64,000 nucleotides of DNA from the IMG/VR virus record IMGVR_UViG_3300035695_000002, positions 32,001 through 96,000 of that record; one strand, 5' to 3'. The translations under genes and the position numbers were made by a program. Below are positions 1-64,000 of the stretch, piece after piece. Each line of letters opens with the position of its first letter. Position 1 is the first letter of the stretch. The stretch is from a virus. The notes under the pieces are model-generated. The model made no database searches. It was not told where the DNA came from and saw only the letters and a list, made by a program, of their open reading frames with translations.

Positions 1-2
1 AA

Positions 3-188
3 GATAAAATAGGAAAGAGTAATTCTAAAAAGTTGATGAGACAGAATCTAATTGACAATAATATCGAATATTATGATTCTTGTCATGCAGCATCAAATAT
101 TATAGGACTTTCTTATCAAAGAATATCCGAACTATGCAAAAATAATATGACTATGAAGGGATATAAATGGAGTTATGTAAAAAACTAG
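3..188 (+). CDS. C-terminal fragment of a homing endonuclease-type protein (NUMOD1-like DNA-binding domain), truncated by the window edge
   Basis: Manual translation of frame 3 gives DKIGKSNSKKLMRQNLIDNNIEYYDSCHAASNIIGLSYQRISELCKNNMTMKGYKWSYVKN*. The 'Y.S...A....G....I..C......GYKW.Y' pattern matches the C-termini of the two GIY-YIG ORFs in this window. Confidence 0.65.
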   Translation, partial: DKIGKSNSKKLMRQNLIDNNIEYYDSCHAASNIIGLSYQRISELCKNNMTMKGYKWSYVKN

Positions 189-209
189 AAAAAATTAAAC
201 AAATAAATT

Positions 210-1085
210 ATGAGTGAAACAAAAAGTGGAATTGGTGGTAAAGTTAGGGAACAAAGTGATTTCTCAAAAAAAGTTGGATTATTCTGTGCAAAAGTGATTG
301 CAGTGAATCCTGATAGAGAATCCTTCAAGGAGCTTCTAGGCATAGAGCTTAAAGCAGAAAGTAAGGCAGATGAATATGCTGGAGAGAGTAAAGATGGTAA
401 TCCTACAATGAGGGTGAATTTCTGGCTGGAAGAAGCTAAATCTAAGCAAAAATTCAATGTTACATTCTTCTTAGAGAATAAAGTGAAAGAAAATAAGGAT
501 GCTACAAAGAAGCAATATATTAACAATATTGGTGTATGTTCTTGGGCAGATGATGAAAATAACCTTCCTGATTGGTTTAAAAAGAGAGAATATAGAGAAG
601 CTTATGTAGGAGAAGAGGAATTGTATAGTTTTATGCGTACATGGCTTGGAAAACTGGATTATAAAGATGCAGAAGCCACATTACAGCTAGAGTGGAAACA
701 TCTCCTTAAAGGGAATATGAAGGACATTAGGAGTCAAATTAATGGAGAATTCTCTACAAATATTGTAGCTTTGGCTGTAGTTAAAAGCGTTGTAAAAGAC
801 GAAGAAACTAAAGAATACCAAGGAGTGTATAATAGAGCCTTTTTACCTGAATATTCATTAAAACAGTTCAGATTGGTGGATTATAATAAACCTGAAATTA
901 TTGCTGGTTTGAAAAAGAAGCAAAATAAGGACTTAAAACCACATGAACGATTTGCTGTACAGGTGAGTGATAGTGAATATGGCTGCAAAGATAGTTTTAA
1001 ACTTAAGGATTTAGCAGATTATAACGCTGAAGACTTCCTTGTAGGAACAAATGCTCCTATTAGTGCTGATGGTAGTGATTATTGA
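210..1085 (+). CDS. putative single-stranded DNA-binding protein (crAss-like type)
   Basis: 291 aa with an N-terminal 'KVIAVNP' motif, an acidic C-terminal tail (ADGSDY) and a position directly before the primase. Confidence 0.6.
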   Translation: MSETKSGIGGKVREQSDFSKKVGLFCAKVIAVNPDRESFKELLGIELKAESKADEYAGESKDGNPTMRVNFWLEEAKSKQKFNVTFFLENKVKENKDATKKQYINNIGVCSWADDENNLPDWFKKREYREAYVGEEELYSFMRTWLGKLDYKDAEATLQLEWKHLLKGNMKDIRSQINGEFSTNIVALAVVKSVVKDEETKEYQGVYNRAFLPEYSLKQFRLVDYNKPEIIAGLKKKQNKDLKPHERFAVQVSDSEYGCKDSFKLKDLADYNAEDFLVGTNAPISADGSDY

Positions 1086-1111
1086 AGTTTAAATTGTTTA
1101 ACAAAAAAGAG

Positions 1112-1141
1112 GCTAGGGATAGAAATATTCCTAGCTTTTTT
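1112..1141 (+). terminator. Rho-independent terminator
   Basis: Hairpin GCTAGGGATA-GAAA-TATTCCTAGC (one G-U pair) followed by T6, just after the SSB-like gene. Confidence 0.8.
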
Positions 1142-1155
1142 ATTTATATTGCACT

Positions 1156-2166
1156 ATGATAAAAGGGAAGATTAAGACAGATTTGACGATGGATAGTATA
1201 CTAGGACTCATAAGTCCTTTTGACATCTATATGTATTATATGCCTAATAAGGATTGGAAACTTAATGATGTCACCTATAGCCCATTTAAAGTAGAAAATC
1301 ACCCTAGCTTCCTAATAGGGAATAAGTACGGAAACCTTTCACATATTGCCTTTAATGATACTTCTAAAAGAGGAGATTGCTTTAGTTTTGTAAAACAACT
1401 TTACAATCTTACTAATTTAGATGAGGTGTTAAGGAAAATTGATGGGGATTTTCAATTAGGACTAGGAAATGGTGTAAAAGGAGACTATAAAGTTATTACT
1501 TCCCAATATAAACAACCAGAAATTACCAAGAGAAATAGTCTTATTCAAGTGATTACAAGGAAGTTTCTAAAAGAAGAATTAGCTTATTGGAATGAATATC
1601 ACCAAGATTTACAGGATTTACGTGATAATAATGTTTATTCCATAAAAACGCTATATTTTAATAAACAGAAGTTTCCCTTAAAGGATACAGACTTAAGGTT
1701 TGGATATTATTATCCTAAAGGAGGATTCTGGAAATTATATATTCCTTTTGCTAAAAATAAGAAGAATAAATGGTTAGGTAATGTGCCCTTACAGACGTCT
1801 TGGGGACTAGAAAATCTAAATAAGGAGTATAATACTCTAATCGTAAAAAGTCTGAAAGATTATCTAGTATGTAAAAAGGTATGCCCTTATATATTTGGGG
1901 TGCAAAATGAATCATTAGCTGCTTTTTCTGGAGAGACTATAGATTATACAAAAGAACACTCTAAAGAAGTTTTTTATGGTGGAGATAGCGATGAACCAGG
2001 GAAAAAAGCTAGTTATTTAATAACTTCCACTTTAGGATATAGACATATAAACCCTCCAGATCATCTAAAAAATGAATGTTGTAAAGATTTTGCTGATATG
2101 GGTAAAATTAAAGGATTAGACAGTTTGAAACAACATTTTGTGTCTAAGAACTTATTATCTTTGTAA
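1156..2166 (+). CDS. DNA primase (DnaG-like, TOPRIM)
   Basis: N-terminal degenerate zinc-binding-like region (SPFK.ENHPSF...GDCFSFVKQLY), 'KSLKD' motif, TOPRIM DxD (GDSDEPG) and C-terminal 'KDFAD'. Confidence 0.8.
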   Translation: MIKGKIKTDLTMDSILGLISPFDIYMYYMPNKDWKLNDVTYSPFKVENHPSFLIGNKYGNLSHIAFNDTSKRGDCFSFVKQLYNLTNLDEVLRKIDGDFQLGLGNGVKGDYKVITSQYKQPEITKRNSLIQVITRKFLKEELAYWNEYHQDLQDLRDNNVYSIKTLYFNKQKFPLKDTDLRFGYYYPKGGFWKLYIPFAKNKKNKWLGNVPLQTSWGLENLNKEYNTLIVKSLKDYLVCKKVCPYIFGVQNESLAAFSGETIDYTKEHSKEVFYGGDSDEPGKKASYLITSTLGYRHINPPDHLKNECCKDFADMGKIKGLDSLKQHFVSKNLLSL

Positions 2167-2167
2167 T

Positions 2168-2818
2168 ATGAAGATTTGTAAAATTTGCAATTTGGATGAA
2201 ACTAAAATAACTTTTGAAAAAGTTAGAAAAATTTGTACTAAATGTAGAAGCAAGCAATTATTCATTTCTAAACAGAAATGGAAACAAATTAATAAAGAAA
2301 AAGTAATAAATACTTCCAAACTTTATTATATAAATAATAAAGAAAGATTAGATAGAAGGAATACAGATTATTATTTCAATAATAAGGACAAAGTCAAAAT
2401 AGCAAGAAATAAATATAGATCTAAAAATAGAGAAAAATTCAAATTAATAAAAAAGAATAGGTTAATTAATGATATTAATTATAAACTTTCTTTGAATTTA
2501 AGATCCAGAGTAAATTCGGCTATAAAAAGGACAAATTCTAGAAAAATAAGTAATACTACTAAGTTAATAGGCTGTTCAATAGATAAGTTAAAATTGCATT
2601 TACAGTCCAAGTTTCTTCCTACAATGAGTTGGGATAATTACGGGAAATATTGGCATATTGACCACATTATTCCTTGTTCTAATTATGATTTAACAAAAGG
2701 AGAAGAACAGAAAAAATGCTTTAATTACACAAATTTACAACCCTTATTTGCTATTACACAGATAATTAATGAAATTACTTATATAGGCAATTTAAACAAA
2801 AATGATAAAATATTATAA
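2168..2818 (+). CDS. HNH homing endonuclease
   Basis: N-terminal CxxC..CxxC, basic helical middle region and 'WHIDHIIPCS...NYTNLQPL...NLNK'. Start placed at ATG 2168, just after the primase stop. Confidence 0.8.
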   Translation: MKICKICNLDETKITFEKVRKICTKCRSKQLFISKQKWKQINKEKVINTSKLYYINNKERLDRRNTDYYFNNKDKVKIARNKYRSKNREKFKLIKKNRLINDINYKLSLNLRSRVNSAIKRTNSRKISNTTKLIGCSIDKLKLHLQSKFLPTMSWDNYGKYWHIDHIIPCSNYDLTKGEEQKKCFNYTNLQPLFAITQIINEITYIGNLNKNDKIL

Positions 2819-2821
2819 ATT

Positions 2822-3610
2822 ATGAAAATACAAACATATGAAACAACAAAACAACAGCTTATAAATACTACAATTCCTAGTGAAAGTAGGACATATAAGC
2901 CATTTTCACATGAAAATGTGATAGATTTAACTTTAGAAGCTATTAATAAAGCAGGATTTCAACTAGATAGAGAAAGTTATAGTGCTGCAAGAGGAAATAA
3001 TATAGCTACAGGTAAATATACTATCAAAAATGTAGCAGATAGCGAAATGCAATTACAGATTTCTTGGCTTAATAGTTATGATAAGTCTAAAAGGCTTACT
3101 TGGGGCATCGGAAATCAGGTCAGAATCTGTATGAACGGAATGATAAGTGCTGATTTAGGAGCTTTTAAGAAGAAACATCAAGGAGAAATCCAAGATTTTA
3201 CTCCTAAAGCTATTTCTGAATATGTAAAAAGAGCAGGAGATACATTCAAGGAAATGCAGAAAGAAAGAGAAGATATGAAGAAGGTTATTCTTTCAGATAG
3301 AGATAAATCTATCCTTATAGGACGATTGTTCTTAGAGGAGGAACTTCTTACTACTACACAACTTAATATTATAGCTAGAGAGGTTAAAATGTCCTCTTTT
3401 GATTATAAATCCAAGGATAGTGTATGGGAGTTCTATAATCATGTAACTCTATCATTAAAAGAATTACACCCCTCTCTATATATGGAAACATTAATGGGGG
3501 CACATAAGTTTTTTGTGAAGGAAACTGGTATTTCTGTACCCAATTCTCCTATATTTACAGACATATCTCCCAATCAACAAGTGATAGAATTTACTCCTGG
3601 TATAGTATGA
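2822..3610 (+). CDS. DUF932-family protein
   Basis: 'NSYD', 'RICMNGMI' and 'W.FYNHVT' motifs typical of DUF932. Confidence 0.7.
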   Translation: MKIQTYETTKQQLINTTIPSESRTYKPFSHENVIDLTLEAINKAGFQLDRESYSAARGNNIATGKYTIKNVADSEMQLQISWLNSYDKSKRLTWGIGNQVRICMNGMISADLGAFKKKHQGEIQDFTPKAISEYVKRAGDTFKEMQKEREDMKKVILSDRDKSILIGRLFLEEELLTTTQLNIIAREVKMSSFDYKSKDSVWEFYNHVTLSLKELHPSLYMETLMGAHKFFVKETGISVPNSPIFTDISPNQQVIEFTPGIV

Positions 3611-4365
3611 CAAATTTAGATTGGGATAAATTCTCACCGTTATTTGGTACATGGGCTTCAAAAATCAAACCCTTCTTTGATAGAGGAGGGTTTGATCCTA
3701 TTTATACATTTCTTAAAAAAGAGAGTCTTCGTGGAAAATTACTCACTCCATTGAGTAATTTGGTATTCAGATGTTTCCAAGAGACAGATATAGATAATAC
3801 TCATGTAGCGCTATTATCAATGTGTCCTTATCATACCTACTATAATGGTTCTCCAGTGGCCGATGGTTTGGCTTTTAGCTGTGGTATAACTAATAAATTA
3901 CAACCAAGTTTGGAGAAGGTGTATGAAGGATGGGAGAATGAGTTATATGAAGGAATGAACCTAGATTATTATAAAAGTCCAGATTTAACATACCTTGCGA
4001 AAAGTGGTGTATTATTATGGAATTGCAGTCTTACTTGTGAAAAAGACAAGGCTGGTTCACACATAGAAATTTGGAGTGAATTTACCAAATTTATACTAGA
4101 GGAAGCATTAGCTTACACAGGAATACCTATTGTGTTTATCGGGAAGGATGCCCAGAAATTCAATAAATATGTTACTCCTCTAACTCATGGGCAAATATTT
4201 AATATTGAACATCCTAGTTTTGCAGCAAGAAGTCAGTCTATTTGGTCTACAAATGGTGTTTTTACTAAAATTAACAAAATAGTAAAGGACAATAATCATG
4301 TAACAATACCTTGGTTAGCTTCTAAGGAAGATATAGAATTAATAACAGCAGATTTACCATTTTAA
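3607..4365 (+). CDS. ung: uracil-DNA glycosylase family 1-like protein with an atypical catalytic loop
   Basis: 'VFRCF', 'ADGLAFS', 'PSL', 'GVLLWN', 'AGSH..IW' and 'HPS' are present; the canonical GQDPYH reads SMCPYH. Confidence 0.8.
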   Translation: MTNLDWDKFSPLFGTWASKIKPFFDRGGFDPIYTFLKKESLRGKLLTPLSNLVFRCFQETDIDNTHVALLSMCPYHTYYNGSPVADGLAFSCGITNKLQPSLEKVYEGWENELYEGMNLDYYKSPDLTYLAKSGVLLWNCSLTCEKDKAGSHIEIWSEFTKFILEEALAYTGIPIVFIGKDAQKFNKYVTPLTHGQIFNIEHPSFAARSQSIWSTNGVFTKINKIVKDNNHVTIPWLASKEDIELITADLPF

Positions 4366-4367
4366 TT

Positions 4368-4598
4368 ATGACAAAAGAAGAATTAGTTAAAGAAGCTTTC
4401 AAATTCGCCAATGAAGAAGCAGACAAAAGAGGAACATTTAATACAAATGACTTAATTATATATGCATATAACCAAGCTATAGAAGATGCTGCAAATAATG
4501 CAATAGCCGACTGTAATATCCTAGCAGGAGATGCTAATTATAATAATATAGAAGTATATGTAATAAAAGGTTCAATTTTACAACTTAAGAAAACATGA
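4368..4598 (+). CDS. hypothetical protein
   Basis: 76-aa ORF tightly packed in the operon, with an ATGA overlap to the next gene. Confidence 0.6.
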   Translation: MTKEELVKEAFKFANEEADKRGTFNTNDLIIYAYNQAIEDAANNAIADCNILAGDANYNNIEVYVIKGSILQLKKT

Positions 4599-4948
4599 TA
4601 CTAGAGTGGAGATTTAAGCTATTAGAGAAATATAAGAGAATAGTGTGCGATGATGGGGATTTTTACACAACTAAGGGTAAAAAGCTTAATTTGAAGCCCT
4701 CTAGAGGAGGATATTTAAGAGTGAGAATATATAATAAAGGAAAAGAAATCTATAAATGGGCACATAGGCTTGTATATACAGCTTTTATAGGTGATTGTAC
4801 AAGCTTACATGTCCATCATATAGATAAAATTCAAACAAATAACTATTATTTAAACCTTTTAGGTCTTCCTCCTGAGAAGCATAGATATTGTCATAAGAAA
4901 AAAGTAAAACAATATACACCAGAGGAACTTAAAGAAGTTCCTTTTTAA
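4595..4948 (+). CDS. HNH endonuclease (HNH_3 type)
   Basis: 'GYLRV....AHRLVYTAF....VHHID....NN...NL'. Confidence 0.8.
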   Translation: MILEWRFKLLEKYKRIVCDDGDFYTTKGKKLNLKPSRGGYLRVRIYNKGKEIYKWAHRLVYTAFIGDCTSLHVHHIDKIQTNNYYLNLLGLPPEKHRYCHKKKVKQYTPEELKEVPF

Positions 4949-4957
4949 TTATAGAAT

Positions 4958-5557
4958 ATGGAAGAAAATGTAAAATATGAACTAGAAATAGTACAAGATG
5001 AATATGCAGAATCTCCTGATAGTTGGGGTGATGATAATTTGTTTTTGGTATATGATCATAGACAATTTACTATTAAAAGAAAAGGATTTGAACCTAAGGA
5101 TATATTCAACCATTTAGATGCTAAAAGACATATTGAGAAACTAGTAGAAATCAATGGTCGACCATCTATAGAAGTGTATGGAGATGATTTAAATTCAGAA
5201 TATGAGAATTATTGGATATATGTAGTAAATGCTTATATTCATTCAGGAGTGGCTCTATCTTTAGGAAAACAATATCCTTTCAATGATCAATGGGATACGT
5301 CTACAACAGGATATATATTAGTAAGTAAGAAAGAGTGGAAAGATGAGGATAAGGCTAAAGAAACTGCTGAAAATCTTATAGAAACCTGGAATATGTATCT
5401 ATCAGGAGATGTATGGGGATATGTAATATCTAGAATTACCACTTGTAGTTGTTGTAATAAGGAAGATAAACAAGAGGTAGATAGTTGTTATGGATTCTAT
5501 GGAGAAGAGGAATGTAGAAAAGAAGGAGAGGATATGTTAAAACATAAGACTAAATGA
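4958..5557 (+). CDS. hypothetical phage protein
   Basis: 199-aa acidic ORF with 'YIHSGVALS', 'WD', 'YLSGDVWG' and 'DSCYGFYG' segments; function not assignable. Confidence 0.7.
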   Translation: MEENVKYELEIVQDEYAESPDSWGDDNLFLVYDHRQFTIKRKGFEPKDIFNHLDAKRHIEKLVEINGRPSIEVYGDDLNSEYENYWIYVVNAYIHSGVALSLGKQYPFNDQWDTSTTGYILVSKKEWKDEDKAKETAENLIETWNMYLSGDVWGYVISRITTCSCCNKEDKQEVDSCYGFYGEEECRKEGEDMLKHKTK

Positions 5558-6411
5558 AAAAAGTATTCACAAATAGAGAACTTCCTCATATATGGGCTAA
5601 TCAGCTACAAAATGAAGGAAGAGGAAGTAATATGTTTTTTGAAGGACCTATTATATATTCCTATGGAAAGCATTTTCCTATAGCTGAAATATTAGAAAAA
5701 GAAAAAGTTATATTAGTAAACTCTAGTAATTATAGTATTACAACAAGTAAGCATAAAGGATATGTATGGAGAGCTATAAATAGAGAGAAATATAAGAGTT
5801 TTAGTGTTCCTGGTTGTTCTAATAACCATTCAAAGAATATAAGTATTTGGATGGATACATTTAATAATTATGTAGAATCTGCTTCTACAGCAAGGAATAA
5901 TAAAGAACTTTATCTAAATTCAGCTAAATACACCCTATCTACAATAGAAGAATATTTAGAGACTTTTAAACTTAATAAACTTAAGTTTAAAGGACTAAGT
6001 ATTATGCTAAGAAGAAAAGAGAATATTCTTCCTATAGAACTTGAAAATAAGATAAAAGAGCAAAAGAAAAGGAATAGAAGGCTTCTTTTAGAGGAAAAGA
6101 AACAGGATATTAAGGAATGGATAGAGGGAAATAGATCAAATCTTCCTTATAAAATAGATGATGTATTTTTAAGAGTGGTGCATCCTGCTGCTTTTGAGGA
6201 TGAAGATAGTCAAGTAGAAACATCTAAAGGAGCTAGAGTTGGATATAATAGTGCTAAATTGCTATATAGTATGATAAAAGCAGGAAAGGATGTAAAAGGT
6301 CATAAAATAGATGGATACACTGTAATAGGAATAAATGGTGTATTGAAGATAGGATGTCATCAAATAGAAAGAAAAGAAATAGATAGATTCGCAAAATCAC
6401 AAAATTGGTAA
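5554..6411 (+). CDS. hypothetical phage protein
   Basis: 285 aa with 'IYSYG.HFPIA', 'YS.TTSKH', 'VETSKGA' and 'IGCH' segments; function not assignable. Confidence 0.7.
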   Translation: MKKVFTNRELPHIWANQLQNEGRGSNMFFEGPIIYSYGKHFPIAEILEKEKVILVNSSNYSITTSKHKGYVWRAINREKYKSFSVPGCSNNHSKNISIWMDTFNNYVESASTARNNKELYLNSAKYTLSTIEEYLETFKLNKLKFKGLSIMLRRKENILPIELENKIKEQKKRNRRLLLEEKKQDIKEWIEGNRSNLPYKIDDVFLRVVHPAAFEDEDSQVETSKGARVGYNSAKLLYSMIKAGKDVKGHKIDGYTVIGINGVLKIGCHQIERKEIDRFAKSQNW

Positions 6412-6477
6412 AAGTTAATAAAGACTAAGTATATTAGAATAATAATTCGTATATTTAGCCTTTTAAATGAGTAAAAA

Positions 6478-6666
6478 ATGAAATTTGAAGTAGATAAAGA
6501 TCAACTAGTAAAGTTGAAAAAATGGCAAGAATCTATAAAAGAAGTATTTGGAGAATATGGAAATTATGATTATATTTTCACACCCACAGGTATAGGAGAT
6601 GGTATAAAAGTAAGAAGTCACCTATCTAATACTATTATAGATTTAACAGATGTAAGTAAATGGTAA
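6478..6666 (+). CDS. hypothetical phage protein
   Basis: 62 aa with 'FTPTGIG...DLTD..KW'; lies in the operon direction. Confidence 0.65.
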   Translation: MKFEVDKDQLVKLKKWQESIKEVFGEYGNYDYIFTPTGIGDGIKVRSHLSNTIIDLTDVSKW

Positions 6667-6669
6667 ATA

Positions 6670-7092
6670 ATGAATAAGAAAACAAAGAGAATTAAGGCTC
6701 CTAAGACAAGGAAAAGTAAGGTGGAGAAACCATTTAATAGTGGTACAATGAGTGTTAGTGCATTTTGGTCATTTATACGGTCTGCATTACGTCAGAAAAG
6801 TAGGTGGTGGAAACCCATCCTAGAATGTAAAAAGGCAGCTAGAAGGCCATACAAAGGTCCAATAAAGCGTCAAAAATGGGAGTACAAATGTAGTGTATGT
6901 GGTAATTATTTTCCAGAAAAACGTTGTTCTGTAGACCATATACATCCTTTAGGACAATTAAAAGATTATTCTGATTTACCGCATTTTGTAAAAACCTTAT
7001 TTTGCGAGGTAGATAATTTACAAGTGTTACATGATGAATGTCATAATAAAAAAACTAAATTAGAAAAAGATGCAAGAAATAGTGGAAGTTGA
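6670..7092 (+). CDS. HNH endonuclease
   Basis: 'FIRSALR', CxxC (CSVC), 'VDHIHP' and 'NLQVL...CHNKKT'. Confidence 0.8.
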   Translation: MNKKTKRIKAPKTRKSKVEKPFNSGTMSVSAFWSFIRSALRQKSRWWKPILECKKAARRPYKGPIKRQKWEYKCSVCGNYFPEKRCSVDHIHPLGQLKDYSDLPHFVKTLFCEVDNLQVLHDECHNKKTKLEKDARNSGS

Positions 7093-7258
7093 GAATTTTA
7101 ATTACTATACAACAGAGGAGTTGTTTTACTACCTACTGGATAATCTAGTAATACCTCCAGATGAGGAATTTAAACAATGGAAGTACTATAAACAGGATAT
7201 GATTAGATTATGTGAAGAATATTATGATAAATATTATGGAGAAGGAAGAAAAGATTGA
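7070..7258 (+). CDS. hypothetical protein
   Basis: 62-aa acidic/aromatic ORF overlapping both neighbours. Confidence 0.5.
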   Translation: MQEIVEVENFNYYTTEELFYYLLDNLVIPPDEEFKQWKYYKQDMIRLCEEYYDKYYGEGRKD

Positions 7259-7406
7259 TTTTGATGAAAATAATCCTTGTGATTTGCTAGAGGAGGCTCT
7301 ATTTTACCTGAATATGATTCCTAGGAAAAATATAAAGAGTGAAAATACAAAAGATAGCTACGAATTAGCTAGTTTGATAGATAAATACCTTAAAAATACA
7401 GAATAA
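7236..7406 (+). CDS. hypothetical protein
   Basis: Short ORF, probable start MEKEEK, with a TAATG overlap to the next gene. Confidence 0.5.
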   Translation: MEKEEKIDFDENNPCDLLEEALFYLNMIPRKNIKSENTKDSYELASLIDKYLKNTE

Positions 7407-8452
7407 TGATAAAAGGAAGCACAAAGACAGAAAAGGAATATAGGGCTACAGTAATGGATAGTAGTAGCAGTCTTAAGGAATTTTCCATAGACAGGAGAAA
7501 ATACTATAAAAAGTATGTCTTGGGAGAAAGAGTAACAGATGAAGAAGATACAAAAGCATCAGTTATTGGGCGTTTAGTGGAGACACTTCTGTTTGAGAAA
7601 GACGAATTTGATAATAGGTTTTTCATGAGTAGTACGGCTAAAGCTCCTACAGGTAATATGTTAGCCTTCGTTGAAGCTCTTTATAAGCATTCCAGAGACA
7701 ACAGTGATGAAGAGGGTAATATCACTATGGAATTTGGAGAAATAGTCAAATTAGCCCATAAAGACAGTGAGTATAAATGGAGTGTAGAAAAAGTGCTGGA
7801 AAAGTTTATTGGAACAGATAACGAGATATATTATAAGGAAATAAGAGAAGTGAGAAGTAAAGGACTTACGGTAGTTACAACAGATGATATTACTAACGCT
7901 GAGAGGATTGTAGAAGATCTCCAATCTAATGATATTACAGGTCCTATATTAAGTTTGGTTAATTCTGACAGATATACCATACTTAAACAGTTCCAGATAG
8001 AAGGATATGATATTGATGGGCTGCCATTGAAGTCCATGTTGGACTTGCTTATAATTGACCATAAGAAGAAAACTATACAATTCTATGATTTAAAATGTGT
8101 GTGGGCTGTAGAAAGTTTCTATGAAGAATATTATCTCTATCGTAGAGCATATATTCAAGCTTATTTGTATATGGAAGCTTGTAGAGAGTTAAAAGCAAGA
8201 GAAAATCTTGATTATTACACTGTTTTAGAGCCAAAATTCATTGTATGTGATAGTATCAACTATTACAGTCCATTGATTTATACACTAAATAGCGATGATT
8301 TACAGGATGCATATTTAGGGTTTGAACATAAAGGAAGGAAGTTTCCTGGTGTGAAGTCTATTATAGAGGACTTGGTTTGGGCTAAAAAGGAGAATAGATG
8401 GGCCATAAGCAAAACAAATTATCTAAATGGAGGATTAGTTCCTATAAAATAG
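7406..8452 (+). CDS. PD-(D/E)XK exonuclease (exonuclease VIII/DUF3799-like)
   Basis: 'SSSSLK', 'G..V..LL', 'KSMLDLLIID....FYDLK' and 'Y.QAYLY'. Confidence 0.8.
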   Translation: MIKGSTKTEKEYRATVMDSSSSLKEFSIDRRKYYKKYVLGERVTDEEDTKASVIGRLVETLLFEKDEFDNRFFMSSTAKAPTGNMLAFVEALYKHSRDNSDEEGNITMEFGEIVKLAHKDSEYKWSVEKVLEKFIGTDNEIYYKEIREVRSKGLTVVTTDDITNAERIVEDLQSNDITGPILSLVNSDRYTILKQFQIEGYDIDGLPLKSMLDLLIIDHKKKTIQFYDLKCVWAVESFYEEYYLYRRAYIQAYLYMEACRELKARENLDYYTVLEPKFIVCDSINYYSPLIYTLNSDDLQDAYLGFEHKGRKFPGVKSIIEDLVWAKKENRWAISKTNYLNGGLVPIK

Positions 8453-8454
8453 AA

Positions 8455-9207
8455 ATGGATATTTCTGGAATATATACTATCACTTGTTTAATTAATAACA
8501 AGATATATGTAGGTAAAAGTAAGAATCTTTTCACAAGAGAAGATGATCATTTTCAATCCTTAAAAAACAAATCTCATCATAATTATCATTTACAAAAAGC
8601 ATTTGATAAATATGGTGAGAAATGCTTTATATATGAGATTTTGGTCGAATGTGATGAAAATTTATTATATTCAGAAGAGCACTACTGGTGCAACTTATTA
8701 AATGTCCATAATAGAAATTATGGATATAATATTAGACCAACCCATCCTGAAGGTAAATCTGGGGTTTCGGAAAATACTAAAAAGTTAATATCTAATGCTT
8801 TTAAGAAACCGATAATAATTTTGAATCCAAGAGGAGAATTCATAGATAGGTGTGAAAGTATAACAGAAACTCATAATAAATTTAAAATAGGAACTTCTAC
8901 TATATCTAAAATATTACTAGGTAAATATAAAACTTATACTAAATATATTCTTCTTTACGAAAAGGATTATGAAAAAAATAAACAATACTCATTACCTACC
9001 AAACCTAAAGAAAGATATAGAAAAGGAGTAGAAGTTTTAATGTATGATTTGGAAGGAAATCTTATAAGAGAATGGAAAAGTTTAACTGAAGCTGCGAATT
9101 TTATTAGTTCTAAGGTATATAGTTTATTTAGAGTAATAAAAGGAAGAAGAGGTAAGAAAAGTAAAACAAACGAGTTCAAAAATTATGTATGGAAATATAA
9201 ACAATAA
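8455..9207 (+). CDS. GIY-YIG homing endonuclease with NUMOD-type C-terminal repeats
   Basis: 'SGIYTI...KIYVGKS...R...H...HHNYHLQ.AF.KYG...E..W...GYN'. Start placed at ATG 8455. Confidence 0.88.
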   Translation: MDISGIYTITCLINNKIYVGKSKNLFTREDDHFQSLKNKSHHNYHLQKAFDKYGEKCFIYEILVECDENLLYSEEHYWCNLLNVHNRNYGYNIRPTHPEGKSGVSENTKKLISNAFKKPIIILNPRGEFIDRCESITETHNKFKIGTSTISKILLGKYKTYTKYILLYEKDYEKNKQYSLPTKPKERYRKGVEVLMYDLEGNLIREWKSLTEAANFISSKVYSLFRVIKGRRGKKSKTNEFKNYVWKYKQ

Positions 9208-9210
9208 TGA

Positions 9211-9762
9211 ATGGAATTAAAAAAATCAATTAACACTATATTCATAGTGCCGACGCTAGGAATAGATAGAGAAAAACTTAGAATTAACGGGTTTTTAAAT
9301 GGATATTCGCGTGATATAGATAAAGAAATAAATTATGAAAATTCGGTATATTTGCTCTTTAGACCTCCGAATATGGATAGGTTTAAGGAGTTTACTGATG
9401 ATGAGTATGATCGAACTTCATCATTAATAGATGATTATGATCCGTGTCCAAAATTCGTTGTTTTGGTATATTCTCTCAATCCTAAGTTTAAAGAGGATTT
9501 TGAGCTAATTAAGCAGGGAAAATATTCTAAGACTTCTCAGGAGTTTAAAGCTTTATTTCCTAAGATAGTGAAGGTGATTAAAAAAGGTGTCCCTAGAGAA
9601 GAAACATCCTTACAATATCAAATATTCAATAAATCTGATAGTTTGAGAGAATATTGGGAGAGTAGGATAGCTATGGATTTTAAGGATGATATGGAGGTAT
9701 GGAATAACTTCGATTTGGAAAAAGAGACATTAAATATAGATAGAGTTAAAGAATTAATATGA
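9211..9762 (+). CDS. hypothetical phage protein
   Basis: 183-aa ORF with a 'GKYSK' motif, in the replication operon. Confidence 0.7.
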   Translation: MELKKSINTIFIVPTLGIDREKLRINGFLNGYSRDIDKEINYENSVYLLFRPPNMDRFKEFTDDEYDRTSSLIDDYDPCPKFVVLVYSLNPKFKEDFELIKQGKYSKTSQEFKALFPKIVKVIKKGVPREETSLQYQIFNKSDSLREYWESRIAMDFKDDMEVWNNFDLEKETLNIDRVKELI

Positions 9763-10262
9763 AAATGGAATGGAAAGTATTAAAAGAATCTTCAAAAAAT
9801 CCATTACCTACAAATAAGCAAATAATTGAATTTATGGAACAAGAGAAACAAAAAGAGGAAATGAAGGGGTTATTAGAAAAATACCCAAAAGCAGCTAAAA
9901 TAGTGAATGAATACTATTTAGCTAAATTATTAGAGAGTTTGAACGATAAAGGGCTTCCTGATGATTTTAAAGAACATGTAAAACAGCAAGGACTCCCAGA
10001 GACACAAATAGTGAGTTTAATGGAGGTTAATCCTTATGCTCTAGTGGATGTATTTGATCAGAATAAGATACCCATACATATTGTAGTAAATAGTAAATTA
10101 GATGATGATAGGAATGTAAAAAGTGTTACTTTTGGTGTTATTATAGCTATGGGATCTAATGATATGAAAACTGTTACAGAATGGTTTCCTACCAGAAAAG
10201 AAGCAGAGAAAGTAGCAATTATTGAGGCATTTGGAATATTAGAAGAAAAATTAACCAAATAA
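9759..10262 (+). CDS. hypothetical protein
   Basis: 167-aa ORF with an ATGA-type overlap and C-terminal 'RKEAE..AI..AF..LE'. Confidence 0.65.
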   Translation: MKMEWKVLKESSKNPLPTNKQIIEFMEQEKQKEEMKGLLEKYPKAAKIVNEYYLAKLLESLNDKGLPDDFKEHVKQQGLPETQIVSLMEVNPYALVDVFDQNKIPIHIVVNSKLDDDRNVKSVTFGVIIAMGSNDMKTVTEWFPTRKEAEKVAIIEAFGILEEKLTK

Positions 10263-10265
10263 ACT

Positions 10266-10583
10266 ATGGGATTTAGAGTGATAGAAGAAGAAAATGAGAC
10301 AATAGTCAAAATGGCATCCACTAATGATATGTGGTATAATTTTGACAAAACTATTGAAGAATTATTTGAATTAGGAGAAGTGTTAATGAAAAAGAAGCTC
10401 AAAAAAGGAGCAGAGAAAGAACCTTCTGATCAAGCAATTATAGAAGAAATAGGAGACGTTTTCATTAGATTGGAAGTTCTTAAACTATTGTTTGGTTCTA
10501 TAGAAGTGGAAAAGAGAATAGAAGAGAAATTAGCCAAATTTGAAGGGTTTTATAAAGAAGGTAAATATATAGGGAGTATATGA
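10266..10583 (+). CDS. MazG-like nucleotide pyrophosphohydrolase
   Basis: EExxE ('EELFEL') and EExxD ('EEIGDV') helical motifs. Confidence 0.7.
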   Translation: MGFRVIEEENETIVKMASTNDMWYNFDKTIEELFELGEVLMKKKLKKGAEKEPSDQAIIEEIGDVFIRLEVLKLLFGSIEVEKRIEEKLAKFEGFYKEGKYIGSI

Positions 10584-11254
10584 ATGTAAAATTAGTAAGT
10601 GTAACAAAATCATTAATTGAAGGAAAAGAACTAACAGCAGAAGAACTTCTAGTGTATATAGCAAGAGTATCAAATCCTTCAAATCAGATGAATACTGAGA
10701 CTTCTGATAAATTGATTGGTTATTTGATTAAGAATAAGCACTGGAGTCCTTTTGATATGATTAACCTAACAGTAGAAGTAACCACTAGTAAAGCTGTAGG
10801 TATTCAAATCTTGCGTCATTGGAGTATAAAACCACAAGAATTCAGTCAAAGGTATGCTGAAGTAGTGGATATTGAGCCAATTGAGCTTAGAAAACAAGGA
10901 GCTACAAATAGACAAGTAGGAGATGAAGTATTCGATCCTGTTCTTGAGTTAGCTGATGTAGAAACAAATGAGCCACAAAAAGCAAGTAATGTAATAAATG
11001 TTTATTTAAGTTATAGCAAAATGGTTTATCAATCTCTGTTAAAAGCAGGTGTGGCTAAAGAATGTGCTAGAATGATACTTCCTATGGCTACAAGTACAAC
11101 ATTATACTTGAATGGTAGTGTTAGAAGCTGGATACATTATTTAGAGCAACGCACTAGTCAACATGCTCAAAAGGAACATAGGGATGTGGCTAAATTAATA
11201 GAAAACATATTTAAACAACAGTTTCCAGCCACTGTAAAAGCTTTGAATTTATGA
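10580..11254 (+). CDS. thyX: FAD-dependent thymidylate synthase
   Basis: 'ARVS', 'HWSPF', 'QILRHWS....FSQRY', 'KECARMILP', 'RSWIHY..R' and 'AQKEHR'. Confidence 0.93.
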   Translation: MNVKLVSVTKSLIEGKELTAEELLVYIARVSNPSNQMNTETSDKLIGYLIKNKHWSPFDMINLTVEVTTSKAVGIQILRHWSIKPQEFSQRYAEVVDIEPIELRKQGATNRQVGDEVFDPVLELADVETNEPQKASNVINVYLSYSKMVYQSLLKAGVAKECARMILPMATSTTLYLNGSVRSWIHYLEQRTSQHAQKEHRDVAKLIENIFKQQFPATVKALNL

Positions 11255-12048
11255 AAGAACAAGGACAGCGTTTTAATGAGGGGAAATTGAGGTATGATCT
11301 ATTGGAACCATATGCTATTGAGCAATTAGTGAAAATATTCACTATGGGTAGTAAAAAGTATGCTCCCCACAATTGGATGAAAGGGCTTCCTTGGATGGAT
11401 GTTATTTCCTCTTTAGAAAGACATTTGGCAGAATTCAAGAAAGGGGAAGACTTTGACAAAGAAAGTCAATTATTACACATGGCTCATTGTGCGTGGAATG
11501 CATTGGCTATTGTTAGCTATTATAAATATAGACCAGAATTTGATAATAGACAACATATGTATTTAAAAAGACCTAAAATAGGACTTGATATAGATGATGT
11601 TATCTGTGACTTTTTAGGAGGATATTGTGATAAATTTGGTGTAAATGAATGTAAACACTGGTATTCTCATTATGATACAGGAAAACATTTAGAAGAAGCT
11701 ATTAAAAACAGTGATTTCTATTTAGGATTGAAACCTAGGATTAAACCAGAGGATATTCCTTTTGAGCCTCATTGCTATATCACCTCTCGTAGTATCCCTG
11801 TAGAATGGACAGAAAAATGGATACAGGATAATGGATTTGCTACTAAAAAGGTGTATACTATACCGTTTGGAGCTTCTAAAGTGGAAATAGCCAAACAAGC
11901 AGGAATTGATATATTTGTTGATGACAGATATGAAAATTTCGTAGAATTAAATAATGCTGGTATTTGTACCTTCTTAATGGATGCTCCTCATAACAAAAAA
12001 TACGATGTCGGATATAAGAGGATTTATTCATTAAAAGAATTAGTATAA
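11251..12048 (+). CDS. DUF5664 dATP/dGTP diphosphohydrolase domain fused to a HAD-family (NT5C-like) nucleotidase
   Basis: N-terminal half has 'GKLRYDLL..G.KKY..HNW.KG...RH.....GED.D.ES.L.H.AH..WN'. C-terminal half has DxD 'GLDIDDVI', 'ITSR', a conserved K and 'FVDD'. Confidence 0.82.
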   Translation: MKEQGQRFNEGKLRYDLLEPYAIEQLVKIFTMGSKKYAPHNWMKGLPWMDVISSLERHLAEFKKGEDFDKESQLLHMAHCAWNALAIVSYYKYRPEFDNRQHMYLKRPKIGLDIDDVICDFLGGYCDKFGVNECKHWYSHYDTGKHLEEAIKNSDFYLGLKPRIKPEDIPFEPHCYITSRSIPVEWTEKWIQDNGFATKKVYTIPFGASKVEIAKQAGIDIFVDDRYENFVELNNAGICTFLMDAPHNKKYDVGYKRIYSLKELV

Positions 12049-12139
12049 CTGAGAATATTATGAGAATACATTTGGAAAAGAGGATAAGGATGCTTAAATT
12101 GTATCCCGTTTTTCTTTTAACAATTAAATTATATAAAAT

Positions 12140-14062
12140 ATGGTAGATGTAGAACAGCTTAGTAAAGAGGTGAGGACACCTTGGGGAGAACTTGGTTATA
12201 TTGTATTAAAAAGAACATATAGCCGAAGACTCAAAGAAGATGATCCTAATAGTAAAACTGAGGAATTTTGGCAAATTATTCAAAGGGAGTTAGAAGCATG
12301 TAGAAAACAACTAAAAGTGGGATTTACTCCTGAAGAAGAGGAGAAGTATGCCAGATATAGACTAGGGTTGAAATTTAGTACTGCTGGAAGATTTATGTGG
12401 CAATTAGGCACTAAAACAGTAGATAAATTAGGACTGCCAAGTTTGCAAAATTGCTCATTTGTCACTATCAATCAGCCAATTAGACCTTTTACATGGGCTT
12501 TTGAAATGTTAATGTTAGGAAGTGGTGTAGGATTTAATATTCAGAAAGAAAATGTCTATCAATTGCCCAAATTAAAAGGAAAGGTGAAAGTTGAAAGAGA
12601 AGACACTAATGATGCTGATTTTATAGTTCCAGATAGTAGGGAAGGATGGGTGAAGTTGTTAGGGAAGCTTTTAAAGGCTCATTTCTATAACGGTGAAGGA
12701 TTTACATTCTCCACTGTTTGTGTGAGAGGAAAAGGTGCTCCTATTAAGGGATTTGGGGGTACAGCTAGTGGTCCAGAAGAACTTTGTTGGGGAATCTTGG
12801 AAATTAATAAGCTTTTGAACGCCAGAGCTAATAAAAAACTCAGACCTATAGATTGCCTTGATATAATGAATATCATAGGATATATTGTGGTAAGCGGAAA
12901 TGTGCGAAGAAGTGCAGAAATAGCTATTGGAGACTATGATGATGTTGAATTTTTAAAGGCTAAACGATGGGATTTGGGAACTATTCCTAATTGGAGAAGT
13001 ATGAGTAATAACTCTATATATGCTCCTAGGGATATAGACGACCTTCCTCAAGAGTATTGGGATACCTATGAACAAGGTGAGCCTTATGGGCTTATAAACC
13101 TTGAATTAGCCAAGGCTTGTGGTAGAACAGGAGAAACTAAATATCCAGATATGGGTGTAGAAGGATTTAATCCTTGTGCAGAACAGAGTTTGAATAATTT
13201 TGAGACTTGTTGTCTATCTGAGATATATCTTCCTAATATAGAGAGTTTTGAGGAGCTTTTAGATGTTTTACAGTATACTTACAGAGTGAATAAACATTCT
13301 TTAGCTTTACATTGCTCTATGAAGGAAACTGAGGACATTGTACACAAGAATATGAGGATGGGTATAGGAATGACAGGTATTCTACAAGCTACTCCAGAAC
13401 AAAGAGAATGGCTTAAAGATGCTTATCAGGAACTTAGATATTACGATCAATATTATTCAAATTTAAAAGGATTTCCTACGTCTATAAAGCTCACAACAGT
13501 GAAGCCTTCAGGAACTTTAAGTTTGTTAGCTGGAGTAACTCCAGGTGTACATCCTAATCCTGCTGGACCTCACTATTTTAGAAGAGTGAGAATGAGCACT
13601 AATAGTCCTTTAGTGGATTTATGTAAGAAACACGGTTATCACACAGAGCCTGCTATAGAATTTGATGGTAGTATGAGTAAAACCACTATGGTAGTGACAT
13701 TCCCTTGTAAAATAGGAGAAAATGTCCCTGTAGAGAGTAATTTTACATATACACAGCAATTGAATATGGTGAGGAGGATGCAAAAAGAATGGAGTGATAA
13801 TTCTGTTAGTTGCACTGTATATTATAAAAAGGAAGATATTGATGGTATTAAGGAATATTTGAAGAAATATTTCTCAAATGAGCTTAAAACTGTATCTTTC
13901 CTACTAAGTCAGACACATGGATTTAAACAAGCTCCTTATGAAACTATTACAGAAGAACAATATAATGAAGCCATAAAAGGTGTCATTCCTATTACTTCTG
14001 GTAATATTTCAGAAGATAGTTTTGAAATTCAAGAATGCTTGGGTGCTTGCCCAATTAAGTAA
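12140..14062 (+). CDS. nrdJ: class II (adenosylcobalamin-dependent) ribonucleotide reductase, monomeric RTPR type
   Basis: 'KRTYSR', 'NC', 'G.GVGF', 'GG.ASGP', 'GNVRRSA', NPCAEQ, 'TTVKPSGT' and a C-terminal redox Cys pair (CLGACPIK). Confidence 0.92.
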   Translation: MVDVEQLSKEVRTPWGELGYIVLKRTYSRRLKEDDPNSKTEEFWQIIQRELEACRKQLKVGFTPEEEEKYARYRLGLKFSTAGRFMWQLGTKTVDKLGLPSLQNCSFVTINQPIRPFTWAFEMLMLGSGVGFNIQKENVYQLPKLKGKVKVEREDTNDADFIVPDSREGWVKLLGKLLKAHFYNGEGFTFSTVCVRGKGAPIKGFGGTASGPEELCWGILEINKLLNARANKKLRPIDCLDIMNIIGYIVVSGNVRRSAEIAIGDYDDVEFLKAKRWDLGTIPNWRSMSNNSIYAPRDIDDLPQEYWDTYEQGEPYGLINLELAKACGRTGETKYPDMGVEGFNPCAEQSLNNFETCCLSEIYLPNIESFEELLDVLQYTYRVNKHSLALHCSMKETEDIVHKNMRMGIGMTGILQATPEQREWLKDAYQELRYYDQYYSNLKGFPTSIKLTTVKPSGTLSLLAGVTPGVHPNPAGPHYFRRVRMSTNSPLVDLCKKHGYHTEPAIEFDGSMSKTTMVVTFPCKIGENVPVESNFTYTQQLNMVRRMQKEWSDNSVSCTVYYKKEDIDGIKEYLKKYFSNELKTVSFLLSQTHGFKQAPYETITEEQYNEAIKGVIPITSGNISEDSFEIQECLGACPIK

Positions 14063-14080
14063 AAATTTGTTTTTGTTTTT

Positions 14081-14113
14081 AGGAGGGGAATGCTTGCATT
14101 CTTCTCCTTTTTT
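14081..14113 (+). terminator. Rho-independent terminator
   Basis: Hairpin AGGAGGGGAATG-CTTG-CATTCTTCTCCT followed by a T-run, after nrdJ. Confidence 0.75.
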
Positions 14114-14124
14114 ATTTACATTTG
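14094..14124 (+). promoter_or_regulatory. Bacteroidota primary-sigma promoter (-33/-7) for recA
   Basis: TTG(14094)-N20-TACATTTG(14117-14124) matches the TTG/TAnnTTTG consensus. Confidence 0.65.
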
Positions 14125-14138
14125 TAAAAAATTAAACT

Positions 14139-15185
14139 ATGGCAAAAAAAATAGAGAAACTAGAAGGTAAAAGTAAATTACAAGAAGTATTGGATTCTTT
14201 AAATAAGAAATACGGGGAGAATAGTGTACTAACTTTTGATAATAAATCAGTGGGAAATTATGATATTATCTCTTCTGGTAGCATAGGATTAGACTACATA
14301 ACCCTAGGTATCGGAGGTTTTGCTAAAGGTAAAATGTATGAATTAATGGGGTGGGAAGGATCTGGTAAATCAACAATATGTGGTCATGTTGTAGCCGAAT
14401 GTCAAAAGCAAGGAGGTAAGGTACTCTATATAGATGGCGAACACGCAGTTGATAAGGATTATTTTAAAGCTCTTGGAGTAGATACAGAGAAAATGTTAAT
14501 CTCTCAACCCTCTTCAGGAGAAGAAGGTTTTAATATTGCTTTAGAGGTAATAAATAGTGGAGAAATAGACTTAATTGTGATTGATAGTGATAGTTCATTA
14601 ATCCCTAAAGCAGTGCTTGATGGCGATGTTGGAGATTCTTCAATTGGTAAAAAAGCTCGCCTGAATAGTAATGCTTATCCTAAATTGAAAAGTGCATTAT
14701 CTGAGAAAAATGTATGTTTGATTATTGTATCTCAATATAGAGAAAAAATTGGAATAATGTTCGGTAATCCTACAACGACTCAGGGGGGACATGCGTTAAA
14801 ATATTATACAGATTGTAGAATAGAAGTAAGTAAGTCTTTAGCTAAAGAGGGGGATGTGGCTTATGGTAATACAACCAAGTTAAAATCTACAAAAAATAAA
14901 ATGTGTGCTCCTTACAGATTAACATCCTTTGAGGTGAAATTTGGACAAGGAATAGATAGAATGAAAGAAATTATAGAATTAGCCTCTGAGTTTGAAATTA
15001 TCAAAAAATGGGGAAAATCTATCACTGTATCAGAATATAAAGGATTTCCAGAAGCAAAATATACAGAGGTTGAATTTATGGAAAAACTCCAAAATTATGA
15101 AACTTTCAACGATTTACGTCAAAGAATTATAGAGAAAATCCAACAATCGGATTTAAAAGTAGAAGAACCAATAGAAACAGAATAA
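14139..15185 (+). CDS. recA: RecA recombinase
   Basis: Walker A GWEGSGKST, 'YIDGEHA', 'SQP..GE', Walker B 'LIVIDS', 'Q.REKIG.MFGNP.TT.GG.ALKYY' and 'KNK'. Confidence 0.95.
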   Translation: MAKKIEKLEGKSKLQEVLDSLNKKYGENSVLTFDNKSVGNYDIISSGSIGLDYITLGIGGFAKGKMYELMGWEGSGKSTICGHVVAECQKQGGKVLYIDGEHAVDKDYFKALGVDTEKMLISQPSSGEEGFNIALEVINSGEIDLIVIDSDSSLIPKAVLDGDVGDSSIGKKARLNSNAYPKLKSALSEKNVCLIIVSQYREKIGIMFGNPTTTQGGHALKYYTDCRIEVSKSLAKEGDVAYGNTTKLKSTKNKMCAPYRLTSFEVKFGQGIDRMKEIIELASEFEIIKKWGKSITVSEYKGFPEAKYTEVEFMEKLQNYETFNDLRQRIIEKIQQSDLKVEEPIETE

Positions 15186-15646
15186 TGAGAAAGATATGTA
15201 GGGAGGAGAAGTGTAATAACTATGTATGGGGAAGTGGTTATTGTATATGTCATCAACCTAAGAAACCATTAAAAAGATCTCCTCTTCCTAAAATAGGAAA
15301 ATCCATATATAAAGCAAAGGAAGAGGAAACGTTTGAAGAAACACTTACAAAAGCAATAAATACTATTTCTGAAAGAAACCTATTCTTTTTGTCTATATGG
15401 CAACAGAGACCTCATAAATCTGAGATTTCTGGAGAATGGTTATCACAAGACTTGGATGGATTACCCTCCTCCTCTGCTTACTTCCATCATATAATTCCTA
15501 AAAGTAAGCTAAAAGAGGCAGAATATGATCCAGACAATATAATATTATTAACTATAAATGAGCATTCGAATGTTGAAATGGATGTCTATAGATATGAAGA
15601 AATTAGCAAAAGACGAGAACAATTAAAAATTAAATACAAATTATGA
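15185..15646 (+). CDS. HNH-like nuclease with an N-terminal Zn-finger
   Basis: N-terminal C..C...C..H and 'SEISG...FHHIIPKS......NIILLT..EH'. Confidence 0.55.
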   Translation: MRKICREEKCNNYVWGSGYCICHQPKKPLKRSPLPKIGKSIYKAKEEETFEETLTKAINTISERNLFFLSIWQQRPHKSEISGEWLSQDLDGLPSSSAYFHHIIPKSKLKEAEYDPDNIILLTINEHSNVEMDVYRYEEISKRREQLKIKYKL

Positions 15647-15981
15647 ACAAAAACCAATTTTTCTACACAAGAAAAGAAACAATTAAAATGCCCACAGGAG
15701 AACTTTCTCTTAGCTCCACACCTCCTTATGCGGAAAAGATTGTAGAATTCAAAGATAGCTTTAATTACAACAAGGTTATTAGAACTAGGGAGCTAGAAGA
15801 TCATACAATATTAGTAGTGTTAGACGATTTTCATGAGGAAATGAGGGAAGTACCAGGATTTCATCCTAAAACAAGGAAACCCACAGGTGTATATGTAAAA
15901 GAGCGCAATACATATCAAAGTGAGATAGTGCTTTCAAAAGAAGACGGAGATAGACTTTCTAAAATTATATCAATTGATTAA
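15643..15981 (+). CDS. hypothetical phage protein
   Basis: 112 aa ('FFYTR', 'DSFN..KVIR', 'QSEI.L'), translationally coupled to its neighbours. Confidence 0.65.
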   Translation: MNKNQFFYTRKETIKMPTGELSLSSTPPYAEKIVEFKDSFNYNKVIRTRELEDHTILVVLDDFHEEMREVPGFHPKTRKPTGVYVKERNTYQSEIVLSKEDGDRLSKIISID

Positions 15982-15982
15982 C

Positions 15983-16270
15983 ATGAAAATACTAGGAAAT
16001 AGGGTGTATTTAAATCTTCCTAAGATAGAGGAGAGTAAATTTAGCATATCTGATGAGCTTAAAAAGGAGCTGCGAGAAAAAGAGATTCAGAAATTTGATA
16101 AACTTACAGTGTATGCTGTGGGAGAAGGTATTCCTGGAATTACAATAAGTGTAAAAGTAGGGGATAAAGTATTTGCAGATCCAGTTGCTATACGTAGAGG
16201 AACCATCTTAAAAATAGAGGATAAGGAATTAATTTGTGTTAATTCTCAAGATATAATGCATGTATGGTAA
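15983..16270 (+). CDS. groES: GroES-like co-chaperonin
   Basis: About 95 aa with 'MKILGNRVYL', 'VYAVGEG', 'VKVGDKV' and C-terminal 'DI'. Confidence 0.7.
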   Translation: MKILGNRVYLNLPKIEESKFSISDELKKELREKEIQKFDKLTVYAVGEGIPGITISVKVGDKVFADPVAIRRGTILKIEDKELICVNSQDIMHVW

Positions 16271-17022
16271 GTTGGAAATGTACAACAATGGGAAGAGTGT
16301 CAACATTAGAGGAGACACTCTTCTCTTTTTTAAATCAGAGTGATTTAAATGACTGTGAAATGGTGATAGTTAATGACTATCCCTTACAAAACCTTATATT
16401 CAATCATCCCCAAGTAAGGATATTCAATATTAAGGAGCCGTTTAAAACTATTGGTGAAAAGGAGAATTTTGCTATAGAACAGTGTAAAGGGGATATTATA
16501 GCTGTTACAGATGACGATGATGTGTATTTATCCAATCACAATACTAATATAAGGAAGTATTTTACTCCAGAGAGCAGTGTATTACATTGGGATGGAGTAT
16601 ACTATAATGAGCCTGAAATCACATCTCTTGTATTTATAGGGAATTCAGGTATGGTGTATAGTAAAAGAGCTTGGGAAGAGGTGGGAAAATGTCCCATAAT
16701 GAATGCTGGAGGAGATACAACATTTGCTGACAGTATTCATAAATTACACAAATGGACACACGGAAAACCTCCTAGAGGAGAAGAGAGTGCATTTTACAGA
16801 TGGAGTCTTCCAGGTGGGGGCGGTATATATCATCAATCAGGGGCTGGTTTTGATGTAGAGGGAAAGCCTAATATCATCCAGAGACACAGTGCTCATGTAG
16901 AACATCTTAGAAGACTAGGACTTATTCCTACAGGGGATATTGTTCTAAAACCAAATTGGAAGTATGATTATGAACAATTATTAAAAGACTATGTTTCTAG
17001 AGATATTGCTACCAACGTATAA
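16264..17022 (+). CDS. glycosyltransferase family 2
   Basis: 'T.GR...LEE...SFLNQ', 'VIVND', 'GEK.N.AIE..KGDIIA..DDDD' and 'GGD'. Confidence 0.85.
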   Translation: MVSWKCTTMGRVSTLEETLFSFLNQSDLNDCEMVIVNDYPLQNLIFNHPQVRIFNIKEPFKTIGEKENFAIEQCKGDIIAVTDDDDVYLSNHNTNIRKYFTPESSVLHWDGVYYNEPEITSLVFIGNSGMVYSKRAWEEVGKCPIMNAGGDTTFADSIHKLHKWTHGKPPRGEESAFYRWSLPGGGGIYHQSGAGFDVEGKPNIIQRHSAHVEHLRRLGLIPTGDIVLKPNWKYDYEQLLKDYVSRDIATNV

Positions 17023-17566
17023 TCGCATAAATGAGCTTAAAATGAGCCTTTCCTCATTAATGTGTCAATCTGATGAAGATTGGAAAGCTACTGTTATATT
17101 AGACCATCCCGAACAAGGAGATAGGGCTAAACTACTCAATGTTATACATTCCTTTTATGACGATAGAATTAATTATTTTATCACTCATAGACGATTTAAT
17201 GATTGGGGTCACTCTTTAAGAGAGGCTGGAAAACAAGCAAGTGAAGCAGAATATCTTATAATGACAGGAGACGACAATTATTACACTCCTCATCTTGTAA
17301 AAGAGCTTAAATTAGCTACTACTTCTAAGCCTGGAATGGTATATTGGGATATGGTGCATAGTCATTTTAACTATTCCTATTTTAAATGTTCTCCTGCACA
17401 TGGATATATAGATATGGGAGCCTTTGCTACAAGAACTGATTTAGCCAAACAAATACCTCTAACTACTAATTATGCAGCAGATGGAGATTTTATAGAAGAT
17501 TTCAAGAAAAAGTTCCCTAATGAACAAATAATTAAGATAAATAAGGTTTTATTTGTTCACAACTAG
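16991..17566 (+). CDS. glycosyltransferase family 2
   Basis: 'LLPTYNR...L.SL..Q...W', 'WGH..R', 'GDDNYY', 'IDMG', 'AADG' and C-terminal 'VHN'. Confidence 0.85.
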   Translation: MFLEILLPTYNRINELKMSLSSLMCQSDEDWKATVILDHPEQGDRAKLLNVIHSFYDDRINYFITHRRFNDWGHSLREAGKQASEAEYLIMTGDDNYYTPHLVKELKLATTSKPGMVYWDMVHSHFNYSYFKCSPAHGYIDMGAFATRTDLAKQIPLTTNYAADGDFIEDFKKKFPNEQIIKINKVLFVHN

Positions 17567-17655
17567 CCCTTTTTTGAAATATTCTCTATCCATTGTCCTA
17601 TTTTGAATAGAACAGAGACAATAACAATACTCAATATAGCAGCTATTATTATCAT
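17563..17655 (-). CDS. putative 30-aa single-pass membrane peptide
   Basis: Manual translation MIIIAAILSIVIVSVLFKIGQWIENISKKG*; below the ORF-track cutoff and exactly fills the gap between the GT2 stop and the terminator. Confidence 0.4.
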   Translation of the reverse strand: MIIIAAILSIVIVSVLFKIGQWIENISKKG

Positions 17656-17663
17656 TTAGACAT

Positions 17664-17694
17664 AAAAAAAGCTCTGTAGAAATACAGAGCTTTT
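17664..17694. terminator. bidirectional Rho-independent terminator at the convergence of the two arms
   Basis: A7-GCTCTGTA-GAAA-TACAGAGC-T4: a perfect 8-bp stem flanked by A and T runs. Confidence 0.85.
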
Positions 17695-17708
17695 AGTTTG
17701 CAAGGAGG

Positions 17709-17846
17709 TTATTTAGATGTTCTTTTTGACTTCATTGGCCACATAGGACTTTTAAGTCGTAATTTTGTATCAGCTTCCTTCATATAATTGTCCTTTGGAT
17801 GAGGATTCTTTACTTTGGGAGCTTTTTTTGGTTTTCCTGATTTCAT
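17709..17846 (-). CDS. small Lys/Pro-rich basic protein (45 aa)
   Basis: Manual translation MKSGKPKKAPKVKNPHPKDNYMKEADTKLRLKSPMWPMKSKRTSK*, with an ATGA overlap to the upstream ORF. Confidence 0.6.
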   Translation of the reverse strand: MKSGKPKKAPKVKNPHPKDNYMKEADTKLRLKSPMWPMKSKRTSK

Positions 17847-18031
17847 ATTCCTTTTTTATATTTCTTTATTGGTGTTACTTGTCCTAATACACGTTTTTGA
17901 TAATCAATCCAATTATCGTAGTTTCCAGCTTTACTCACCTTTCTCCAAGCATTTGTTGTAACACTTGTAGAAAGTGGACTGAATGCTTTTGGTGTCTGAT
18001 TTCCATGAAATTTGGACTGTTTCTTTGCCAT
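17843..18031 (-). CDS. small basic hypothetical protein
   Basis: 62-aa Lys-rich ORF starting MAKK, tightly packed. Confidence 0.6.
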   Translation of the reverse strand: MAKKQSKFHGNQTPKAFSPLSTSVTTNAWRKVSKAGNYDNWIDYQKRVLGQVTPIKKYKKGI

Positions 18032-18032
18032 A

Positions 18033-18326
18033 TTATTTTTTAACTTCTTCTTTTGATTCTACCGCTATTCCTGCTTCTACAGCCCTAGCTAGAGTGGTTT
18101 CCATAATATCATTGGCCCTTTCTGCTAACATTATTACACGGGCTTCAGGAGTGCTTAAAACACTTCTAAGAGAATGTAGCAATATACCAAAATCATTTCC
18201 TGGAATATAGAAAACATCTGTAGGTTTCCATTTATATTGCTTACTAGGATCATATTCTATCCTAGTTTCTGCTTTTCCTACCAAAGGTTCTTTTTTTACC
18301 TCTTTATCATCTCTTACAATTTCCAT
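18033..18326 (-). CDS. hypothetical protein
   Basis: 97 aa ('YDPSKQYKW.P.D.F'), preceded by a consensus promoter. Confidence 0.7.
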   Translation of the reverse strand: MEIVRDDKEVKKEPLVGKAETRIEYDPSKQYKWKPTDVFYIPGNDFGILLHSLRSVLSTPEARVIMLAERANDIMETTLARAVEAGIAVESKEEVKK

Positions 18327-18347
18327 ATTAATTGGTTTAAATTTCTA

Positions 18348-18378
18348 CAAAGATAAAAGGAGTTTTTTATAAATGCAA
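18348..18378 (-). promoter_or_regulatory. Bacteroidota -33/-7 promoter
   Basis: Minus-strand TTG-N20-TATCTTTG in the intergenic gap. Confidence 0.7.
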
Positions 18379-18379
18379 G

Positions 18380-18667
18380 TTATTCTGTAGAAATTTCGAA
18401 TGAAATGGTTCCTCCACTAGATTTAATCGACTTAGAGAGATCTAAATGTATATGAAAACGATTATTAAGCTTTAATATTTCCTCTAGAAGGAGATTTGTA
18501 TATTGAGGGGTTGATGGGGCTATTCTAAAGTTATAAGCTTTCGGAAGCCTTTTTACCTCTAAAGAACATAATTCATCCACTGATTCTAATACTCCCGATA
18601 AGAGGGTGAGATAAAGCTCTTCGTTATCTGGAATTATTGGGAAATCTCCTACTATCTGAACTTCCAT
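18380..18667 (-). CDS. hypothetical protein
   Basis: 95-aa ORF abutting the upstream gene ('FRIAPS.P.Y'). Confidence 0.65.
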   Translation of the reverse strand: MEVQIVGDFPIIPDNEELYLTLLSGVLESVDELCSLEVKRLPKAYNFRIAPSTPQYTNLLLEEILKLNNRFHIHLDLSKSIKSSGGTISFEISTE

Positions 18668-19075
18668 TTACTCCTGTGTTAATAAATACAAAGTGAGAGC
18701 ACATTTAGCACTCAGTTTTTGACTATTTAGTTCTACACCACAATACATCTTATCTTCTCCAAATTCATATACAGCATGGCTATATTCTTCTAATGCTTTC
18801 ACTGTTTCTATAGCTGTTGCTTTTGAGGAAGGGGATTCTGTTTTAAATCCCTCTATAGTTTTCCCTTCATATCCCATTAATTGCTCTATAATTACATCAG
18901 TTTTTCCTACTAAATAATCATATAAATTTCCTAATGCAATATGCTGCGAATTATTCTTAGTTTTCCAATGAATGAGCTTAATCTGGGCCTGAAAAGTGTG
19001 CAATTTACTTGCAATAGACTCCAATGTAAAATTTTCTTCTTTGGGTTTAACCATTCTTTCTGGAAATATAGCCAT
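18668..19075 (-). CDS. ferritin/Dps-like four-helix bundle protein (DUF5856-like)
   Basis: 'KLIHWKT....HIALG.LYD....D..IE.LMG' and C-terminal 'YLLT'. Start placed at ATG 19075. Confidence 0.75.
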   Translation of the reverse strand: MAIFPERMVKPKEENFTLESIASKLHTFQAQIKLIHWKTKNNSQHIALGNLYDYLVGKTDVIIEQLMGYEGKTIEGFKTESPSSKATAIETVKALEEYSHAVYEFGEDKMYCGVELNSQKLSAKCALTLYLLTQE

Positions 19076-19076
19076 A

Positions 19077-21020
19077 TCAATCAATTATTTCAAATTTTGG
19101 CAAACATACAATAAATTTCCCTTCATATCCTACATCTTTGGCTCTTTTTATAAGTTCTTCCTTGAAGTTTTCAGCAAGTATTACTAGATAATCAGGAGGA
19201 GTTTTTTGTAAATATCTCTTATGTACAATAGGAATTCCTGTACCAGGACTAAATTTCCCTATTTTTTCACTTGTTTCATCTATAATGACATCCATTATAT
19301 CTGTTGTAACATTACAAGCATTTAGAAGAGTGTTGCCTTTAGCACTTGCACCAAAACCGGACAGTTTATATCCCTTTTTCTTTAAGTTTAAAAGGTTTTC
19401 CCCTATAGAGGATATGCTGTCCTTTACCTTAGATTGCCATTTAGAATATAGTTCTAAGGAGGTATATCCTTTTTCATCCTCATTTTTTATGAATTCATGA
19501 ACAGAAGGAGAAACATCGTATCTGGATTCCTGTTTAGCTATTGTAATTCTTATTGTTCCTCCGTGTATATTATGCTTACTCACATCTATAATTTTCATTC
19601 CTAAAGTATCACATAGACTATTAATTGGAGAAATGGAAATATGAGATAAATGTTCGAAATAACATTGGTTCCATTCATTCTCCTCTATAAAGTCTCTAAG
19701 ATAAGGACATTCTATTATTAATATTCCATTAGGAGACAGAACATTTTTAGCTGTCTGTATAAACTCATTAATATTATCAATGTGAGCGAAGACATTGGTT
19801 GCAGAAATTAATTGAGCATTTCCGTATTTGCTAATAATTTCTATTCCTGTTTTTCTACTCCAAAAATCAGCAATTGTAGGAACTCCTATAGATTCTGCAA
19901 TAGCAGCTAGATTCTCAGCAGGATCTACCCCTAACACTTTAATTCCTATTTCTTCCTTAAACTCTTTTAAAAGAGATCCGTCATTAGAGGCTATATCTAT
20001 ATGGAAACTAGAAGATGACAGATGGTATTTTTCCCTTAAATCTTTAGCCATCTTTCTACAATGCTGTAAATATGGTTTATTTACAGAAGATCTATATGTA
20101 TAATAACTATACATCTCCTTAGGATCAATTACTACAGAAAGTTGTGTCAGAAAACACTGCTCACAAACCATCACTTGTAAAGGAAATCTTTGCTTATTTC
20201 TAGCTAATTTAGAAGAAGTTTCCAAGTTGTTGGACAGGGGCATGAGACCTAAATCTAAATATTTAGTTAGTTTTGTAGAATTACATGCTCTACAATGTGT
20301 ATGAGATTTGGCTATTGGGGAATTTGACTTATAATCTATCCATTTCTGGAGATTGAGAGAGGTATCGTAAGGAGTATTAAAACTTGTTTCTGATAGTTTT
20401 ATAGGAGAAACATCAGGATTGCGCTCTTTAGCATAAGAAAATAAAGTTTTTCTCTCTGTACCTAGATTTAATATCCCTATTAATGGACTTATTGAAGCTT
20501 CGTATATTAATGGGGCTATTTTGTCCACATAATCCTTAGAAGCCCATTTATCAATAAATGCTACAGAATAAGAAAATTCATTCTTTCCAAAGGATGTACG
20601 TATAATTAAATGGTTTTTTACAGCATTTACAGAGGCTTCTCCTCCCACTTTAGTCCAAGTATAGAGATTGAAAGGTAGAATAGGATCAGATTCCTTACAG
20701 TTTCCGTGATTTCCTTGATAAACATAGTCAGTGGATAAATATACAAGCCTAATGTCATATTTGGAGCATATAATAGACAGGTTTGCAGCCCCTATTATAT
20801 TAGTTTCAATGGCTTCTCTAGGATTGGTTTCAATAGCTCTATTATCGATTATAGCAGCACTATTTATAATTATATCTGGAGTATGTAGTTTAATAAACTC
20901 TTCAACCTGGCTTAAATTTCGTATATCCACATCATTTTTAGAAGGACATATTAAATTTCCATCAATTTTCTGTAATTCCTTCCCTAATGTCCCATTTCCT
21001 CCAAAAACTACTATTTTCAT
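19077..21020 (-). CDS. fusion of an RmlD-like NDP-4-keto-sugar reductase and an NDP-hexose C-methyltransferase
   Basis: N-terminal SDR domain: GGNGTLG, 'INSAA', STDYVY and YxxxK (YTWTK). C-terminal domain: Zn site CRAC..CEQC, SAM motif 'DIASNDG', 'TNVFAH', 'YFEH', 'HGG' and 'GASAKGNTLLN'. Confidence 0.88.
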   Translation of the reverse strand: MKIVVFGGNGTLGKELQKIDGNLICPSKNDVDIRNLSQVEEFIKLHTPDIIINSAAIIDNRAIETNPREAIETNIIGAANLSIICSKYDIRLVYLSTDYVYQGNHGNCKESDPILPFNLYTWTKVGGEASVNAVKNHLIIRTSFGKNEFSYSVAFIDKWASKDYVDKIAPLIYEASISPLIGILNLGTERKTLFSYAKERNPDVSPIKLSETSFNTPYDTSLNLQKWIDYKSNSPIAKSHTHCRACNSTKLTKYLDLGLMPLSNNLETSSKLARNKQRFPLQVMVCEQCFLTQLSVVIDPKEMYSYYTYRSSVNKPYLQHCRKMAKDLREKYHLSSSSFHIDIASNDGSLLKEFKEEIGIKVLGVDPAENLAAIAESIGVPTIADFWSRKTGIEIISKYGNAQLISATNVFAHIDNINEFIQTAKNVLSPNGILIIECPYLRDFIEENEWNQCYFEHLSHISISPINSLCDTLGMKIIDVSKHNIHGGTIRITIAKQESRYDVSPSVHEFIKNEDEKGYTSLELYSKWQSKVKDSISSIGENLLNLKKKGYKLSGFGASAKGNTLLNACNVTTDIMDVIIDETSEKIGKFSPGTGIPIVHKRYLQKTPPDYLVILAENFKEELIKRAKDVGYEGKFIVCLPKFEIID

Positions 21021-21026
21021 ATTGGT

Positions 21027-22376
21027 TTAATTATGATTTACAAGGCATCCATTTACCTTCTTCCATCTATCCTCTCCATATTTGTCTATTATTCTTTTAA
21101 AATAAGTCCAATCACTACTATGTGACATATCTCCCCATCCACTACCTACAGCCACATCTTTTCTAATAATAACACAGGCAGAGTCTATATATCCTAATTT
21201 AAGCCTTGTATCAATGATTCCGTATTTATATACTTCCCAATTTATACCATTACAAGTTCTTTGATTATTTTCAATTATTGTAGTTTTCTGCCAACTATCA
21301 TAAGAATGGACAAATTGGCTGCAATAGGAGGCCAAAATATAAGGATTTTCAAACCCTTTTAATAAAAACTCACAAAAATGAGGAGAATGAAAATTGTCCC
21401 CGTTCGTTATACATACAAAGGATGTATTAGGAGAGAGAATTTCTAGATTATCTAAAGCAAACTGACGAATAGGATGGCCCCATTGTTGCTTCCTTTCCTC
21501 TGTTTCTATAAATTTAATTCTTTTGTCATTAATAACATCTATCACTTTTCTTAACCCTGTAGAATTTGGACCATCATGTATTAATAAAAGTTCCCAATTC
21601 TTATAAGTTTGATTAATTAAACTACTTACAATTTCTGGAAAAGTGTCAAAAATAGGGCAAATAAATGTAATTTTGTTCTCTTCTGAAGGGGGATTTAGGT
21701 CTATAACAATAGGAAGTTCTGGAAATATTTCTTTATGTTCTTTTTCCCTTCTTTTAAATCTTAATTTTCCATATATACCATCATGTCCTGAGTCCCATAG
21801 AGGGGAGGTTTCTATATTATCTACCTGAGCTATTCTACCTATCTTGACTATTTGCTCAAATAATGTAACTGTCTTACTCTTCCTTTTATGCTCAAATTCA
21901 TAACATTCTTCTTTATTTGTTATAATAGGAACAGCAAATGTAATATTAACTAAATCTCTTTTTCTAAGCATAAATCCTGTAGTACGTATATGTTGAGTTA
22001 CTTCTTGACTCAATTCATAACATACACAGGATACATCTTCCTTAAAGGGATATAGAAACCTTTGTATAAACTCCTTATTCATAGGGAGTAAATCGTCTGT
22101 ACACCATAAGAGATAGTCAAATTCTGTAGGAAACCCATCCAATCTTCCTCTACATACATCTTGAAAAGCCCCTATATCAAATCCTATATTAACTCTGGGA
22201 ACATATGTGATATTATTCTTTTTGCACAATTTTTCATATTCATTCTTATCGTTAATATTAACATAATTATGAATAATAACTAATTGGGCATCTGTAGTGT
22301 TACATTGATTCCAACATCTTATCCATTCCTGAACATTATTAAGTCTATTATGTACAATAACAGAAACAACCACCAT
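21027..22376 (-). CDS. two-domain glycosyltransferase (RgpF/rhamnan-synthesis-like N-terminus plus GT2 C-terminus)
   Basis: N-terminal 'R.NIGFDIGAF', 'TDD', 'HIRT' and 'FE'. C-terminal 'SLINQTY.NWELLLIHDG', 'WGH..R', 'NGDN', 'ID', 'DW' and 'HN'. Confidence 0.8.
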   Translation of the reverse strand: MVVVSVIVHNRLNNVQEWIRCWNQCNTTDAQLVIIHNYVNINDKNEYEKLCKKNNITYVPRVNIGFDIGAFQDVCRGRLDGFPTEFDYLLWCTDDLLPMNKEFIQRFLYPFKEDVSCVCYELSQEVTQHIRTTGFMLRKRDLVNITFAVPIITNKEECYEFEHKRKSKTVTLFEQIVKIGRIAQVDNIETSPLWDSGHDGIYGKLRFKRREKEHKEIFPELPIVIDLNPPSEENKITFICPIFDTFPEIVSSLINQTYKNWELLLIHDGPNSTGLRKVIDVINDKRIKFIETEERKQQWGHPIRQFALDNLEILSPNTSFVCITNGDNFHSPHFCEFLLKGFENPYILASYCSQFVHSYDSWQKTTIIENNQRTCNGINWEVYKYGIIDTRLKLGYIDSACVIIRKDVAVGSGWGDMSHSSDWTYFKRIIDKYGEDRWKKVNGCLVNHN

Positions 22377-22411
22377 AAAATGTAGTTAGATTGGTTTAGA
22401 ACAAAGAAATA

Positions 22412-22588
22412 TTAAGGATGGGAGGTAGTTGTAGTCAAAGGATCACAACAAGTGTATCCTTGTATCTGTCTCCATTTACCCACCTTGGGCATCTTTAATC
22501 TTCCAATTAAGGAACCAGCTACATCTCTGCCACTACCATCGATTCTCACATAGAAATTAAGTACTCTCTTGTCTACGCTATTTGCCAT
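22412..22588 (-). CDS. small putative virion protein with a Thr-rich C-terminus (58 aa)
   Basis: Manual translation MANSVDKRVLNFYVRIDGSGRDVAGSLIGRLKMPKVGKWRQIQGYTCCDPLTTTTSHP*; starts immediately after the upstream stop. Confidence 0.7.
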   Translation of the reverse strand: MANSVDKRVLNFYVRIDGSGRDVAGSLIGRLKMPKVGKWRQIQGYTCCDPLTTTTSHP

Positions 22589-22589
22589 T

Positions 22590-23246
22590 TTAATTTAAAT
22601 TTATATTATTTATAATCGAATTATCTTTCTTTACATAAGACCACATATATCCGTTTCTAGGTTTTCTTATATTATTACACCATTTACCTATCGCCTCATG
22701 ACTGTATCCTTCAATTCTTTCGGCCTCCATCGCAGATGAATAGGTTTTAATAAGGTTGTAATCATTATCATATTTATATACTTTCTTACTATTAGGATTC
22801 TCATATCCTTTTTTGTATTTTTCTTTCTGAACCTTACTTAAATATTCTTTTCTGATTTCTGAAAATTTAACACCTTTTCTTGTTGTAAATCTTTTAACGT
22901 TGCCTTGAATATTTAATACATTATATCCATTTTTCAGATATTCAAGAATCAGTTCTTTTTCTCTAATTCTAGCTTCTTCTATATTCTTATATTTTTCTTT
23001 TTCCAACACTCTAAACAATACCTTTTTCTTTTGAATTTTGATTACATCATTCATCCATACATATATTGGGTAATGACTCATTTTTCCTTTTCTTGTATCC
23101 CTAGAGTGAGTCCATGCTCTCCCCATAAAATCTTCTGTTATCCCTATATACACAGATTTATCTTTTATATCTTCTGAATACAGTATATATGTGCTATAGG
23201 GGTTTTCGGGGTAATCTAAATTTACTAATCCATTATATTCCTTCAT
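22590..23246 (-). CDS. GIY-YIG homing endonuclease with a NUMOD C-terminus
   Basis: 'TYILY...VYIGIT....R...H', 'RE..LI......N' and C-terminal 'KKVYKYD...LIKTY.S..EA....G....I..C......GYMWSY'. Confidence 0.8.
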   Translation of the reverse strand: MKEYNGLVNLDYPENPYSTYILYSEDIKDKSVYIGITEDFMGRAWTHSRDTRKGKMSHYPIYVWMNDVIKIQKKKVLFRVLEKEKYKNIEEARIREKELILEYLKNGYNVLNIQGNVKRFTTRKGVKFSEIRKEYLSKVQKEKYKKGYENPNSKKVYKYDNDYNLIKTYSSAMEAERIEGYSHEAIGKWCNNIRKPRNGYMWSYVKKDNSIINNINLN

Positions 23247-24253
23247 AGGTTATATTTCTGTTTTAATTCAATCATTTTCGATACATAGTACCAATTACAG
23301 AGAGTTTTAGACTGTTCATTATTATACACCAGTTCTAAATGAGAGTCCTCAAAAGGATTAGCTCCCATGTGATATTTTCCTTTATAAAAAACAGGAATTT
23401 CTCCTTGTTTCTCTCCTACAATTCCTGCATTATGAAATATAGGACATGTTTCTAATTTAGAAATAGGATCACTGCTCCATGCAAAGTTAAGTTCTTCTAC
23501 TATTCTAGTTTCCTGATTTCTGTCCCATAATCCCCATAGCACAGCCCACATATCAGCACACCAGCTTTGAAACCCTTTATTTTCATTTTCAAAGAAGTAT
23601 TTATTTATTTCCTGGAGATATTGTCTGATTTTGATAGAATCTGTTATTATTTTGTCCCAAAATTGCCAATCTATATTTTTTAACAGATATTGTGCCCCTC
23701 CCGAATTCAAATTATTCTTTTCTGCTATTTCTCTGGAAACTCCTACTAGTTTACAAGCCTCATTTAATATATCCCTAGTTTTATATTGCTCTAGTTTCTC
23801 CGGAATAACATCCTTTATTTTACTATCAAAATAAGAAGCATTTATATAACTTAATGTATTTGAGAGATAACAGACATCATCATTTAAGAACTTATCAATA
23901 TTAAATTTTTCTGTGAAAAGAACATCACAATCACTATAAAATACAGCTTTTTCCTTTAATTCTGGATGTAATTTGAAATATTTCATAAGAATATACGGTC
24001 TTATAAGAGGTATGTATATTCCTAAGAGTTTAGTTATATTGTCTGTATCTTTGTAAAAGAAAAATTCAGATTCTGGGTATAATTCTTTTAATTTATCCCA
24101 TTTAGGGTTTCTATCTCTATAATTAGGGGTAAATATTAGAGAGACAGCTTTATTTGACTTTCCTATTGATTTTAGGCTTTCCAACCATAAATGGGTTTGC
24201 CACCAGTAGTAATCATCACAAGGGGCACATTGCATAAATACTAAATCTCTCAT
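23243..24253 (-). CDS. GT-A fold glycosyltransferase resembling GT95/GT96 peptide O-glycosyltransferases
   Basis: 'YYWWQT.L..ES', 'YIPLIRPY.L..Y', DxD 'YSDCDVLF', 'GGAQYL', 'WCADMWA' and 'FHNAG'. Confidence 0.65.
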   Translation of the reverse strand: MRDLVFMQCAPCDDYYWWQTHLWLESLKSIGKSNKAVSLIFTPNYRDRNPKWDKLKELYPESEFFFYKDTDNITKLLGIYIPLIRPYILMKYFKLHPELKEKAVFYSDCDVLFTEKFNIDKFLNDDVCYLSNTLSYINASYFDSKIKDVIPEKLEQYKTRDILNEACKLVGVSREIAEKNNLNSGGAQYLLKNIDWQFWDKIITDSIKIRQYLQEINKYFFENENKGFQSWCADMWAVLWGLWDRNQETRIVEELNFAWSSDPISKLETCPIFHNAGIVGEKQGEIPVFYKGKYHMGANPFEDSHLELVYNNEQSKTLCNWYYVSKMIELKQKYNL

Positions 24254-24280
24254 GTAATTATTGGTTTTTACTTAAATTTG

Positions 24281-24385
24281 CTATTTTGTAGAAAGAATCT
24301 TTGTCAAAGTCTCAATTTGCATTGATATTCTCTGTAACCATTTCACTTTTCTACTAGATCCTATTTGTTGATTTTGTGTAGCCAT
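24281..24385 (-). CDS. 34-aa protein paralogous to the N-terminus of the adjacent fibre
   Basis: Manual translation MATQNQQIGSSRKVKWLQRISMQIETLTKILSTK*; aligns with MSVPNRQIG...WLSFISKQMERLTQV. Confidence 0.65.
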   Translation of the reverse strand: MATQNQQIGSSRKVKWLQRISMQIETLTKILSTK

Positions 24386-24387
24386 AA

Positions 24388-25893
24388 TTAATCGTTTGTT
24401 GTTTTAGCAGTTAAGAAATATGTAGTTCCTCCTATATTTACAGTGATGGTTCTATTTTGCGCTGTTGGAGAAACAACATTTACAGCACTTTCTGTTATAA
24501 CTCCTTCTCTAGTGGTTCCTGTTCTTGTAAAGAATAAATTAGTTCCATCATATTCCATACATCCAGCCACTGCTGTTGTTAAATTGGTTCCGGAAGTAAA
24601 CTTTAAAGGAGCTAATATTGTTGTTCCTGCTCCTATTACAGCTAGTGCATTTGCTGGCGTTGCTCCTGCTCCTAAACTTGTGATTCCTCGTCTAACTAAA
24701 AGACCGTACTCAATACCAACAACTGCTATAATAGCAGGATTAATATCTAAATATGTGATAGATCCATTTGATCCACCTGTTTGATTTATTGCGGTTGTTA
24801 TTGATACAGCAGTAAATGCTGCAGTACCAGAAGCAGGGCTAAAAAATCCAGCGAAAGATGAACCTGTGATTGCTCCAGAAGTTGGAGTTACTGTATTTCC
24901 TGGGTTAATAGTAATACCGATCCCACTAGTAGCATTCCATGTACTGGGTTGATTAATAATAAACCCTGTATTTACTTGTATTTGATTTGCTACAGCGCTA
25001 GATCCGTTTAGAGTTATACCCCCAACATTACCTAATCCGGCAGCATCATTTATTTTTAATCCGTGAGCTTGAGTTAGTAATATTGCTCCATCTGATGCCA
25101 GTGTCAATCCTCCATTTGTAGAACTACCAGCAACCTTAGATTGAAATATTAAATTAGTAGTAGGGTTTGCAGATCCTTGAACCGGAAGATTATAAATTTG
25201 CCATAATGTTTGAACACTTGCTGTTCCTGTTGTTTTCCACCCCTGACCCTCAAATGTTATTATAGGAGAAATCTGTTGAGCACCTGCTGCTGCTGCTGTG
25301 GAATTTGAAAACCATAAGCCAGCACCATCTACTACAGTAGTTCCTAAAGAAGCAAAGGAATATTTTATAATATTAGTTGTTGTACCTACTATTGTATTTG
25401 GTCCAGATAATGTTCCTCCAGAAGCTAAAAGCCAAGAAAGTCCTGTAGATTGTTTACCATTAAATGTATTCCAATCGGCAGAGGATAAATATCCATTAGT
25501 TGATGTAGTAGCTTGAATAACTTGAATAGTAGTATTTGCTAATAAAGTACTAGATCCTGTTATAGTAAGAACTGCTGAAGTAGCCTCTGTCAAATTACCA
25601 GCAGCAGTGTATGAAGGAGCAGCAGATCCTCCTGTATTATTACCAAACCATGTGTGTGCTCCAGCATTAGACAATGAGAAAGATAGAGATGGAGTAGTGG
25701 TGGGAGTGCCTACAGAAGTAGTAAATAAAGGAGATAGATTTCCACTAGAAAAAGAAGAAACTGTACCTCCTCCACCACCACCTGATATATTAGAAGCTAC
25801 TTGTGTCAACCTTTCCATCTGTTTAGAGATGAAAGATAACCAATATTCTTCTGGTGCTGATTCTGCTCCTATTTGTCTATTAGGTACGGACAT
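24388..25893 (-). CDS. head or tail fibre protein
   Basis: 501 aa rich in G/S/T/A, with a poly-Gly hinge after a short N-terminal helix and the fibre motif 'GYLSSADWNTFNGKQ'. Confidence 0.72.
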   Translation of the reverse strand: MSVPNRQIGAESAPEEYWLSFISKQMERLTQVASNISGGGGGGTVSSFSSGNLSPLFTTSVGTPTTTPSLSFSLSNAGAHTWFGNNTGGSAAPSYTAAGNLTEATSAVLTITGSSTLLANTTIQVIQATTSTNGYLSSADWNTFNGKQSTGLSWLLASGGTLSGPNTIVGTTTNIIKYSFASLGTTVVDGAGLWFSNSTAAAAGAQQISPIITFEGQGWKTTGTASVQTLWQIYNLPVQGSANPTTNLIFQSKVAGSSTNGGLTLASDGAILLTQAHGLKINDAAGLGNVGGITLNGSSAVANQIQVNTGFIINQPSTWNATSGIGITINPGNTVTPTSGAITGSSFAGFFSPASGTAAFTAVSITTAINQTGGSNGSITYLDINPAIIAVVGIEYGLLVRRGITSLGAGATPANALAVIGAGTTILAPLKFTSGTNLTTAVAGCMEYDGTNLFFTRTGTTREGVITESAVNVVSPTAQNRTITVNIGGTTYFLTAKTTND

Positions 25894-25915
25894 TATATTT
25901 TTTATTTAAATTTTC

Positions 25916-28435
25916 TTAAACATTTTCTATTGTTGCTATCGGTAATCTGGAACTGTTAGTTATACCTGACTGTGTAATCCTCCACTTATAAACTGTAGGA
26001 TTGCCTATGAAATCGGTATTATAAATAATATCCCCCTTTTTATAACCAATTGAGTTTGCATTACTCGCCACAAATACCCCTTGTTCTATTCCTTGCCAAT
26101 CTACCCCAGTAACCTCAACAAGACCATTATCTATTGCATTATTGCTTACAGTTATTGTTGTACTTGTCACAGATATAATATGAGTGCCTTCTGGAAAATA
26201 AGGACTGAATATCGTCATTCTTGGAGCAGCAGAACTAATAGGAGCTTCTCCTACACAATTTGTTATTACATTACTACCACTTATAGCATCTCCTATTACA
26301 AAAAATGGATAAACATTTGGTATTCTACCTATATAAAAATTGTAATTAGTTACAGCATCAATCCCCTTCCCTATATAGGAGAGGGTTATAGTGGATGTTG
26401 CGTCGTTTTTAGCTGTAACTACACCACAACACAAGTACCTATTCGCAATTCCGTATTCATCAAGAATATTAGTTGTTCCATTAAGGAAGATAGTGTCCTG
26501 AATATATACTTTGTTGTAATCATCCCCTGCACTCATCACTATATCTGCTGTAAGATTTATAGCATCTATATTGCTAAAACTTAATGTCCCTGACTTTAAA
26601 GGGAAAAAATACCATTCTTCAGGAGTTCTTGTTGTAGAAGTGGGATTTGTTATATTTGTATTTCTTTTCCTTTTGCGTATCAAAGAACTTGTATTACCAA
26701 GTGGAGTAGATCCATTTCTCCTATTATAACTAATAATCATATCTGATAGTAATAGATATGGAGTATTTTCTGATAATTCTTGTGGTTTAGATACTGTTAT
26801 AATATCAGAACTTCCAAACGGTAAAGTACTTTGAGCACTTGAACAATTAACAAATTCTAATTGTCCTTGTAAATAATAATTAATTGGAAGTTGATTGAAA
26901 TAACATTTATCGAAATAAGCACTTTGACAATCAACTGCTAAAGGTGTATAATAAATAGCTCCGTAAGTAAAGAACATCGAATCAACAACTTTGAGGTAGC
27001 CCCCTTTAAATATTGTATATGCATTATGTATTGCCGGACTTCCGTATACAGGAGCTTGAAAATTGATTCTACAACCCTCTAATGTCATATGACCAAAAAC
27101 AGTAGAACCATTGAGCATATAAAAGCTCTCCAAATGTCCTCTTTTTATAATTATTCCTTTATTTGCAAAAGATGTTAGTTTAGCTATATATCTAACACTC
27201 CCTGCCACATTAAGCCCATCTACTTCAGGATGATCCCCCGTACCGTTACCATAATCAAAAGAATTAAAGATGGTTTCGGTGTGCCCCCAACACTTAAAAT
27301 TATTTATCTGGCATGACCTATTCTGTGATTGTCCAATAGATACTGCACTTCTACAACTATCTCCCCAACAATTATTGATACAGATAGCATCTCCGTTTTG
27401 AGGAGTGATGTGGGGACTTAAGCAATATCCAACAACTAAATTAGCTACTCTACAACTATCGAAAATAATATCTGTAGAGCCTCCATTACCGTCTGCTGAA
27501 TTATAATATGAAGCAAAATCAGGATATATATCAGTTGCTGAAGAATCATTAATAAAAGGATCAACTACAAATCCTGCATGAGGAGAATAAGGAGTATCTC
27601 TACATCCTCCTGAAAAATTAGTTGCTGGATTTTCTAAAACATCATAAACCGATAAGTTAGCAATAGCTGAATTAGCACCATTTAAAAAAATACCATAAAC
27701 CCTCACCCCTTTACATTTATGTAATCCTACCATAAAAGTATTTTTATTGGTTGTAGTTAATTTTGTTTGTCCGGCAGTCCCATCATATACATTCGTCTCT
27801 CCTTCTAATCTAAAACTATTACAGAATTGATTCAGTCCTTGTCTAACCAGTATGCCAATCCCTATTTTATAATTACCAAATGGTAAATAAACATATTTTA
27901 ACTTAGAAACAATAGCACTATCTATTGTCTTTTGAATTGCGGGTTGGTCATCTTGAATACCGTCCCCTAATGCTCCAAACCATCTTACTGACCATTTTCC
28001 TAAAGATAACGCCTCTGGAACAATTGTTAAAGTGGTGTCGAATATTTTACTTCTAAAAGGACCATCAATAATACCACCATTAATAGTTCCTATTCCTGTT
28101 AAATATGTTCCATTTTCAAAAATTAAATATTTTCCAGAAGGAACTGTCACTGTACCACTTATTGTTATTGCTCCTCCTCCTTTTATATCAAATTTAACCC
28201 CTTTTACATTTGAACTTGATAAAATTGTATTTAATTTAGTGGTCATATCAGAGCCATTAGCATAAATACCGGCATTTCTACATGGCACTATACCATTTAA
28301 TTCTAATGCAATCCATTTATTAGTACCGTCATCATAACCAAATACTCCATCATTAGAGTATCCGGCAGGAAATGCAGCCACTTGCATCATTATATTTCCT
28401 CTATCTTGAATAAATGCTCCAGAAGCTACTGACAT
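25916..28435 (-). CDS. tail spike with a right-handed beta-helix (pectate-lyase-like depolymerase)
   Basis: 'VRWFGALGDGIQDDQPAIQKTID....VYLPFGNY' beta-helix cap, followed by N/G/C-rich beta repeats. Confidence 0.8.
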   Translation of the reverse strand: MSVASGAFIQDRGNIMMQVAAFPAGYSNDGVFGYDDGTNKWIALELNGIVPCRNAGIYANGSDMTTKLNTILSSSNVKGVKFDIKGGGAITISGTVTVPSGKYLIFENGTYLTGIGTINGGIIDGPFRSKIFDTTLTIVPEALSLGKWSVRWFGALGDGIQDDQPAIQKTIDSAIVSKLKYVYLPFGNYKIGIGILVRQGLNQFCNSFRLEGETNVYDGTAGQTKLTTTNKNTFMVGLHKCKGVRVYGIFLNGANSAIANLSVYDVLENPATNFSGGCRDTPYSPHAGFVVDPFINDSSATDIYPDFASYYNSADGNGGSTDIIFDSCRVANLVVGYCLSPHITPQNGDAICINNCWGDSCRSAVSIGQSQNRSCQINNFKCWGHTETIFNSFDYGNGTGDHPEVDGLNVAGSVRYIAKLTSFANKGIIIKRGHLESFYMLNGSTVFGHMTLEGCRINFQAPVYGSPAIHNAYTIFKGGYLKVVDSMFFTYGAIYYTPLAVDCQSAYFDKCYFNQLPINYYLQGQLEFVNCSSAQSTLPFGSSDIITVSKPQELSENTPYLLLSDMIISYNRRNGSTPLGNTSSLIRKRKRNTNITNPTSTTRTPEEWYFFPLKSGTLSFSNIDAINLTADIVMSAGDDYNKVYIQDTIFLNGTTNILDEYGIANRYLCCGVVTAKNDATSTITLSYIGKGIDAVTNYNFYIGRIPNVYPFFVIGDAISGSNVITNCVGEAPISSAAPRMTIFSPYFPEGTHIISVTSTTITVSNNAIDNGLVEVTGVDWQGIEQGVFVASNANSIGYKKGDIIYNTDFIGNPTVYKWRITQSGITNSSRLPIATIENV

Positions 28436-28438
28436 AGA

Positions 28439-28654
28439 TTAATTTAAATTAAATACTGTGAAAGCACTTCCTCCTGAAAATCCTACAACATTTATAGTGA
28501 GATCAGGATAAATCCCTGTGATAGATATATTTGCTCCAGGAAGAATATTAGGAAGAGGACCTATAGTAGATGTAATAAGCCTATCTAAATCAAGATAATC
28601 ATTATATTTCTTCGCAGAAGTTATCCAAAAACCCGTTTTTATATAATGAGGCAT
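28439..28654 (-). CDS. small putative structural or adaptor protein
   Basis: 71 aa with a 'GANISITG.YP..TI' fibre-type motif, directly upstream of the spike. Confidence 0.55.
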   Translation of the reverse strand: MPHYIKTGFWITSAKKYNDYLDLDRLITSTIGPLPNILPGANISITGIYPDLTINVVGFSGGSAFTVFNLN

Positions 28655-28657
28655 ATT

Positions 28658-29290
28658 TTATTTTTTACCCACTTTTAACTCTAATATTTGAGGAATATGT
28701 ACATGAGGATTAGAAGAGGTCATTTCTGAGAAATATTTCTTCTTTCCTAAAAACCATTTCCTTTTCCAATATAATACTCCATCTATAGGAGCATCTACTT
28801 CGTACTTTAGTACTGCACTGTCTGGAGAAACTTGTTTATAATCGAATTTTGACCATTTGTCTTGTTTTTTCCAATCTTTAGCTACAAATTTGATAGTGTC
28901 TCCTTTTTTATCTATATATGTGATAGTTGTGTCTTTTGGATGGATACGTAAACTATCTATAGATTGAGATTGGACTTGGAAAGCATACTCTAGATTTTTA
29001 TAACTTTTCTTTAATCCTTGGAATTCCTTTAGAAAGGAGAGATTTCCATCTTTTACAAGTTGTTTGATTGTGTTATTTTCAAGAACAACAGCTTGGTTTT
29101 TAGCTACTTCTTCCCCTGACTTATTTTTATAATATTGAGTTTTCATTTGCTCTTTACTAAAAAGCTGTTCTACACCCTGTTTTTGAGCCTTTTCTTCTCT
29201 ATATTTGTTGTAAAATGTATAAAGTAGAACACCAGTTATGATTAGCAATAATACTAACCCTGCTTCTATTTTAAGTCTTAAAGATAACAT
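28658..29290 (-). CDS. putative spanin-like membrane-anchored protein
   Basis: N-terminal transmembrane helix then coiled coil, 'KRKWFLG', and a position in the lysis cassette. Confidence 0.55.
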   Translation of the reverse strand: MLSLRLKIEAGLVLLLIITGVLLYTFYNKYREEKAQKQGVEQLFSKEQMKTQYYKNKSGEEVAKNQAVVLENNTIKQLVKDGNLSFLKEFQGLKKSYKNLEYAFQVQSQSIDSLRIHPKDTTITYIDKKGDTIKFVAKDWKKQDKWSKFDYKQVSPDSAVLKYEVDAPIDGVLYWKRKWFLGKKKYFSEMTSSNPHVHIPQILELKVGKK

Positions 29291-29292
29291 AA

Positions 29293-29490
29293 TTACTCGT
29301 CTATTTTTTCTCCTGATTGTAATTTGAAATATAGAGCTGTTTCATGCCCCACCCATGTAAGAAATAATGATAGAAATACCCACCATTTGTTATCTTGGAA
29401 TAGTAATACAGCACTCATAGCTGATCCCAGTCTACTAACACTGGCTCCTAGGAAAGAATATTCTTTAGGTGTATCAGGAAGATATTTCAT
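29293..29490 (-). CDS. putative holin
   Basis: 65 aa with two hydrophobic segments and a charged C-terminus, near the endolysin. Confidence 0.5.
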   Translation of the reverse strand: MKYLPDTPKEYSFLGASVSRLGSAMSAVLLFQDNKWWVFLSLFLTWVGHETALYFKLQSGEKIDE

Positions 29491-29819
29491 TACTTTACTA
29501 TAAACTTATCTATTATATATATAATAAGTCCCAATGTCATTACAATACCTTGCCAATTACCTTTTAAAGTGTTCATGAAGGATTTATTTTCTTCTACTTT
29601 TGGAGAAATGTCGTCCAAATCTCTATCCAATACTCTAATTTTCTCTCCTACAGTGGCTCTAAGGACAGCTAAGTCTGTTTTTAGGTCATTGTGACTGGTT
29701 TCCAACCCTGTAACTCTACCATTGGTTTTTCTACATTCTGTTAGAGTGTTTTCTCCTGTAATTTTTATTACAGCCAACTGTTCTCTTATTGTTGATAATT
29801 CTTCAGCAATATCTGCCAT
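29490..29819 (-). CDS. holin-like coiled-coil protein with a C-terminal transmembrane helix
   Basis: 'KTNGRV..LE' coiled coil plus a C-terminal hydrophobic helix, adjacent to the endolysin. Confidence 0.55.
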   Translation of the reverse strand: MADIAEELSTIREQLAVIKITGENTLTECRKTNGRVTGLETSHNDLKTDLAVLRATVGEKIRVLDRDLDDISPKVEENKSFMNTLKGNWQGIVMTLGLIIYIIDKFIVK

Positions 29820-29844
29820 TATTATAATAATTAAGGGATTTATA

Positions 29845-29875
29845 CAAAAGTATGACTAAAAAAGCAAATTTCCAA
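29845..29875 (-). promoter_or_regulatory. Bacteroidota -33/-7 promoter
   Basis: Minus-strand TTG-N20-TACTTTTG, overlapping the terminator hairpin. Confidence 0.6.
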
Positions 29876-29898
29876 GGATTTACTTGGAAATTAATGCT
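29858..29898 (-). terminator. Rho-independent terminator after the endolysin
   Basis: 10-bp inverted repeat AATTTCCAAG-N6-CTTGGAAATT, followed on the minus strand by TGC-T6. Confidence 0.6.
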
Positions 29899-29922
29899 AT
29901 AGAGAAATTGAATTATATGGAA

Positions 29923-30429
29923 TTAAACTAATCCATCCCAAGTGGGATCTGTGGATTTAACTATTGAAAATTTATCTAAATTTGGGAGATATTGCCAATG
30001 CCATCTCTCTGATAGTACTGTTCTTACAAAACCGTAAGTTTTAGCATTATGAAACATCCATTTATAGACATCTGGAGGAACATTGAAATCATAAGCATCT
30101 CCGTTTTGATGATTGGAATATCCAGGTTTAGCTGTTCTAGGACTAAATAGTCCATTATCTGCATTTATTAGATATGTCCTATCGTTTATTTTAGTCTTAT
30201 CTATTACATTCCTTTGACGAAATCCATATTGCTCTTCCCAAGTTCTGAATCCTTCATTTAAATGGAGAGTGATATTGTCCTTTTTAGCACCGTTAATGAT
30301 TGATTGTACAAAAGAAAGATAAGAATTAACGACCTTTTTACCATCAATTAAGGAAATCCCCTCATATCTTAGGAGTTTTCCATTGTCATATAAGGCATAT
30401 TCTCCTTTTCCGTTTTGAGATTCTATCAT
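29923..30429 (-). CDS. endolysin, peptidase M15B (VanY-like)
   Basis: 'GFRTWEEQ', 'AKPGYSNHQNG.AYD' (SxHxxGxAxD), 'NA..YGF' and 'ERWHWQY'. Confidence 0.88.
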   Translation of the reverse strand: MIESQNGKGEYALYDNGKLLRYEGISLIDGKKVVNSYLSFVQSIINGAKKDNITLHLNEGFRTWEEQYGFRQRNVIDKTKINDRTYLINADNGLFSPRTAKPGYSNHQNGDAYDFNVPPDVYKWMFHNAKTYGFVRTVLSERWHWQYLPNLDKFSIVKSTDPTWDGLV

Positions 30430-30878
30430 TAATAATTTAAAAATAATCGTTCAAATAGATAGATATAATTATAACTTAAGTTTTGTTTGGTTTCTTCTAA
30501 TCTTTTATTCATTATTTCCCAATCTGGGAGTTCTTCAAAAACAATAGTCACTTCACTATCTAACAATTCTTTAGTTTTAGATTGCTTTAAAATACCTAAT
30601 TTTAGATTGTCTTCATCATTTTCCTTATAATCTTCAGGAAGAGTTCCATTATATAATTCAGCAAACCCCAGAAGATTAATAGCTTGAAATTGTTCCCTAG
30701 ACACATTCTCTCCAACTTTCTTAAGGGTTTTATTGGCTATTCTCCTCACTCCTTCACTTATAGATTTTTCATTACAAAACCCTAAAATCTTAACATCTTC
30801 CTTACCATTATTGAAAGATACTCCAGCTAGGAGATTTAAGCATTCATATAATTCTTCTACCTTTAACTTTTTTTCCAT
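30429..30878 (-). CDS. hypothetical protein (possible tail assembly chaperone)
   Basis: Helical charged ORF following a fibre gene. Start placed at MEKK (30878), downstream of a promoter. Confidence 0.6.
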   Translation of the reverse strand: MEKKLKVEELYECLNLLAGVSFNNGKEDVKILGFCNEKSISEGVRRIANKTLKKVGENVSREQFQAINLLGFAELYNGTLPEDYKENDEDNLKLGILKQSKTKELLDSEVTIVFEELPDWEIMNKRLEETKQNLSYNYIYLFERLFLNY

Positions 30879-30899
30879 ATTTAATTGGTTTAATTTTCG

Positions 30900-30930
30900 C
30901 AAATATAGTAAAATAATTCAATAATACAAA
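30900..30930 (-). promoter_or_regulatory. Bacteroidota -33/-7 promoter
   Basis: Minus-strand TTTG-N19-TATATTTG. Confidence 0.72.
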
Positions 30931-30933
30931 TAG

Positions 30934-32298
30934 TTAGCTCCAATTTCCCACATTTGTTACAGAATTAGTACCTACAGGCCAAATTCTGAAATAAGAATTC
31001 ACTCCCACTATGGCTGCTGAGGCTACACCTAAGCTAACTTGAGGAATTAGTGTTCCTCCTGCATTGATTCTCACAATTCCCCATATTCTAGCATGACCTG
31101 TAGTAGTGGTATTAGCTGCACTTATAGCAACATTGGCTGCCGTATTAAATGATATTAAAGGAGCACTAGCTGTAGCTAAAGTACTTTTAGTAGCTGAAGA
31201 TTGCCAAGTTTGTGAGGTAAATGTAGCCGTTCCTCCAAAAGAAAAACCAAAAGCCCCTGACGTAGAGGACATGGAAGTTAAGGAGAAAAAACACTCAAAA
31301 TAGTAAGATTTTGAACTTGATACTGTTAAAGCCCCATTAGTGGAAGAATTAAACAGTTTTTGTGCTGCTGTTTGAGATGTAAGAGTATATGCTCCTGTTA
31401 AGGATATGAATTGTTCACTGTCTACTACAGATCTTTCACTGGTAGCATGAGTCCAATATCGGATACCGTTAGCATCCACTTCTCCTACACCTGCTATTGC
31501 TGATGTTAATAAAGCAGCACTTGTTAATATAAAAGTTTCTGCTCCAAAAGAAGCAGTTCCAGCAGCATGTATTAATACACCAGGATTAAATGTCTTATTT
31601 CCTGTAACTGTTTGTACAGAGGCTAATACCATATCTCCACTACCACTAGGAGACCCCCAACTTACATTAGATCCATCTGTAGTGAGATATTTTCCTGTAT
31701 TTCCTATTTGAGAAGGTAGAAGATTGGTTATAGCTCCTGCACCGAAAGATGTAAGAGAAGAAGCAGTGACTCCTGATGCTAATGTGATTCCTGTTAATGT
31801 TCCTGCTGCTGCTGCGATAGTAATATTTCCACTACCATCAAAACTTACACCATTAATAGTTCTTGCAGTCTGTAACACTGTAGCACTACCAGCGTTTCCT
31901 GTAATTGTAGTGATTGTTATATTTGATGATAGAGCACTTCCATTAATAGTCCTGGAAGAAGGAACAGCATCTGTAATACCATATCCTCCTAATGTAGTTG
32001 GAATAGAAGTTAAACTACCAAAAGCTAGTGAACTTATAGTTGCGAAAGTTCCAAGTCCTAAATTGCTTCTAGCTGTTGTATAATTACTGAGTCCTGATAA
32101 ATTATCAGTTTTCATCATATCTCCATATGTAGGAGTTGATACAAAAACTGACCCATTCCAATATCTTACAGCATTTAAATCTGTATTATATATCACTACA
32201 TCATGAGAATCTAGAAGCAATTGTTGGGCAAAAGCATCCTCTTGAGATTGTGTATAATCTGTTATTAATTGTAACGCTTTTGTTAATCTTACAGACAT
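30934..32298 (-). CDS. tail fibre protein
   Basis: Probable start MSVRLTK (32298). Fibre motifs 'NLS.L....ARSNLGLG', 'PTTLGGYGITDA', two 'RTING' repeats, 'GKYLTTDG..VSW' and 'QTVTGNKTF'. Confidence 0.82.
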   Translation of the reverse strand: MSVRLTKALQLITDYTQSQEDAFAQQLLLDSHDVVIYNTDLNAVRYWNGSVFVSTPTYGDMMKTDNLSGLSNYTTARSNLGLGTFATISSLAFGSLTSIPTTLGGYGITDAVPSSRTINGSALSSNITITTITGNAGSATVLQTARTINGVSFDGSGNITIAAAAGTLTGITLASGVTASSLTSFGAGAITNLLPSQIGNTGKYLTTDGSNVSWGSPSGSGDMVLASVQTVTGNKTFNPGVLIHAAGTASFGAETFILTSAALLTSAIAGVGEVDANGIRYWTHATSERSVVDSEQFISLTGAYTLTSQTAAQKLFNSSTNGALTVSSSKSYYFECFFSLTSMSSTSGAFGFSFGGTATFTSQTWQSSATKSTLATASAPLISFNTAANVAISAANTTTTGHARIWGIVRINAGGTLIPQVSLGVASAAIVGVNSYFRIWPVGTNSVTNVGNWS

Positions 32299-32300
32299 TG

Positions 32301-32612
32301 TTATGGATGTGTCGTAGTAGTGGTAGTTGTGGAAATAATATCTACAATTCCCCAATCTGGAGAGGTAATAGAAAGTCCTACATAAAGTATAGGAATACAA
32401 GTATCTAGGTAGAATTCCCCTACATAGGTTGGTACAAATGTGGGAGCACCGCAACCCGTATCTGGGGGGATAGCATTATTAATCTTCCCCAAAATTACAT
32501 CTAAGGCATCTAAAGGAGCTACTCCTAAGTTAGTCAGGTAGTCTCCATCATATATAATGCATTTAGCATTAATATATGTAGCACATGTGTCACAAATAGC
32601 AGCAGTTCTCAT
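32301..32612 (-). CDS. small Cys-rich putative structural protein with a poly-Thr tail
   Basis: 'C..C.....KCIIYDG..L..LG....D.L..IL.KIN', ending STTTTTTTHP. Start placed at ATG 32612. Confidence 0.68.
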   Translation of the reverse strand: MRTAAICDTCATYINAKCIIYDGDYLTNLGVAPLDALDVILGKINNAIPPDTGCGAPTFVPTYVGEFYLDTCIPILYVGLSITSPDWGIVDIISTTTTTTTHP

Positions 32613-32618
32613 AATGTA

Positions 32619-32648
32619 CAAAAATAGGTTAAATTAATGAAATTTCAA
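32619..32648 (-). promoter_or_regulatory. Bacteroidota -33/-7 promoter
   Basis: Minus-strand TTG-N19-TATTTTTG ending 6 nt before the ATG. Confidence 0.65.
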
Positions 32649-32688
32649 GGATTATTTTTACTTTTTGGTTATAATATAGCAATTGTTC

Positions 32689-35600
32689 TTACTTTCTACT
32701 ACTACTCTTACTTACAGTCACATCGAAATCCTTAGCAAATTGAGAATTTAGTATTGAGGCATAAGTTAAAGCTGACTTAGTAATCGGAAACATTTTCATT
32801 CCATATTTAATAGGTTGAGCCTTCTTTCTAACATCTTCATAGGAAGTATTAGGATCAAAATCCAATCCTGTAGTTTCTTTGAAGAAATGAACAACAAATT
32901 TCTGCATATCTTCAATTATACCTACAGCAGGGAATATTCCTCCAGATAAGAGAGATTCCCAATCAGCAGGATTATAGAAGAACGAAAGTTCATTTACGAA
33001 CTTATCTAGCACTTTTTGACTATATCTGAAGAAATTCTTTGTAGCCTTATCTTCATCATCATCTGGAGCCATATATCCTAAGCTTATAGCTGATGCTATT
33101 AATCCTACAAAAATGGCTAATTCTCGCATTTGATTGGATAGATTAGTTCTTATAAGGTCTATGAAGTCTTCCCTAGTCATATTTAAGGTTTCTCCTGTCT
33201 CAGATTCATATTTTTGCTTGAAATGCTCAAAAGCTTCATCTAGTCTAGCAATTCCTTGCTGATTCAAATAAAGAATATTTTTGAGGTTTGCTACCCCCTT
33301 AAATATACCATCTGATAGAATATAAGCTAAAAGCCTAATTCTACCAATATCATACTTTTGACCTTCAGCAATACCATCTTCGTTCACTCGTACAGAGAAA
33401 TCATCGCTCACTTTTCTGAATTCAGAGAACCTAGTATCTGCCAGTTTAGGTATCCATCCCTTGAATATCATCATAGATTTAGTCCAAATAGACATAGACA
33501 TTCTATTAATATCTCCATCTGTCATACCTCCAGTGGCATTTCTAGATAGTCTTCTGGATAGGTTTGTTAGCCTTTGGAGTTCGTTTCTATCCTGTAAGTT
33601 TAATCCAGGTATGACCAATTTACCATCTTCTAGCTTTTTAGTAGTGTCTATAGAGGAGGATTTCTTCAATTGTTCTGTTTCTGCATCAATTTTAGCCTTT
33701 ATATCTCTATATGAGGAAGCATCGTTATATCTATCTTTATACTTGTTTTTAACGAATTCTTTAATATTCACTATCTTTCCATCCACCACCATTGTATTCT
33801 GTAATAGGGATAAGAATACGGATTTTTCAATGAGTTGTTCAGGCTTACGCATAAACACCATTAAATCATCTCCTATGTTTCTCCTTGTAAGAGATGTCAT
33901 TCCTGCTTCCTTATACAATTCATAAGAAGGATCATCCTTTAAAGGCATGAAAGTGTTTATAAGCTGAATGAATATTTCCTTATCTTCTTGATTAGCGAAG
34001 TTATGGAGCATCAATTTATTCTCATTCTTCCAGAATTCTCCAGCATTGAAGTAATTTCCTGCTTGTGTAATAGCCTGTAGATTTCCACCAAACATGTTTA
34101 CAGCCCCAGATATAAACTCAAGTCCAAGGGTTTTCAATTGAAACCCTCTATTAGCTGCATCTATGGTCTTTATTAGAGATGTAGCTGTAGGATTTTCATT
34201 CTCTTTCCATATTTCCCTTCCAGCTACAGAATTAACTCCTTTTTTAACAAAATTCAATACTTTACCTACATTAAGAGGAGTGTCACTATCGGAAAGAACA
34301 TATCTCTGATCATAAAGCAACACCCTAAGAAAATCATCAAACATTTTAGTGTTTTCTGCATTACCTGGAAGCTCTTCAGGTTTACCATCTTTTACTATTA
34401 CATCCCCTGTTCTACCTGTATTTAAGTGGTTTTTGAACTCTTCTATAGTTTTAACAAGTTTTAATTGTCCTTCTATTTCGGACATATACTTGTATTTCTC
34501 CACTTGTTGGATGTATAAAATGAGGTTTTTAAACAAATCTTCACTCACTTGAGAATAGTCATTTACACCATCAGTTTTAGTAAAATCATGGGTGTAGTAT
34601 TTAGGAATGCTATTTTCAAGCTCTCCTGTCACCTCATTTATATTACCATATCCTACATCATCTATGTTGATTTGTACACTCTTCTGGAAATTGGCTATGG
34701 GAGAGAATTCTCCATCAAAAGAGAGTTGTTCAGCCATAGATTTCCTTACAAAAGGAAGGAAGCTACTAGCCACTTTATTATCCAGATAACCTATATCTTT
34801 GGCCTTTTCATTGAAATTTACAACAAAGTTGTATAATTCCAATAAATCATTGTCTTTTAAAATGTTCTTATATTCATCAGAATACCACTTTTCAAGAGGA
34901 TGTCTTTTAAGAATATAGTTGTTCCAACCATTAAAATCTTCTCTATCTATATCATAGAGTTTCTTCACCCTAGCTTTTTCAGCATCTCTTATAAGCTCTT
35001 CTTCCTCTTCAGATCCATTATATCTGGTTTTATTGATATTTTCTATCTGCCTGTCTATGGCTTTTTGAGCTTCTTTCTTGTATTCTTCTACATTAATATT
35101 CTCTTTGAGCCATTGTAAATCCCCCCCTTCATTGGCTTTTTTGTCTATTTCTTTAAAGAATTCAGGACTGTATTTGAATATTAAATTATTTACTATTTTT
35201 CCTTCTTTGTCTTTTTGGTAGATTTGAGAAACAAGTGCTCTTAAATCCCCCCCTTTAACAGAGAGTTTCTTTCTAATGTCTGTAAGAGTGGTTATTTCTT
35301 TTAAAGCATCTGTAGAGGCTTTTCCTTGAGCTGCTCTAGTGAGTTTGTGTAATATCTCCAGAGAGCGTAGGGGTAATTCACTCACTCCTCTGAATAAGCT
35401 TCCTAGTCCTTTTACTATTTTCTCTGGTTTTAATAGCCCAGTTACAAGATTACGTTCTCCTATATGTTTATCTGCAAAAGCTAAAGCAGCTTTTTTTATC
35501 TCTTTTTGAGACTTTCTAATAAGTCTAGATTCTGTCTCTAAAAGATCTAAATATTGTTTTCTAATAAGCACCTCTTCAGAAGGAGCTTCTTCTTTCATCT

Positions 35601-38283
35601 CCTCTGTATATATCAAACTACCTAAATCATCCCCTATATCAGTGAATATTTCTGATAATTTGATGTAATCTCTCATCTCCTCTGCAAAATCTGAAAGTTC
35701 CTCATTAGTACTATCAGCTAATGTAGCAGGTCTATTCTTGTAAGAAAGAGAATAATCATCCAATATTCTATCTCCTTCTTTCCTCATCACCTCAATTACA
35801 CTAATAAGAGGAACTACATTATGTGTAATGTGAGCTTGTCTAATGGCTTTATTAAGGGTATTTAACCTTTCTAATTTGAATTGTCTATCTTCTTCTGTAG
35901 TGGTTTTTTCTTTCCCTACTTGTCTTAAATGAGCATTCAGTTTCTTTATAATGTTGTCCAAAGCCTCATATCCTGTAGATTCTGATTCTTCTGCTATAGG
36001 AAGCAATGTAAGAGGTTCTAATGCTGAGGGACTAACACTCCCTATACCAATAGACTTTAGAATTAAAGGGGATTTTCTATCCTTTACATTCTTATTCTCA
36101 AAGTTCATTGTAATAGGAATAGCCCTCAACATACCAAATTCCTTGATATTATATTGTTTTTGGAGGATTTCTTTATATCTCCCTATTTGGACATTATAAG
36201 CTCCTTGTTTATACCATGCTACATCATCTTGATTTTTACCAAAATTCATGAATTTCCAATCAAAAATAGAGGTTTTACCAGAAGGTTCTACAGCTAAAAA
36301 GTCTATAGTGCCAGCTTCTTTTTGTTTATCATCATAAATAATCACCTCTGAAAATATAAGAGTGTCCTTAGGAAAACTATCTACAAGTCCTACATAATAC
36401 TTCTCTAGTTTGTTATACATCTCCTGAGAAGGGAGATTAAATTTAGATGGTCTTTCTTTGGGGGTTTCTCTTTTTGTTCCATCCTCATTGTAGTATCTGG
36501 AGTGAATTTCTTCAAAATCCTTATGTCCCTCCACTCCATATTTCCTCTTAAGTTCATTGAATTCCTTTTCTTGTTCTGTAAATACCTTATTGCCAAATCT
36601 TTCTTTATACCAACGTTTCACTCTATCTGTCACTCTTTTGGTGATTTTTTCCCATGTGCCATCTTCTTTCTGAATTCTGTAGAAATTATTGGCTTCTTCA
36701 CTATCTAATAATAAAGGATCAGTTTTTCCTTCCTCCACTACCTTTTCCACTTTATTCCTTGTTTCAGCCAGCTTATCCTGTATACTCTTCTGTTTATCAG
36801 ATAGTTGGAAGAAGGTTCCTTCTGTCTTAATATCTCCCACTGTTCCAATATCTTTGTTAAGAATATCAGAAGCAGCTTCTTTAAATATATCAATATTAGC
36901 CTTTTTATACAGTCCTCTTATCCAATCAAGGATAGAATTCCACCATCCTTTTACTAAGGATTGATTGATCTCTTCTCTCAATTCAGGATTTTGCTCTAAA
37001 TTCTCATTGTTATTTACAATGATTTCTGCTATAAGCTTATCTACAGCTTCTTTCTTAATCTTACGTATATCAGGCTTACCACTAGGAAGCTGATAATTCC
37101 TATCAGTTTTATAAGCATCAAATGTTTGTTTATAGATTTTGAACCTATCTATTTTGGCAATCATTTCTGTCACCATTTTAGGATTGGTTTGCTCTAAAAT
37201 GGCTGTAGCCATGTGTACAGTTTCCTCTGTAATAGCTTCAGATTCCTTTCCTTCAGCAATAGATATAATACCAGCTAATAAATCAGCCTTCCCATTTACT
37301 CCTTCTGCTCCCTCAAGTGATTGAATATCTATTCCCATCCTTTTAGCTGCTTCCTTCACCTTTTTAACAGTGTCTTCTGTAGCTAATGATTTAGGAGTTT
37401 TTTGTTTAGAAAGAATGATGTTAGCTGTCTCAAGTGTTCTAGGAAGAGGGGAGGGGATAAGTTTACTTATCTTAATAGAAGAGAGGTCATTAGCTAAGTC
37501 TTCTGCTTGTTTTCTGCCTTTTTCTGTTAATTCTGTGTTCTTTCCTCTAAACTTCTTATCTACATTGTCTTGAGTTTCCCCATGTCTAGCAATGATAATA
37601 TCACCATTATCTCCTTTTATGACAAAGTGTTCCCCTGTATCAAATGTGTTATCTTGTTCTGTATACTTAATTCTCTGCTCCCTATCAAATTCATTAGGTC
37701 TACCTTCCTTATCCCAAAGCTTTATAACTCCAAATACGGAGTTATGGGTCACCACTACAGTGTTATTTGGGGTTGTTTTTACTATTTCTTTGATTTCATT
37801 AATAACACGTTTTTCAGCTTGTTGAAAGGTTTCTCCTTCTTCTGACATTAACTCATCAGGAGTGTTAATAATGTTATTATGAATAGCTTTGTTTTTAGCT
37901 TCTGTTTGTGGTTGTCCTTCTAAGGAACCAAAATCAAATGTTCTAAATGCTGGTGTAGGAATTATAGGAGCATTAGATTTCTGAAATAACACTTCTTGTT
38001 TTATGTTTGCCAACGGTAACACGTTCACAGATAAGTAGTGCTGACCAGGAGACTTAGTGTTAATTCTTGCTATAGGGAGAGAATGTTCTTTATTTATACT
38101 AGCTACAAATTGTACACCTTTATTATACTCGTTTTTTAGAGTGTAGAGCTTTCCTTCAAATTGTCTGAAATCTCCACTTTCCTTAGCTTTAGTGAAAACT
38201 TGGACATGAATATTTTCCAACCTAGATTTCTCAGAGTCTGATAATTGTGCTTGTTGAATGTAAGAAATTTTACAAATAGACAT
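32689..38283 (-). CDS. giant virion cargo protein with permuted histidine phosphatase and PD-(D/E)XK nuclease domains
   Basis: 1864 aa downstream of the virion RNAP gene. Contains RHG/SPL.R/VVTH motifs (aa ~105-292), 'AGTIDFL.....IFDWKF...Q...Y', and a hydrophobic segment near the C-terminus. Confidence 0.75.
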   Translation of the reverse strand: MSICKISYIQQAQLSDSEKSRLENIHVQVFTKAKESGDFRQFEGKLYTLKNEYNKGVQFVASINKEHSLPIARINTKSPGQHYLSVNVLPLANIKQEVLFQKSNAPIIPTPAFRTFDFGSLEGQPQTEAKNKAIHNNIINTPDELMSEEGETFQQAEKRVINEIKEIVKTTPNNTVVVTHNSVFGVIKLWDKEGRPNEFDREQRIKYTEQDNTFDTGEHFVIKGDNGDIIIARHGETQDNVDKKFRGKNTELTEKGRKQAEDLANDLSSIKISKLIPSPLPRTLETANIILSKQKTPKSLATEDTVKKVKEAAKRMGIDIQSLEGAEGVNGKADLLAGIISIAEGKESEAITEETVHMATAILEQTNPKMVTEMIAKIDRFKIYKQTFDAYKTDRNYQLPSGKPDIRKIKKEAVDKLIAEIIVNNNENLEQNPELREEINQSLVKGWWNSILDWIRGLYKKANIDIFKEAASDILNKDIGTVGDIKTEGTFFQLSDKQKSIQDKLAETRNKVEKVVEEGKTDPLLLDSEEANNFYRIQKEDGTWEKITKRVTDRVKRWYKERFGNKVFTEQEKEFNELKRKYGVEGHKDFEEIHSRYYNEDGTKRETPKERPSKFNLPSQEMYNKLEKYYVGLVDSFPKDTLIFSEVIIYDDKQKEAGTIDFLAVEPSGKTSIFDWKFMNFGKNQDDVAWYKQGAYNVQIGRYKEILQKQYNIKEFGMLRAIPITMNFENKNVKDRKSPLILKSIGIGSVSPSALEPLTLLPIAEESESTGYEALDNIIKKLNAHLRQVGKEKTTTEEDRQFKLERLNTLNKAIRQAHITHNVVPLISVIEVMRKEGDRILDDYSLSYKNRPATLADSTNEELSDFAEEMRDYIKLSEIFTDIGDDLGSLIYTEEMKEEAPSEEVLIRKQYLDLLETESRLIRKSQKEIKKAALAFADKHIGERNLVTGLLKPEKIVKGLGSLFRGVSELPLRSLEILHKLTRAAQGKASTDALKEITTLTDIRKKLSVKGGDLRALVSQIYQKDKEGKIVNNLIFKYSPEFFKEIDKKANEGGDLQWLKENINVEEYKKEAQKAIDRQIENINKTRYNGSEEEEELIRDAEKARVKKLYDIDREDFNGWNNYILKRHPLEKWYSDEYKNILKDNDLLELYNFVVNFNEKAKDIGYLDNKVASSFLPFVRKSMAEQLSFDGEFSPIANFQKSVQINIDDVGYGNINEVTGELENSIPKYYTHDFTKTDGVNDYSQVSEDLFKNLILYIQQVEKYKYMSEIEGQLKLVKTIEEFKNHLNTGRTGDVIVKDGKPEELPGNAENTKMFDDFLRVLLYDQRYVLSDSDTPLNVGKVLNFVKKGVNSVAGREIWKENENPTATSLIKTIDAANRGFQLKTLGLEFISGAVNMFGGNLQAITQAGNYFNAGEFWKNENKLMLHNFANQEDKEIFIQLINTFMPLKDDPSYELYKEAGMTSLTRRNIGDDLMVFMRKPEQLIEKSVFLSLLQNTMVVDGKIVNIKEFVKNKYKDRYNDASSYRDIKAKIDAETEQLKKSSSIDTTKKLEDGKLVIPGLNLQDRNELQRLTNLSRRLSRNATGGMTDGDINRMSMSIWTKSMMIFKGWIPKLADTRFSEFRKVSDDFSVRVNEDGIAEGQKYDIGRIRLLAYILSDGIFKGVANLKNILYLNQQGIARLDEAFEHFKQKYESETGETLNMTREDFIDLIRTNLSNQMRELAIFVGLIASAISLGYMAPDDDEDKATKNFFRYSQKVLDKFVNELSFFYNPADWESLLSGGIFPAVGIIEDMQKFVVHFFKETTGLDFDPNTSYEDVRKKAQPIKYGMKMFPITKSALTYASILNSQFAKDFDVTVSKSSSRK

Positions 38284-38286
38284 TTA

Positions 38287-38742
38287 TTAATTGGTTACAA
38301 CTGGAAAAATAATATAAATCATGAAATTATAGAGAAAATGAGCACTTACAGCAGACCAATAGGACATACCATTCTTAACATACACCCAACCAAAAGCAAA
38401 ACCTGCCACTCCTTGTATGAGAATATTGTAAAATCCTCCATGTATTGCTCCAAATAATATGGCTAATATGGCTACAAAATACATGGATTTTTCTTTAAAC
38501 AATTGTGTATCTTTCAATAGTGTTAGAGGGATAAATCGGAATACTAATTCTTCAAAAATCGGAGCTACAGTAAGCCCCCTAAGAATTTGATACCAAGGAA
38601 TTGTTTTAAGCCCTAGTTTCATATCATACCCTGGAATTAATGTATTTAATATAGATGAGTTTATAATTATGATAAGTAATGATAACCCTACGGCTACTAG
38701 AATATTAAGTCCTTTTGATGTTAATGATTGGTTTGTTTCCAT
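38287..38742 (-). CDS. CPBP family (Abi/CAAX type II) intramembrane protease
   Basis: Multiple transmembrane helices with EExxxR (EELVFR), FxxxH (FGAIH) and HxxxN (AHFLYN). Confidence 0.85.
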   Translation of the reverse strand: METNQSLTSKGLNILVAVGLSLLIIIINSSILNTLIPGYDMKLGLKTIPWYQILRGLTVAPIFEELVFRFIPLTLLKDTQLFKEKSMYFVAILAILFGAIHGGFYNILIQGVAGFAFGWVYVKNGMSYWSAVSAHFLYNFMIYIIFPVVTN

Positions 38743-38745
38743 GTT

Positions 38746-41700
38746 TTAACTGCAATTTGGCAGGTTTGAATTTGAGTCATCTTCATCCTCTACTACTTCC
38801 TTTGTGGGACTTTCAAAATATGAAAGAATAGACTCATCAGAAGCCTCTTTTTCCACCTTTATAAATCCATTATCAATTATAGAAGGTTTTGCTACATTGT
38901 AGAACTCATTAGCAGAGAAATATACACCATCAGAAGAATGAGAGTCCCCCCATGCATTTATGGCCTTGTATACATAATCACTTATAAGTGTGTCTCCTAT
39001 AGAGAAATCTATTGTGTAAGGGGTTCCATATTGTTTAACTTTTTTAAACAATCCTCTCTTAATATAAGAATAATCCCCTTGTTTTTTAAGTTTATCTTTT
39101 TCTGCTTTAGTACCAGTTTCCCATGTATAGACAATAACATCATTTTCAGCTTCCCTAGACTTAGTGTTAATTTTCACTAATTGAGGAATTTCCTTTTTAG
39201 CTATGGCTGCACTCACTCTCTTATATCCAATAAACTTCATGTTATTGTTGTATTTCCATTCACCATTCTTATTTTGCTTCCATTTAGCCTTTCTTTGTGG
39301 CACTAAATCATCATTATTCCAGTTGTTTCTCTGGAATACATCTAGAACTTTAAAGTCTGCTAAGTTAGGATATTCTTCTAATATAGACAAGGTTTTATTG
39401 TAAATATTTTTGAAATCCTCATAAGGCAGTAAGGAAGTGAAAGAAATAGGGGAATTTGACAGTCCTGATTGTAATACTGCCAATCTAACTAATGATCCAT
39501 ATAAAGGACTATCTTGAACTTTAAGATATTGTCTCAGCTCAGAGAATGCATATATCATCTGATTTTGATCATACACCTTATTATCCTTATTCTTGATTTT
39601 AAGATTATTCACACCTTCATTCTTTTCAGAGAAATGAGGGGTTACTAGTTTTACAATCTGATTGTTATACAAAGGATGATTTTCATCTTTTCTTACCTTA
39701 GTAACAAAATCTGACACTTCTTTAGCTGTATTATCGTCAGAAAGTAATATTTTCTGTATCTGGTTGTTCAGTTTTCTATCATTTTGCACAGCCCAATCAA
39801 ACAAATCATTTACTGCTTTTTGAGCTAATTTCACAAAATCCCTATCATTCATGTCCACATAAGGACGTAGAACATCTTCTATCACCTCTCTTACATTAGG
39901 TTTATCAGAGGTAAGAATAGTGGAGAAAGCATCTCTTACATCATATATTTTCTCACTTAATTTCCCTATAAACGATCCTTTAACTAAATCGTTCACTGAG
40001 GAAATAATAGTAGATTGAGCTTTTTTAAATTGCTCATTCTTTTTAAATACTAGATAAGGATCATTAAAATTGGCAGTATCCCAGTTAGCTCCTTGGGTTA
40101 CAAGGAATTGGTGGTTGGCCATTTTAGCATATTTCAAGAATTCATTAAGTATGAACTGTTGTTGAGCTTTCTCTTGAGGAGATAGTTTTTCCTTTCCTAC
40201 AGTTTCTCCAAGATTTGAAGGAATTTCTTTGATTTTATTGAATTCTGAAGGAGCCACTTTATATTTAGGAGAATCTTTTATATCTTCTACAAAATCCTCT
40301 ATGAAAAGCCATACATATCCTGCATTCTCAATACTATCTAGATAATCCCTAATAATAGGTTGATTCATGAAATAGGCTACATCTTTAATAGGTACACCTA
40401 ATTTAACTAAAAATAACCATGTAGAGGCTACATTAGGAGAAGCTCCAAGTTCCATAATCCAAGGACCTTTGGAAATATCTACATATCCATCAATAAACTG
40501 TCCTATAATATCAGATATATTTTCTCCTTTAGCATTCTTTATCATGGAAAGCGTAGGGACAGATTTATCATTTACATCTATCTTGTTGTAGTTTTTGAAC
40601 TTTATAGCTACATCTTCTTTCTTGAAAGTTCCTCCAGATAGCCAGAACTTATCCTCCTCTGATACCAATCCCCATCTTTCTTGATCTATGTATATAGGTT
40701 GTCTTTGGTTTAAAGAGTGATTTGTTTGATTAACAGCAGCTATACCAATGGCATATTTACCAGACACAAACGCCTGTCTAAGCCTAGACATAAAATGCCT
40801 GTTAAGCATGTTTTTAGGATCATCATATGTAAATTCTGCAAACCCAAGCTTTTTAGTAATATCCTTAGCTAGAGCTTTTAATTGATCAGCAGAGTTAGGT
40901 TTTACAAGATTCTCAAAATTATCAGGATGTGATATAAGATTCTGTAGAGATTGAATATATTCATTCTCCAGGGACTTCTTATATATCTGATTGACAATTC
41001 TCTCTTTAAGATTTTCATCTGAATTTGCTTCTAAAAAGTCATCTATCACCTCTTGATCAAAAGCTCCTTGTCCGAATATAGCTGTAGCTAGTTTATTTAC
41101 TACATCCTGTCTTTCATCTAAAGCTCTTGTTTTTATCCAATTATTAACCCTGTTTCTATCTTCTTTCTTTAAGAATTCTCCTTGGTCATATAATTCACCA
41201 AGTTTAGCTTTAGCTGCTTCCCCATATCCATAGAATGGAATTTGTTTAATATTGCCTTTTAAGCTAGTGTATGTGTTTTTGAAATAGATGAAGAGTTTAT
41301 CAATATCAAAGTCAGACCCCACCTTTCTTACAAGTTCTGAAGGAATGACTACAGAATCTCCAAATTCTTTAGGAAGGAACTGCTTTATTACAAAACTATC
41401 AATAGAGTTCTGTTTCTGTGTAGGAATTCTATACGCTACACCAGATAATAAAGATTGCCCTTCTTTGGTTTTATTCAAATAGTTCAATAATTCACTGTCA
41501 GAAAGAGGGCTATTAAACCATCTTCCCACCATTATTTCACATGTTCTCTTACCATCTTCATCTTTATAAAATCTGAGAAAATCAGAAGTATAAGCCCCTT
41601 TTTCTTTCTTAGCTTTTACAGATTCCAATAATGTAGAAGGAATTTGTACCTTTTGTCCTCCTGAAATCTTAGGAGAAATAACATTCCTATCAGCTATAGA

Positions 41701-44700
41701 ATATAGGATATTTCTTATTTGTTGATAAGCAGGGGTAGCTTCTAATACAACATCACCGTTCTTAAATCCTTCAAAAGCATCTACGATATTGTCATTCACC
41801 TCTCTTTTCAACACCTCATCCCTAAGAGTATCACTCACTTTATCAAAATCCTTAATAATGAAATCACCATCTTTGGTTTGTTCAATACCCATCTTTGTTA
41901 ATAGGGAATTATATCCATTATCAATAATGGCTTCCAATAAATGCTGATTGTTCTTTATTTCCTTATATAGCTCAGATTTGGCTAATTTCTGGGTTTCTGA
42001 AAGTTTATTCCATTCATTGAGCCTTTGTGTGAAATTAGCTCCTTTACTGAAGTCTACAGGAACTCCAGCCTCCATATAGTCCATTGTAACTAATTTGGTG
42101 ATTTGAGATCCTCTAGTAACCAAAGGTTCATCCTTGGAAGGAACCTCTGATTGTATGGAAATAATACCATGAGAGACGTTTACAAGAGCCTCATAAGGAG
42201 ATTCATTGAATGTTCCATCTTCATTATAAATAGGATTAAGTCCTTCAGAACCCACTTTTCTACCGGAAGCAAATACTGTATAATCAATGTTCTCTTTCTG
42301 CATTTTATTATAATGCTTAATAGCATTACTCTCAGGATTGAGAGAATGAACTATTCTAAAGGAAAGAGGATAGAGAGCAAACTTATCTAATACAACATCA
42401 TTATAAGGTTTCCCGTTGAGTTTATTTCCAAACACAATAGGTTTAATAGGAGTGTATGCACTCTTTACTTCAGGATTGATTCCGTCTAAAAGTGTTCTTT
42501 CTTCTTTAGATAGATCAATTCCTTTAATATCTTTCTCATAAGCAATGTCATATCTGTATTGCTTTTCTTCATCATCATTCCATTCTCCAGCTTTGATTCT
42601 AAACCACCTGTAGGCTTTATGTGAGATTATACCTCCACCGTCAGTTTCTTCAAAGTTCCCATAATCCTTTAAATCGGAGGTAGAAACAACATCTTCAGAT
42701 GTAACTGTTCTGAAATAATCCCTAGTCATATCTGTATATCCCACATCCCCTTTATCATACCCCTTATTCCATATCTTATTAAGAGCTTTGTTGAAATTAG
42801 GAGAATTGTTAATTATAGCCTGTCTAGGAGAAAGAGCATTCTTAATACGCTTTAATTCATCAGAATATTGATAGGGGTCAGAATATAAGAGCTTATGAAA
42901 CTCTATGTTATTGACAATATAATTGATTGTAATAGCACTTAATTGTCTATTTAATACAGGTTCTGTAATAACTTCTCCATCAGAGAAAGACAGATTTTGC
43001 ACTTTGATTCCCTCACTATCCTTTTTAATAATGTCATATTTGGAGAGAAGTTCTCTTAAATTAACAGTTTCCTGCTTAATAAAAGCGTCAACTGCCTTAT
43101 TTATCTGGGACTGATATTTTGCATACACTTCCTCAGTAGACAATTTTTCCTTTAATATAGACTTCTGTAACTCTTCTCCAAGTATGGACTTTAAGAACCT
43201 TAGATCTTCACTATCCCTCTTTTTAGCTACAGGTCTATCCTCCCTAGAAAGCTCTAATTCTGACAGAAAATACCCTTTGAATATATCATGTACTTTAGAC
43301 ATTCCTGATAATAGACTATCTGAAGATATATGATTTCCCATATAGGTCATCCATTCCATAGAAGCATCTCCAGGTACAAGATTGTAATAATATCCTTTAG
43401 AATTAAGATTGATTTCCTGTACAAGTCTTTCTTTGTATGTCAATTTGGCAGATTGTTTCTTCTTACCATTAGACGTATTGACAGTACCATCAGCATACCC
43501 AGGATGCATTAATTGCTCTCCTCCTTTGATTCTGTTTCCTGTAACAGGATTAAATATCTTATCCAAAATCACACTTCCTTGTGCAAAACTATCCGTAAGA
43601 AGATATTCGTAAGGAGTGTTGACTAGTTCGTTTTTATTGTTTATCTGGGAAAGAACATCAAATAAATCACTTGTAGGATTGGTTCCTATGAAAGTTTGTG
43701 TACGTTCTCCTTTTACATTAAAGAATGTACTATCGAACTCTGGATTGTCAATAGAAGCCCTAATCAATGAAAGCTGCATAAGCCTTCCTTTGATGTTAAG
43801 CACTTTTCTACTCACTGTGGCTATTTTCTCAGCTTCTTGAATACTCTTCTTTATACCAGCAACTGCTTCTATAAAGGATTGTTTTTTATCAGCAGAAAGT
43901 TTAGAAAGCTCTGAAGTCTTAAACTCTATACCTAGGGATTTAAGGAAATTTATCCTATTTTGATCAGTAGATAGGGACACAGATTTTACACCAGAAGGTT
44001 TCCCTATATAAGCTTTCTCCTTGTTAGAATACTCAAAATAAGGATTTTTACTCTTTACTGTCTTTATAATAGAATTACCATAATCTGCACTCACTTGTCT
44101 AGCAGCACTAGATAGATTGCTATCTCCTACTTCTACATCTCCATTATCAAATATGTAAACATTCTTTACATCAGGAGACTGTTTTTTGAATGTTCTCCAG
44201 AAAGCAGCTAGAAGCTGTCCATCATGTACTTCTGATATTTCCGATAGGTCAGAGGTGTTTTTTGTAAGTCTATTATATAGAGTTTTATAGTTATTATCAT
44301 CCTCTGACATTTCCTTAATTCTATCCATCATCTCATCGATGCTTCTGGAAGTATGGACATTATTCATAATAGCCATAAACACTTGACTAGAAGGAAGGAG
44401 TCTCACTCCTCCTATAGAAGACCTAACTAAATGATTTTTACTATCAACTATCGGAATAGTGGAAAGAAGAAGTTTTACAGCACTATTGGCTTTCTTGAAT
44501 ACATCTATTTTAGTAGCCTCCTGATAATCCCCTTTCTTGGAAGCATCTTCGTCCTTAAGTACTAAATCATCATTTTCATCAAATTCAATAGAATAGGTTT
44601 TAAGGTATTCTTGGTGTTTTTTCACCAATTCATCCCATTCACCAGATTGTTCAGCTATCTTTGTAAACCTAGTTTTAAGTCTATCGTACAGTTCTTTCTT

Positions 44701-47700
44701 ATGTATATCAGGAATAGAGAATAAGCTCTTATTATCCTTAATAAGATCTGTAAGTGTTAAATAGGTCATATGCTGCATAATGTCATTCACCTTATCAGCA
44801 GGAATGTTTTTTATGCGAAATTCACTGAAATTATCAGTGTATGCTTGTTCTACATCAATAAACCCTTCTTTAGCAAAGGAGAGCTGTTGTTCATGAGGAA
44901 TGAATTGTTTATAGTATCCTCTACCTATTTTATCAAATAACTTGTCTGTATTAGAAACAGCAGTATTTCCAGTGAAAAATGACTTTATAAAGTCTACTAA
45001 GTCACGGAATAGTTTTATAATAAAATGTGTATTTTTAGCTTTTGGAGGAGATTTCTTATTAAGAACATAGTCTCTAAATTCTTCAGCCAATTGTTCTTTT
45101 ATTTGAAAATCTGTAGCTTCAGAATAATTAACAGTTTTGCCTGTAGGTCTGTCTACAAAACTACCTTCCCTGTCTTTGAATTCTTTTATTACATTAGCTT
45201 GTTCCTGAGGATCGGAGAACATTTTCCACACAGCTTCAAATACTTCATGGTAGATGGTTCCTAATTCTGCATCCTTAGATATGTAAATAGCTCCATTTTT
45301 TAACATACCCCAAGCTTGCTGGCCATTAGTAGCCTGAATTACATTCTTCACTCTATATACAGGAAGGTTAGGGAAGTTAGCTTTTAACCACTTCTGCATC
45401 TCTTCCCAATTCTCAGGTTCAAAATACTTAAGAGGTTCTTCAAGTTTAACTCTTAAGGCTACTTCCTCCCCATCTAAATCATCTATAGACCATTCCATTT
45501 TCTCCTCTATAGGAGATGTTGTTATAATGGCTGGTTTCCTTTCAGGAGAAGGTGTTTCTGTTGATTTGTTAAATATAGACTTCTTAGGAGCCTTTTCCTC
45601 TGTTATTTGTGGAGCTATTGCTTGTTTAATTTTGCCTTCTATAGATGCTTTAGCTACATCTTTGTCATATTTCTCTGTAAGAGATTTGCGTATTTCTTCT
45701 ACATCCCCTCCTGTTAATATGGTGATTTTACCTTCAGAGGTGGCTTTGAAGTTTATATTTTTCCCTTCTGGGGAGGTATAAGTGTTAACTGTTTTACCAT
45801 CCAGAATATAACCTTTCTGAGAAACCTCCTTTTTAGCACTAGGAGCAACAACAGCTTTCTTGGGAGCATTTTCATAATTATCAGCACTATCTGTTAATGT
45901 GAAATATATACCATGTCTATTAACGGCTCCTTCACCCACAGGTTTCATATTGGTGGAAAGAGGGAGTTCTGAAGATTTTCTTCCTTCCTTGGACAATAGA
46001 TAGGTTTGATAATTAGGCCATGATTTAGCCTCTATAACTCCTTCTCTGGAAATAGAGGTTATTTCCTCATAAGGAGTATTCCATAACTCAGGCTTATCAG
46101 TAAGCCCTGAATTAATATTATTATACATCCCTTCTAATAAGGAGATGATTTCCTCTTTACTCCCTTCTATAGAAGAAGGTGTGAAAGGATAAGTTTTATC
46201 TTTTCCTGATATAGATAGAGAGAATTCCCCATTAATAGTACTAAACCATACACTGTTAAATCCTGCTGCATTCTTAGGAGATCCCCAATAAATGATGGAT
46301 TTAAGCCAATTCATCAATCTTTTAGATTGTTCTGATTGAGCATCTTGGTTATTAAATATATCAATAGCTAATTGATGAATAGCTTCATATATTGTATTTA
46401 CTTCATTCTTAGTAAGTTTTCTATTGTCAAGCTTTACATATCCATTAGGAAGATTAAGGAAAGGACGTCCTAGAGGACTAGTGAAAGATACACTTCCTTT
46501 CTCTACAGTGGTGTCTGTGGTAGGAATGAATATTACAGGTTTTTCAGATAGGTCAGAAGACTTTATTAGTCCAGCTTCCTCTACACTAGTTTTAGCTGTA
46601 TAGTCTCTTTTATTATTCCCTTTCTCATCTAAATTGGTAACATATTCAGGTATGCCGAAAGAAGCAGAAACAGGATGTTCATTTAAAGAAGGTTTCTCTA
46701 AAGCATTCTTTACCCATTCTGCGTAACGCATTTTGTAGTATTCTATCTGTTCAGGAGTAGTGTCCTTTCTAAACATAGTACCACCACCAAATTCCTTACT
46801 CCATTCTAATTTAGGATCAGGCATCACTTGAACAATAATATTATCGAATGATGGGAATTCTAACTTTTTACCATCTTCTCCTACAGGAACACCATTCTCC
46901 ACCATTACCAAAGCAATGATTTTAGAAGCATCTGCATCAGAATCTCCTTTTAAGAAATTAGTGAGTCCTTTAAGTCCTAATTCCTCTTCATTTTTAGATG
47001 TCAATAAAACACCTTTGATTTTCTGTCTATTAGGAAAACTATCTAAATTAGCTCCAAACTTATTACTTCTTATATGATGAGGAAGTGTAGAACTACCAGC
47101 AGGTTTTGTAGAAGTTACTACAGCCACATCAGTTTTCTTTGGTTTTGGTTCATAGGAAGATTCAGAATTCACTGTCTGAACTCCAGGATCTGCACTTCCT
47201 AATATCTCTTTTTGAAGCTTTTTACTATTCTTTATTTTCTCTTCTTCTTCCTTTTGTCTAATAAATTTATCTGCTACTTCTTGAAATTTAGCAAGAATTA
47301 AATCTTTTGCTTTCAGTTCTTTTTCAGCATCACTTAGTTTAGTTTGAAGTCCTTTTAATTCTGTAACAAGTTCGTTTAATGTACGCTCATTAGGAGTAAT
47401 GTCCAAGTCCTCTACTTGAGATACAAGTTCTTCCACCTTAGAAAGCATATCCTTATAATCAGGATTTTTCTTAAGGAAGTTAGGATTTGACTTTAAAAAG
47501 TCCACCCACTCTTGTCCAATAGCTAAAGGAGCTTTAGGATAGAGAGTTTTGAAATCACTAATTATATCTCTTAAATATGCTACAGCAGAATCTAATGCTC
47601 CTTTTACCCCATCTACAAGTTTGGAAAGAGTATTTATTTCCTTACCTGTTTCCAAAATAAGAGATTCTAAGTTGTTTCTCTGTTCCTTTAATTCTTCTAA

Positions 47701-50700
47701 AAAGTCTTTAGTGTTAGTAGGAAGTTCATCTATATTCTGAGCCAAATCTGCTATATAGGCAGAGTTTAATTCAGTCTCATCTCTCTCTGCTTCTAATGCT
47801 GATATTTCTTCTTTTATTTGATCTTGAAGTCTAGAAAGCTTCATAGCAGCTTCTAAAGCTCTTCTACTAGAAGCTTTAAATCTGTTCTTTTTAGTAAATT
47901 GACTATCTTTTATTTTATCTTGTAAAGCAGATAAATCTTTTGTAATATTCTCTAATTGAGCCTGTTTCTCAGAAATAAGCTCTTTTGTTTTTTCATGTCT
48001 CTTGCTTACTTCATCAAATAGTTCTGTAAGAATCTTAAGTCTGCCTGTTCTTTTTTCAGTAATTCTATTATCTTGTTCTGTAGAAAATTCATCTAAAGAT
48101 TTTTGTTGAGCAGGAGAAAGCTCCCCCACCTTACTTATCATAGGAAGAGAATATCCTTTTTTAGGGACAAATTGATCACCTGTTACTTCAATGGACTTTA
48201 TTCTACCTTTAGCATCTTTATATACAAAATTAAGGGTTTTATCTTTAGAGGAGTATTCCAGTCTACCCTTCTGTTTCTTCCCCTTACCAAAGTTGAATTC
48301 AAATATGGAGTTTATATTATCCATATAGAACTTAGCCTTCTTGTTATTTACAGTATCACTTACCTTACCAAGTTTATAGTCTTCTAATACAGCCTTGGAT
48401 ACATTTTTAACATTACCTTTCCCATCACTAACTTTTATAGTACCGTCTTCATTTTCTCCAAGTATAGTAATACGAGGGAACCTATATACCTCTTTCCCAG
48501 ATTTATCATATTCTACAGTTTTACCCAAGAAATATTCTTCTCCAACAATTACCTCTTCCTCACCATCTTTGGTTTTAACTAATATTTTCTCTGGTTCTAC
48601 CCCTGGAGTTGCAGTAGGAATCTGAACATCTTTATATGATTCTGGAGTTTTCTTAATATCATTATAGTCTTTAAGAAAAGACTGTCTCCTTAAAGCTAAT
48701 TCTGATATATCATCTAAATCTCTTACAAGTTCTTCTTTCTCATCATCGTTTATATCAAAAGATTCTATTTGAGAAAGGGCTTCATTGTATTTTTCAGACC
48801 TACCTTTTGCTACATCATTAATAACATCAGAGGTTACAACACCTTTTAAAGCTAAAGAATTAGCTATTTGAGGAATACGCTTATCATAATCAGCCACTTT
48901 AGAGGCAGCATACACCATCTTATCTATCACCTCTGGAGAATAGACAGGTTTTCCATCCTTTACAAGATTACCATATCTTATTTGAAGAGATTCATAAAGC
49001 CCTTTTACATGTTTAGCTACTTCTTCTAAATTAGAAAGTCTTTGTAAATATGCCAATCTGGAGTCCCCCTGTAGCACTTTACCATCTGCTTGTAATTGAG
49101 AAAATCCTTCATTTGTAGAAGCTAGATGTTTATATTCATTTATATCACTTTGAACTAAATCAAATCTACCATACTTTATCCTAGGAGATAGATAGTTGAT
49201 AATATAGTCTTGTTCCTTGTCTTTAGCTTCAAGAACATCACCTCTTCTTAAAGAAGCTTCTCTTTCTTCTTGAAGAACAGTACCTCTATTAACAGCATCT
49301 ACTGTAGCTTTGGTAAAATCAGAAAGGTTATATCCATTGAATTTAGCAATAGCGTCTGCTGTATTTGCTTTTATTTGTCTATTCTCTTGGAACTTCCCTC
49401 TACCTAACATAAGAGCACCAGAGAGTCCTCCTATAAGAACATTCTCCATTCCCTCATTAGTACCAATAGTTTGTTTAGCTCCTTGAAATAAGGATTCTAA
49501 CCAATCAGTGGACTTATTATCATACTTCTTATTGTAATAATCGTTAGTTCCTTGGGAAATAGCATATTGAGCACCTTCTTCAAATCCTTCAGATGTGGAG
49601 AAAGTGTATGGTCTGATACCATTTATAGAGGATAGTATTCTACCTGTTCTAGTGGAAGCTTCTTGTTTAATGAACTTACCTGTAGCATCTTTAGTAATAT
49701 CTCCTATTTCCTTAGTGGTGGTGGAAGCAATTAAGCTTCTCTCTGCTTTATCAGAAGATCCTAGGATTTTAGGGAATTGTATATAATTTGTAGCTGTTAA
49801 AAGAGCTGTGTTTAATAAAAAAGAACTGTTTCCTACACCATCAGAAGCAGCGTTTATAGCATCTAAATCTGAACCTATAGGTCCCCATCCATCATGGGAG
49901 TCTTTATATTCTTGAATTTTTGTATTCCTGAAATCATTAAGATTGTAATAGGCTTCAAATCCGGCTTCCCCTGTTGTAGCCAATCCAGCTACTAATACTC
50001 TTTGTCCTTTGTTAAGAGTATTATATGTACCAAGGAACTTGTTGGACAAACTCTCTACTTTTCCATAAGTTTCAGCGGCCTTATCAGCAGCCATTAAGGC
50101 TTCTTCTGTAGCAGCTAATGTTTCACCAGCCTTTCCTACAGAGAACAATTTAGCCATTCCTGGGAGAGCTGATAGAGATTTTAATCCAGAAGCATATACA
50201 CCTCCTGAAAGGTAGGCTCCTGCTGCAAATCCCATATTCTTAATAATACCATCCCATAAGAAATTAGCTGTTAAAAGCTTTTTAGGAGAATACCAATTAG
50301 CATTCTTTTCTCCGTCTGTATAGTAATTAGGAAGAGTGTTTTCTAAGTTTTTATTGAATTCGTCTAAGGCTCTATTGAACTCATTATCATAAAATGAGGC
50401 TGCTCTACCATCCGTTAGAGCTTTTCCTAGCCCTATAACAGTACCTGCTGTAGATTGAAGGAATGTAGTTCCTGTTAAAGAAAGACCTTTCCCTACAGCA
50501 TTTACCATTTTAGAAGGCCATCCCTGACCTAAAGCATAAGCATCTTCATTATTATAGTCTCCAGGTACATATTGATCGAATCTATTAGAGGATACTTCTT
50601 TAAGACTTCTAGGAATAGAACCACCTGTAATCTTTCCATCTCCACCACTAGAAATAGAAAATAACTTATTCTCCAATGCACTTAGTGCAGAGGGTGTAGG

Positions 50701-50838
50701 ATTTCCTCCTTCACTTGGAAGCAAAGAAGTATCAAATCCTTTATAAGGAAGATTTGGGAGATTTACGTCTGTAGGAGGAGAATATGTCTGAGAAGCATCT
50801 TGTAATGCTTGTTCATTCAATAATGGTGTATCAGTCAT
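38746..50838 (-). CDS. virion-packaged DNA-dependent RNA polymerase (crAss-like), 4030 aa
   Basis: Catalytic 'GSDFDIDKL' (DFDID at 41299-41313), 'YRIPTQ', 'ETDGGG', 'KP', 'GSQ..KL' and 'GK..IGI.A', plus a Gly/Ala-rich N-terminal region. Confidence 0.9.
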   Translation of the reverse strand: MTDTPLLNEQALQDASQTYSPPTDVNLPNLPYKGFDTSLLPSEGGNPTPSALSALENKLFSISSGGDGKITGGSIPRSLKEVSSNRFDQYVPGDYNNEDAYALGQGWPSKMVNAVGKGLSLTGTTFLQSTAGTVIGLGKALTDGRAASFYDNEFNRALDEFNKNLENTLPNYYTDGEKNANWYSPKKLLTANFLWDGIIKNMGFAAGAYLSGGVYASGLKSLSALPGMAKLFSVGKAGETLAATEEALMAADKAAETYGKVESLSNKFLGTYNTLNKGQRVLVAGLATTGEAGFEAYYNLNDFRNTKIQEYKDSHDGWGPIGSDLDAINAASDGVGNSSFLLNTALLTATNYIQFPKILGSSDKAERSLIASTTTKEIGDITKDATGKFIKQEASTRTGRILSSINGIRPYTFSTSEGFEEGAQYAISQGTNDYYNKKYDNKSTDWLESLFQGAKQTIGTNEGMENVLIGGLSGALMLGRGKFQENRQIKANTADAIAKFNGYNLSDFTKATVDAVNRGTVLQEEREASLRRGDVLEAKDKEQDYIINYLSPRIKYGRFDLVQSDINEYKHLASTNEGFSQLQADGKVLQGDSRLAYLQRLSNLEEVAKHVKGLYESLQIRYGNLVKDGKPVYSPEVIDKMVYAASKVADYDKRIPQIANSLALKGVVTSDVINDVAKGRSEKYNEALSQIESFDINDDEKEELVRDLDDISELALRRQSFLKDYNDIKKTPESYKDVQIPTATPGVEPEKILVKTKDGEEEVIVGEEYFLGKTVEYDKSGKEVYRFPRITILGENEDGTIKVSDGKGNVKNVSKAVLEDYKLGKVSDTVNNKKAKFYMDNINSIFEFNFGKGKKQKGRLEYSSKDKTLNFVYKDAKGRIKSIEVTGDQFVPKKGYSLPMISKVGELSPAQQKSLDEFSTEQDNRITEKRTGRLKILTELFDEVSKRHEKTKELISEKQAQLENITKDLSALQDKIKDSQFTKKNRFKASSRRALEAAMKLSRLQDQIKEEISALEAERDETELNSAYIADLAQNIDELPTNTKDFLEELKEQRNNLESLILETGKEINTLSKLVDGVKGALDSAVAYLRDIISDFKTLYPKAPLAIGQEWVDFLKSNPNFLKKNPDYKDMLSKVEELVSQVEDLDITPNERTLNELVTELKGLQTKLSDAEKELKAKDLILAKFQEVADKFIRQKEEEEKIKNSKKLQKEILGSADPGVQTVNSESSYEPKPKKTDVAVVTSTKPAGSSTLPHHIRSNKFGANLDSFPNRQKIKGVLLTSKNEEELGLKGLTNFLKGDSDADASKIIALVMVENGVPVGEDGKKLEFPSFDNIIVQVMPDPKLEWSKEFGGGTMFRKDTTPEQIEYYKMRYAEWVKNALEKPSLNEHPVSASFGIPEYVTNLDEKGNNKRDYTAKTSVEEAGLIKSSDLSEKPVIFIPTTDTTVEKGSVSFTSPLGRPFLNLPNGYVKLDNRKLTKNEVNTIYEAIHQLAIDIFNNQDAQSEQSKRLMNWLKSIIYWGSPKNAAGFNSVWFSTINGEFSLSISGKDKTYPFTPSSIEGSKEEIISLLEGMYNNINSGLTDKPELWNTPYEEITSISREGVIEAKSWPNYQTYLLSKEGRKSSELPLSTNMKPVGEGAVNRHGIYFTLTDSADNYENAPKKAVVAPSAKKEVSQKGYILDGKTVNTYTSPEGKNINFKATSEGKITILTGGDVEEIRKSLTEKYDKDVAKASIEGKIKQAIAPQITEEKAPKKSIFNKSTETPSPERKPAIITTSPIEEKMEWSIDDLDGEEVALRVKLEEPLKYFEPENWEEMQKWLKANFPNLPVYRVKNVIQATNGQQAWGMLKNGAIYISKDAELGTIYHEVFEAVWKMFSDPQEQANVIKEFKDREGSFVDRPTGKTVNYSEATDFQIKEQLAEEFRDYVLNKKSPPKAKNTHFIIKLFRDLVDFIKSFFTGNTAVSNTDKLFDKIGRGYYKQFIPHEQQLSFAKEGFIDVEQAYTDNFSEFRIKNIPADKVNDIMQHMTYLTLTDLIKDNKSLFSIPDIHKKELYDRLKTRFTKIAEQSGEWDELVKKHQEYLKTYSIEFDENDDLVLKDEDASKKGDYQEATKIDVFKKANSAVKLLLSTIPIVDSKNHLVRSSIGGVRLLPSSQVFMAIMNNVHTSRSIDEMMDRIKEMSEDDNNYKTLYNRLTKNTSDLSEISEVHDGQLLAAFWRTFKKQSPDVKNVYIFDNGDVEVGDSNLSSAARQVSADYGNSIIKTVKSKNPYFEYSNKEKAYIGKPSGVKSVSLSTDQNRINFLKSLGIEFKTSELSKLSADKKQSFIEAVAGIKKSIQEAEKIATVSRKVLNIKGRLMQLSLIRASIDNPEFDSTFFNVKGERTQTFIGTNPTSDLFDVLSQINNKNELVNTPYEYLLTDSFAQGSVILDKIFNPVTGNRIKGGEQLMHPGYADGTVNTSNGKKKQSAKLTYKERLVQEINLNSKGYYYNLVPGDASMEWMTYMGNHISSDSLLSGMSKVHDIFKGYFLSELELSREDRPVAKKRDSEDLRFLKSILGEELQKSILKEKLSTEEVYAKYQSQINKAVDAFIKQETVNLRELLSKYDIIKKDSEGIKVQNLSFSDGEVITEPVLNRQLSAITINYIVNNIEFHKLLYSDPYQYSDELKRIKNALSPRQAIINNSPNFNKALNKIWNKGYDKGDVGYTDMTRDYFRTVTSEDVVSTSDLKDYGNFEETDGGGIISHKAYRWFRIKAGEWNDDEEKQYRYDIAYEKDIKGIDLSKEERTLLDGINPEVKSAYTPIKPIVFGNKLNGKPYNDVVLDKFALYPLSFRIVHSLNPESNAIKHYNKMQKENIDYTVFASGRKVGSEGLNPIYNEDGTFNESPYEALVNVSHGIISIQSEVPSKDEPLVTRGSQITKLVTMDYMEAGVPVDFSKGANFTQRLNEWNKLSETQKLAKSELYKEIKNNQHLLEAIIDNGYNSLLTKMGIEQTKDGDFIIKDFDKVSDTLRDEVLKREVNDNIVDAFEGFKNGDVVLEATPAYQQIRNILYSIADRNVISPKISGGQKVQIPSTLLESVKAKKEKGAYTSDFLRFYKDEDGKRTCEIMVGRWFNSPLSDSELLNYLNKTKEGQSLLSGVAYRIPTQKQNSIDSFVIKQFLPKEFGDSVVIPSELVRKVGSDFDIDKLFIYFKNTYTSLKGNIKQIPFYGYGEAAKAKLGELYDQGEFLKKEDRNRVNNWIKTRALDERQDVVNKLATAIFGQGAFDQEVIDDFLEANSDENLKERIVNQIYKKSLENEYIQSLQNLISHPDNFENLVKPNSADQLKALAKDITKKLGFAEFTYDDPKNMLNRHFMSRLRQAFVSGKYAIGIAAVNQTNHSLNQRQPIYIDQERWGLVSEEDKFWLSGGTFKKEDVAIKFKNYNKIDVNDKSVPTLSMIKNAKGENISDIIGQFIDGYVDISKGPWIMELGASPNVASTWLFLVKLGVPIKDVAYFMNQPIIRDYLDSIENAGYVWLFIEDFVEDIKDSPKYKVAPSEFNKIKEIPSNLGETVGKEKLSPQEKAQQQFILNEFLKYAKMANHQFLVTQGANWDTANFNDPYLVFKKNEQFKKAQSTIISSVNDLVKGSFIGKLSEKIYDVRDAFSTILTSDKPNVREVIEDVLRPYVDMNDRDFVKLAQKAVNDLFDWAVQNDRKLNNQIQKILLSDDNTAKEVSDFVTKVRKDENHPLYNNQIVKLVTPHFSEKNEGVNNLKIKNKDNKVYDQNQMIYAFSELRQYLKVQDSPLYGSLVRLAVLQSGLSNSPISFTSLLPYEDFKNIYNKTLSILEEYPNLADFKVLDVFQRNNWNNDDLVPQRKAKWKQNKNGEWKYNNNMKFIGYKRVSAAIAKKEIPQLVKINTKSREAENDVIVYTWETGTKAEKDKLKKQGDYSYIKRGLFKKVKQYGTPYTIDFSIGDTLISDYVYKAINAWGDSHSSDGVYFSANEFYNVAKPSIIDNGFIKVEKEASDESILSYFESPTKEVVEDEDDSNSNLPNCS

Positions 50839-53387
50839 TAAAAAGGTTTTTTGGAAGCAAGTTTAACTTGTTTTAAATCATTCTCTGTAGAAGGAGTTTC
50901 ATTCAATAGTTCATATATTGCACTGTCATTAAGTCCTATTAGGGCATCATATAGTGCTTTTTCACTTATCATCTTTGAAGGATAGGATATATTTTCATGC
51001 CATACTTTCTGTGTAGGATCAAATATACTAAGTTTAATTTGATATAAATCTCCAGCAGGTTGTATGATGTTGGCTTTTACGCCATAAGTTCCTACATTAG
51101 GAAAATCTACACTTGATAGAAAACTGTTATTGTGAGTTGATTCTCCAGGTGATAGAGCTGTACTATATCCTCCCATCTTTCTTATTTGCTCTTGATAAGG
51201 TCTAATAGCTTGTACTCTAGGATCAGCTTCAAATCTTTGACCAAACATTGATAGTTTGTGTTCTGGAGTGATAAGAGCTTTAGTTACCAAATCTTTATCC
51301 CCCACCTTTCCACTAGCTGTTAATTCATACATTGCTGGTTGAAATTCACTACCTTCTACAACATTCAATCTGTATTGTGTGTTAGGAGAAGAGGATAATT
51401 TTCTAGCAACATCAACATCAAAATCAGGAGATCCTGGAAGTTTACCATTTGTCTTTTCTGCTAAATTAGCCAATCCTGCAAGATTACCCCCCATTGATCT
51501 AATTTGAGCTTCGTTCTCTGTAGGAACTGTATATTCCATCCCTTGAGGAGATGTTATTCTATTCTTTAATTCTTCTTGAGAGAGGTCATTTATTTTTCCT
51601 ATCATCTCTCTATTTGGATTATTTACTATTTGATTATAATGTTGAACATTATTTAATAATATTTTATTAGCTTCATTTAAAGGTTTTTTACTAGCTTGTA
51701 CTTCTAATAAATGATATTCTTTAGGGGAAAGTTCTTGTTTAGCTTTGTTAAAATCAAAAGCTACTCCTCCAGTATTTAAAGAAGATATATATTTAGACAA
51801 ATTATTATTATAATTAACAAAATCTTTAGGAGAATAAATATACTGATTCACACCATCATTATACTGTATATCTGGAGCATTCTTAGGAATAAGTTTATTA
51901 ATATATTCTGAAGGATCTCCTATTCCTAAAGCCTTTCCTGCTTCTTTTTGAGTACTTATTAACATGGCTTTATTAGCCTCTGTTATTCTTCTAAGAGGTT
52001 CTGTGGAAGCTAAATGATAAGCTACTTCACTTTCCACACCATTAGGACTTCTAGTCCAAGCTTCTCTTTGCTGATTAAGCCATTCTTCATTTTTACCCTT
52101 TTTACCAAGGAAACCATTATCTAAGGAAGATAAGGAATTTGCATATTCCTGTGTTTTATCTACTACAGAAGCTATATTTACTTTTGGAAGATTTTCCTGA
52201 TTTGAAGGTTGAGGAAGCCCTCCATATCCACTATCTAATTTTAGTTTAGATGCTTGAATATCTACTTCTCTCTTTCTTAATTCATATGTTTTTTGAAATT
52301 TATCCCAGTCTCTTGCTTGTTCTTCTCTCCATTGTTGAGCTTTAGCAAAAGGATTGGTTTCATATGTATTAGAGGTTTCTGTGTAAGAGAAGGCTTTTGA
52401 GAAGTTATTAAGGAAATTGCTTGTATGTAATTGAGCTTTAACACCTTCTATATTTCCATGAGCTAAAGCATCGTCCATTTGCTTCTGTTCTCCTGATATA
52501 CCTCCTAATACTTTCTCCAAAGAAGCAATCTGTTCATCCAGCTTGCTCTTTTGTAACACAGAAGTTGTGGAGCTTTTAGCATTCTCCAGTATTCTCTTTT
52601 GTTCATTATAGAAATCCACCTTTGTTCTATAGGAAGATTTGAGATTTTGAGAGAATTGTTCTGGTGAAACATTAGAATAAGTATATCTACCATCTATCTC
52701 CATTTGCTTAAAATCAGCAGGGGAAAGGGTAGCCATTAGAGCTTGTTGTATTTTCCCTGGATCTATACCAGCTAGTTTCTTCCTTACAATAGCATCAGCT
52801 ATTACAAGATTCCCTTTAGAGTCTAATGTGAAAGCGTCATCTGTAATAGATTCATCCTTTGTAAGAGCTTTAATGGTATCTAAAGCATTTTTTTTATAAT
52901 TGGTATATGGGTTATATCCCCCAGAGAAGCCCGATTTTATATCCTTGTTATTAAGCCAATTTGAGGCTTGAGTTTGAAAATCCCATTCATTAGAAGGAGA
53001 AGACTTCCCTTCCTTTTTAGCAGATTCCATGTCTGCTAACCCTTTCCTATACTTCATTGTAGAGGCTACAGCATTCTGTATATTAGGATCTTTAACTATT
53101 TGCTTAGTCATTCCTCCTACAGAATTTACTAATTGAAAATTAGAGAAATCTCCAGCAGCCACCTTTTTAAGATTGCTTCCTAGCTCATTTAACCTAGATT
53201 GAAGATATTGTTTATCCACATCCCTCACTACATCCAATCCAGCAATATCGTCAACTTGGGATTGGATTTTCTGTACACCCTCATTGTATTGTTGCTGCTT
53301 GTACATACCCACCTCCTTCATTGCATTTACAGGCAATTGAGCTACATAAGGAGTATATGGTAATAATTGATCGGTGAACGAAGCCAT
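50838..53387 (-). CDS. virion cargo (ejection) protein
   Basis: 849-aa helical protein starting 'PY..QLP......G..KQQQY..G..KIQ', with a TAATG overlap to the RNAP gene. Confidence 0.65.
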   Translation of the reverse strand: MASFTDQLLPYTPYVAQLPVNAMKEVGMYKQQQYNEGVQKIQSQVDDIAGLDVVRDVDKQYLQSRLNELGSNLKKVAAGDFSNFQLVNSVGGMTKQIVKDPNIQNAVASTMKYRKGLADMESAKKEGKSSPSNEWDFQTQASNWLNNKDIKSGFSGGYNPYTNYKKNALDTIKALTKDESITDDAFTLDSKGNLVIADAIVRKKLAGIDPGKIQQALMATLSPADFKQMEIDGRYTYSNVSPEQFSQNLKSSYRTKVDFYNEQKRILENAKSSTTSVLQKSKLDEQIASLEKVLGGISGEQKQMDDALAHGNIEGVKAQLHTSNFLNNFSKAFSYTETSNTYETNPFAKAQQWREEQARDWDKFQKTYELRKREVDIQASKLKLDSGYGGLPQPSNQENLPKVNIASVVDKTQEYANSLSSLDNGFLGKKGKNEEWLNQQREAWTRSPNGVESEVAYHLASTEPLRRITEANKAMLISTQKEAGKALGIGDPSEYINKLIPKNAPDIQYNDGVNQYIYSPKDFVNYNNNLSKYISSLNTGGVAFDFNKAKQELSPKEYHLLEVQASKKPLNEANKILLNNVQHYNQIVNNPNREMIGKINDLSQEELKNRITSPQGMEYTVPTENEAQIRSMGGNLAGLANLAEKTNGKLPGSPDFDVDVARKLSSSPNTQYRLNVVEGSEFQPAMYELTASGKVGDKDLVTKALITPEHKLSMFGQRFEADPRVQAIRPYQEQIRKMGGYSTALSPGESTHNNSFLSSVDFPNVGTYGVKANIIQPAGDLYQIKLSIFDPTQKVWHENISYPSKMISEKALYDALIGLNDSAIYELLNETPSTENDLKQVKLASKKPF

Positions 53388-53392
53388 GAGTG

Positions 53393-53424
53393 CAAATTTA
53401 ACTTAAGAAATTATTATATCCAAA
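53393..53424 (-). promoter_or_regulatory. Bacteroidota -33/-7 promoter
   Basis: Minus-strand TTTG-N20-TAAATTTG ending 5 nt before the ATG. Confidence 0.75.
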
Positions 53425-53464
53425 TTGGATAACGAATATTATTAATCTTGTATAACTAGAATGA

Positions 53465-56400
53465 TTATTTAAGAGCCTTTACTAGATAGCCATTTTTAGC
53501 CTTATTTTTCTTCTTTTGATCTATAAGGCTTTGTAATTGGTCAACAGATAAGTCCTTTCCTACCTCAGGAATATTGAATTGTGCCAATCCATTGAGATTA
53601 TAAGCTCTTCCTTGATCGTCATATCTATATCCATAAAGGTTCTCGTATACACCTAATGTTCTATTTTCAAGCTTATTTTGCTGTATTTTAGAAGCAATAG
53701 AAGAAAGAGCCATTTGAGCAGTTGCTTTAGTATTACTCTTAGCTTGAGCTTGTCTTACATATTGTTGGTCTAATAAAGCCAAGTTCTTCAAACTAGCATC
53801 ATTTACAGTATCTCTGTTCTTAGAGTATATTCCAGCCTTGTTAGCCTGATTAGCCCTAAATTGTGCTCCTAGGACATTTGAATTTGCAGCATATTTCTGA
53901 CCAGCTAATATTGATTGAGCTGCTGGATTGTAAGCTGTTTGTCTCTGGAGGGCATTAAAGTCACTTTGATTAGCATTCAATTGGTCCTGAAAGGATATAT
54001 CATAAGGTTGATCTAATAGAGGGCTGTATTTTTGAGCATTTACAGGATCTAATGTATTATTACTTAAAGCATAGTATTCCCCTGCTAATTGATTAGGATC
54101 TAAACCTATTTGATTTGTGGGTCTGAAATAAGGCCACAATGAGTTAAAAGCATCTCCTGCATTAAATCCTTTAAATTTGAAATCTTTTGCAGTTTTTGAA
54201 GATGGGTTATTTTCTAATTGTACTTTTGAGGAACCAGAAGGACCGATTTCATCCATAGTAAATGGGTGATATGCTGGAGCAGAATCCATATTAGGAGCTA
54301 CTTCTCCACCTTTTATTCCTACATATTTTTCTGAACCAGATGGTTTAGCTAATTCCATTAGCTGCTTTCCCCAAGGAGAGTCTATTACCTTACCTTTATT
54401 TTTAGAATATTTTTCTTTAAACCACTCATTATAATTTTTACTTCCTTTAGTAGAAACTTGATTATAAAAAGCTTTCTTTAGAACATTAGGATTTTCTGTA
54501 GGTATATGTCCTGTTTTTATATATTCATCTTTTTGTTCAGGTGTAATATATTCTGATATTTTATTCTTATAGTCACCAAATATATTAAGTAAATTCAAGT
54601 CTGCTGCCGCAGAATTAGATTTACCAGTATCTCCACTTTGCGCATACCTCATATTTGCACCATTTTTGGCCTTTTTAATCTTTCCTTTAGCTAAAGCATC
54701 ACTATCTAAGTTATGCTCATGGGCTGTTTCTAGAATGGCATTTTGAACATTCCCTGCTGCTTGTTTTTGTTCTGCTAATAATTTCAGTTTCATATTTCCT
54801 CCTTCTAAAAGAGCTTTCCCAGAGGCTATTTTAAGTTGATCGAAGGCATCCCTATCATCGGTGTCATTGATAAGTTTAAGTCCTTTATTCACCACCTTAT
54901 TTTGCTTTTCTTCTCTTTCGCTCAATTTAGCTATATAATTCTTGAATTTCATACCTTTAGCATCTTTATCTCCTATTTCATTCACCCCATAAGAAGGAAT
55001 TTTCATATTCCCAAATACCACCAAATTGTCTTCCCCTGTACCACCATCTTGTAATTTGACAGCAGGTTCCCCTCCTTCTACCTCCACAGGTTGTTTACCA
55101 AAAGAAATAGGCATACCTCCATCAGCATGAGATTTCCCCCTGAACATTACAGTTTCCCCATTATCTGGTAGATAGGGATTTGAAGATATAGATTCAGCAT
55201 GACCTCCTCCATGTACCTTCAATTCTCCTCCCATAGCCATTGTATTCTGTCTGATATTTCCCCCTGTTCTTAGGGAATGAAGACCTTCATGAGCTACATC
55301 ATACACTTCTTTGGCTGTATAGTCACCAAATTTAGTAATCACCTGAGGATTCCAATTATGAGATAGGAAACCACCATTTTCCATAAATGAAGAATTCTGA
55401 GTTTGCATATTTCTAACCCCTTGCTGTAGTCCTATTTTATTAAGATTTACATTACTTAAATCATTAAATCTATTGATTCTCTTCCCATTCTTATCTATTG
55501 CTCCTCCAGCTATAGCTCCTACAGCAGTACCTACAAGTCCTCCTACAGGTCCAAAGAAGGAACCAACAGCCCCTCCTAATGTAGATCCTATTTGACTTCC
55601 TGCATTACCTGCTGCTTGAAGACGACCGCTTCCTATAGAAGCTCCTATAGCTTGTCCATATTGATTAACTTGTCCTTGTACATAAGAATTAGCAGCAGAT
55701 TGAGCTATTCCACTAGCAATAGCCCCCCATTGAGCTTTTTTACCACCATTTTTGAACTGTTTCTTTTTACCACTTTCATTCAATGGTTCATATCCCAAAT
55801 CATCATAGAGTGTATGAGGAGCATATGTATTCTGGATTTCTCCTATTACAGATACTCCATTTTTTCCAGATAGATAGTTTGTTCCTACACCTGTAGAAGG
55901 GAACATTTGATCTGGTTGTATAACCATATCTTCTGGTCTCACATATTTACGTTTAACTGCTTCCGGTCTAGTTTCTGAAGCTTTAGCAGCTAAACTAGAA
56001 AGTTGGAAATTTTGCTCTGCTGCTTGCTTTTGTTTCTTTTCAGCTTTCAACATCTTCAATCCTCTCACTACACCTCCTATAACACTGACCCCATTAATTA
56101 TATTTCCAGCAACAGTTTTCTTAGGTAGAGAATAATCTGTTTGATCTAAGTTAAGTTGAGGAGCTTGATAATTTCCATAGCTACCTTGAGATTGAGGTTG
56201 TTGTCCTAGATTTAAAGGTTGATAAGCCATTCCTTGAGGAGGGCCAAAATTAGGAGCTGTTGTATTATATTGAGAAAGATCAAGAGTTTGATAACCGTTT
56301 TGACCATAAGGGACTGTTCCTCCGTCTTTGTGAAAACCATGATGTTTTTTCATGGTTTTAGCAAATGCTTTTCTTCTTGGAGTGCAAGTAGATTTTGTCA

Positions 56401-57559
56401 TAGGAGTACAATATCCTTTATGTTTTGGATTTACAGCCCCCTGTATCCAGTTACCCCCATTCTTGGCTTGTTCCATATTGTTATTATTTGAAAAATCTGT
56501 CAACTGCTTCAGTTTCTTCAACTGTCCTTTATCTTGTTTTCCCATAGGATATTCTGTTACATTACTACCTTGAAATTTATATTGTCCTTCTGGTTGCATT
56601 AATTGAGTATGACCAGTGTTACTTACTCCTAATACAGGGTAGGGCACATTACTCATTGTTATATCAGGGGAGTTGATTTTTGTTACTTTCCCAGGATGTG
56701 CCCATTGACCTCTATTATCATTAATTGGTTGTTCTTGTTGAAAATAATCCAACATTCCATTGTTAACCTTCTGATAATCATGAGGATATTTATCATAAAG
56801 TGTTTGTCTAACACTATCTCTTTTCTGATTTCTTTTCTTTAATGCTTTTACATCAAACATTCCACCATCCTGCATCCCCTTAGTTTTGAAATCCTGCCCA
56901 TGTTGATAATAAACCATTCCTCCATCTTGTAATTCCATTCCATTTATATGAGAGGTCTTCTTTACTCCACTATATGTGGTGTCAGAAGAGAAGGATTGAG
57001 GAAGAGAAAAACGTCTTCTAAGTAAATCATTAGGACTTTCTTGTCCTAATTTAGTAGTCATATACCCTATATCATTAGGATTTACCCCTTTAGGGATAGG
57101 AGTATTATATAATTTTTGTTGATCTATATAAGGCATTCTATACATAGTTCCTCTTTGTAGGGTGTCTGCTGTATTATATCCTTGTTTTCTCCATGATTCT
57201 ACAGGAAATATAGAAGCTCCTTTTTGAGCAGAAGCTTTAGTTTTCTTAGAATATTTACCATTAGAAGGTGTACTACCTGTTCTAGCATATGTAAAACCTA
57301 CAGATCCAGGCATACTTCCTCCCATTTGAAACTGTCCTCCCCAAGCTGGAGATTTCCAGTTTTTACTATTGTATCCGCTTCCTACAAATCCACTAGGTAA
57401 ATGAGTGAAATTGTTATTCTCATTCTGCATTGTTATACCTAAATTAGCATTAGCCACATAACCAAAATAACGTCTCTGTTTATCTGTTATAGGTTTTCCA
57501 TGAGCAGTGCCATCGTGTAATATTTCTGCTGCCTTAGCTTTGGAGAGTTTCTTTGCCAT
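53465..57559 (-). CDS. virion cargo protein with repeated [QK][DN]GG-like motifs
   Basis: 1364 aa rich in Q/G/K/N, with a glycine-zipper hydrophobic segment (GSTLGGAVGSFFGPVGGLVGTAVGAIAGG) and 'SHADGG...EVEGGE'. Confidence 0.68.
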   Translation of the reverse strand: MAKKLSKAKAAEILHDGTAHGKPITDKQRRYFGYVANANLGITMQNENNNFTHLPSGFVGSGYNSKNWKSPAWGGQFQMGGSMPGSVGFTYARTGSTPSNGKYSKKTKASAQKGASIFPVESWRKQGYNTADTLQRGTMYRMPYIDQQKLYNTPIPKGVNPNDIGYMTTKLGQESPNDLLRRRFSLPQSFSSDTTYSGVKKTSHINGMELQDGGMVYYQHGQDFKTKGMQDGGMFDVKALKKRNQKRDSVRQTLYDKYPHDYQKVNNGMLDYFQQEQPINDNRGQWAHPGKVTKINSPDITMSNVPYPVLGVSNTGHTQLMQPEGQYKFQGSNVTEYPMGKQDKGQLKKLKQLTDFSNNNNMEQAKNGGNWIQGAVNPKHKGYCTPMTKSTCTPRRKAFAKTMKKHHGFHKDGGTVPYGQNGYQTLDLSQYNTTAPNFGPPQGMAYQPLNLGQQPQSQGSYGNYQAPQLNLDQTDYSLPKKTVAGNIINGVSVIGGVVRGLKMLKAEKKQKQAAEQNFQLSSLAAKASETRPEAVKRKYVRPEDMVIQPDQMFPSTGVGTNYLSGKNGVSVIGEIQNTYAPHTLYDDLGYEPLNESGKKKQFKNGGKKAQWGAIASGIAQSAANSYVQGQVNQYGQAIGASIGSGRLQAAGNAGSQIGSTLGGAVGSFFGPVGGLVGTAVGAIAGGAIDKNGKRINRFNDLSNVNLNKIGLQQGVRNMQTQNSSFMENGGFLSHNWNPQVITKFGDYTAKEVYDVAHEGLHSLRTGGNIRQNTMAMGGELKVHGGGHAESISSNPYLPDNGETVMFRGKSHADGGMPISFGKQPVEVEGGEPAVKLQDGGTGEDNLVVFGNMKIPSYGVNEIGDKDAKGMKFKNYIAKLSEREEKQNKVVNKGLKLINDTDDRDAFDQLKIASGKALLEGGNMKLKLLAEQKQAAGNVQNAILETAHEHNLDSDALAKGKIKKAKNGANMRYAQSGDTGKSNSAAADLNLLNIFGDYKNKISEYITPEQKDEYIKTGHIPTENPNVLKKAFYNQVSTKGSKNYNEWFKEKYSKNKGKVIDSPWGKQLMELAKPSGSEKYVGIKGGEVAPNMDSAPAYHPFTMDEIGPSGSSKVQLENNPSSKTAKDFKFKGFNAGDAFNSLWPYFRPTNQIGLDPNQLAGEYYALSNNTLDPVNAQKYSPLLDQPYDISFQDQLNANQSDFNALQRQTAYNPAAQSILAGQKYAANSNVLGAQFRANQANKAGIYSKNRDTVNDASLKNLALLDQQYVRQAQAKSNTKATAQMALSSIASKIQQNKLENRTLGVYENLYGYRYDDQGRAYNLNGLAQFNIPEVGKDLSVDQLQSLIDQKKKNKAKNGYLVKALK

Positions 57560-57560
57560 A

Positions 57561-58433
57561 TTATAAATAACTTATTTGTGCAGGTGCTACAAGGAATTGA
57601 CTAACTACGTGAATGTCACTACGATTATCCAAAATTTGTCTAACTTTCAAATCTTTAGCTCTAATTGTAAATTTCTTAAATGATTGAGATGTATATATCA
57701 TATTACTCTGATTCAGTTCTTTATCTATAGAAAGAGACTGACAAGAATTTATAAATAAAGGAATAGTTTTATCTTTTACAACATCCCAAAATGTATTATA
57801 TTGATAGAAGTTGTCTCTTTTAGAGAACAGGATGGTTTTACTATCTGTGTTATATTTGGGATAGGAAAGATAAGCTTTCAGGTTATTTTGAGGTTTATCA
57901 ACTAATTGTAATACACCTGAAGACTGTTGATCGTTGTAAATGATGCTTTTGTTAAAGTAATCACTATCAGTTTCTATCTTTCTATTGTAATTAAATACTC
58001 CATCGTCTGTAGAAAGGTATTTATACACCTTGGTGTAATCCTTTACATTTTGTACAATTTCATCATGATATTGATAAGCAAAAGGATATTCTATTATATA
58101 AGGAGCAATACATCCATAGAAGTTGTTATACAACACAGGATTGGTAAGATGTCTCCATAATGAAGAAGTATTAGCTTCCTGAAACTTCATGGCTGCTAAG
58201 TCTATCTGTGTTATTGTAGATACCGGAATATTCCATGTTTTAGAACAGCAATTTATTCCTGTAGAACTAAGAATTATTACATTAACGGAAGCATCTATTA
58301 TAAACGCTACTCCTGAAATAAGGTCAGCTTTGGACACATTGGTGGCTAGTACATTCCCCAAATCATCAGAGATGGAGAATGTAGATAGCCTGTTTCCAGC
58401 TTTTTTTAGCTTTATAATAATTCTATTAGTCAT
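57561..58433 (-). CDS. putative tail structural protein (possible C-terminal part of a split stabilization/muzzle protein)
   Basis: About 290 aa, beta-rich, with 'SLWRH...YNNFYG...PYIIEY' and 'FNKSIIYNDQQSSG.L.L'; TAATG-coupled to the upstream gene. Confidence 0.6.
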   Translation of the reverse strand: MTNRIIIKLKKAGNRLSTFSISDDLGNVLATNVSKADLISGVAFIIDASVNVIILSSTGINCCSKTWNIPVSTITQIDLAAMKFQEANTSSLWRHLTNPVLYNNFYGCIAPYIIEYPFAYQYHDEIVQNVKDYTKVYKYLSTDDGVFNYNRKIETDSDYFNKSIIYNDQQSSGVLQLVDKPQNNLKAYLSYPKYNTDSKTILFSKRDNFYQYNTFWDVVKDKTIPLFINSCQSLSIDKELNQSNMIYTSQSFKKFTIRAKDLKVRQILDNRSDIHVVSQFLVAPAQISYL

Positions 58434-59095
58434 TAGCAAGCATATGGGTTAACACAAGCAGTAGAAAGCACAATCGTTACCGTTGTACCGCCTATTACAA
58501 TTGTATCCCCGTTATGTTTAGTAGAACCATTTACTACAATTGAATTAAATCTTCTATATGAAAGAGTTCCGCAAGTCATAGGACTAGAACCACTACCCAT
58601 TCCTGAAGTAGAACCAGCAGGTATTGTTAATGTTCCAACTAACGCATCGCTCTCATTAAAAGGAGAACAAGCTCCTAAATCAGATCCATTAACCGTAGCA
58701 GAGGTTATATTTACCGCAGTAGAAGGAATGGCTGCTGACAAATCAAAGAAGAAATTGCCACTTTGATAACTAGTAAATGTCAAATTAGCAGTTCCTGGAT
58801 CAGGAGGAATTGTTGTAGTAGTTGTAGTAGTGCTTGTACTAGAAGTAGATGTTGTGGTGGTAGTAGTCAAAGAAATTGGTAAATCTACATAATTAGTACA
58901 TAATGCACTAGTCGATTTAACCCTTATTGTAGTAGCTGCATCAGGAACTAATACAGAAGTATATCCTGCTAAAAGAGAAGCTTTTGAAACTCCTGCTTCA
59001 AAAGCAGACAAATATCCGTCCACATTTGAATATAGATCAAAGGGACCTGTATCAGTTCCTGCTACTGTTAATGTTATTAATACTGTTTGTGCCAT
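58433..59095 (-). CDS. putative virion decoration protein: two beta domains joined by a Thr/Ser tract
   Basis: 'VLITLT.AG.DTGPF.LYS' N-terminal domain, then TTTTTTSTSSTSTTTTTTT, then a Cys-containing beta domain. Confidence 0.68.
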   Translation of the reverse strand: MAQTVLITLTVAGTDTGPFDLYSNVDGYLSAFEAGVSKASLLAGYTSVLVPDAATTIRVKSTSALCTNYVDLPISLTTTTTTSTSSTSTTTTTTTIPPDPGTANLTFTSYQSGNFFFDLSAAIPSTAVNITSATVNGSDLGACSPFNESDALVGTLTIPAGSTSGMGSGSSPMTCGTLSYRRFNSIVVNGSTKHNGDTIVIGGTTVTIVLSTACVNPYAC

Positions 59096-59107
59096 ATTTT
59101 TATATTT

Positions 59108-62100
59108 TTATAAACAAGCCATTGATGCACATGAATCGTGCGGTGTATAATTAAAGATGTTATTATCAGCAGGAGCATTTGTAATTGCTACTATTGAACA
59201 TACATTCCCATCATCCAGATAATAGAATTTTCCAATAACCACAGGGTTGACTGCTGTTATAACTCCTGCCCCCAAAGGATTGCAAATAGAACAAGCAAAT
59301 ATATTCACTGAATATTTTGCTTCTTGTAAAGCTGTTCCCTCTAACCCACAATCTGGAGCTATTGTAGTAGTGGTAGACGTTGTTGTTGTAGTTCCTAATG
59401 CAAATCCTTCTACATCACAATTGGGTGTATAAGCAGATCCAGCTAATCCACAATTGTATACAACTGTGGTTGTAGTGGTTGTAGTAGGAGATTGTACTTC
59501 TATAGCAGCTATTGCTTCTAAATCACATCCTTCATTTAATCCAGAATAGAAGAAATTATTCTCTGCTATATAGAAATTAGGAATATAACTATGGAAACTT
59601 GTCCAACTTTGTGTATTTACATTATATGAAAGAGTCCATGATTTATTACAGAAATACGTAATATCCGTTAAATCTACTTTTTTCCTGATTATAATAGGAG
59701 ATAAGGTGGTAGTAGAAGTAGTGGTAGCAGGATGAATTAATGTTGTTGTAGTGGATGTGGTTGGAGATTCTTGAGGATAGATTAAATCTATATAAAACTC
59801 CTGTAATACACTATCATACTTTATATCCTTACTTAATGGAATATAGTCTAATTTTGATATTATTACTCTATCAAACTTACTATCATATACCCCATGTAAC
59901 CCTATTCCATTGAAATGATTATCTGTATTTACATTAGGGAAATATCTTAATATTTCAAATGCTAGATGGTCTGTGAAAAATCTATTCATTCCACTACCAA
60001 AAGCAGACAAATCACTAACTCCATTTCCTGATACAAGAAATACTTGTCCTCTTTTGGCATCTATGGTTATCTGTCCTTGGGGGATTTTTAACAAAAGTTT
60101 ATTCTGACTCCCCACATATCCTAAGTCTGTCTCTGCAAAATCTATAGGAGGACTACTTCTAAATAATGTACTATTTCCCAGATAAGCAGCTTGGGGGTTG
60201 CTTGTATCAATTGTGAGTAAAGTATTGTATAACAAGCTCTTGTTCTCAAATCTAGCTAAAATGGCCTTATTTTGTATACCATCTAAAGATGTTAATTTTC
60301 CATAATTCTGAGGAAAATCAAAATAAGAAGATGCTCTATATATTAACCAACTATTTATCCTATTATCTGTAAAAGACTGTTGAGGATCTGAATATACTGT
60401 TCTAAATGGAAAATGTGTAAAACACAATTGTTGTGTCCAATTTAAAGGAAGATGTGTAAACAAATTTTCCTTATTCTGCTTGGAATAAGACACATTGTAG
60501 TAATATGTATTATCGAATATAATAGGAACAAAGCTCTCTTGTACCCAATCATCAGGAATATCAGTACTTACATGAGGAAAGAAATCTCCTTCTCTATTAT
60601 TAAACGCTTGTCTTAAATCCACATTCACACTGGATTCGCAATAAAATGTAGGAATTCCATAAGCAAACATGTACATTTTACCATCGTAATAAGTTCTTCC
60701 AGGGTTTACCACTGGAGGAGTAATGGTAGGATTTGGTGCAGGAAGTTGATTATTTGGACAATCTAAATAATGAGCTTTTATAGATATTAGATTTTTACCA
60801 TAAATACCTGCAAACTTGTAATCATATAGAACAGACCTAGCAGAATGCCAATATTGAGGATAGGCCACATTCCCTATTTCATCATAGAAAATATCACTAT
60901 CATCAGGAGCACCCACTCTATTATCTATAAAGAATGGAAGCTTTGTTTTGAATGAAAATCTATTAATAAAGGTATCTCCTCCAAATATAGTAACATCTGT
61001 AGGAGCACCGTTCAATATATCTTGTGTATTTACAAGAGTTTGAAATCCTGTATCAATAGTATCATAAGAGTACATTTGACCCCATTGATTGAGAATAATA
61101 TCCTTAAGTGATCCATAGTAAGAAACTACACTTATATCAAACTGTTTTTGAGGATTTGAACAGTCTTGTTGAGAGTTTACATATCTAGACTTATCTTCTA
61201 TAGCACTTGTACTGTCTGGAAGGGTTAAAGAAGGAGTTTGGCTAGCAAATGGTAATGGAGTAGTAGTTCCTTTAGTTTTTAGATATAAAGAGGATTCTCT
61301 ATTGTAATTATTGATAATATGAGTATCTCCAAGAGACTCTACAACAGGAATAAGATATTGGCATATATCTAGTTCTCTTTGCTTAATTCCCAGATTATTG
61401 TCTATTTCAGCATTATAATTATAACTTGCTATTGAATTATAACTCCATCCATAATTTCTTCTAGTTATTCCATTTACATAAATGGTAAGGTATGCCTGAT
61501 AAGCAGTGAACATTGCTGTAGCATTGAAAGGAGCTGTTATATTTGCTATGTTATAACTAGAATTTAAAGCATCTTCTTGAGCCTCCTTTGTAAGAAGTTT
61601 ATACAATGCATTTTTCTTCACTTCTACAAAATGTCCTTTTCCTGCTCCAAATACAACATCTTCTAATTTTAAGACTGTTCCTAGAAAAGGTTGTCCAAAT
61701 GATGTTTCTGGAGAATTTAATACATATCTATATTTACTATCATCAGTGGTAAAAGCTGAAAGATTATTAGGATAGCAAAGAATATTCTTAAATGTGTTTA
61801 CTTGTTGTATTGTTCCAAAACTAAACGGCCATAATGTAGGAACTGTTCCTTCTTTTACTAATATAGTGGCAGGAGAATTTAGATACACAAGTATAGTTTG
61901 TGGATTATTGTCTACATCAATATAAGCAAATGTAGAATAACCTATACTAGATGTAAGAAGATATGTATCTGAGCTTATTACAACTATTGGAGCTGTATAA
62001 GTTCCTGTCAATATTACAGGAAGAGTTAAAGAACATACTGTTATAGTAGTACCAGCAGTCATTGTTGCTACAGTAGTAGTATTGGTAAAACAGTCAGTGT

Positions 62101-63991
62101 ATTGATATGTTCCATCTCCTGTAACTGCAAACTTATAAGTATAACATAATGCATTAAAAGCATTAGGTTTTTCTAATAAGAAAGGATCTTCTCTTAAGTC
62201 ATTATAAGGATAGTTAGCGAAAAAATAATCTGTTCCTTCTCTTGTGTATTTTCCTACATTCCTTAATATACCTTTTGCTATTATGGATTTGTTAGTACTT
62301 CTATCTCCTCTTACTATCTTAAATCCTGCAATACTATCCTTTTGGTCTTGTGTTAGATTGGAAGCAATTATAAATTGCCATACTTGCTCTATATTAAGTT
62401 TTACCCCTATAGGGAAAATAGCAGATTTCTCCATCACTGGAGTAATAGGAGATCCTGAAGTGTATAAAGAGCTTTCGAATATAGGACTAACTAAAACATC
62501 TGGAAACTTGTGATGTCTTATAGGTTGACCAGCCAATTCTCCCCATACATCACTGTTACATGGGTAGGTCTCTGTGGATTCCCAGTATGAGAATTTTCCA
62601 TACTGATATGGACCTTTATAAGAAGGATCAGAAGTAAAACCTCCATCAGTAGCTATAACACTTCCTGTATTATATATCTGCCAATATGGCAAACTATTAG
62701 TTAATGGATTAGGAGTCCCTATAAAATCAGGATTGGTAGAAGGAACGTCTAATAAATCAAGAGCTTCTGCCACTCTACCTGGAATATGAAAACCATCTGT
62801 TTGCTTACCGTTCTTTAAAAGGAAAACAATCTCAAATGGATAGATTTCGTCTCTTAAGTATCCTCTTAAATTAGTAGCATTTAACTCATCTGCATAGTTT
62901 TCCGTAGAAGGAATTCTATAAGTTTCCCAGAATAGTGTAATTTTACTAGCAATTTGTTGGTAATTTATCCTATCTATAGATGTAAGTTGATCCCACACTA
63001 ATATATCTTGTACATTAGTCACATCTTGAGCAACATCATAAAAAGGAAACTTCTCAAATATATCTGCTATAGTTAACTGTACTTGTGTCTGATTCTGACC
63101 ACTATATATGATTTGTTTTCTTATATTATCTATAGTGTAAGTTCCTATAAGTTGAACAGATGGTACACCATTAATAGTCTTTATTACAGCTACATTGAAA
63201 TATTGAAAGTATCCTGTAGCATCTATATTCGAAATATCCAGCACAATAGACTTGTTTACATTATAATTGAAATTTAATGTATCTATTTGAGGATTTGCTA
63301 AAGGAACAGGATTTGTAACAGAATAATAGGATGTATAAGCATCTCCTGCTACATCACAGTATTGAATAGCAAACTGATAAGTTCCTGCCAAATTGTCACC
63401 TCCATTTATAACATCTACTACTTGTAGATTAGGAATAGCAAAATTAGGCTGTATTTTAAGCTTATTACAATCTATTTGTTTAAAAGTCTTTACATCACAA
63501 ATAGTACTTTCTATTAACGTTCTATAAGGAATCTTGTTTAGATCAAGAAATCTTCTAGGATTTATACCATCTGTCCAATATATCTCTGTAGAACAGTTAG
63601 TTATTTTATGTACTATTTTATGAATAGGATGATTGATGTCAAAATTTAAACAATTATCCTCTATATAAGTATGATAGAGACAATCATTGTTATCCATGTA
63701 TCCTATCTGAGAATCTCCTGTATTAGGATTTACTAAGAAGAATATGTGTTTATTTTGTTCCTGAATGAAATGATTACCTATAAGTTTGAAATCTTCAGGA
63801 AATTGTAAACATAAGTTATTTCCTTGTTCATTTTGATAGGATATACTATTAGCATCAAAGTTTTCAACTGCTCCATTTAAAGAGTACGTAGTTTGTCCTT
63901 TAGGGATTTGATTCATAGAACTATCCATGTTCATTCCTGTTCTAAGAGCATTGTTCTCTTGTCTTATATTAGATTCTTGTTGATCAGCCAC
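59108..63991 (-). CDS. tail stabilization (muzzle-like) protein
   Basis: 1627 aa with a GTG start and motifs 'GMNMD', 'IYWTDGINP.R', 'GYLRDEIY.F.I', 'IRHHKFPD', 'FGGDTFI', 'W.LSY....W.SFHSY.P'; lies upstream of the cargo genes. Confidence 0.75.
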   Translation of the reverse strand: MADQQESNIRQENNALRTGMNMDSSMNQIPKGQTTYSLNGAVENFDANSISYQNEQGNNLCLQFPEDFKLIGNHFIQEQNKHIFFLVNPNTGDSQIGYMDNNDCLYHTYIEDNCLNFDINHPIHKIVHKITNCSTEIYWTDGINPRRFLDLNKIPYRTLIESTICDVKTFKQIDCNKLKIQPNFAIPNLQVVDVINGGDNLAGTYQFAIQYCDVAGDAYTSYYSVTNPVPLANPQIDTLNFNYNVNKSIVLDISNIDATGYFQYFNVAVIKTINGVPSVQLIGTYTIDNIRKQIIYSGQNQTQVQLTIADIFEKFPFYDVAQDVTNVQDILVWDQLTSIDRINYQQIASKITLFWETYRIPSTENYADELNATNLRGYLRDEIYPFEIVFLLKNGKQTDGFHIPGRVAEALDLLDVPSTNPDFIGTPNPLTNSLPYWQIYNTGSVIATDGGFTSDPSYKGPYQYGKFSYWESTETYPCNSDVWGELAGQPIRHHKFPDVLVSPIFESSLYTSGSPITPVMEKSAIFPIGVKLNIEQVWQFIIASNLTQDQKDSIAGFKIVRGDRSTNKSIIAKGILRNVGKYTREGTDYFFANYPYNDLREDPFLLEKPNAFNALCYTYKFAVTGDGTYQYTDCFTNTTTVATMTAGTTITVCSLTLPVILTGTYTAPIVVISSDTYLLTSSIGYSTFAYIDVDNNPQTILVYLNSPATILVKEGTVPTLWPFSFGTIQQVNTFKNILCYPNNLSAFTTDDSKYRYVLNSPETSFGQPFLGTVLKLEDVVFGAGKGHFVEVKKNALYKLLTKEAQEDALNSSYNIANITAPFNATAMFTAYQAYLTIYVNGITRRNYGWSYNSIASYNYNAEIDNNLGIKQRELDICQYLIPVVESLGDTHIINNYNRESSLYLKTKGTTTPLPFASQTPSLTLPDSTSAIEDKSRYVNSQQDCSNPQKQFDISVVSYYGSLKDIILNQWGQMYSYDTIDTGFQTLVNTQDILNGAPTDVTIFGGDTFINRFSFKTKLPFFIDNRVGAPDDSDIFYDEIGNVAYPQYWHSARSVLYDYKFAGIYGKNLISIKAHYLDCPNNQLPAPNPTITPPVVNPGRTYYDGKMYMFAYGIPTFYCESSVNVDLRQAFNNREGDFFPHVSTDIPDDWVQESFVPIIFDNTYYYNVSYSKQNKENLFTHLPLNWTQQLCFTHFPFRTVYSDPQQSFTDNRINSWLIYRASSYFDFPQNYGKLTSLDGIQNKAILARFENKSLLYNTLLTIDTSNPQAAYLGNSTLFRSSPPIDFAETDLGYVGSQNKLLLKIPQGQITIDAKRGQVFLVSGNGVSDLSAFGSGMNRFFTDHLAFEILRYFPNVNTDNHFNGIGLHGVYDSKFDRVIISKLDYIPLSKDIKYDSVLQEFYIDLIYPQESPTTSTTTTLIHPATTTSTTTLSPIIIRKKVDLTDITYFCNKSWTLSYNVNTQSWTSFHSYIPNFYIAENNFFYSGLNEGCDLEAIAAIEVQSPTTTTTTTVVYNCGLAGSAYTPNCDVEGFALGTTTTTSTTTTIAPDCGLEGTALQEAKYSVNIFACSICNPLGAGVITAVNPVVIGKFYYLDDGNVCSIVAITNAPADNNIFNYTPHDSCASMACL

Positions 63992-64000
63992 TTGTTATGC

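Follow-up and report, generated by a model that had tools for sequence, protein, structure and literature searches.

A soluble phage glycosyltransferase coupled in genomes to poly-threonine tags

The transferase locus and its neighbors

We analyzed a 64,000-nt stretch of DNA from a crAss-like phage, positions 32,001 to 96,000 of IMG/VR record IMGVR_UViG_3300035695_000002, referred to here as "the window". Our focus is a gene for a 336-aa glycosyltransferase, which shares the window with genes for other sugar-related enzymes and for Thr-tagged proteins (Table 1).

Table 1. Genes and ORFs of the window that bear on the transferase
Feature	Coordinates	Strand	Basis
336-aa soluble GT-A glycosyltransferase (phrog_4417 family)	23243..24253	-	ATG start, ORF and translation
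501-aa Ser/Thr/Gly/Ala/Asn-rich fiber-like protein, directly upstream of transferase	24388..25893	-	sequence
GIY-YIG homing endonuclease	22590..23246	-	Pfam GIY-YIG 3e-06
58-aa small Thr-tailed protein, ending ...CCDPLTTTTSHP	22412..22588	-	sequence; no Pfam/PHROG family
449-aa glycosyltransferase, C-terminal GT2 domain	21027..22376	-	Pfam Glycos_transf_2 8.3e-09, residues 244-378
647-aa fusion of RmlD-like NDP-sugar reductase and Zn-binding sugar C-methyltransferase	19077..21020	-	Pfam
138-aa DUF5856 protein	18668..19084	-	PF19174 1.5e-11
Two overlapping GT2-domain ORFs, 252 and 191 aa	16264..17566	+	Glycos_transf_2 1.1e-08, 3.2e-07
106-aa ORF ending ...STTTTTTTHP, directly before tail-fiber gene	32301..32621	-	sequence; no family match
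220-aa protein with internal TTTTTTSTSSTSTTTTTTT tract	58433..59095	-	sequence; no family match
1627-aa virion structural protein	59108..63991	-	phrog_37948 4.1e-112, phrog_15100 1.9e-36

The GIY-YIG endonuclease gene is an insertion between the transferase gene and its usual downstream partner, and stands outside the system described here; a homologue begins 2 nt past the transferase stop codon in relatives L218-L220, L237 and L269. Homologues of the 58-aa protein (49-78% identity) are found downstream of the transferase in 74/74 related loci, i.e., those with at least 1500 nt of sequence on that side, and in most relatives this small Thr-tailed gene starts 2-21 nt past the transferase stop codon. 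The encoded protein has a run of at least four Thr in 67 of these 74 loci and of at least five in 63, while the version in the window has only four Thr. As a member of this conserved small Thr-tailed family, the 58-aa protein is a candidate acceptor for the transferase. On the upstream side, homologues of the 501-aa fiber-like protein, which has no Pfam or PHROG family, occur in several relatives, and an ORF with a run of at least five Thr (T≥5) ends within 2 kb upstream of the transferase in 52 of 68 related loci. The 501-aa protein is a possible acceptor.

Thr runs also occur far from the transferase. The 106-aa ORF and the 58-aa protein have a T(n)-[S]HP ending in common, and the 1627-aa protein, whose two PHROG matches are both labeled "virion structural protein", has four Thr runs (T4 to T7) within its last ~215 residues. 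Outside the window (genome 104219-105376), a 385-aa protein carries a ~25-residue Thr/Ser tail; it is identified as an outer-capsid auxiliary protein by fold alone, from a model of moderate confidence (pLDDT 66.7), and has neither a sequence match in the PDB nor a tblastn match against phages. Its Thr tag is conserved in relatives, on a count made after an ORF filter that left out 23 of 80 loci. None of the Thr-tagged proteins of 58, 106, 220 and 385 aa could be assigned to a PHROG or Pfam family. Across the genome, there are five T≥5 runs, compared with a mean of 0.15 (maximum 3) in 1000 shuffles, and ten T≥4 runs, compared with a mean of 1.3 (maximum 5).

The remaining neighbors include several sugar-related genes. 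The 449-aa GT2 protein has a syntenic, same-strand homologue (77% identity) only in L193, an 87%-identical relative; five other loci have just 22-27% matches, on the opposite strand and 2.7-7 kb away. We see in it a candidate for extending the glycan chain and an accessory confined to this lineage. Similarly, the 647-aa fusion (RmlD_sub_bind 2.3e-32, Methyltransf_13 1.5e-18, Methyltransf_14 1.4e-42; rmlD TIGR01214 9.8e-31, under the cut-off) is present only in L193 among 80 relatives, and may provide an unusual donor sugar. The two overlapping ORFs on the opposite strand both match the N-terminal half of the Glycos_transf_2 profile and may be additional glycan-building enzymes. DUF5856 homologues lie downstream of the transferase module in most related loci.

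Fold and family of the transferase

The original prediction rested on a series of ordered motifs in the transferase: YYWWQT (residues 15-20), YIPLIRPYIL (80-89), DCD (108-110), GGAQYL (185-190), WCADMWA (231-237) and FHNAG (273-277). They had been compared with motifs attributed to plant HPAT and SERGT1, a resemblance that we treat as an assumption. The phage motifs themselves are real. In an alignment of 66 members with 30-50% identity to the query, the Y.WQ, RP, GGAQ, Q.WC.DMW and HNAG blocks are nearly invariant, and Y80, D108, D110, Y136, F257, H274 and K291 are invariant. Since the motifs recur across this alignment, they are not chance features of a single sequence. The metal-binding DxD motif, D108-C-D110, is kept throughout, with both aspartates invariant in the 66 aligned relatives and in 79 bacterial homologues. 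The enzyme was also expected to lack a membrane anchor, and it does: there is no hydrophobic membrane segment (highest Kyte-Doolittle mean over 19 residues, 1.09), and the entire chain forms a single globular domain in an AF2 model (pLDDT 97.9).

By structure comparison, this soluble, phage-encoded protein is a glycosyltransferase of the GT-A class: its single Rossmann-like alpha/beta/alpha domain resembles those of GT-A enzymes with solved structures. Nearest among these are retaining enzymes of GT8/GT24, i.e., glycogenin, LgtC, the Skp1 alpha-galactosyltransferase, the UGGT catalytic domain and the pneumococcal serine-rich-repeat enzyme GlyE. However, identity to these enzymes is just 8-13%, with TM-scores of 0.38-0.49, and the phage transferase is ~80-100 residues longer than glycogenin. 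Although GT8 is nearest in three dimensions, the transferase is a GT8 member by no sequence test: Pfam GT8 (Glyco_transf_8) has no match on it at E ≤ 1, and GT8 is absent among the Pfam families matched in sets of 66, 76 and 79 relatives. PBCV-1 A64R, a GT-A enzyme of chlorovirus capsid glycans, is a eukaryotic-virus enzyme and scores below GT8/GT24. The glycans of A64R are, we assume, N-linked at non-canonical sites.

No Pfam family matches the transferase at E ≤ 1, and neither NCBIfam nor a PDB sequence search gave a match; a PDB profile search returned only two designed or thioredoxin-like chains, which are irrelevant to the transferase. The protein does match phrog_4417 (2.2e-50), a family annotated as "unknown function". 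This family is large, widespread among phages and unnamed, with 751 representatives at E ≤ 0.001 in a 50%-identity library, 2511 proteins out of 3815 candidates in a 90% library, and tblastn homologues in 77 phage records.

Coupling to poly-threonine across phages

The association between transferase and poly-Thr is seen in orthologous tail proteins. Of 27 Enterococcus-phage proteins homologous to the major tail protein of phiFL1A (65-100% identical), 12 end in T6-T7, and in 12/12 the transferase gene starts 0-6 nt downstream. The other 15 have no poly-Thr tail, and in 0/15 is there a transferase gene within 6 kb. On the tail-protein tree, the joint trait (poly-Thr tail plus transferase) takes four changes, at least three of which are forced by supported branches. 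In small temperate phages such as phiFL1A, no other sugar-related gene is annotated in the 12.8 kb of structural region examined, where the transferase comes right after the tagged tail protein. As negative controls, phiFL3A and phiFL4A have neither the transferase nor a T5 ORF. In ΦcrAss001, likewise, no transferase is found at E ≤ 10, no ORF has T≥4, and gp36 is untagged.

Broader sampling agrees with this pattern. In 80 viral loci gathered with a sub-alignment of the transferase family, a T≥5 ORF is present in 61, and in 53 such an ORF lies upstream in the same orientation and ends no more than 500 bp away, although these loci, like those of the other 80-locus viral set, are fairly close relatives, such that their counts are not independent events. 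In the remaining 19, no T5 ORF was found within the locus sequence examined. The homopolymer is specific: Thr runs occur in 89 ORFs at the 80 loci, versus 18 for Gly and no more than four for any other residue. In phiFL1A, the Lactobacillus phage iLp84 and the Chryseobacterium phage MA9V-3, the tags are on annotated head, tail or adjacent proteins. Comparative genomics thus points to Thr-rich peptides as acceptor, as had been predicted, and makes O-glycosylation of such peptides a well-supported putative function for the transferase.

Glycosylation of virion proteins has precedent in mycobacteriophages. According to PMC12619734 and PMC12363180, which cite Freeman et al. 2023, virions of Che8 (gp110), Corndog (gp38) and Myrna are glycosylated: transferases encoded by the phages attach glycans to capsid and tail-tube subunits at their C-termini and shield the particle. 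The proposed system would share this logic of an enzyme and a C-terminal tag on head and tail subunits. Its transferase gene goes with tagged virion subunits, namely the tail proteins compared above and the outer-capsid auxiliary protein. The enzyme family differs from the mycobacteriophage one at the sequence level, since no Mycobacterium phage is among the 77 phage records. We found no report of poly-Thr tags paired with a glycosyltransferase as its acceptor in a search of mostly open-access literature.

Possible functions and their consequences

Because the transferase travels with Thr-only tails on capsid, tail and fiber proteins, it most likely sugar-coats the virus particle. We think it likely that the enzyme puts the first sugar on Thr residues in poly-Thr tags of the phage's own particle proteins. 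In the proposed mechanism, a cytoplasmic, metal-dependent GT-A transferase, probably retaining to judge from the fold ranking, would transfer the first sugar from a nucleotide sugar to threonine hydroxyls in the tags, before or during assembly. Candidate acceptors would be the 58-aa and 106-aa T(n)-[S]HP proteins, the 220-aa protein and the C-terminal region of the 1627-aa virion protein, with the Thr/Ser tail of the outer-capsid auxiliary protein as a further candidate. The GT2 neighbors and the reductase/C-methyltransferase fusion may then extend or diversify the glycan in this lineage. The outcome would be a mucin-like coat over head and fibers, with a putative role in shielding or adhesion.

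Alternatively, the transferase could build glycans, with an oligosaccharide, a lipid-linked intermediate or a host surface polymer as acceptor, and its proximity to poly-Thr could reflect shared late or structural operons. Most cellular homologues (Chitinophaga, Pedobacter, Sphingobacterium) are two-domain transferases whose neighbors lack Thr tags; in Bacteroidota, the homologues have an additional GT-A domain fused to them (Glyco_transf_7C in 31/79, Glyco_tranf_2_2 in 7/79), and only 15 of 80 bacterial-genome loci contain a T5 ORF. Long homologues carry fused GT2, GT32-like and methyltransferase domains. The scarcity of Thr-tagged neighbors in cells indicates that the fold is used there for another task too, probably glycan building. 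Consistent with such a role in the phage, the cluster in the window encodes four further GT domains and an enzyme that modifies sugars, and glycans are the substrates of several of the best structural matches (LgtC, WbbM, LARGE1). However, shared placement fails to explain the all-or-none pattern in orthologous tail proteins, with its repeated joint changes, and leaves unexplained why Thr is the sole strongly enriched homopolymer. The phiFL1A transferase, moreover, sits directly behind a tagged tail protein with no other annotated sugar genes around it. We consider this alternative unlikely.

A second alternative is that the transferase is a true plant-type member of GT95 or GT96, acting on hydroxyproline or serine in Pro-rich motifs. 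HPAT1-3 (GT95) and SGT1/SERGT1 (GT96) do resemble the putative phage activity in attaching the first sugar to hydroxy amino acids of repetitive peptides, and the original prediction had placed the enzyme with these families. The one positive signal comes from language-model neighbors: the HPAT family PF23452 is the commonest named family among the nearest ESM-Atlas clusters, being carried by 22 of the 30 nearest named ones (on 10% and 58% of members in two of these), with GT8 listed for 0/30; the tool itself rates such feature matches as leads. HPATs have also been described as related to GT8 (PMC4908140), the top solved fold of the transferase, and HPAT is the sole Pfam family to appear in both relative sets at E ≤ 0.1. 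That recurrence amounts to sub-threshold matches in 3/142 relatives (2/66, best E 0.012; 1/76, E 0.045), and no relative examined reaches the Pfam cut-off of 23.9 bits. PF23452 has no match on the transferase at E ≤ 1 or genome-wide at E ≤ 10, none in ten further relatives at E ≤ 1, and none in 79 bacterial homologues at E ≤ 0.01. Searches for bacterial HPAT-family proteins with PF23452 found none in five homologue-bearing genomes and none among 401 + 401 genomes drawn from two phyla; these searches say little because the 14 control genomes gave no match either. Further differences argue against plant-type membership: (i) the phage transferase is soluble, unlike the Golgi-anchored, type II HPATs, whose hydroxyproline acceptor is the product of a prolyl 4-hydroxylase, and a 2OG-Fe(II) prolyl-hydroxylase-type domain (PF13640) is missing from the complete genome at E ≤ 1; (ii) the associated tags are Thr runs, whereas the plant acceptors are Hyp or Ser, in Ser-Hyp motifs; (iii) PMC8476585 gives a novel, non-GT-A fold as the prediction for GT96, which speaks against the SERGT1 half of the claim. 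We regard membership in GT95 or GT96 as quite improbable, and kinship with either as a weak lead.

Finally, there is very little chance that the transferase glycosylates hydroxymethylated or hydroxylated pyrimidines in phage DNA, as in the T-even and RB69 systems: although phage transferases often modify DNA and some homologue carriers are large lytic phages, other homologues are encoded among the head and tail genes of small temperate phages, no thymidylate-synthase-family gene that could make a hydroxylated base is present in the complete genome at E ≤ 1 (the control matched in 10/14 genomes), and an RB69-type arabinosyltransferase is rejected as a relative since the RB69 candidate is predicted to be GT-B rather than GT-A (PMC6024577).

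Glycosylation of poly-Thr tags on the phage's own particle proteins is the reading we prefer. Its most inclusive form, a widespread and previously undescribed system for a mucin-like O-glycan coat on poly-Thr tags of Bacteroidota crassviruses and of siphophages of enterococci, lactobacilli, lactococci and staphylococci, made by a family that is the prokaryotic-virus sister group of plant/algal GT95, is doubtful as a whole. An evolutionary tie to the plant enzymes would interest a wider field, and is currently only a lead; if true, extensin-type glycosylation would be connected to a phage and bacterial enzyme stock. The proposed enzyme and tag would also offer a simple pair for glycoengineering. 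[quoted passage not shown] The coat would bear on the interpretation of cryo-EM maps, in which disordered tails are unseen, and would influence how antibodies recognize the particle, how it adheres to mucus or host surfaces, and how stable it is.

The transferase family and its predicted fold

The transferase gene is intact at the predicted position, encoding 336 aa from an ATG start on the minus strand. All six motifs on which the original prediction was based are present (residues 15-20, 80-89, 108-110, 185-190, 231-237 and 273-277), and these blocks are conserved across an alignment of 66 sequences with 30-50% identity to the transferase as query, in which Y80, D108, D110, Y136, F257, H274 and K291 are invariant. 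The family is large, with 2511 relatives among 3815 candidates in a 90% library and 751 representatives in a 50% library at E≤0.001. Homologues were found by tblastn in 77 phage records, every one at <60% identity; most of these phages infect Lactobacillus (23), Enterococcus (21), Staphylococcus (11) or Lactococcus (8), and Chryseobacterium phage MA9V-3 is also represented. The PHROG match is to phrog_4417, “unknown function” (2.2e-50), searches of Pfam, NCBIfam and PDB sequences with the transferase gave no match, and the 120 relatives listed from the 90% library have no Pfam domain and no name but “hypothetical protein”.

An AlphaFold2 model built on the 66-sequence alignment (pLDDT 97.9, pTM 0.94) comprises a single globular domain spanning all 336 residues. 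The hydrophobic segments are all too short for a membrane anchor, as expected of a soluble enzyme. In a library of viral models, only two true relatives score well, followed by GT8-like proteins of giant viruses; Foldseek again returned the GT8/GT24 families (E about 1e-6, TM 0.38-0.49). On the fold model and these matches, the transferase is a GT-A glycosyltransferase with a DxD motif, a late His and a late Lys. It is nearest to the GT8/GT24 group, yet is a member by no sequence test; the structural ranking suggests retaining chemistry.

The original prediction likened the enzyme to the plant peptide glycosyltransferases HPAT (GT95) and SERGT1 (GT96), as a viral homologue. The Pfam HPAT model, PF23452, matches neither the transferase nor anything else in the phage genome. 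Sub-threshold matches occur in 2/66 and 1/76 relatives (best E 0.012), with none in 10 further relatives or 79 bacterial homologues, and no match is near the 23.9-bit cut-off. Nonetheless, recurrence of this one model among 24,736 is more than chance. When similarity is judged by language-model features, the 30 nearest named ESM-Atlas clusters include 22 with PF23452 and 6 with DUF7164, which the tool itself grades as a lead. In one study, GT95 is predicted to have a GT-A-like fold and GT96 a novel, non-GT-A fold (PMC8476585). Specific membership of GT95/GT96 is unproven and unlikely as stated; the family may have a remote kinship to HPAT. A domain search found no prolyl-hydroxylase-type domain in the phage genome.

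Poly-Thr tags beside the transferase

In Enterococcus phage phiFL1A, the transferase gene begins at the stop codon of the major tail protein gene, gp50, whose product has the C-terminus T5-S-T6-SS-T7; gp45, a likely capsid protein, also has C-terminal Thr runs. In Lactobacillus phage iLp84, the transferase gene comes after the genes for a major head protein with a T7SK end and for a small protein with a Thr run; the major tail protein ends T7SK too. Similarly, MA9V-3 has long Thr/Ser tracts in two genes upstream of the transferase. Enterococcus phages phiFL3A and phiFL4A have neither Thr tail nor transferase.

A natural experiment is provided by a set of 27 gp50-core homologues from IMG/VR (65-100% identity). 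Twelve have a T6-T7 tail, and all 12 are immediately followed by a transferase gene; among the 15 tail-less homologues, none has a transferase gene within 6 kb. When the cores, stripped of their Thr tails, are placed on a maximum-likelihood tree, the joint trait requires four changes, and at least three changes are forced by well-supported branches. In a survey of 80 viral loci retrieved with a 12-sequence sub-alignment, an ORF with T≥5 is present in 61, and in 53 such an ORF shares the transferase strand and ends no more than 500 bp upstream, although such counts overstate independence because the loci are fairly close relatives. Homopolymer runs in these loci are of Thr in 89 ORFs, versus 18 for Gly and at most 4 for any other residue.

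The coupling is not universal. In bacterial genomes, a T5 ORF occurs in only 15 of 80 transferase-homologue loci (adjacent in 11 of the 15). Most of the others are chromosomal genes of Chitinophaga, Pedobacter or Sphingobacterium encoding two-domain transferases, with no poly-Thr neighbours. Their N-terminal half belongs to the transferase family and their C-terminal half matches Glyco_transf_7C (31/79) or GT2-like models. Two-domain homologues (L012, L017-L020 and many more of loci L004-L083) are ~500-580 aa long, and also occur in Mucilaginibacter and Elizabethkingia. The T5-less homologues indicate that the fold has another role in cells, probably glycan building. They lend support to the view that the phage enzyme, too, acts on glycans and not on protein; we consider this improbable, since it leaves unexplained why the transferase is gained and lost together with Thr tails.

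Thr-run proteins and gene neighbours in this phage

The virus record is complete (120,724 bp, with direct terminal repeats), and the window covers its bases 32001-96000. PHROG matches to a giant “virion structural protein” in the window (phrog_37948), and to terminase, portal and major head protein genes just outside it, identify a crAss-like phage. The 4030-aa ORF has no PHROG match at E≤0.01 and lies amid giant ORFs of 1864, 1364 and 1627 aa; these presumably encode cargo or virion RNA-polymerase proteins of the crassvirus type. The VanY-type carboxypeptidase and DUF6549 genes are probably a lysis module.

Coordinates of the features discussed (window positions unless marked)
Feature	Position	Strand	Remarks
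Transferase	23243-24253	-	336 aa
GIY-YIG homing endonuclease	22590-23246	-	overlaps transferase stop by 4 nt
58-aa ORF	22412-22588
Fusion ORF, 647 aa	19077-21020	-	RmlD-like NDP-sugar reductase (first ~150 profile residues) and Zn-binding sugar C-methyltransferase (Methyltransf_13/14)
DUF5856 protein	18668-19084	-	PF19174, 1.5e-11; lineage-conserved downstream neighbour of transferase and small-protein pair
106-aa Thr-run protein	32301-32621	-	ends STTTTTTTHP; precedes tail-fibre gene
220-aa Thr-run protein			in the genome's Thr-run set
1627-aa Thr-run virion protein			runs in C-terminal part
385-aa Thr-run protein (gp36 homologue)	genome 104219-105376; stretch L353: 8222-9376	-	8.2 kb past window end
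Tail-fibre ORF, 506 aa as listed	30934-32454	-	TTG start
VanY-type D-Ala-D-Ala carboxypeptidase domain	29923-30429	-	6.5e-10; between tail-spike and tail-fibre genes
DUF6549 protein	28658-29290	-	between tail-spike and tail-fibre genes
4030-aa ORF	38746-50838	-

The genome has five T≥5 runs, versus a mean of 0.15 and a maximum of 3 in 1000 within-protein shuffles. Thr runs are found on the 106-aa, 220-aa and 385-aa proteins and in the C-terminal part of the 1627-aa virion protein. The tail-fibre ORF as listed overlaps the 106-aa ORF by 154 nt; its true start is likely Met at residue 53 (MSVRLTK...), right past the 106-aa ORF stop. The 385-aa protein, encoded within the head module, is a homologue of the crassvirus auxiliary capsid protein gp36 with an extra C-terminal tail, CITTTSTTTTVWPTTSTTSTLTP. 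Its model is moderate (pLDDT 66.7), with the last 24 residues unstructured. The tail comprises about 25 extra Thr/Ser-rich residues with a fixed mid-tail VWP (TTTSTTTTVWPTTSTTST). Of the 57 homologues read, 56 conserve it, an ORF filter having dropped 23 of 80 loci. In the 100,000 of 102,679 bp of ΦcrAss001 examined, there is no transferase-profile match at E≤10 and no ORF with four consecutive Thr, and the gp36 end is untagged.

We surveyed 80 loci of the lineage, with enzymes 59-87% identical to the transferase. A homologue of the 58-aa ORF is present in all 74 loci with ≥1500 nt downstream, with a T≥4 run in 67 and a T≥5 run in 63, and this small Thr-tailed gene usually starts 2-21 nt past the transferase stop. 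In the window, the endonuclease gene is an insertion splitting an otherwise adjacent pair; in five relatives (loci L218-L220, L237 and L269) a homologue starts 2 nt past the stop of the transferase gene, and four more loci have one elsewhere. Among the 80 relatives, the fusion ORF occurs only in the closest, L193, as does a syntenic two-domain GT2 enzyme encoded downstream, so both are lineage-specific accessories. None of the scanned neighbours is an RmlA/B/C-type gene.

A proposed role in virion glycosylation

We propose that the transferase would act in the cytoplasm as a soluble, metal-dependent and probably retaining GT-A enzyme, using a host nucleotide sugar as donor. Its acceptors would be Thr hydroxyls in the poly-Thr tags that head, tail and fibre proteins expose as disordered segments. 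In this phage, the glycan would be elaborated by further transferases and the branched-sugar enzyme. The Thr-tag pairing and its repeated joint changes speak for the originally predicted Ser/Thr O-glycosylation; the function itself is one we infer. Glycosylation of phage DNA is unlikely, since a thymidylate-synthase-type hydroxylase is absent from the genome and the candidate enzyme of RB69 was predicted to be GT-B (PMC6024577).

For the proposed Thr-tag system, the closest biology described is mycobacteriophage virion glycosylation, in which C-terminal glycans on capsid and tail-tube subunits shield the particle (as cited in PMC12619734 and PMC12363180). The enzyme family differs, because the 77 phage records with a tblastn homologue include no Mycobacterium phage. 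Pairing of this transferase family with poly-Thr tags was not found in full-text literature, a corpus with most subscription journals outside its coverage. Phage virion glycosylation is already known; what would be new here is an uncharacterised enzyme family and a simple acceptor tag.
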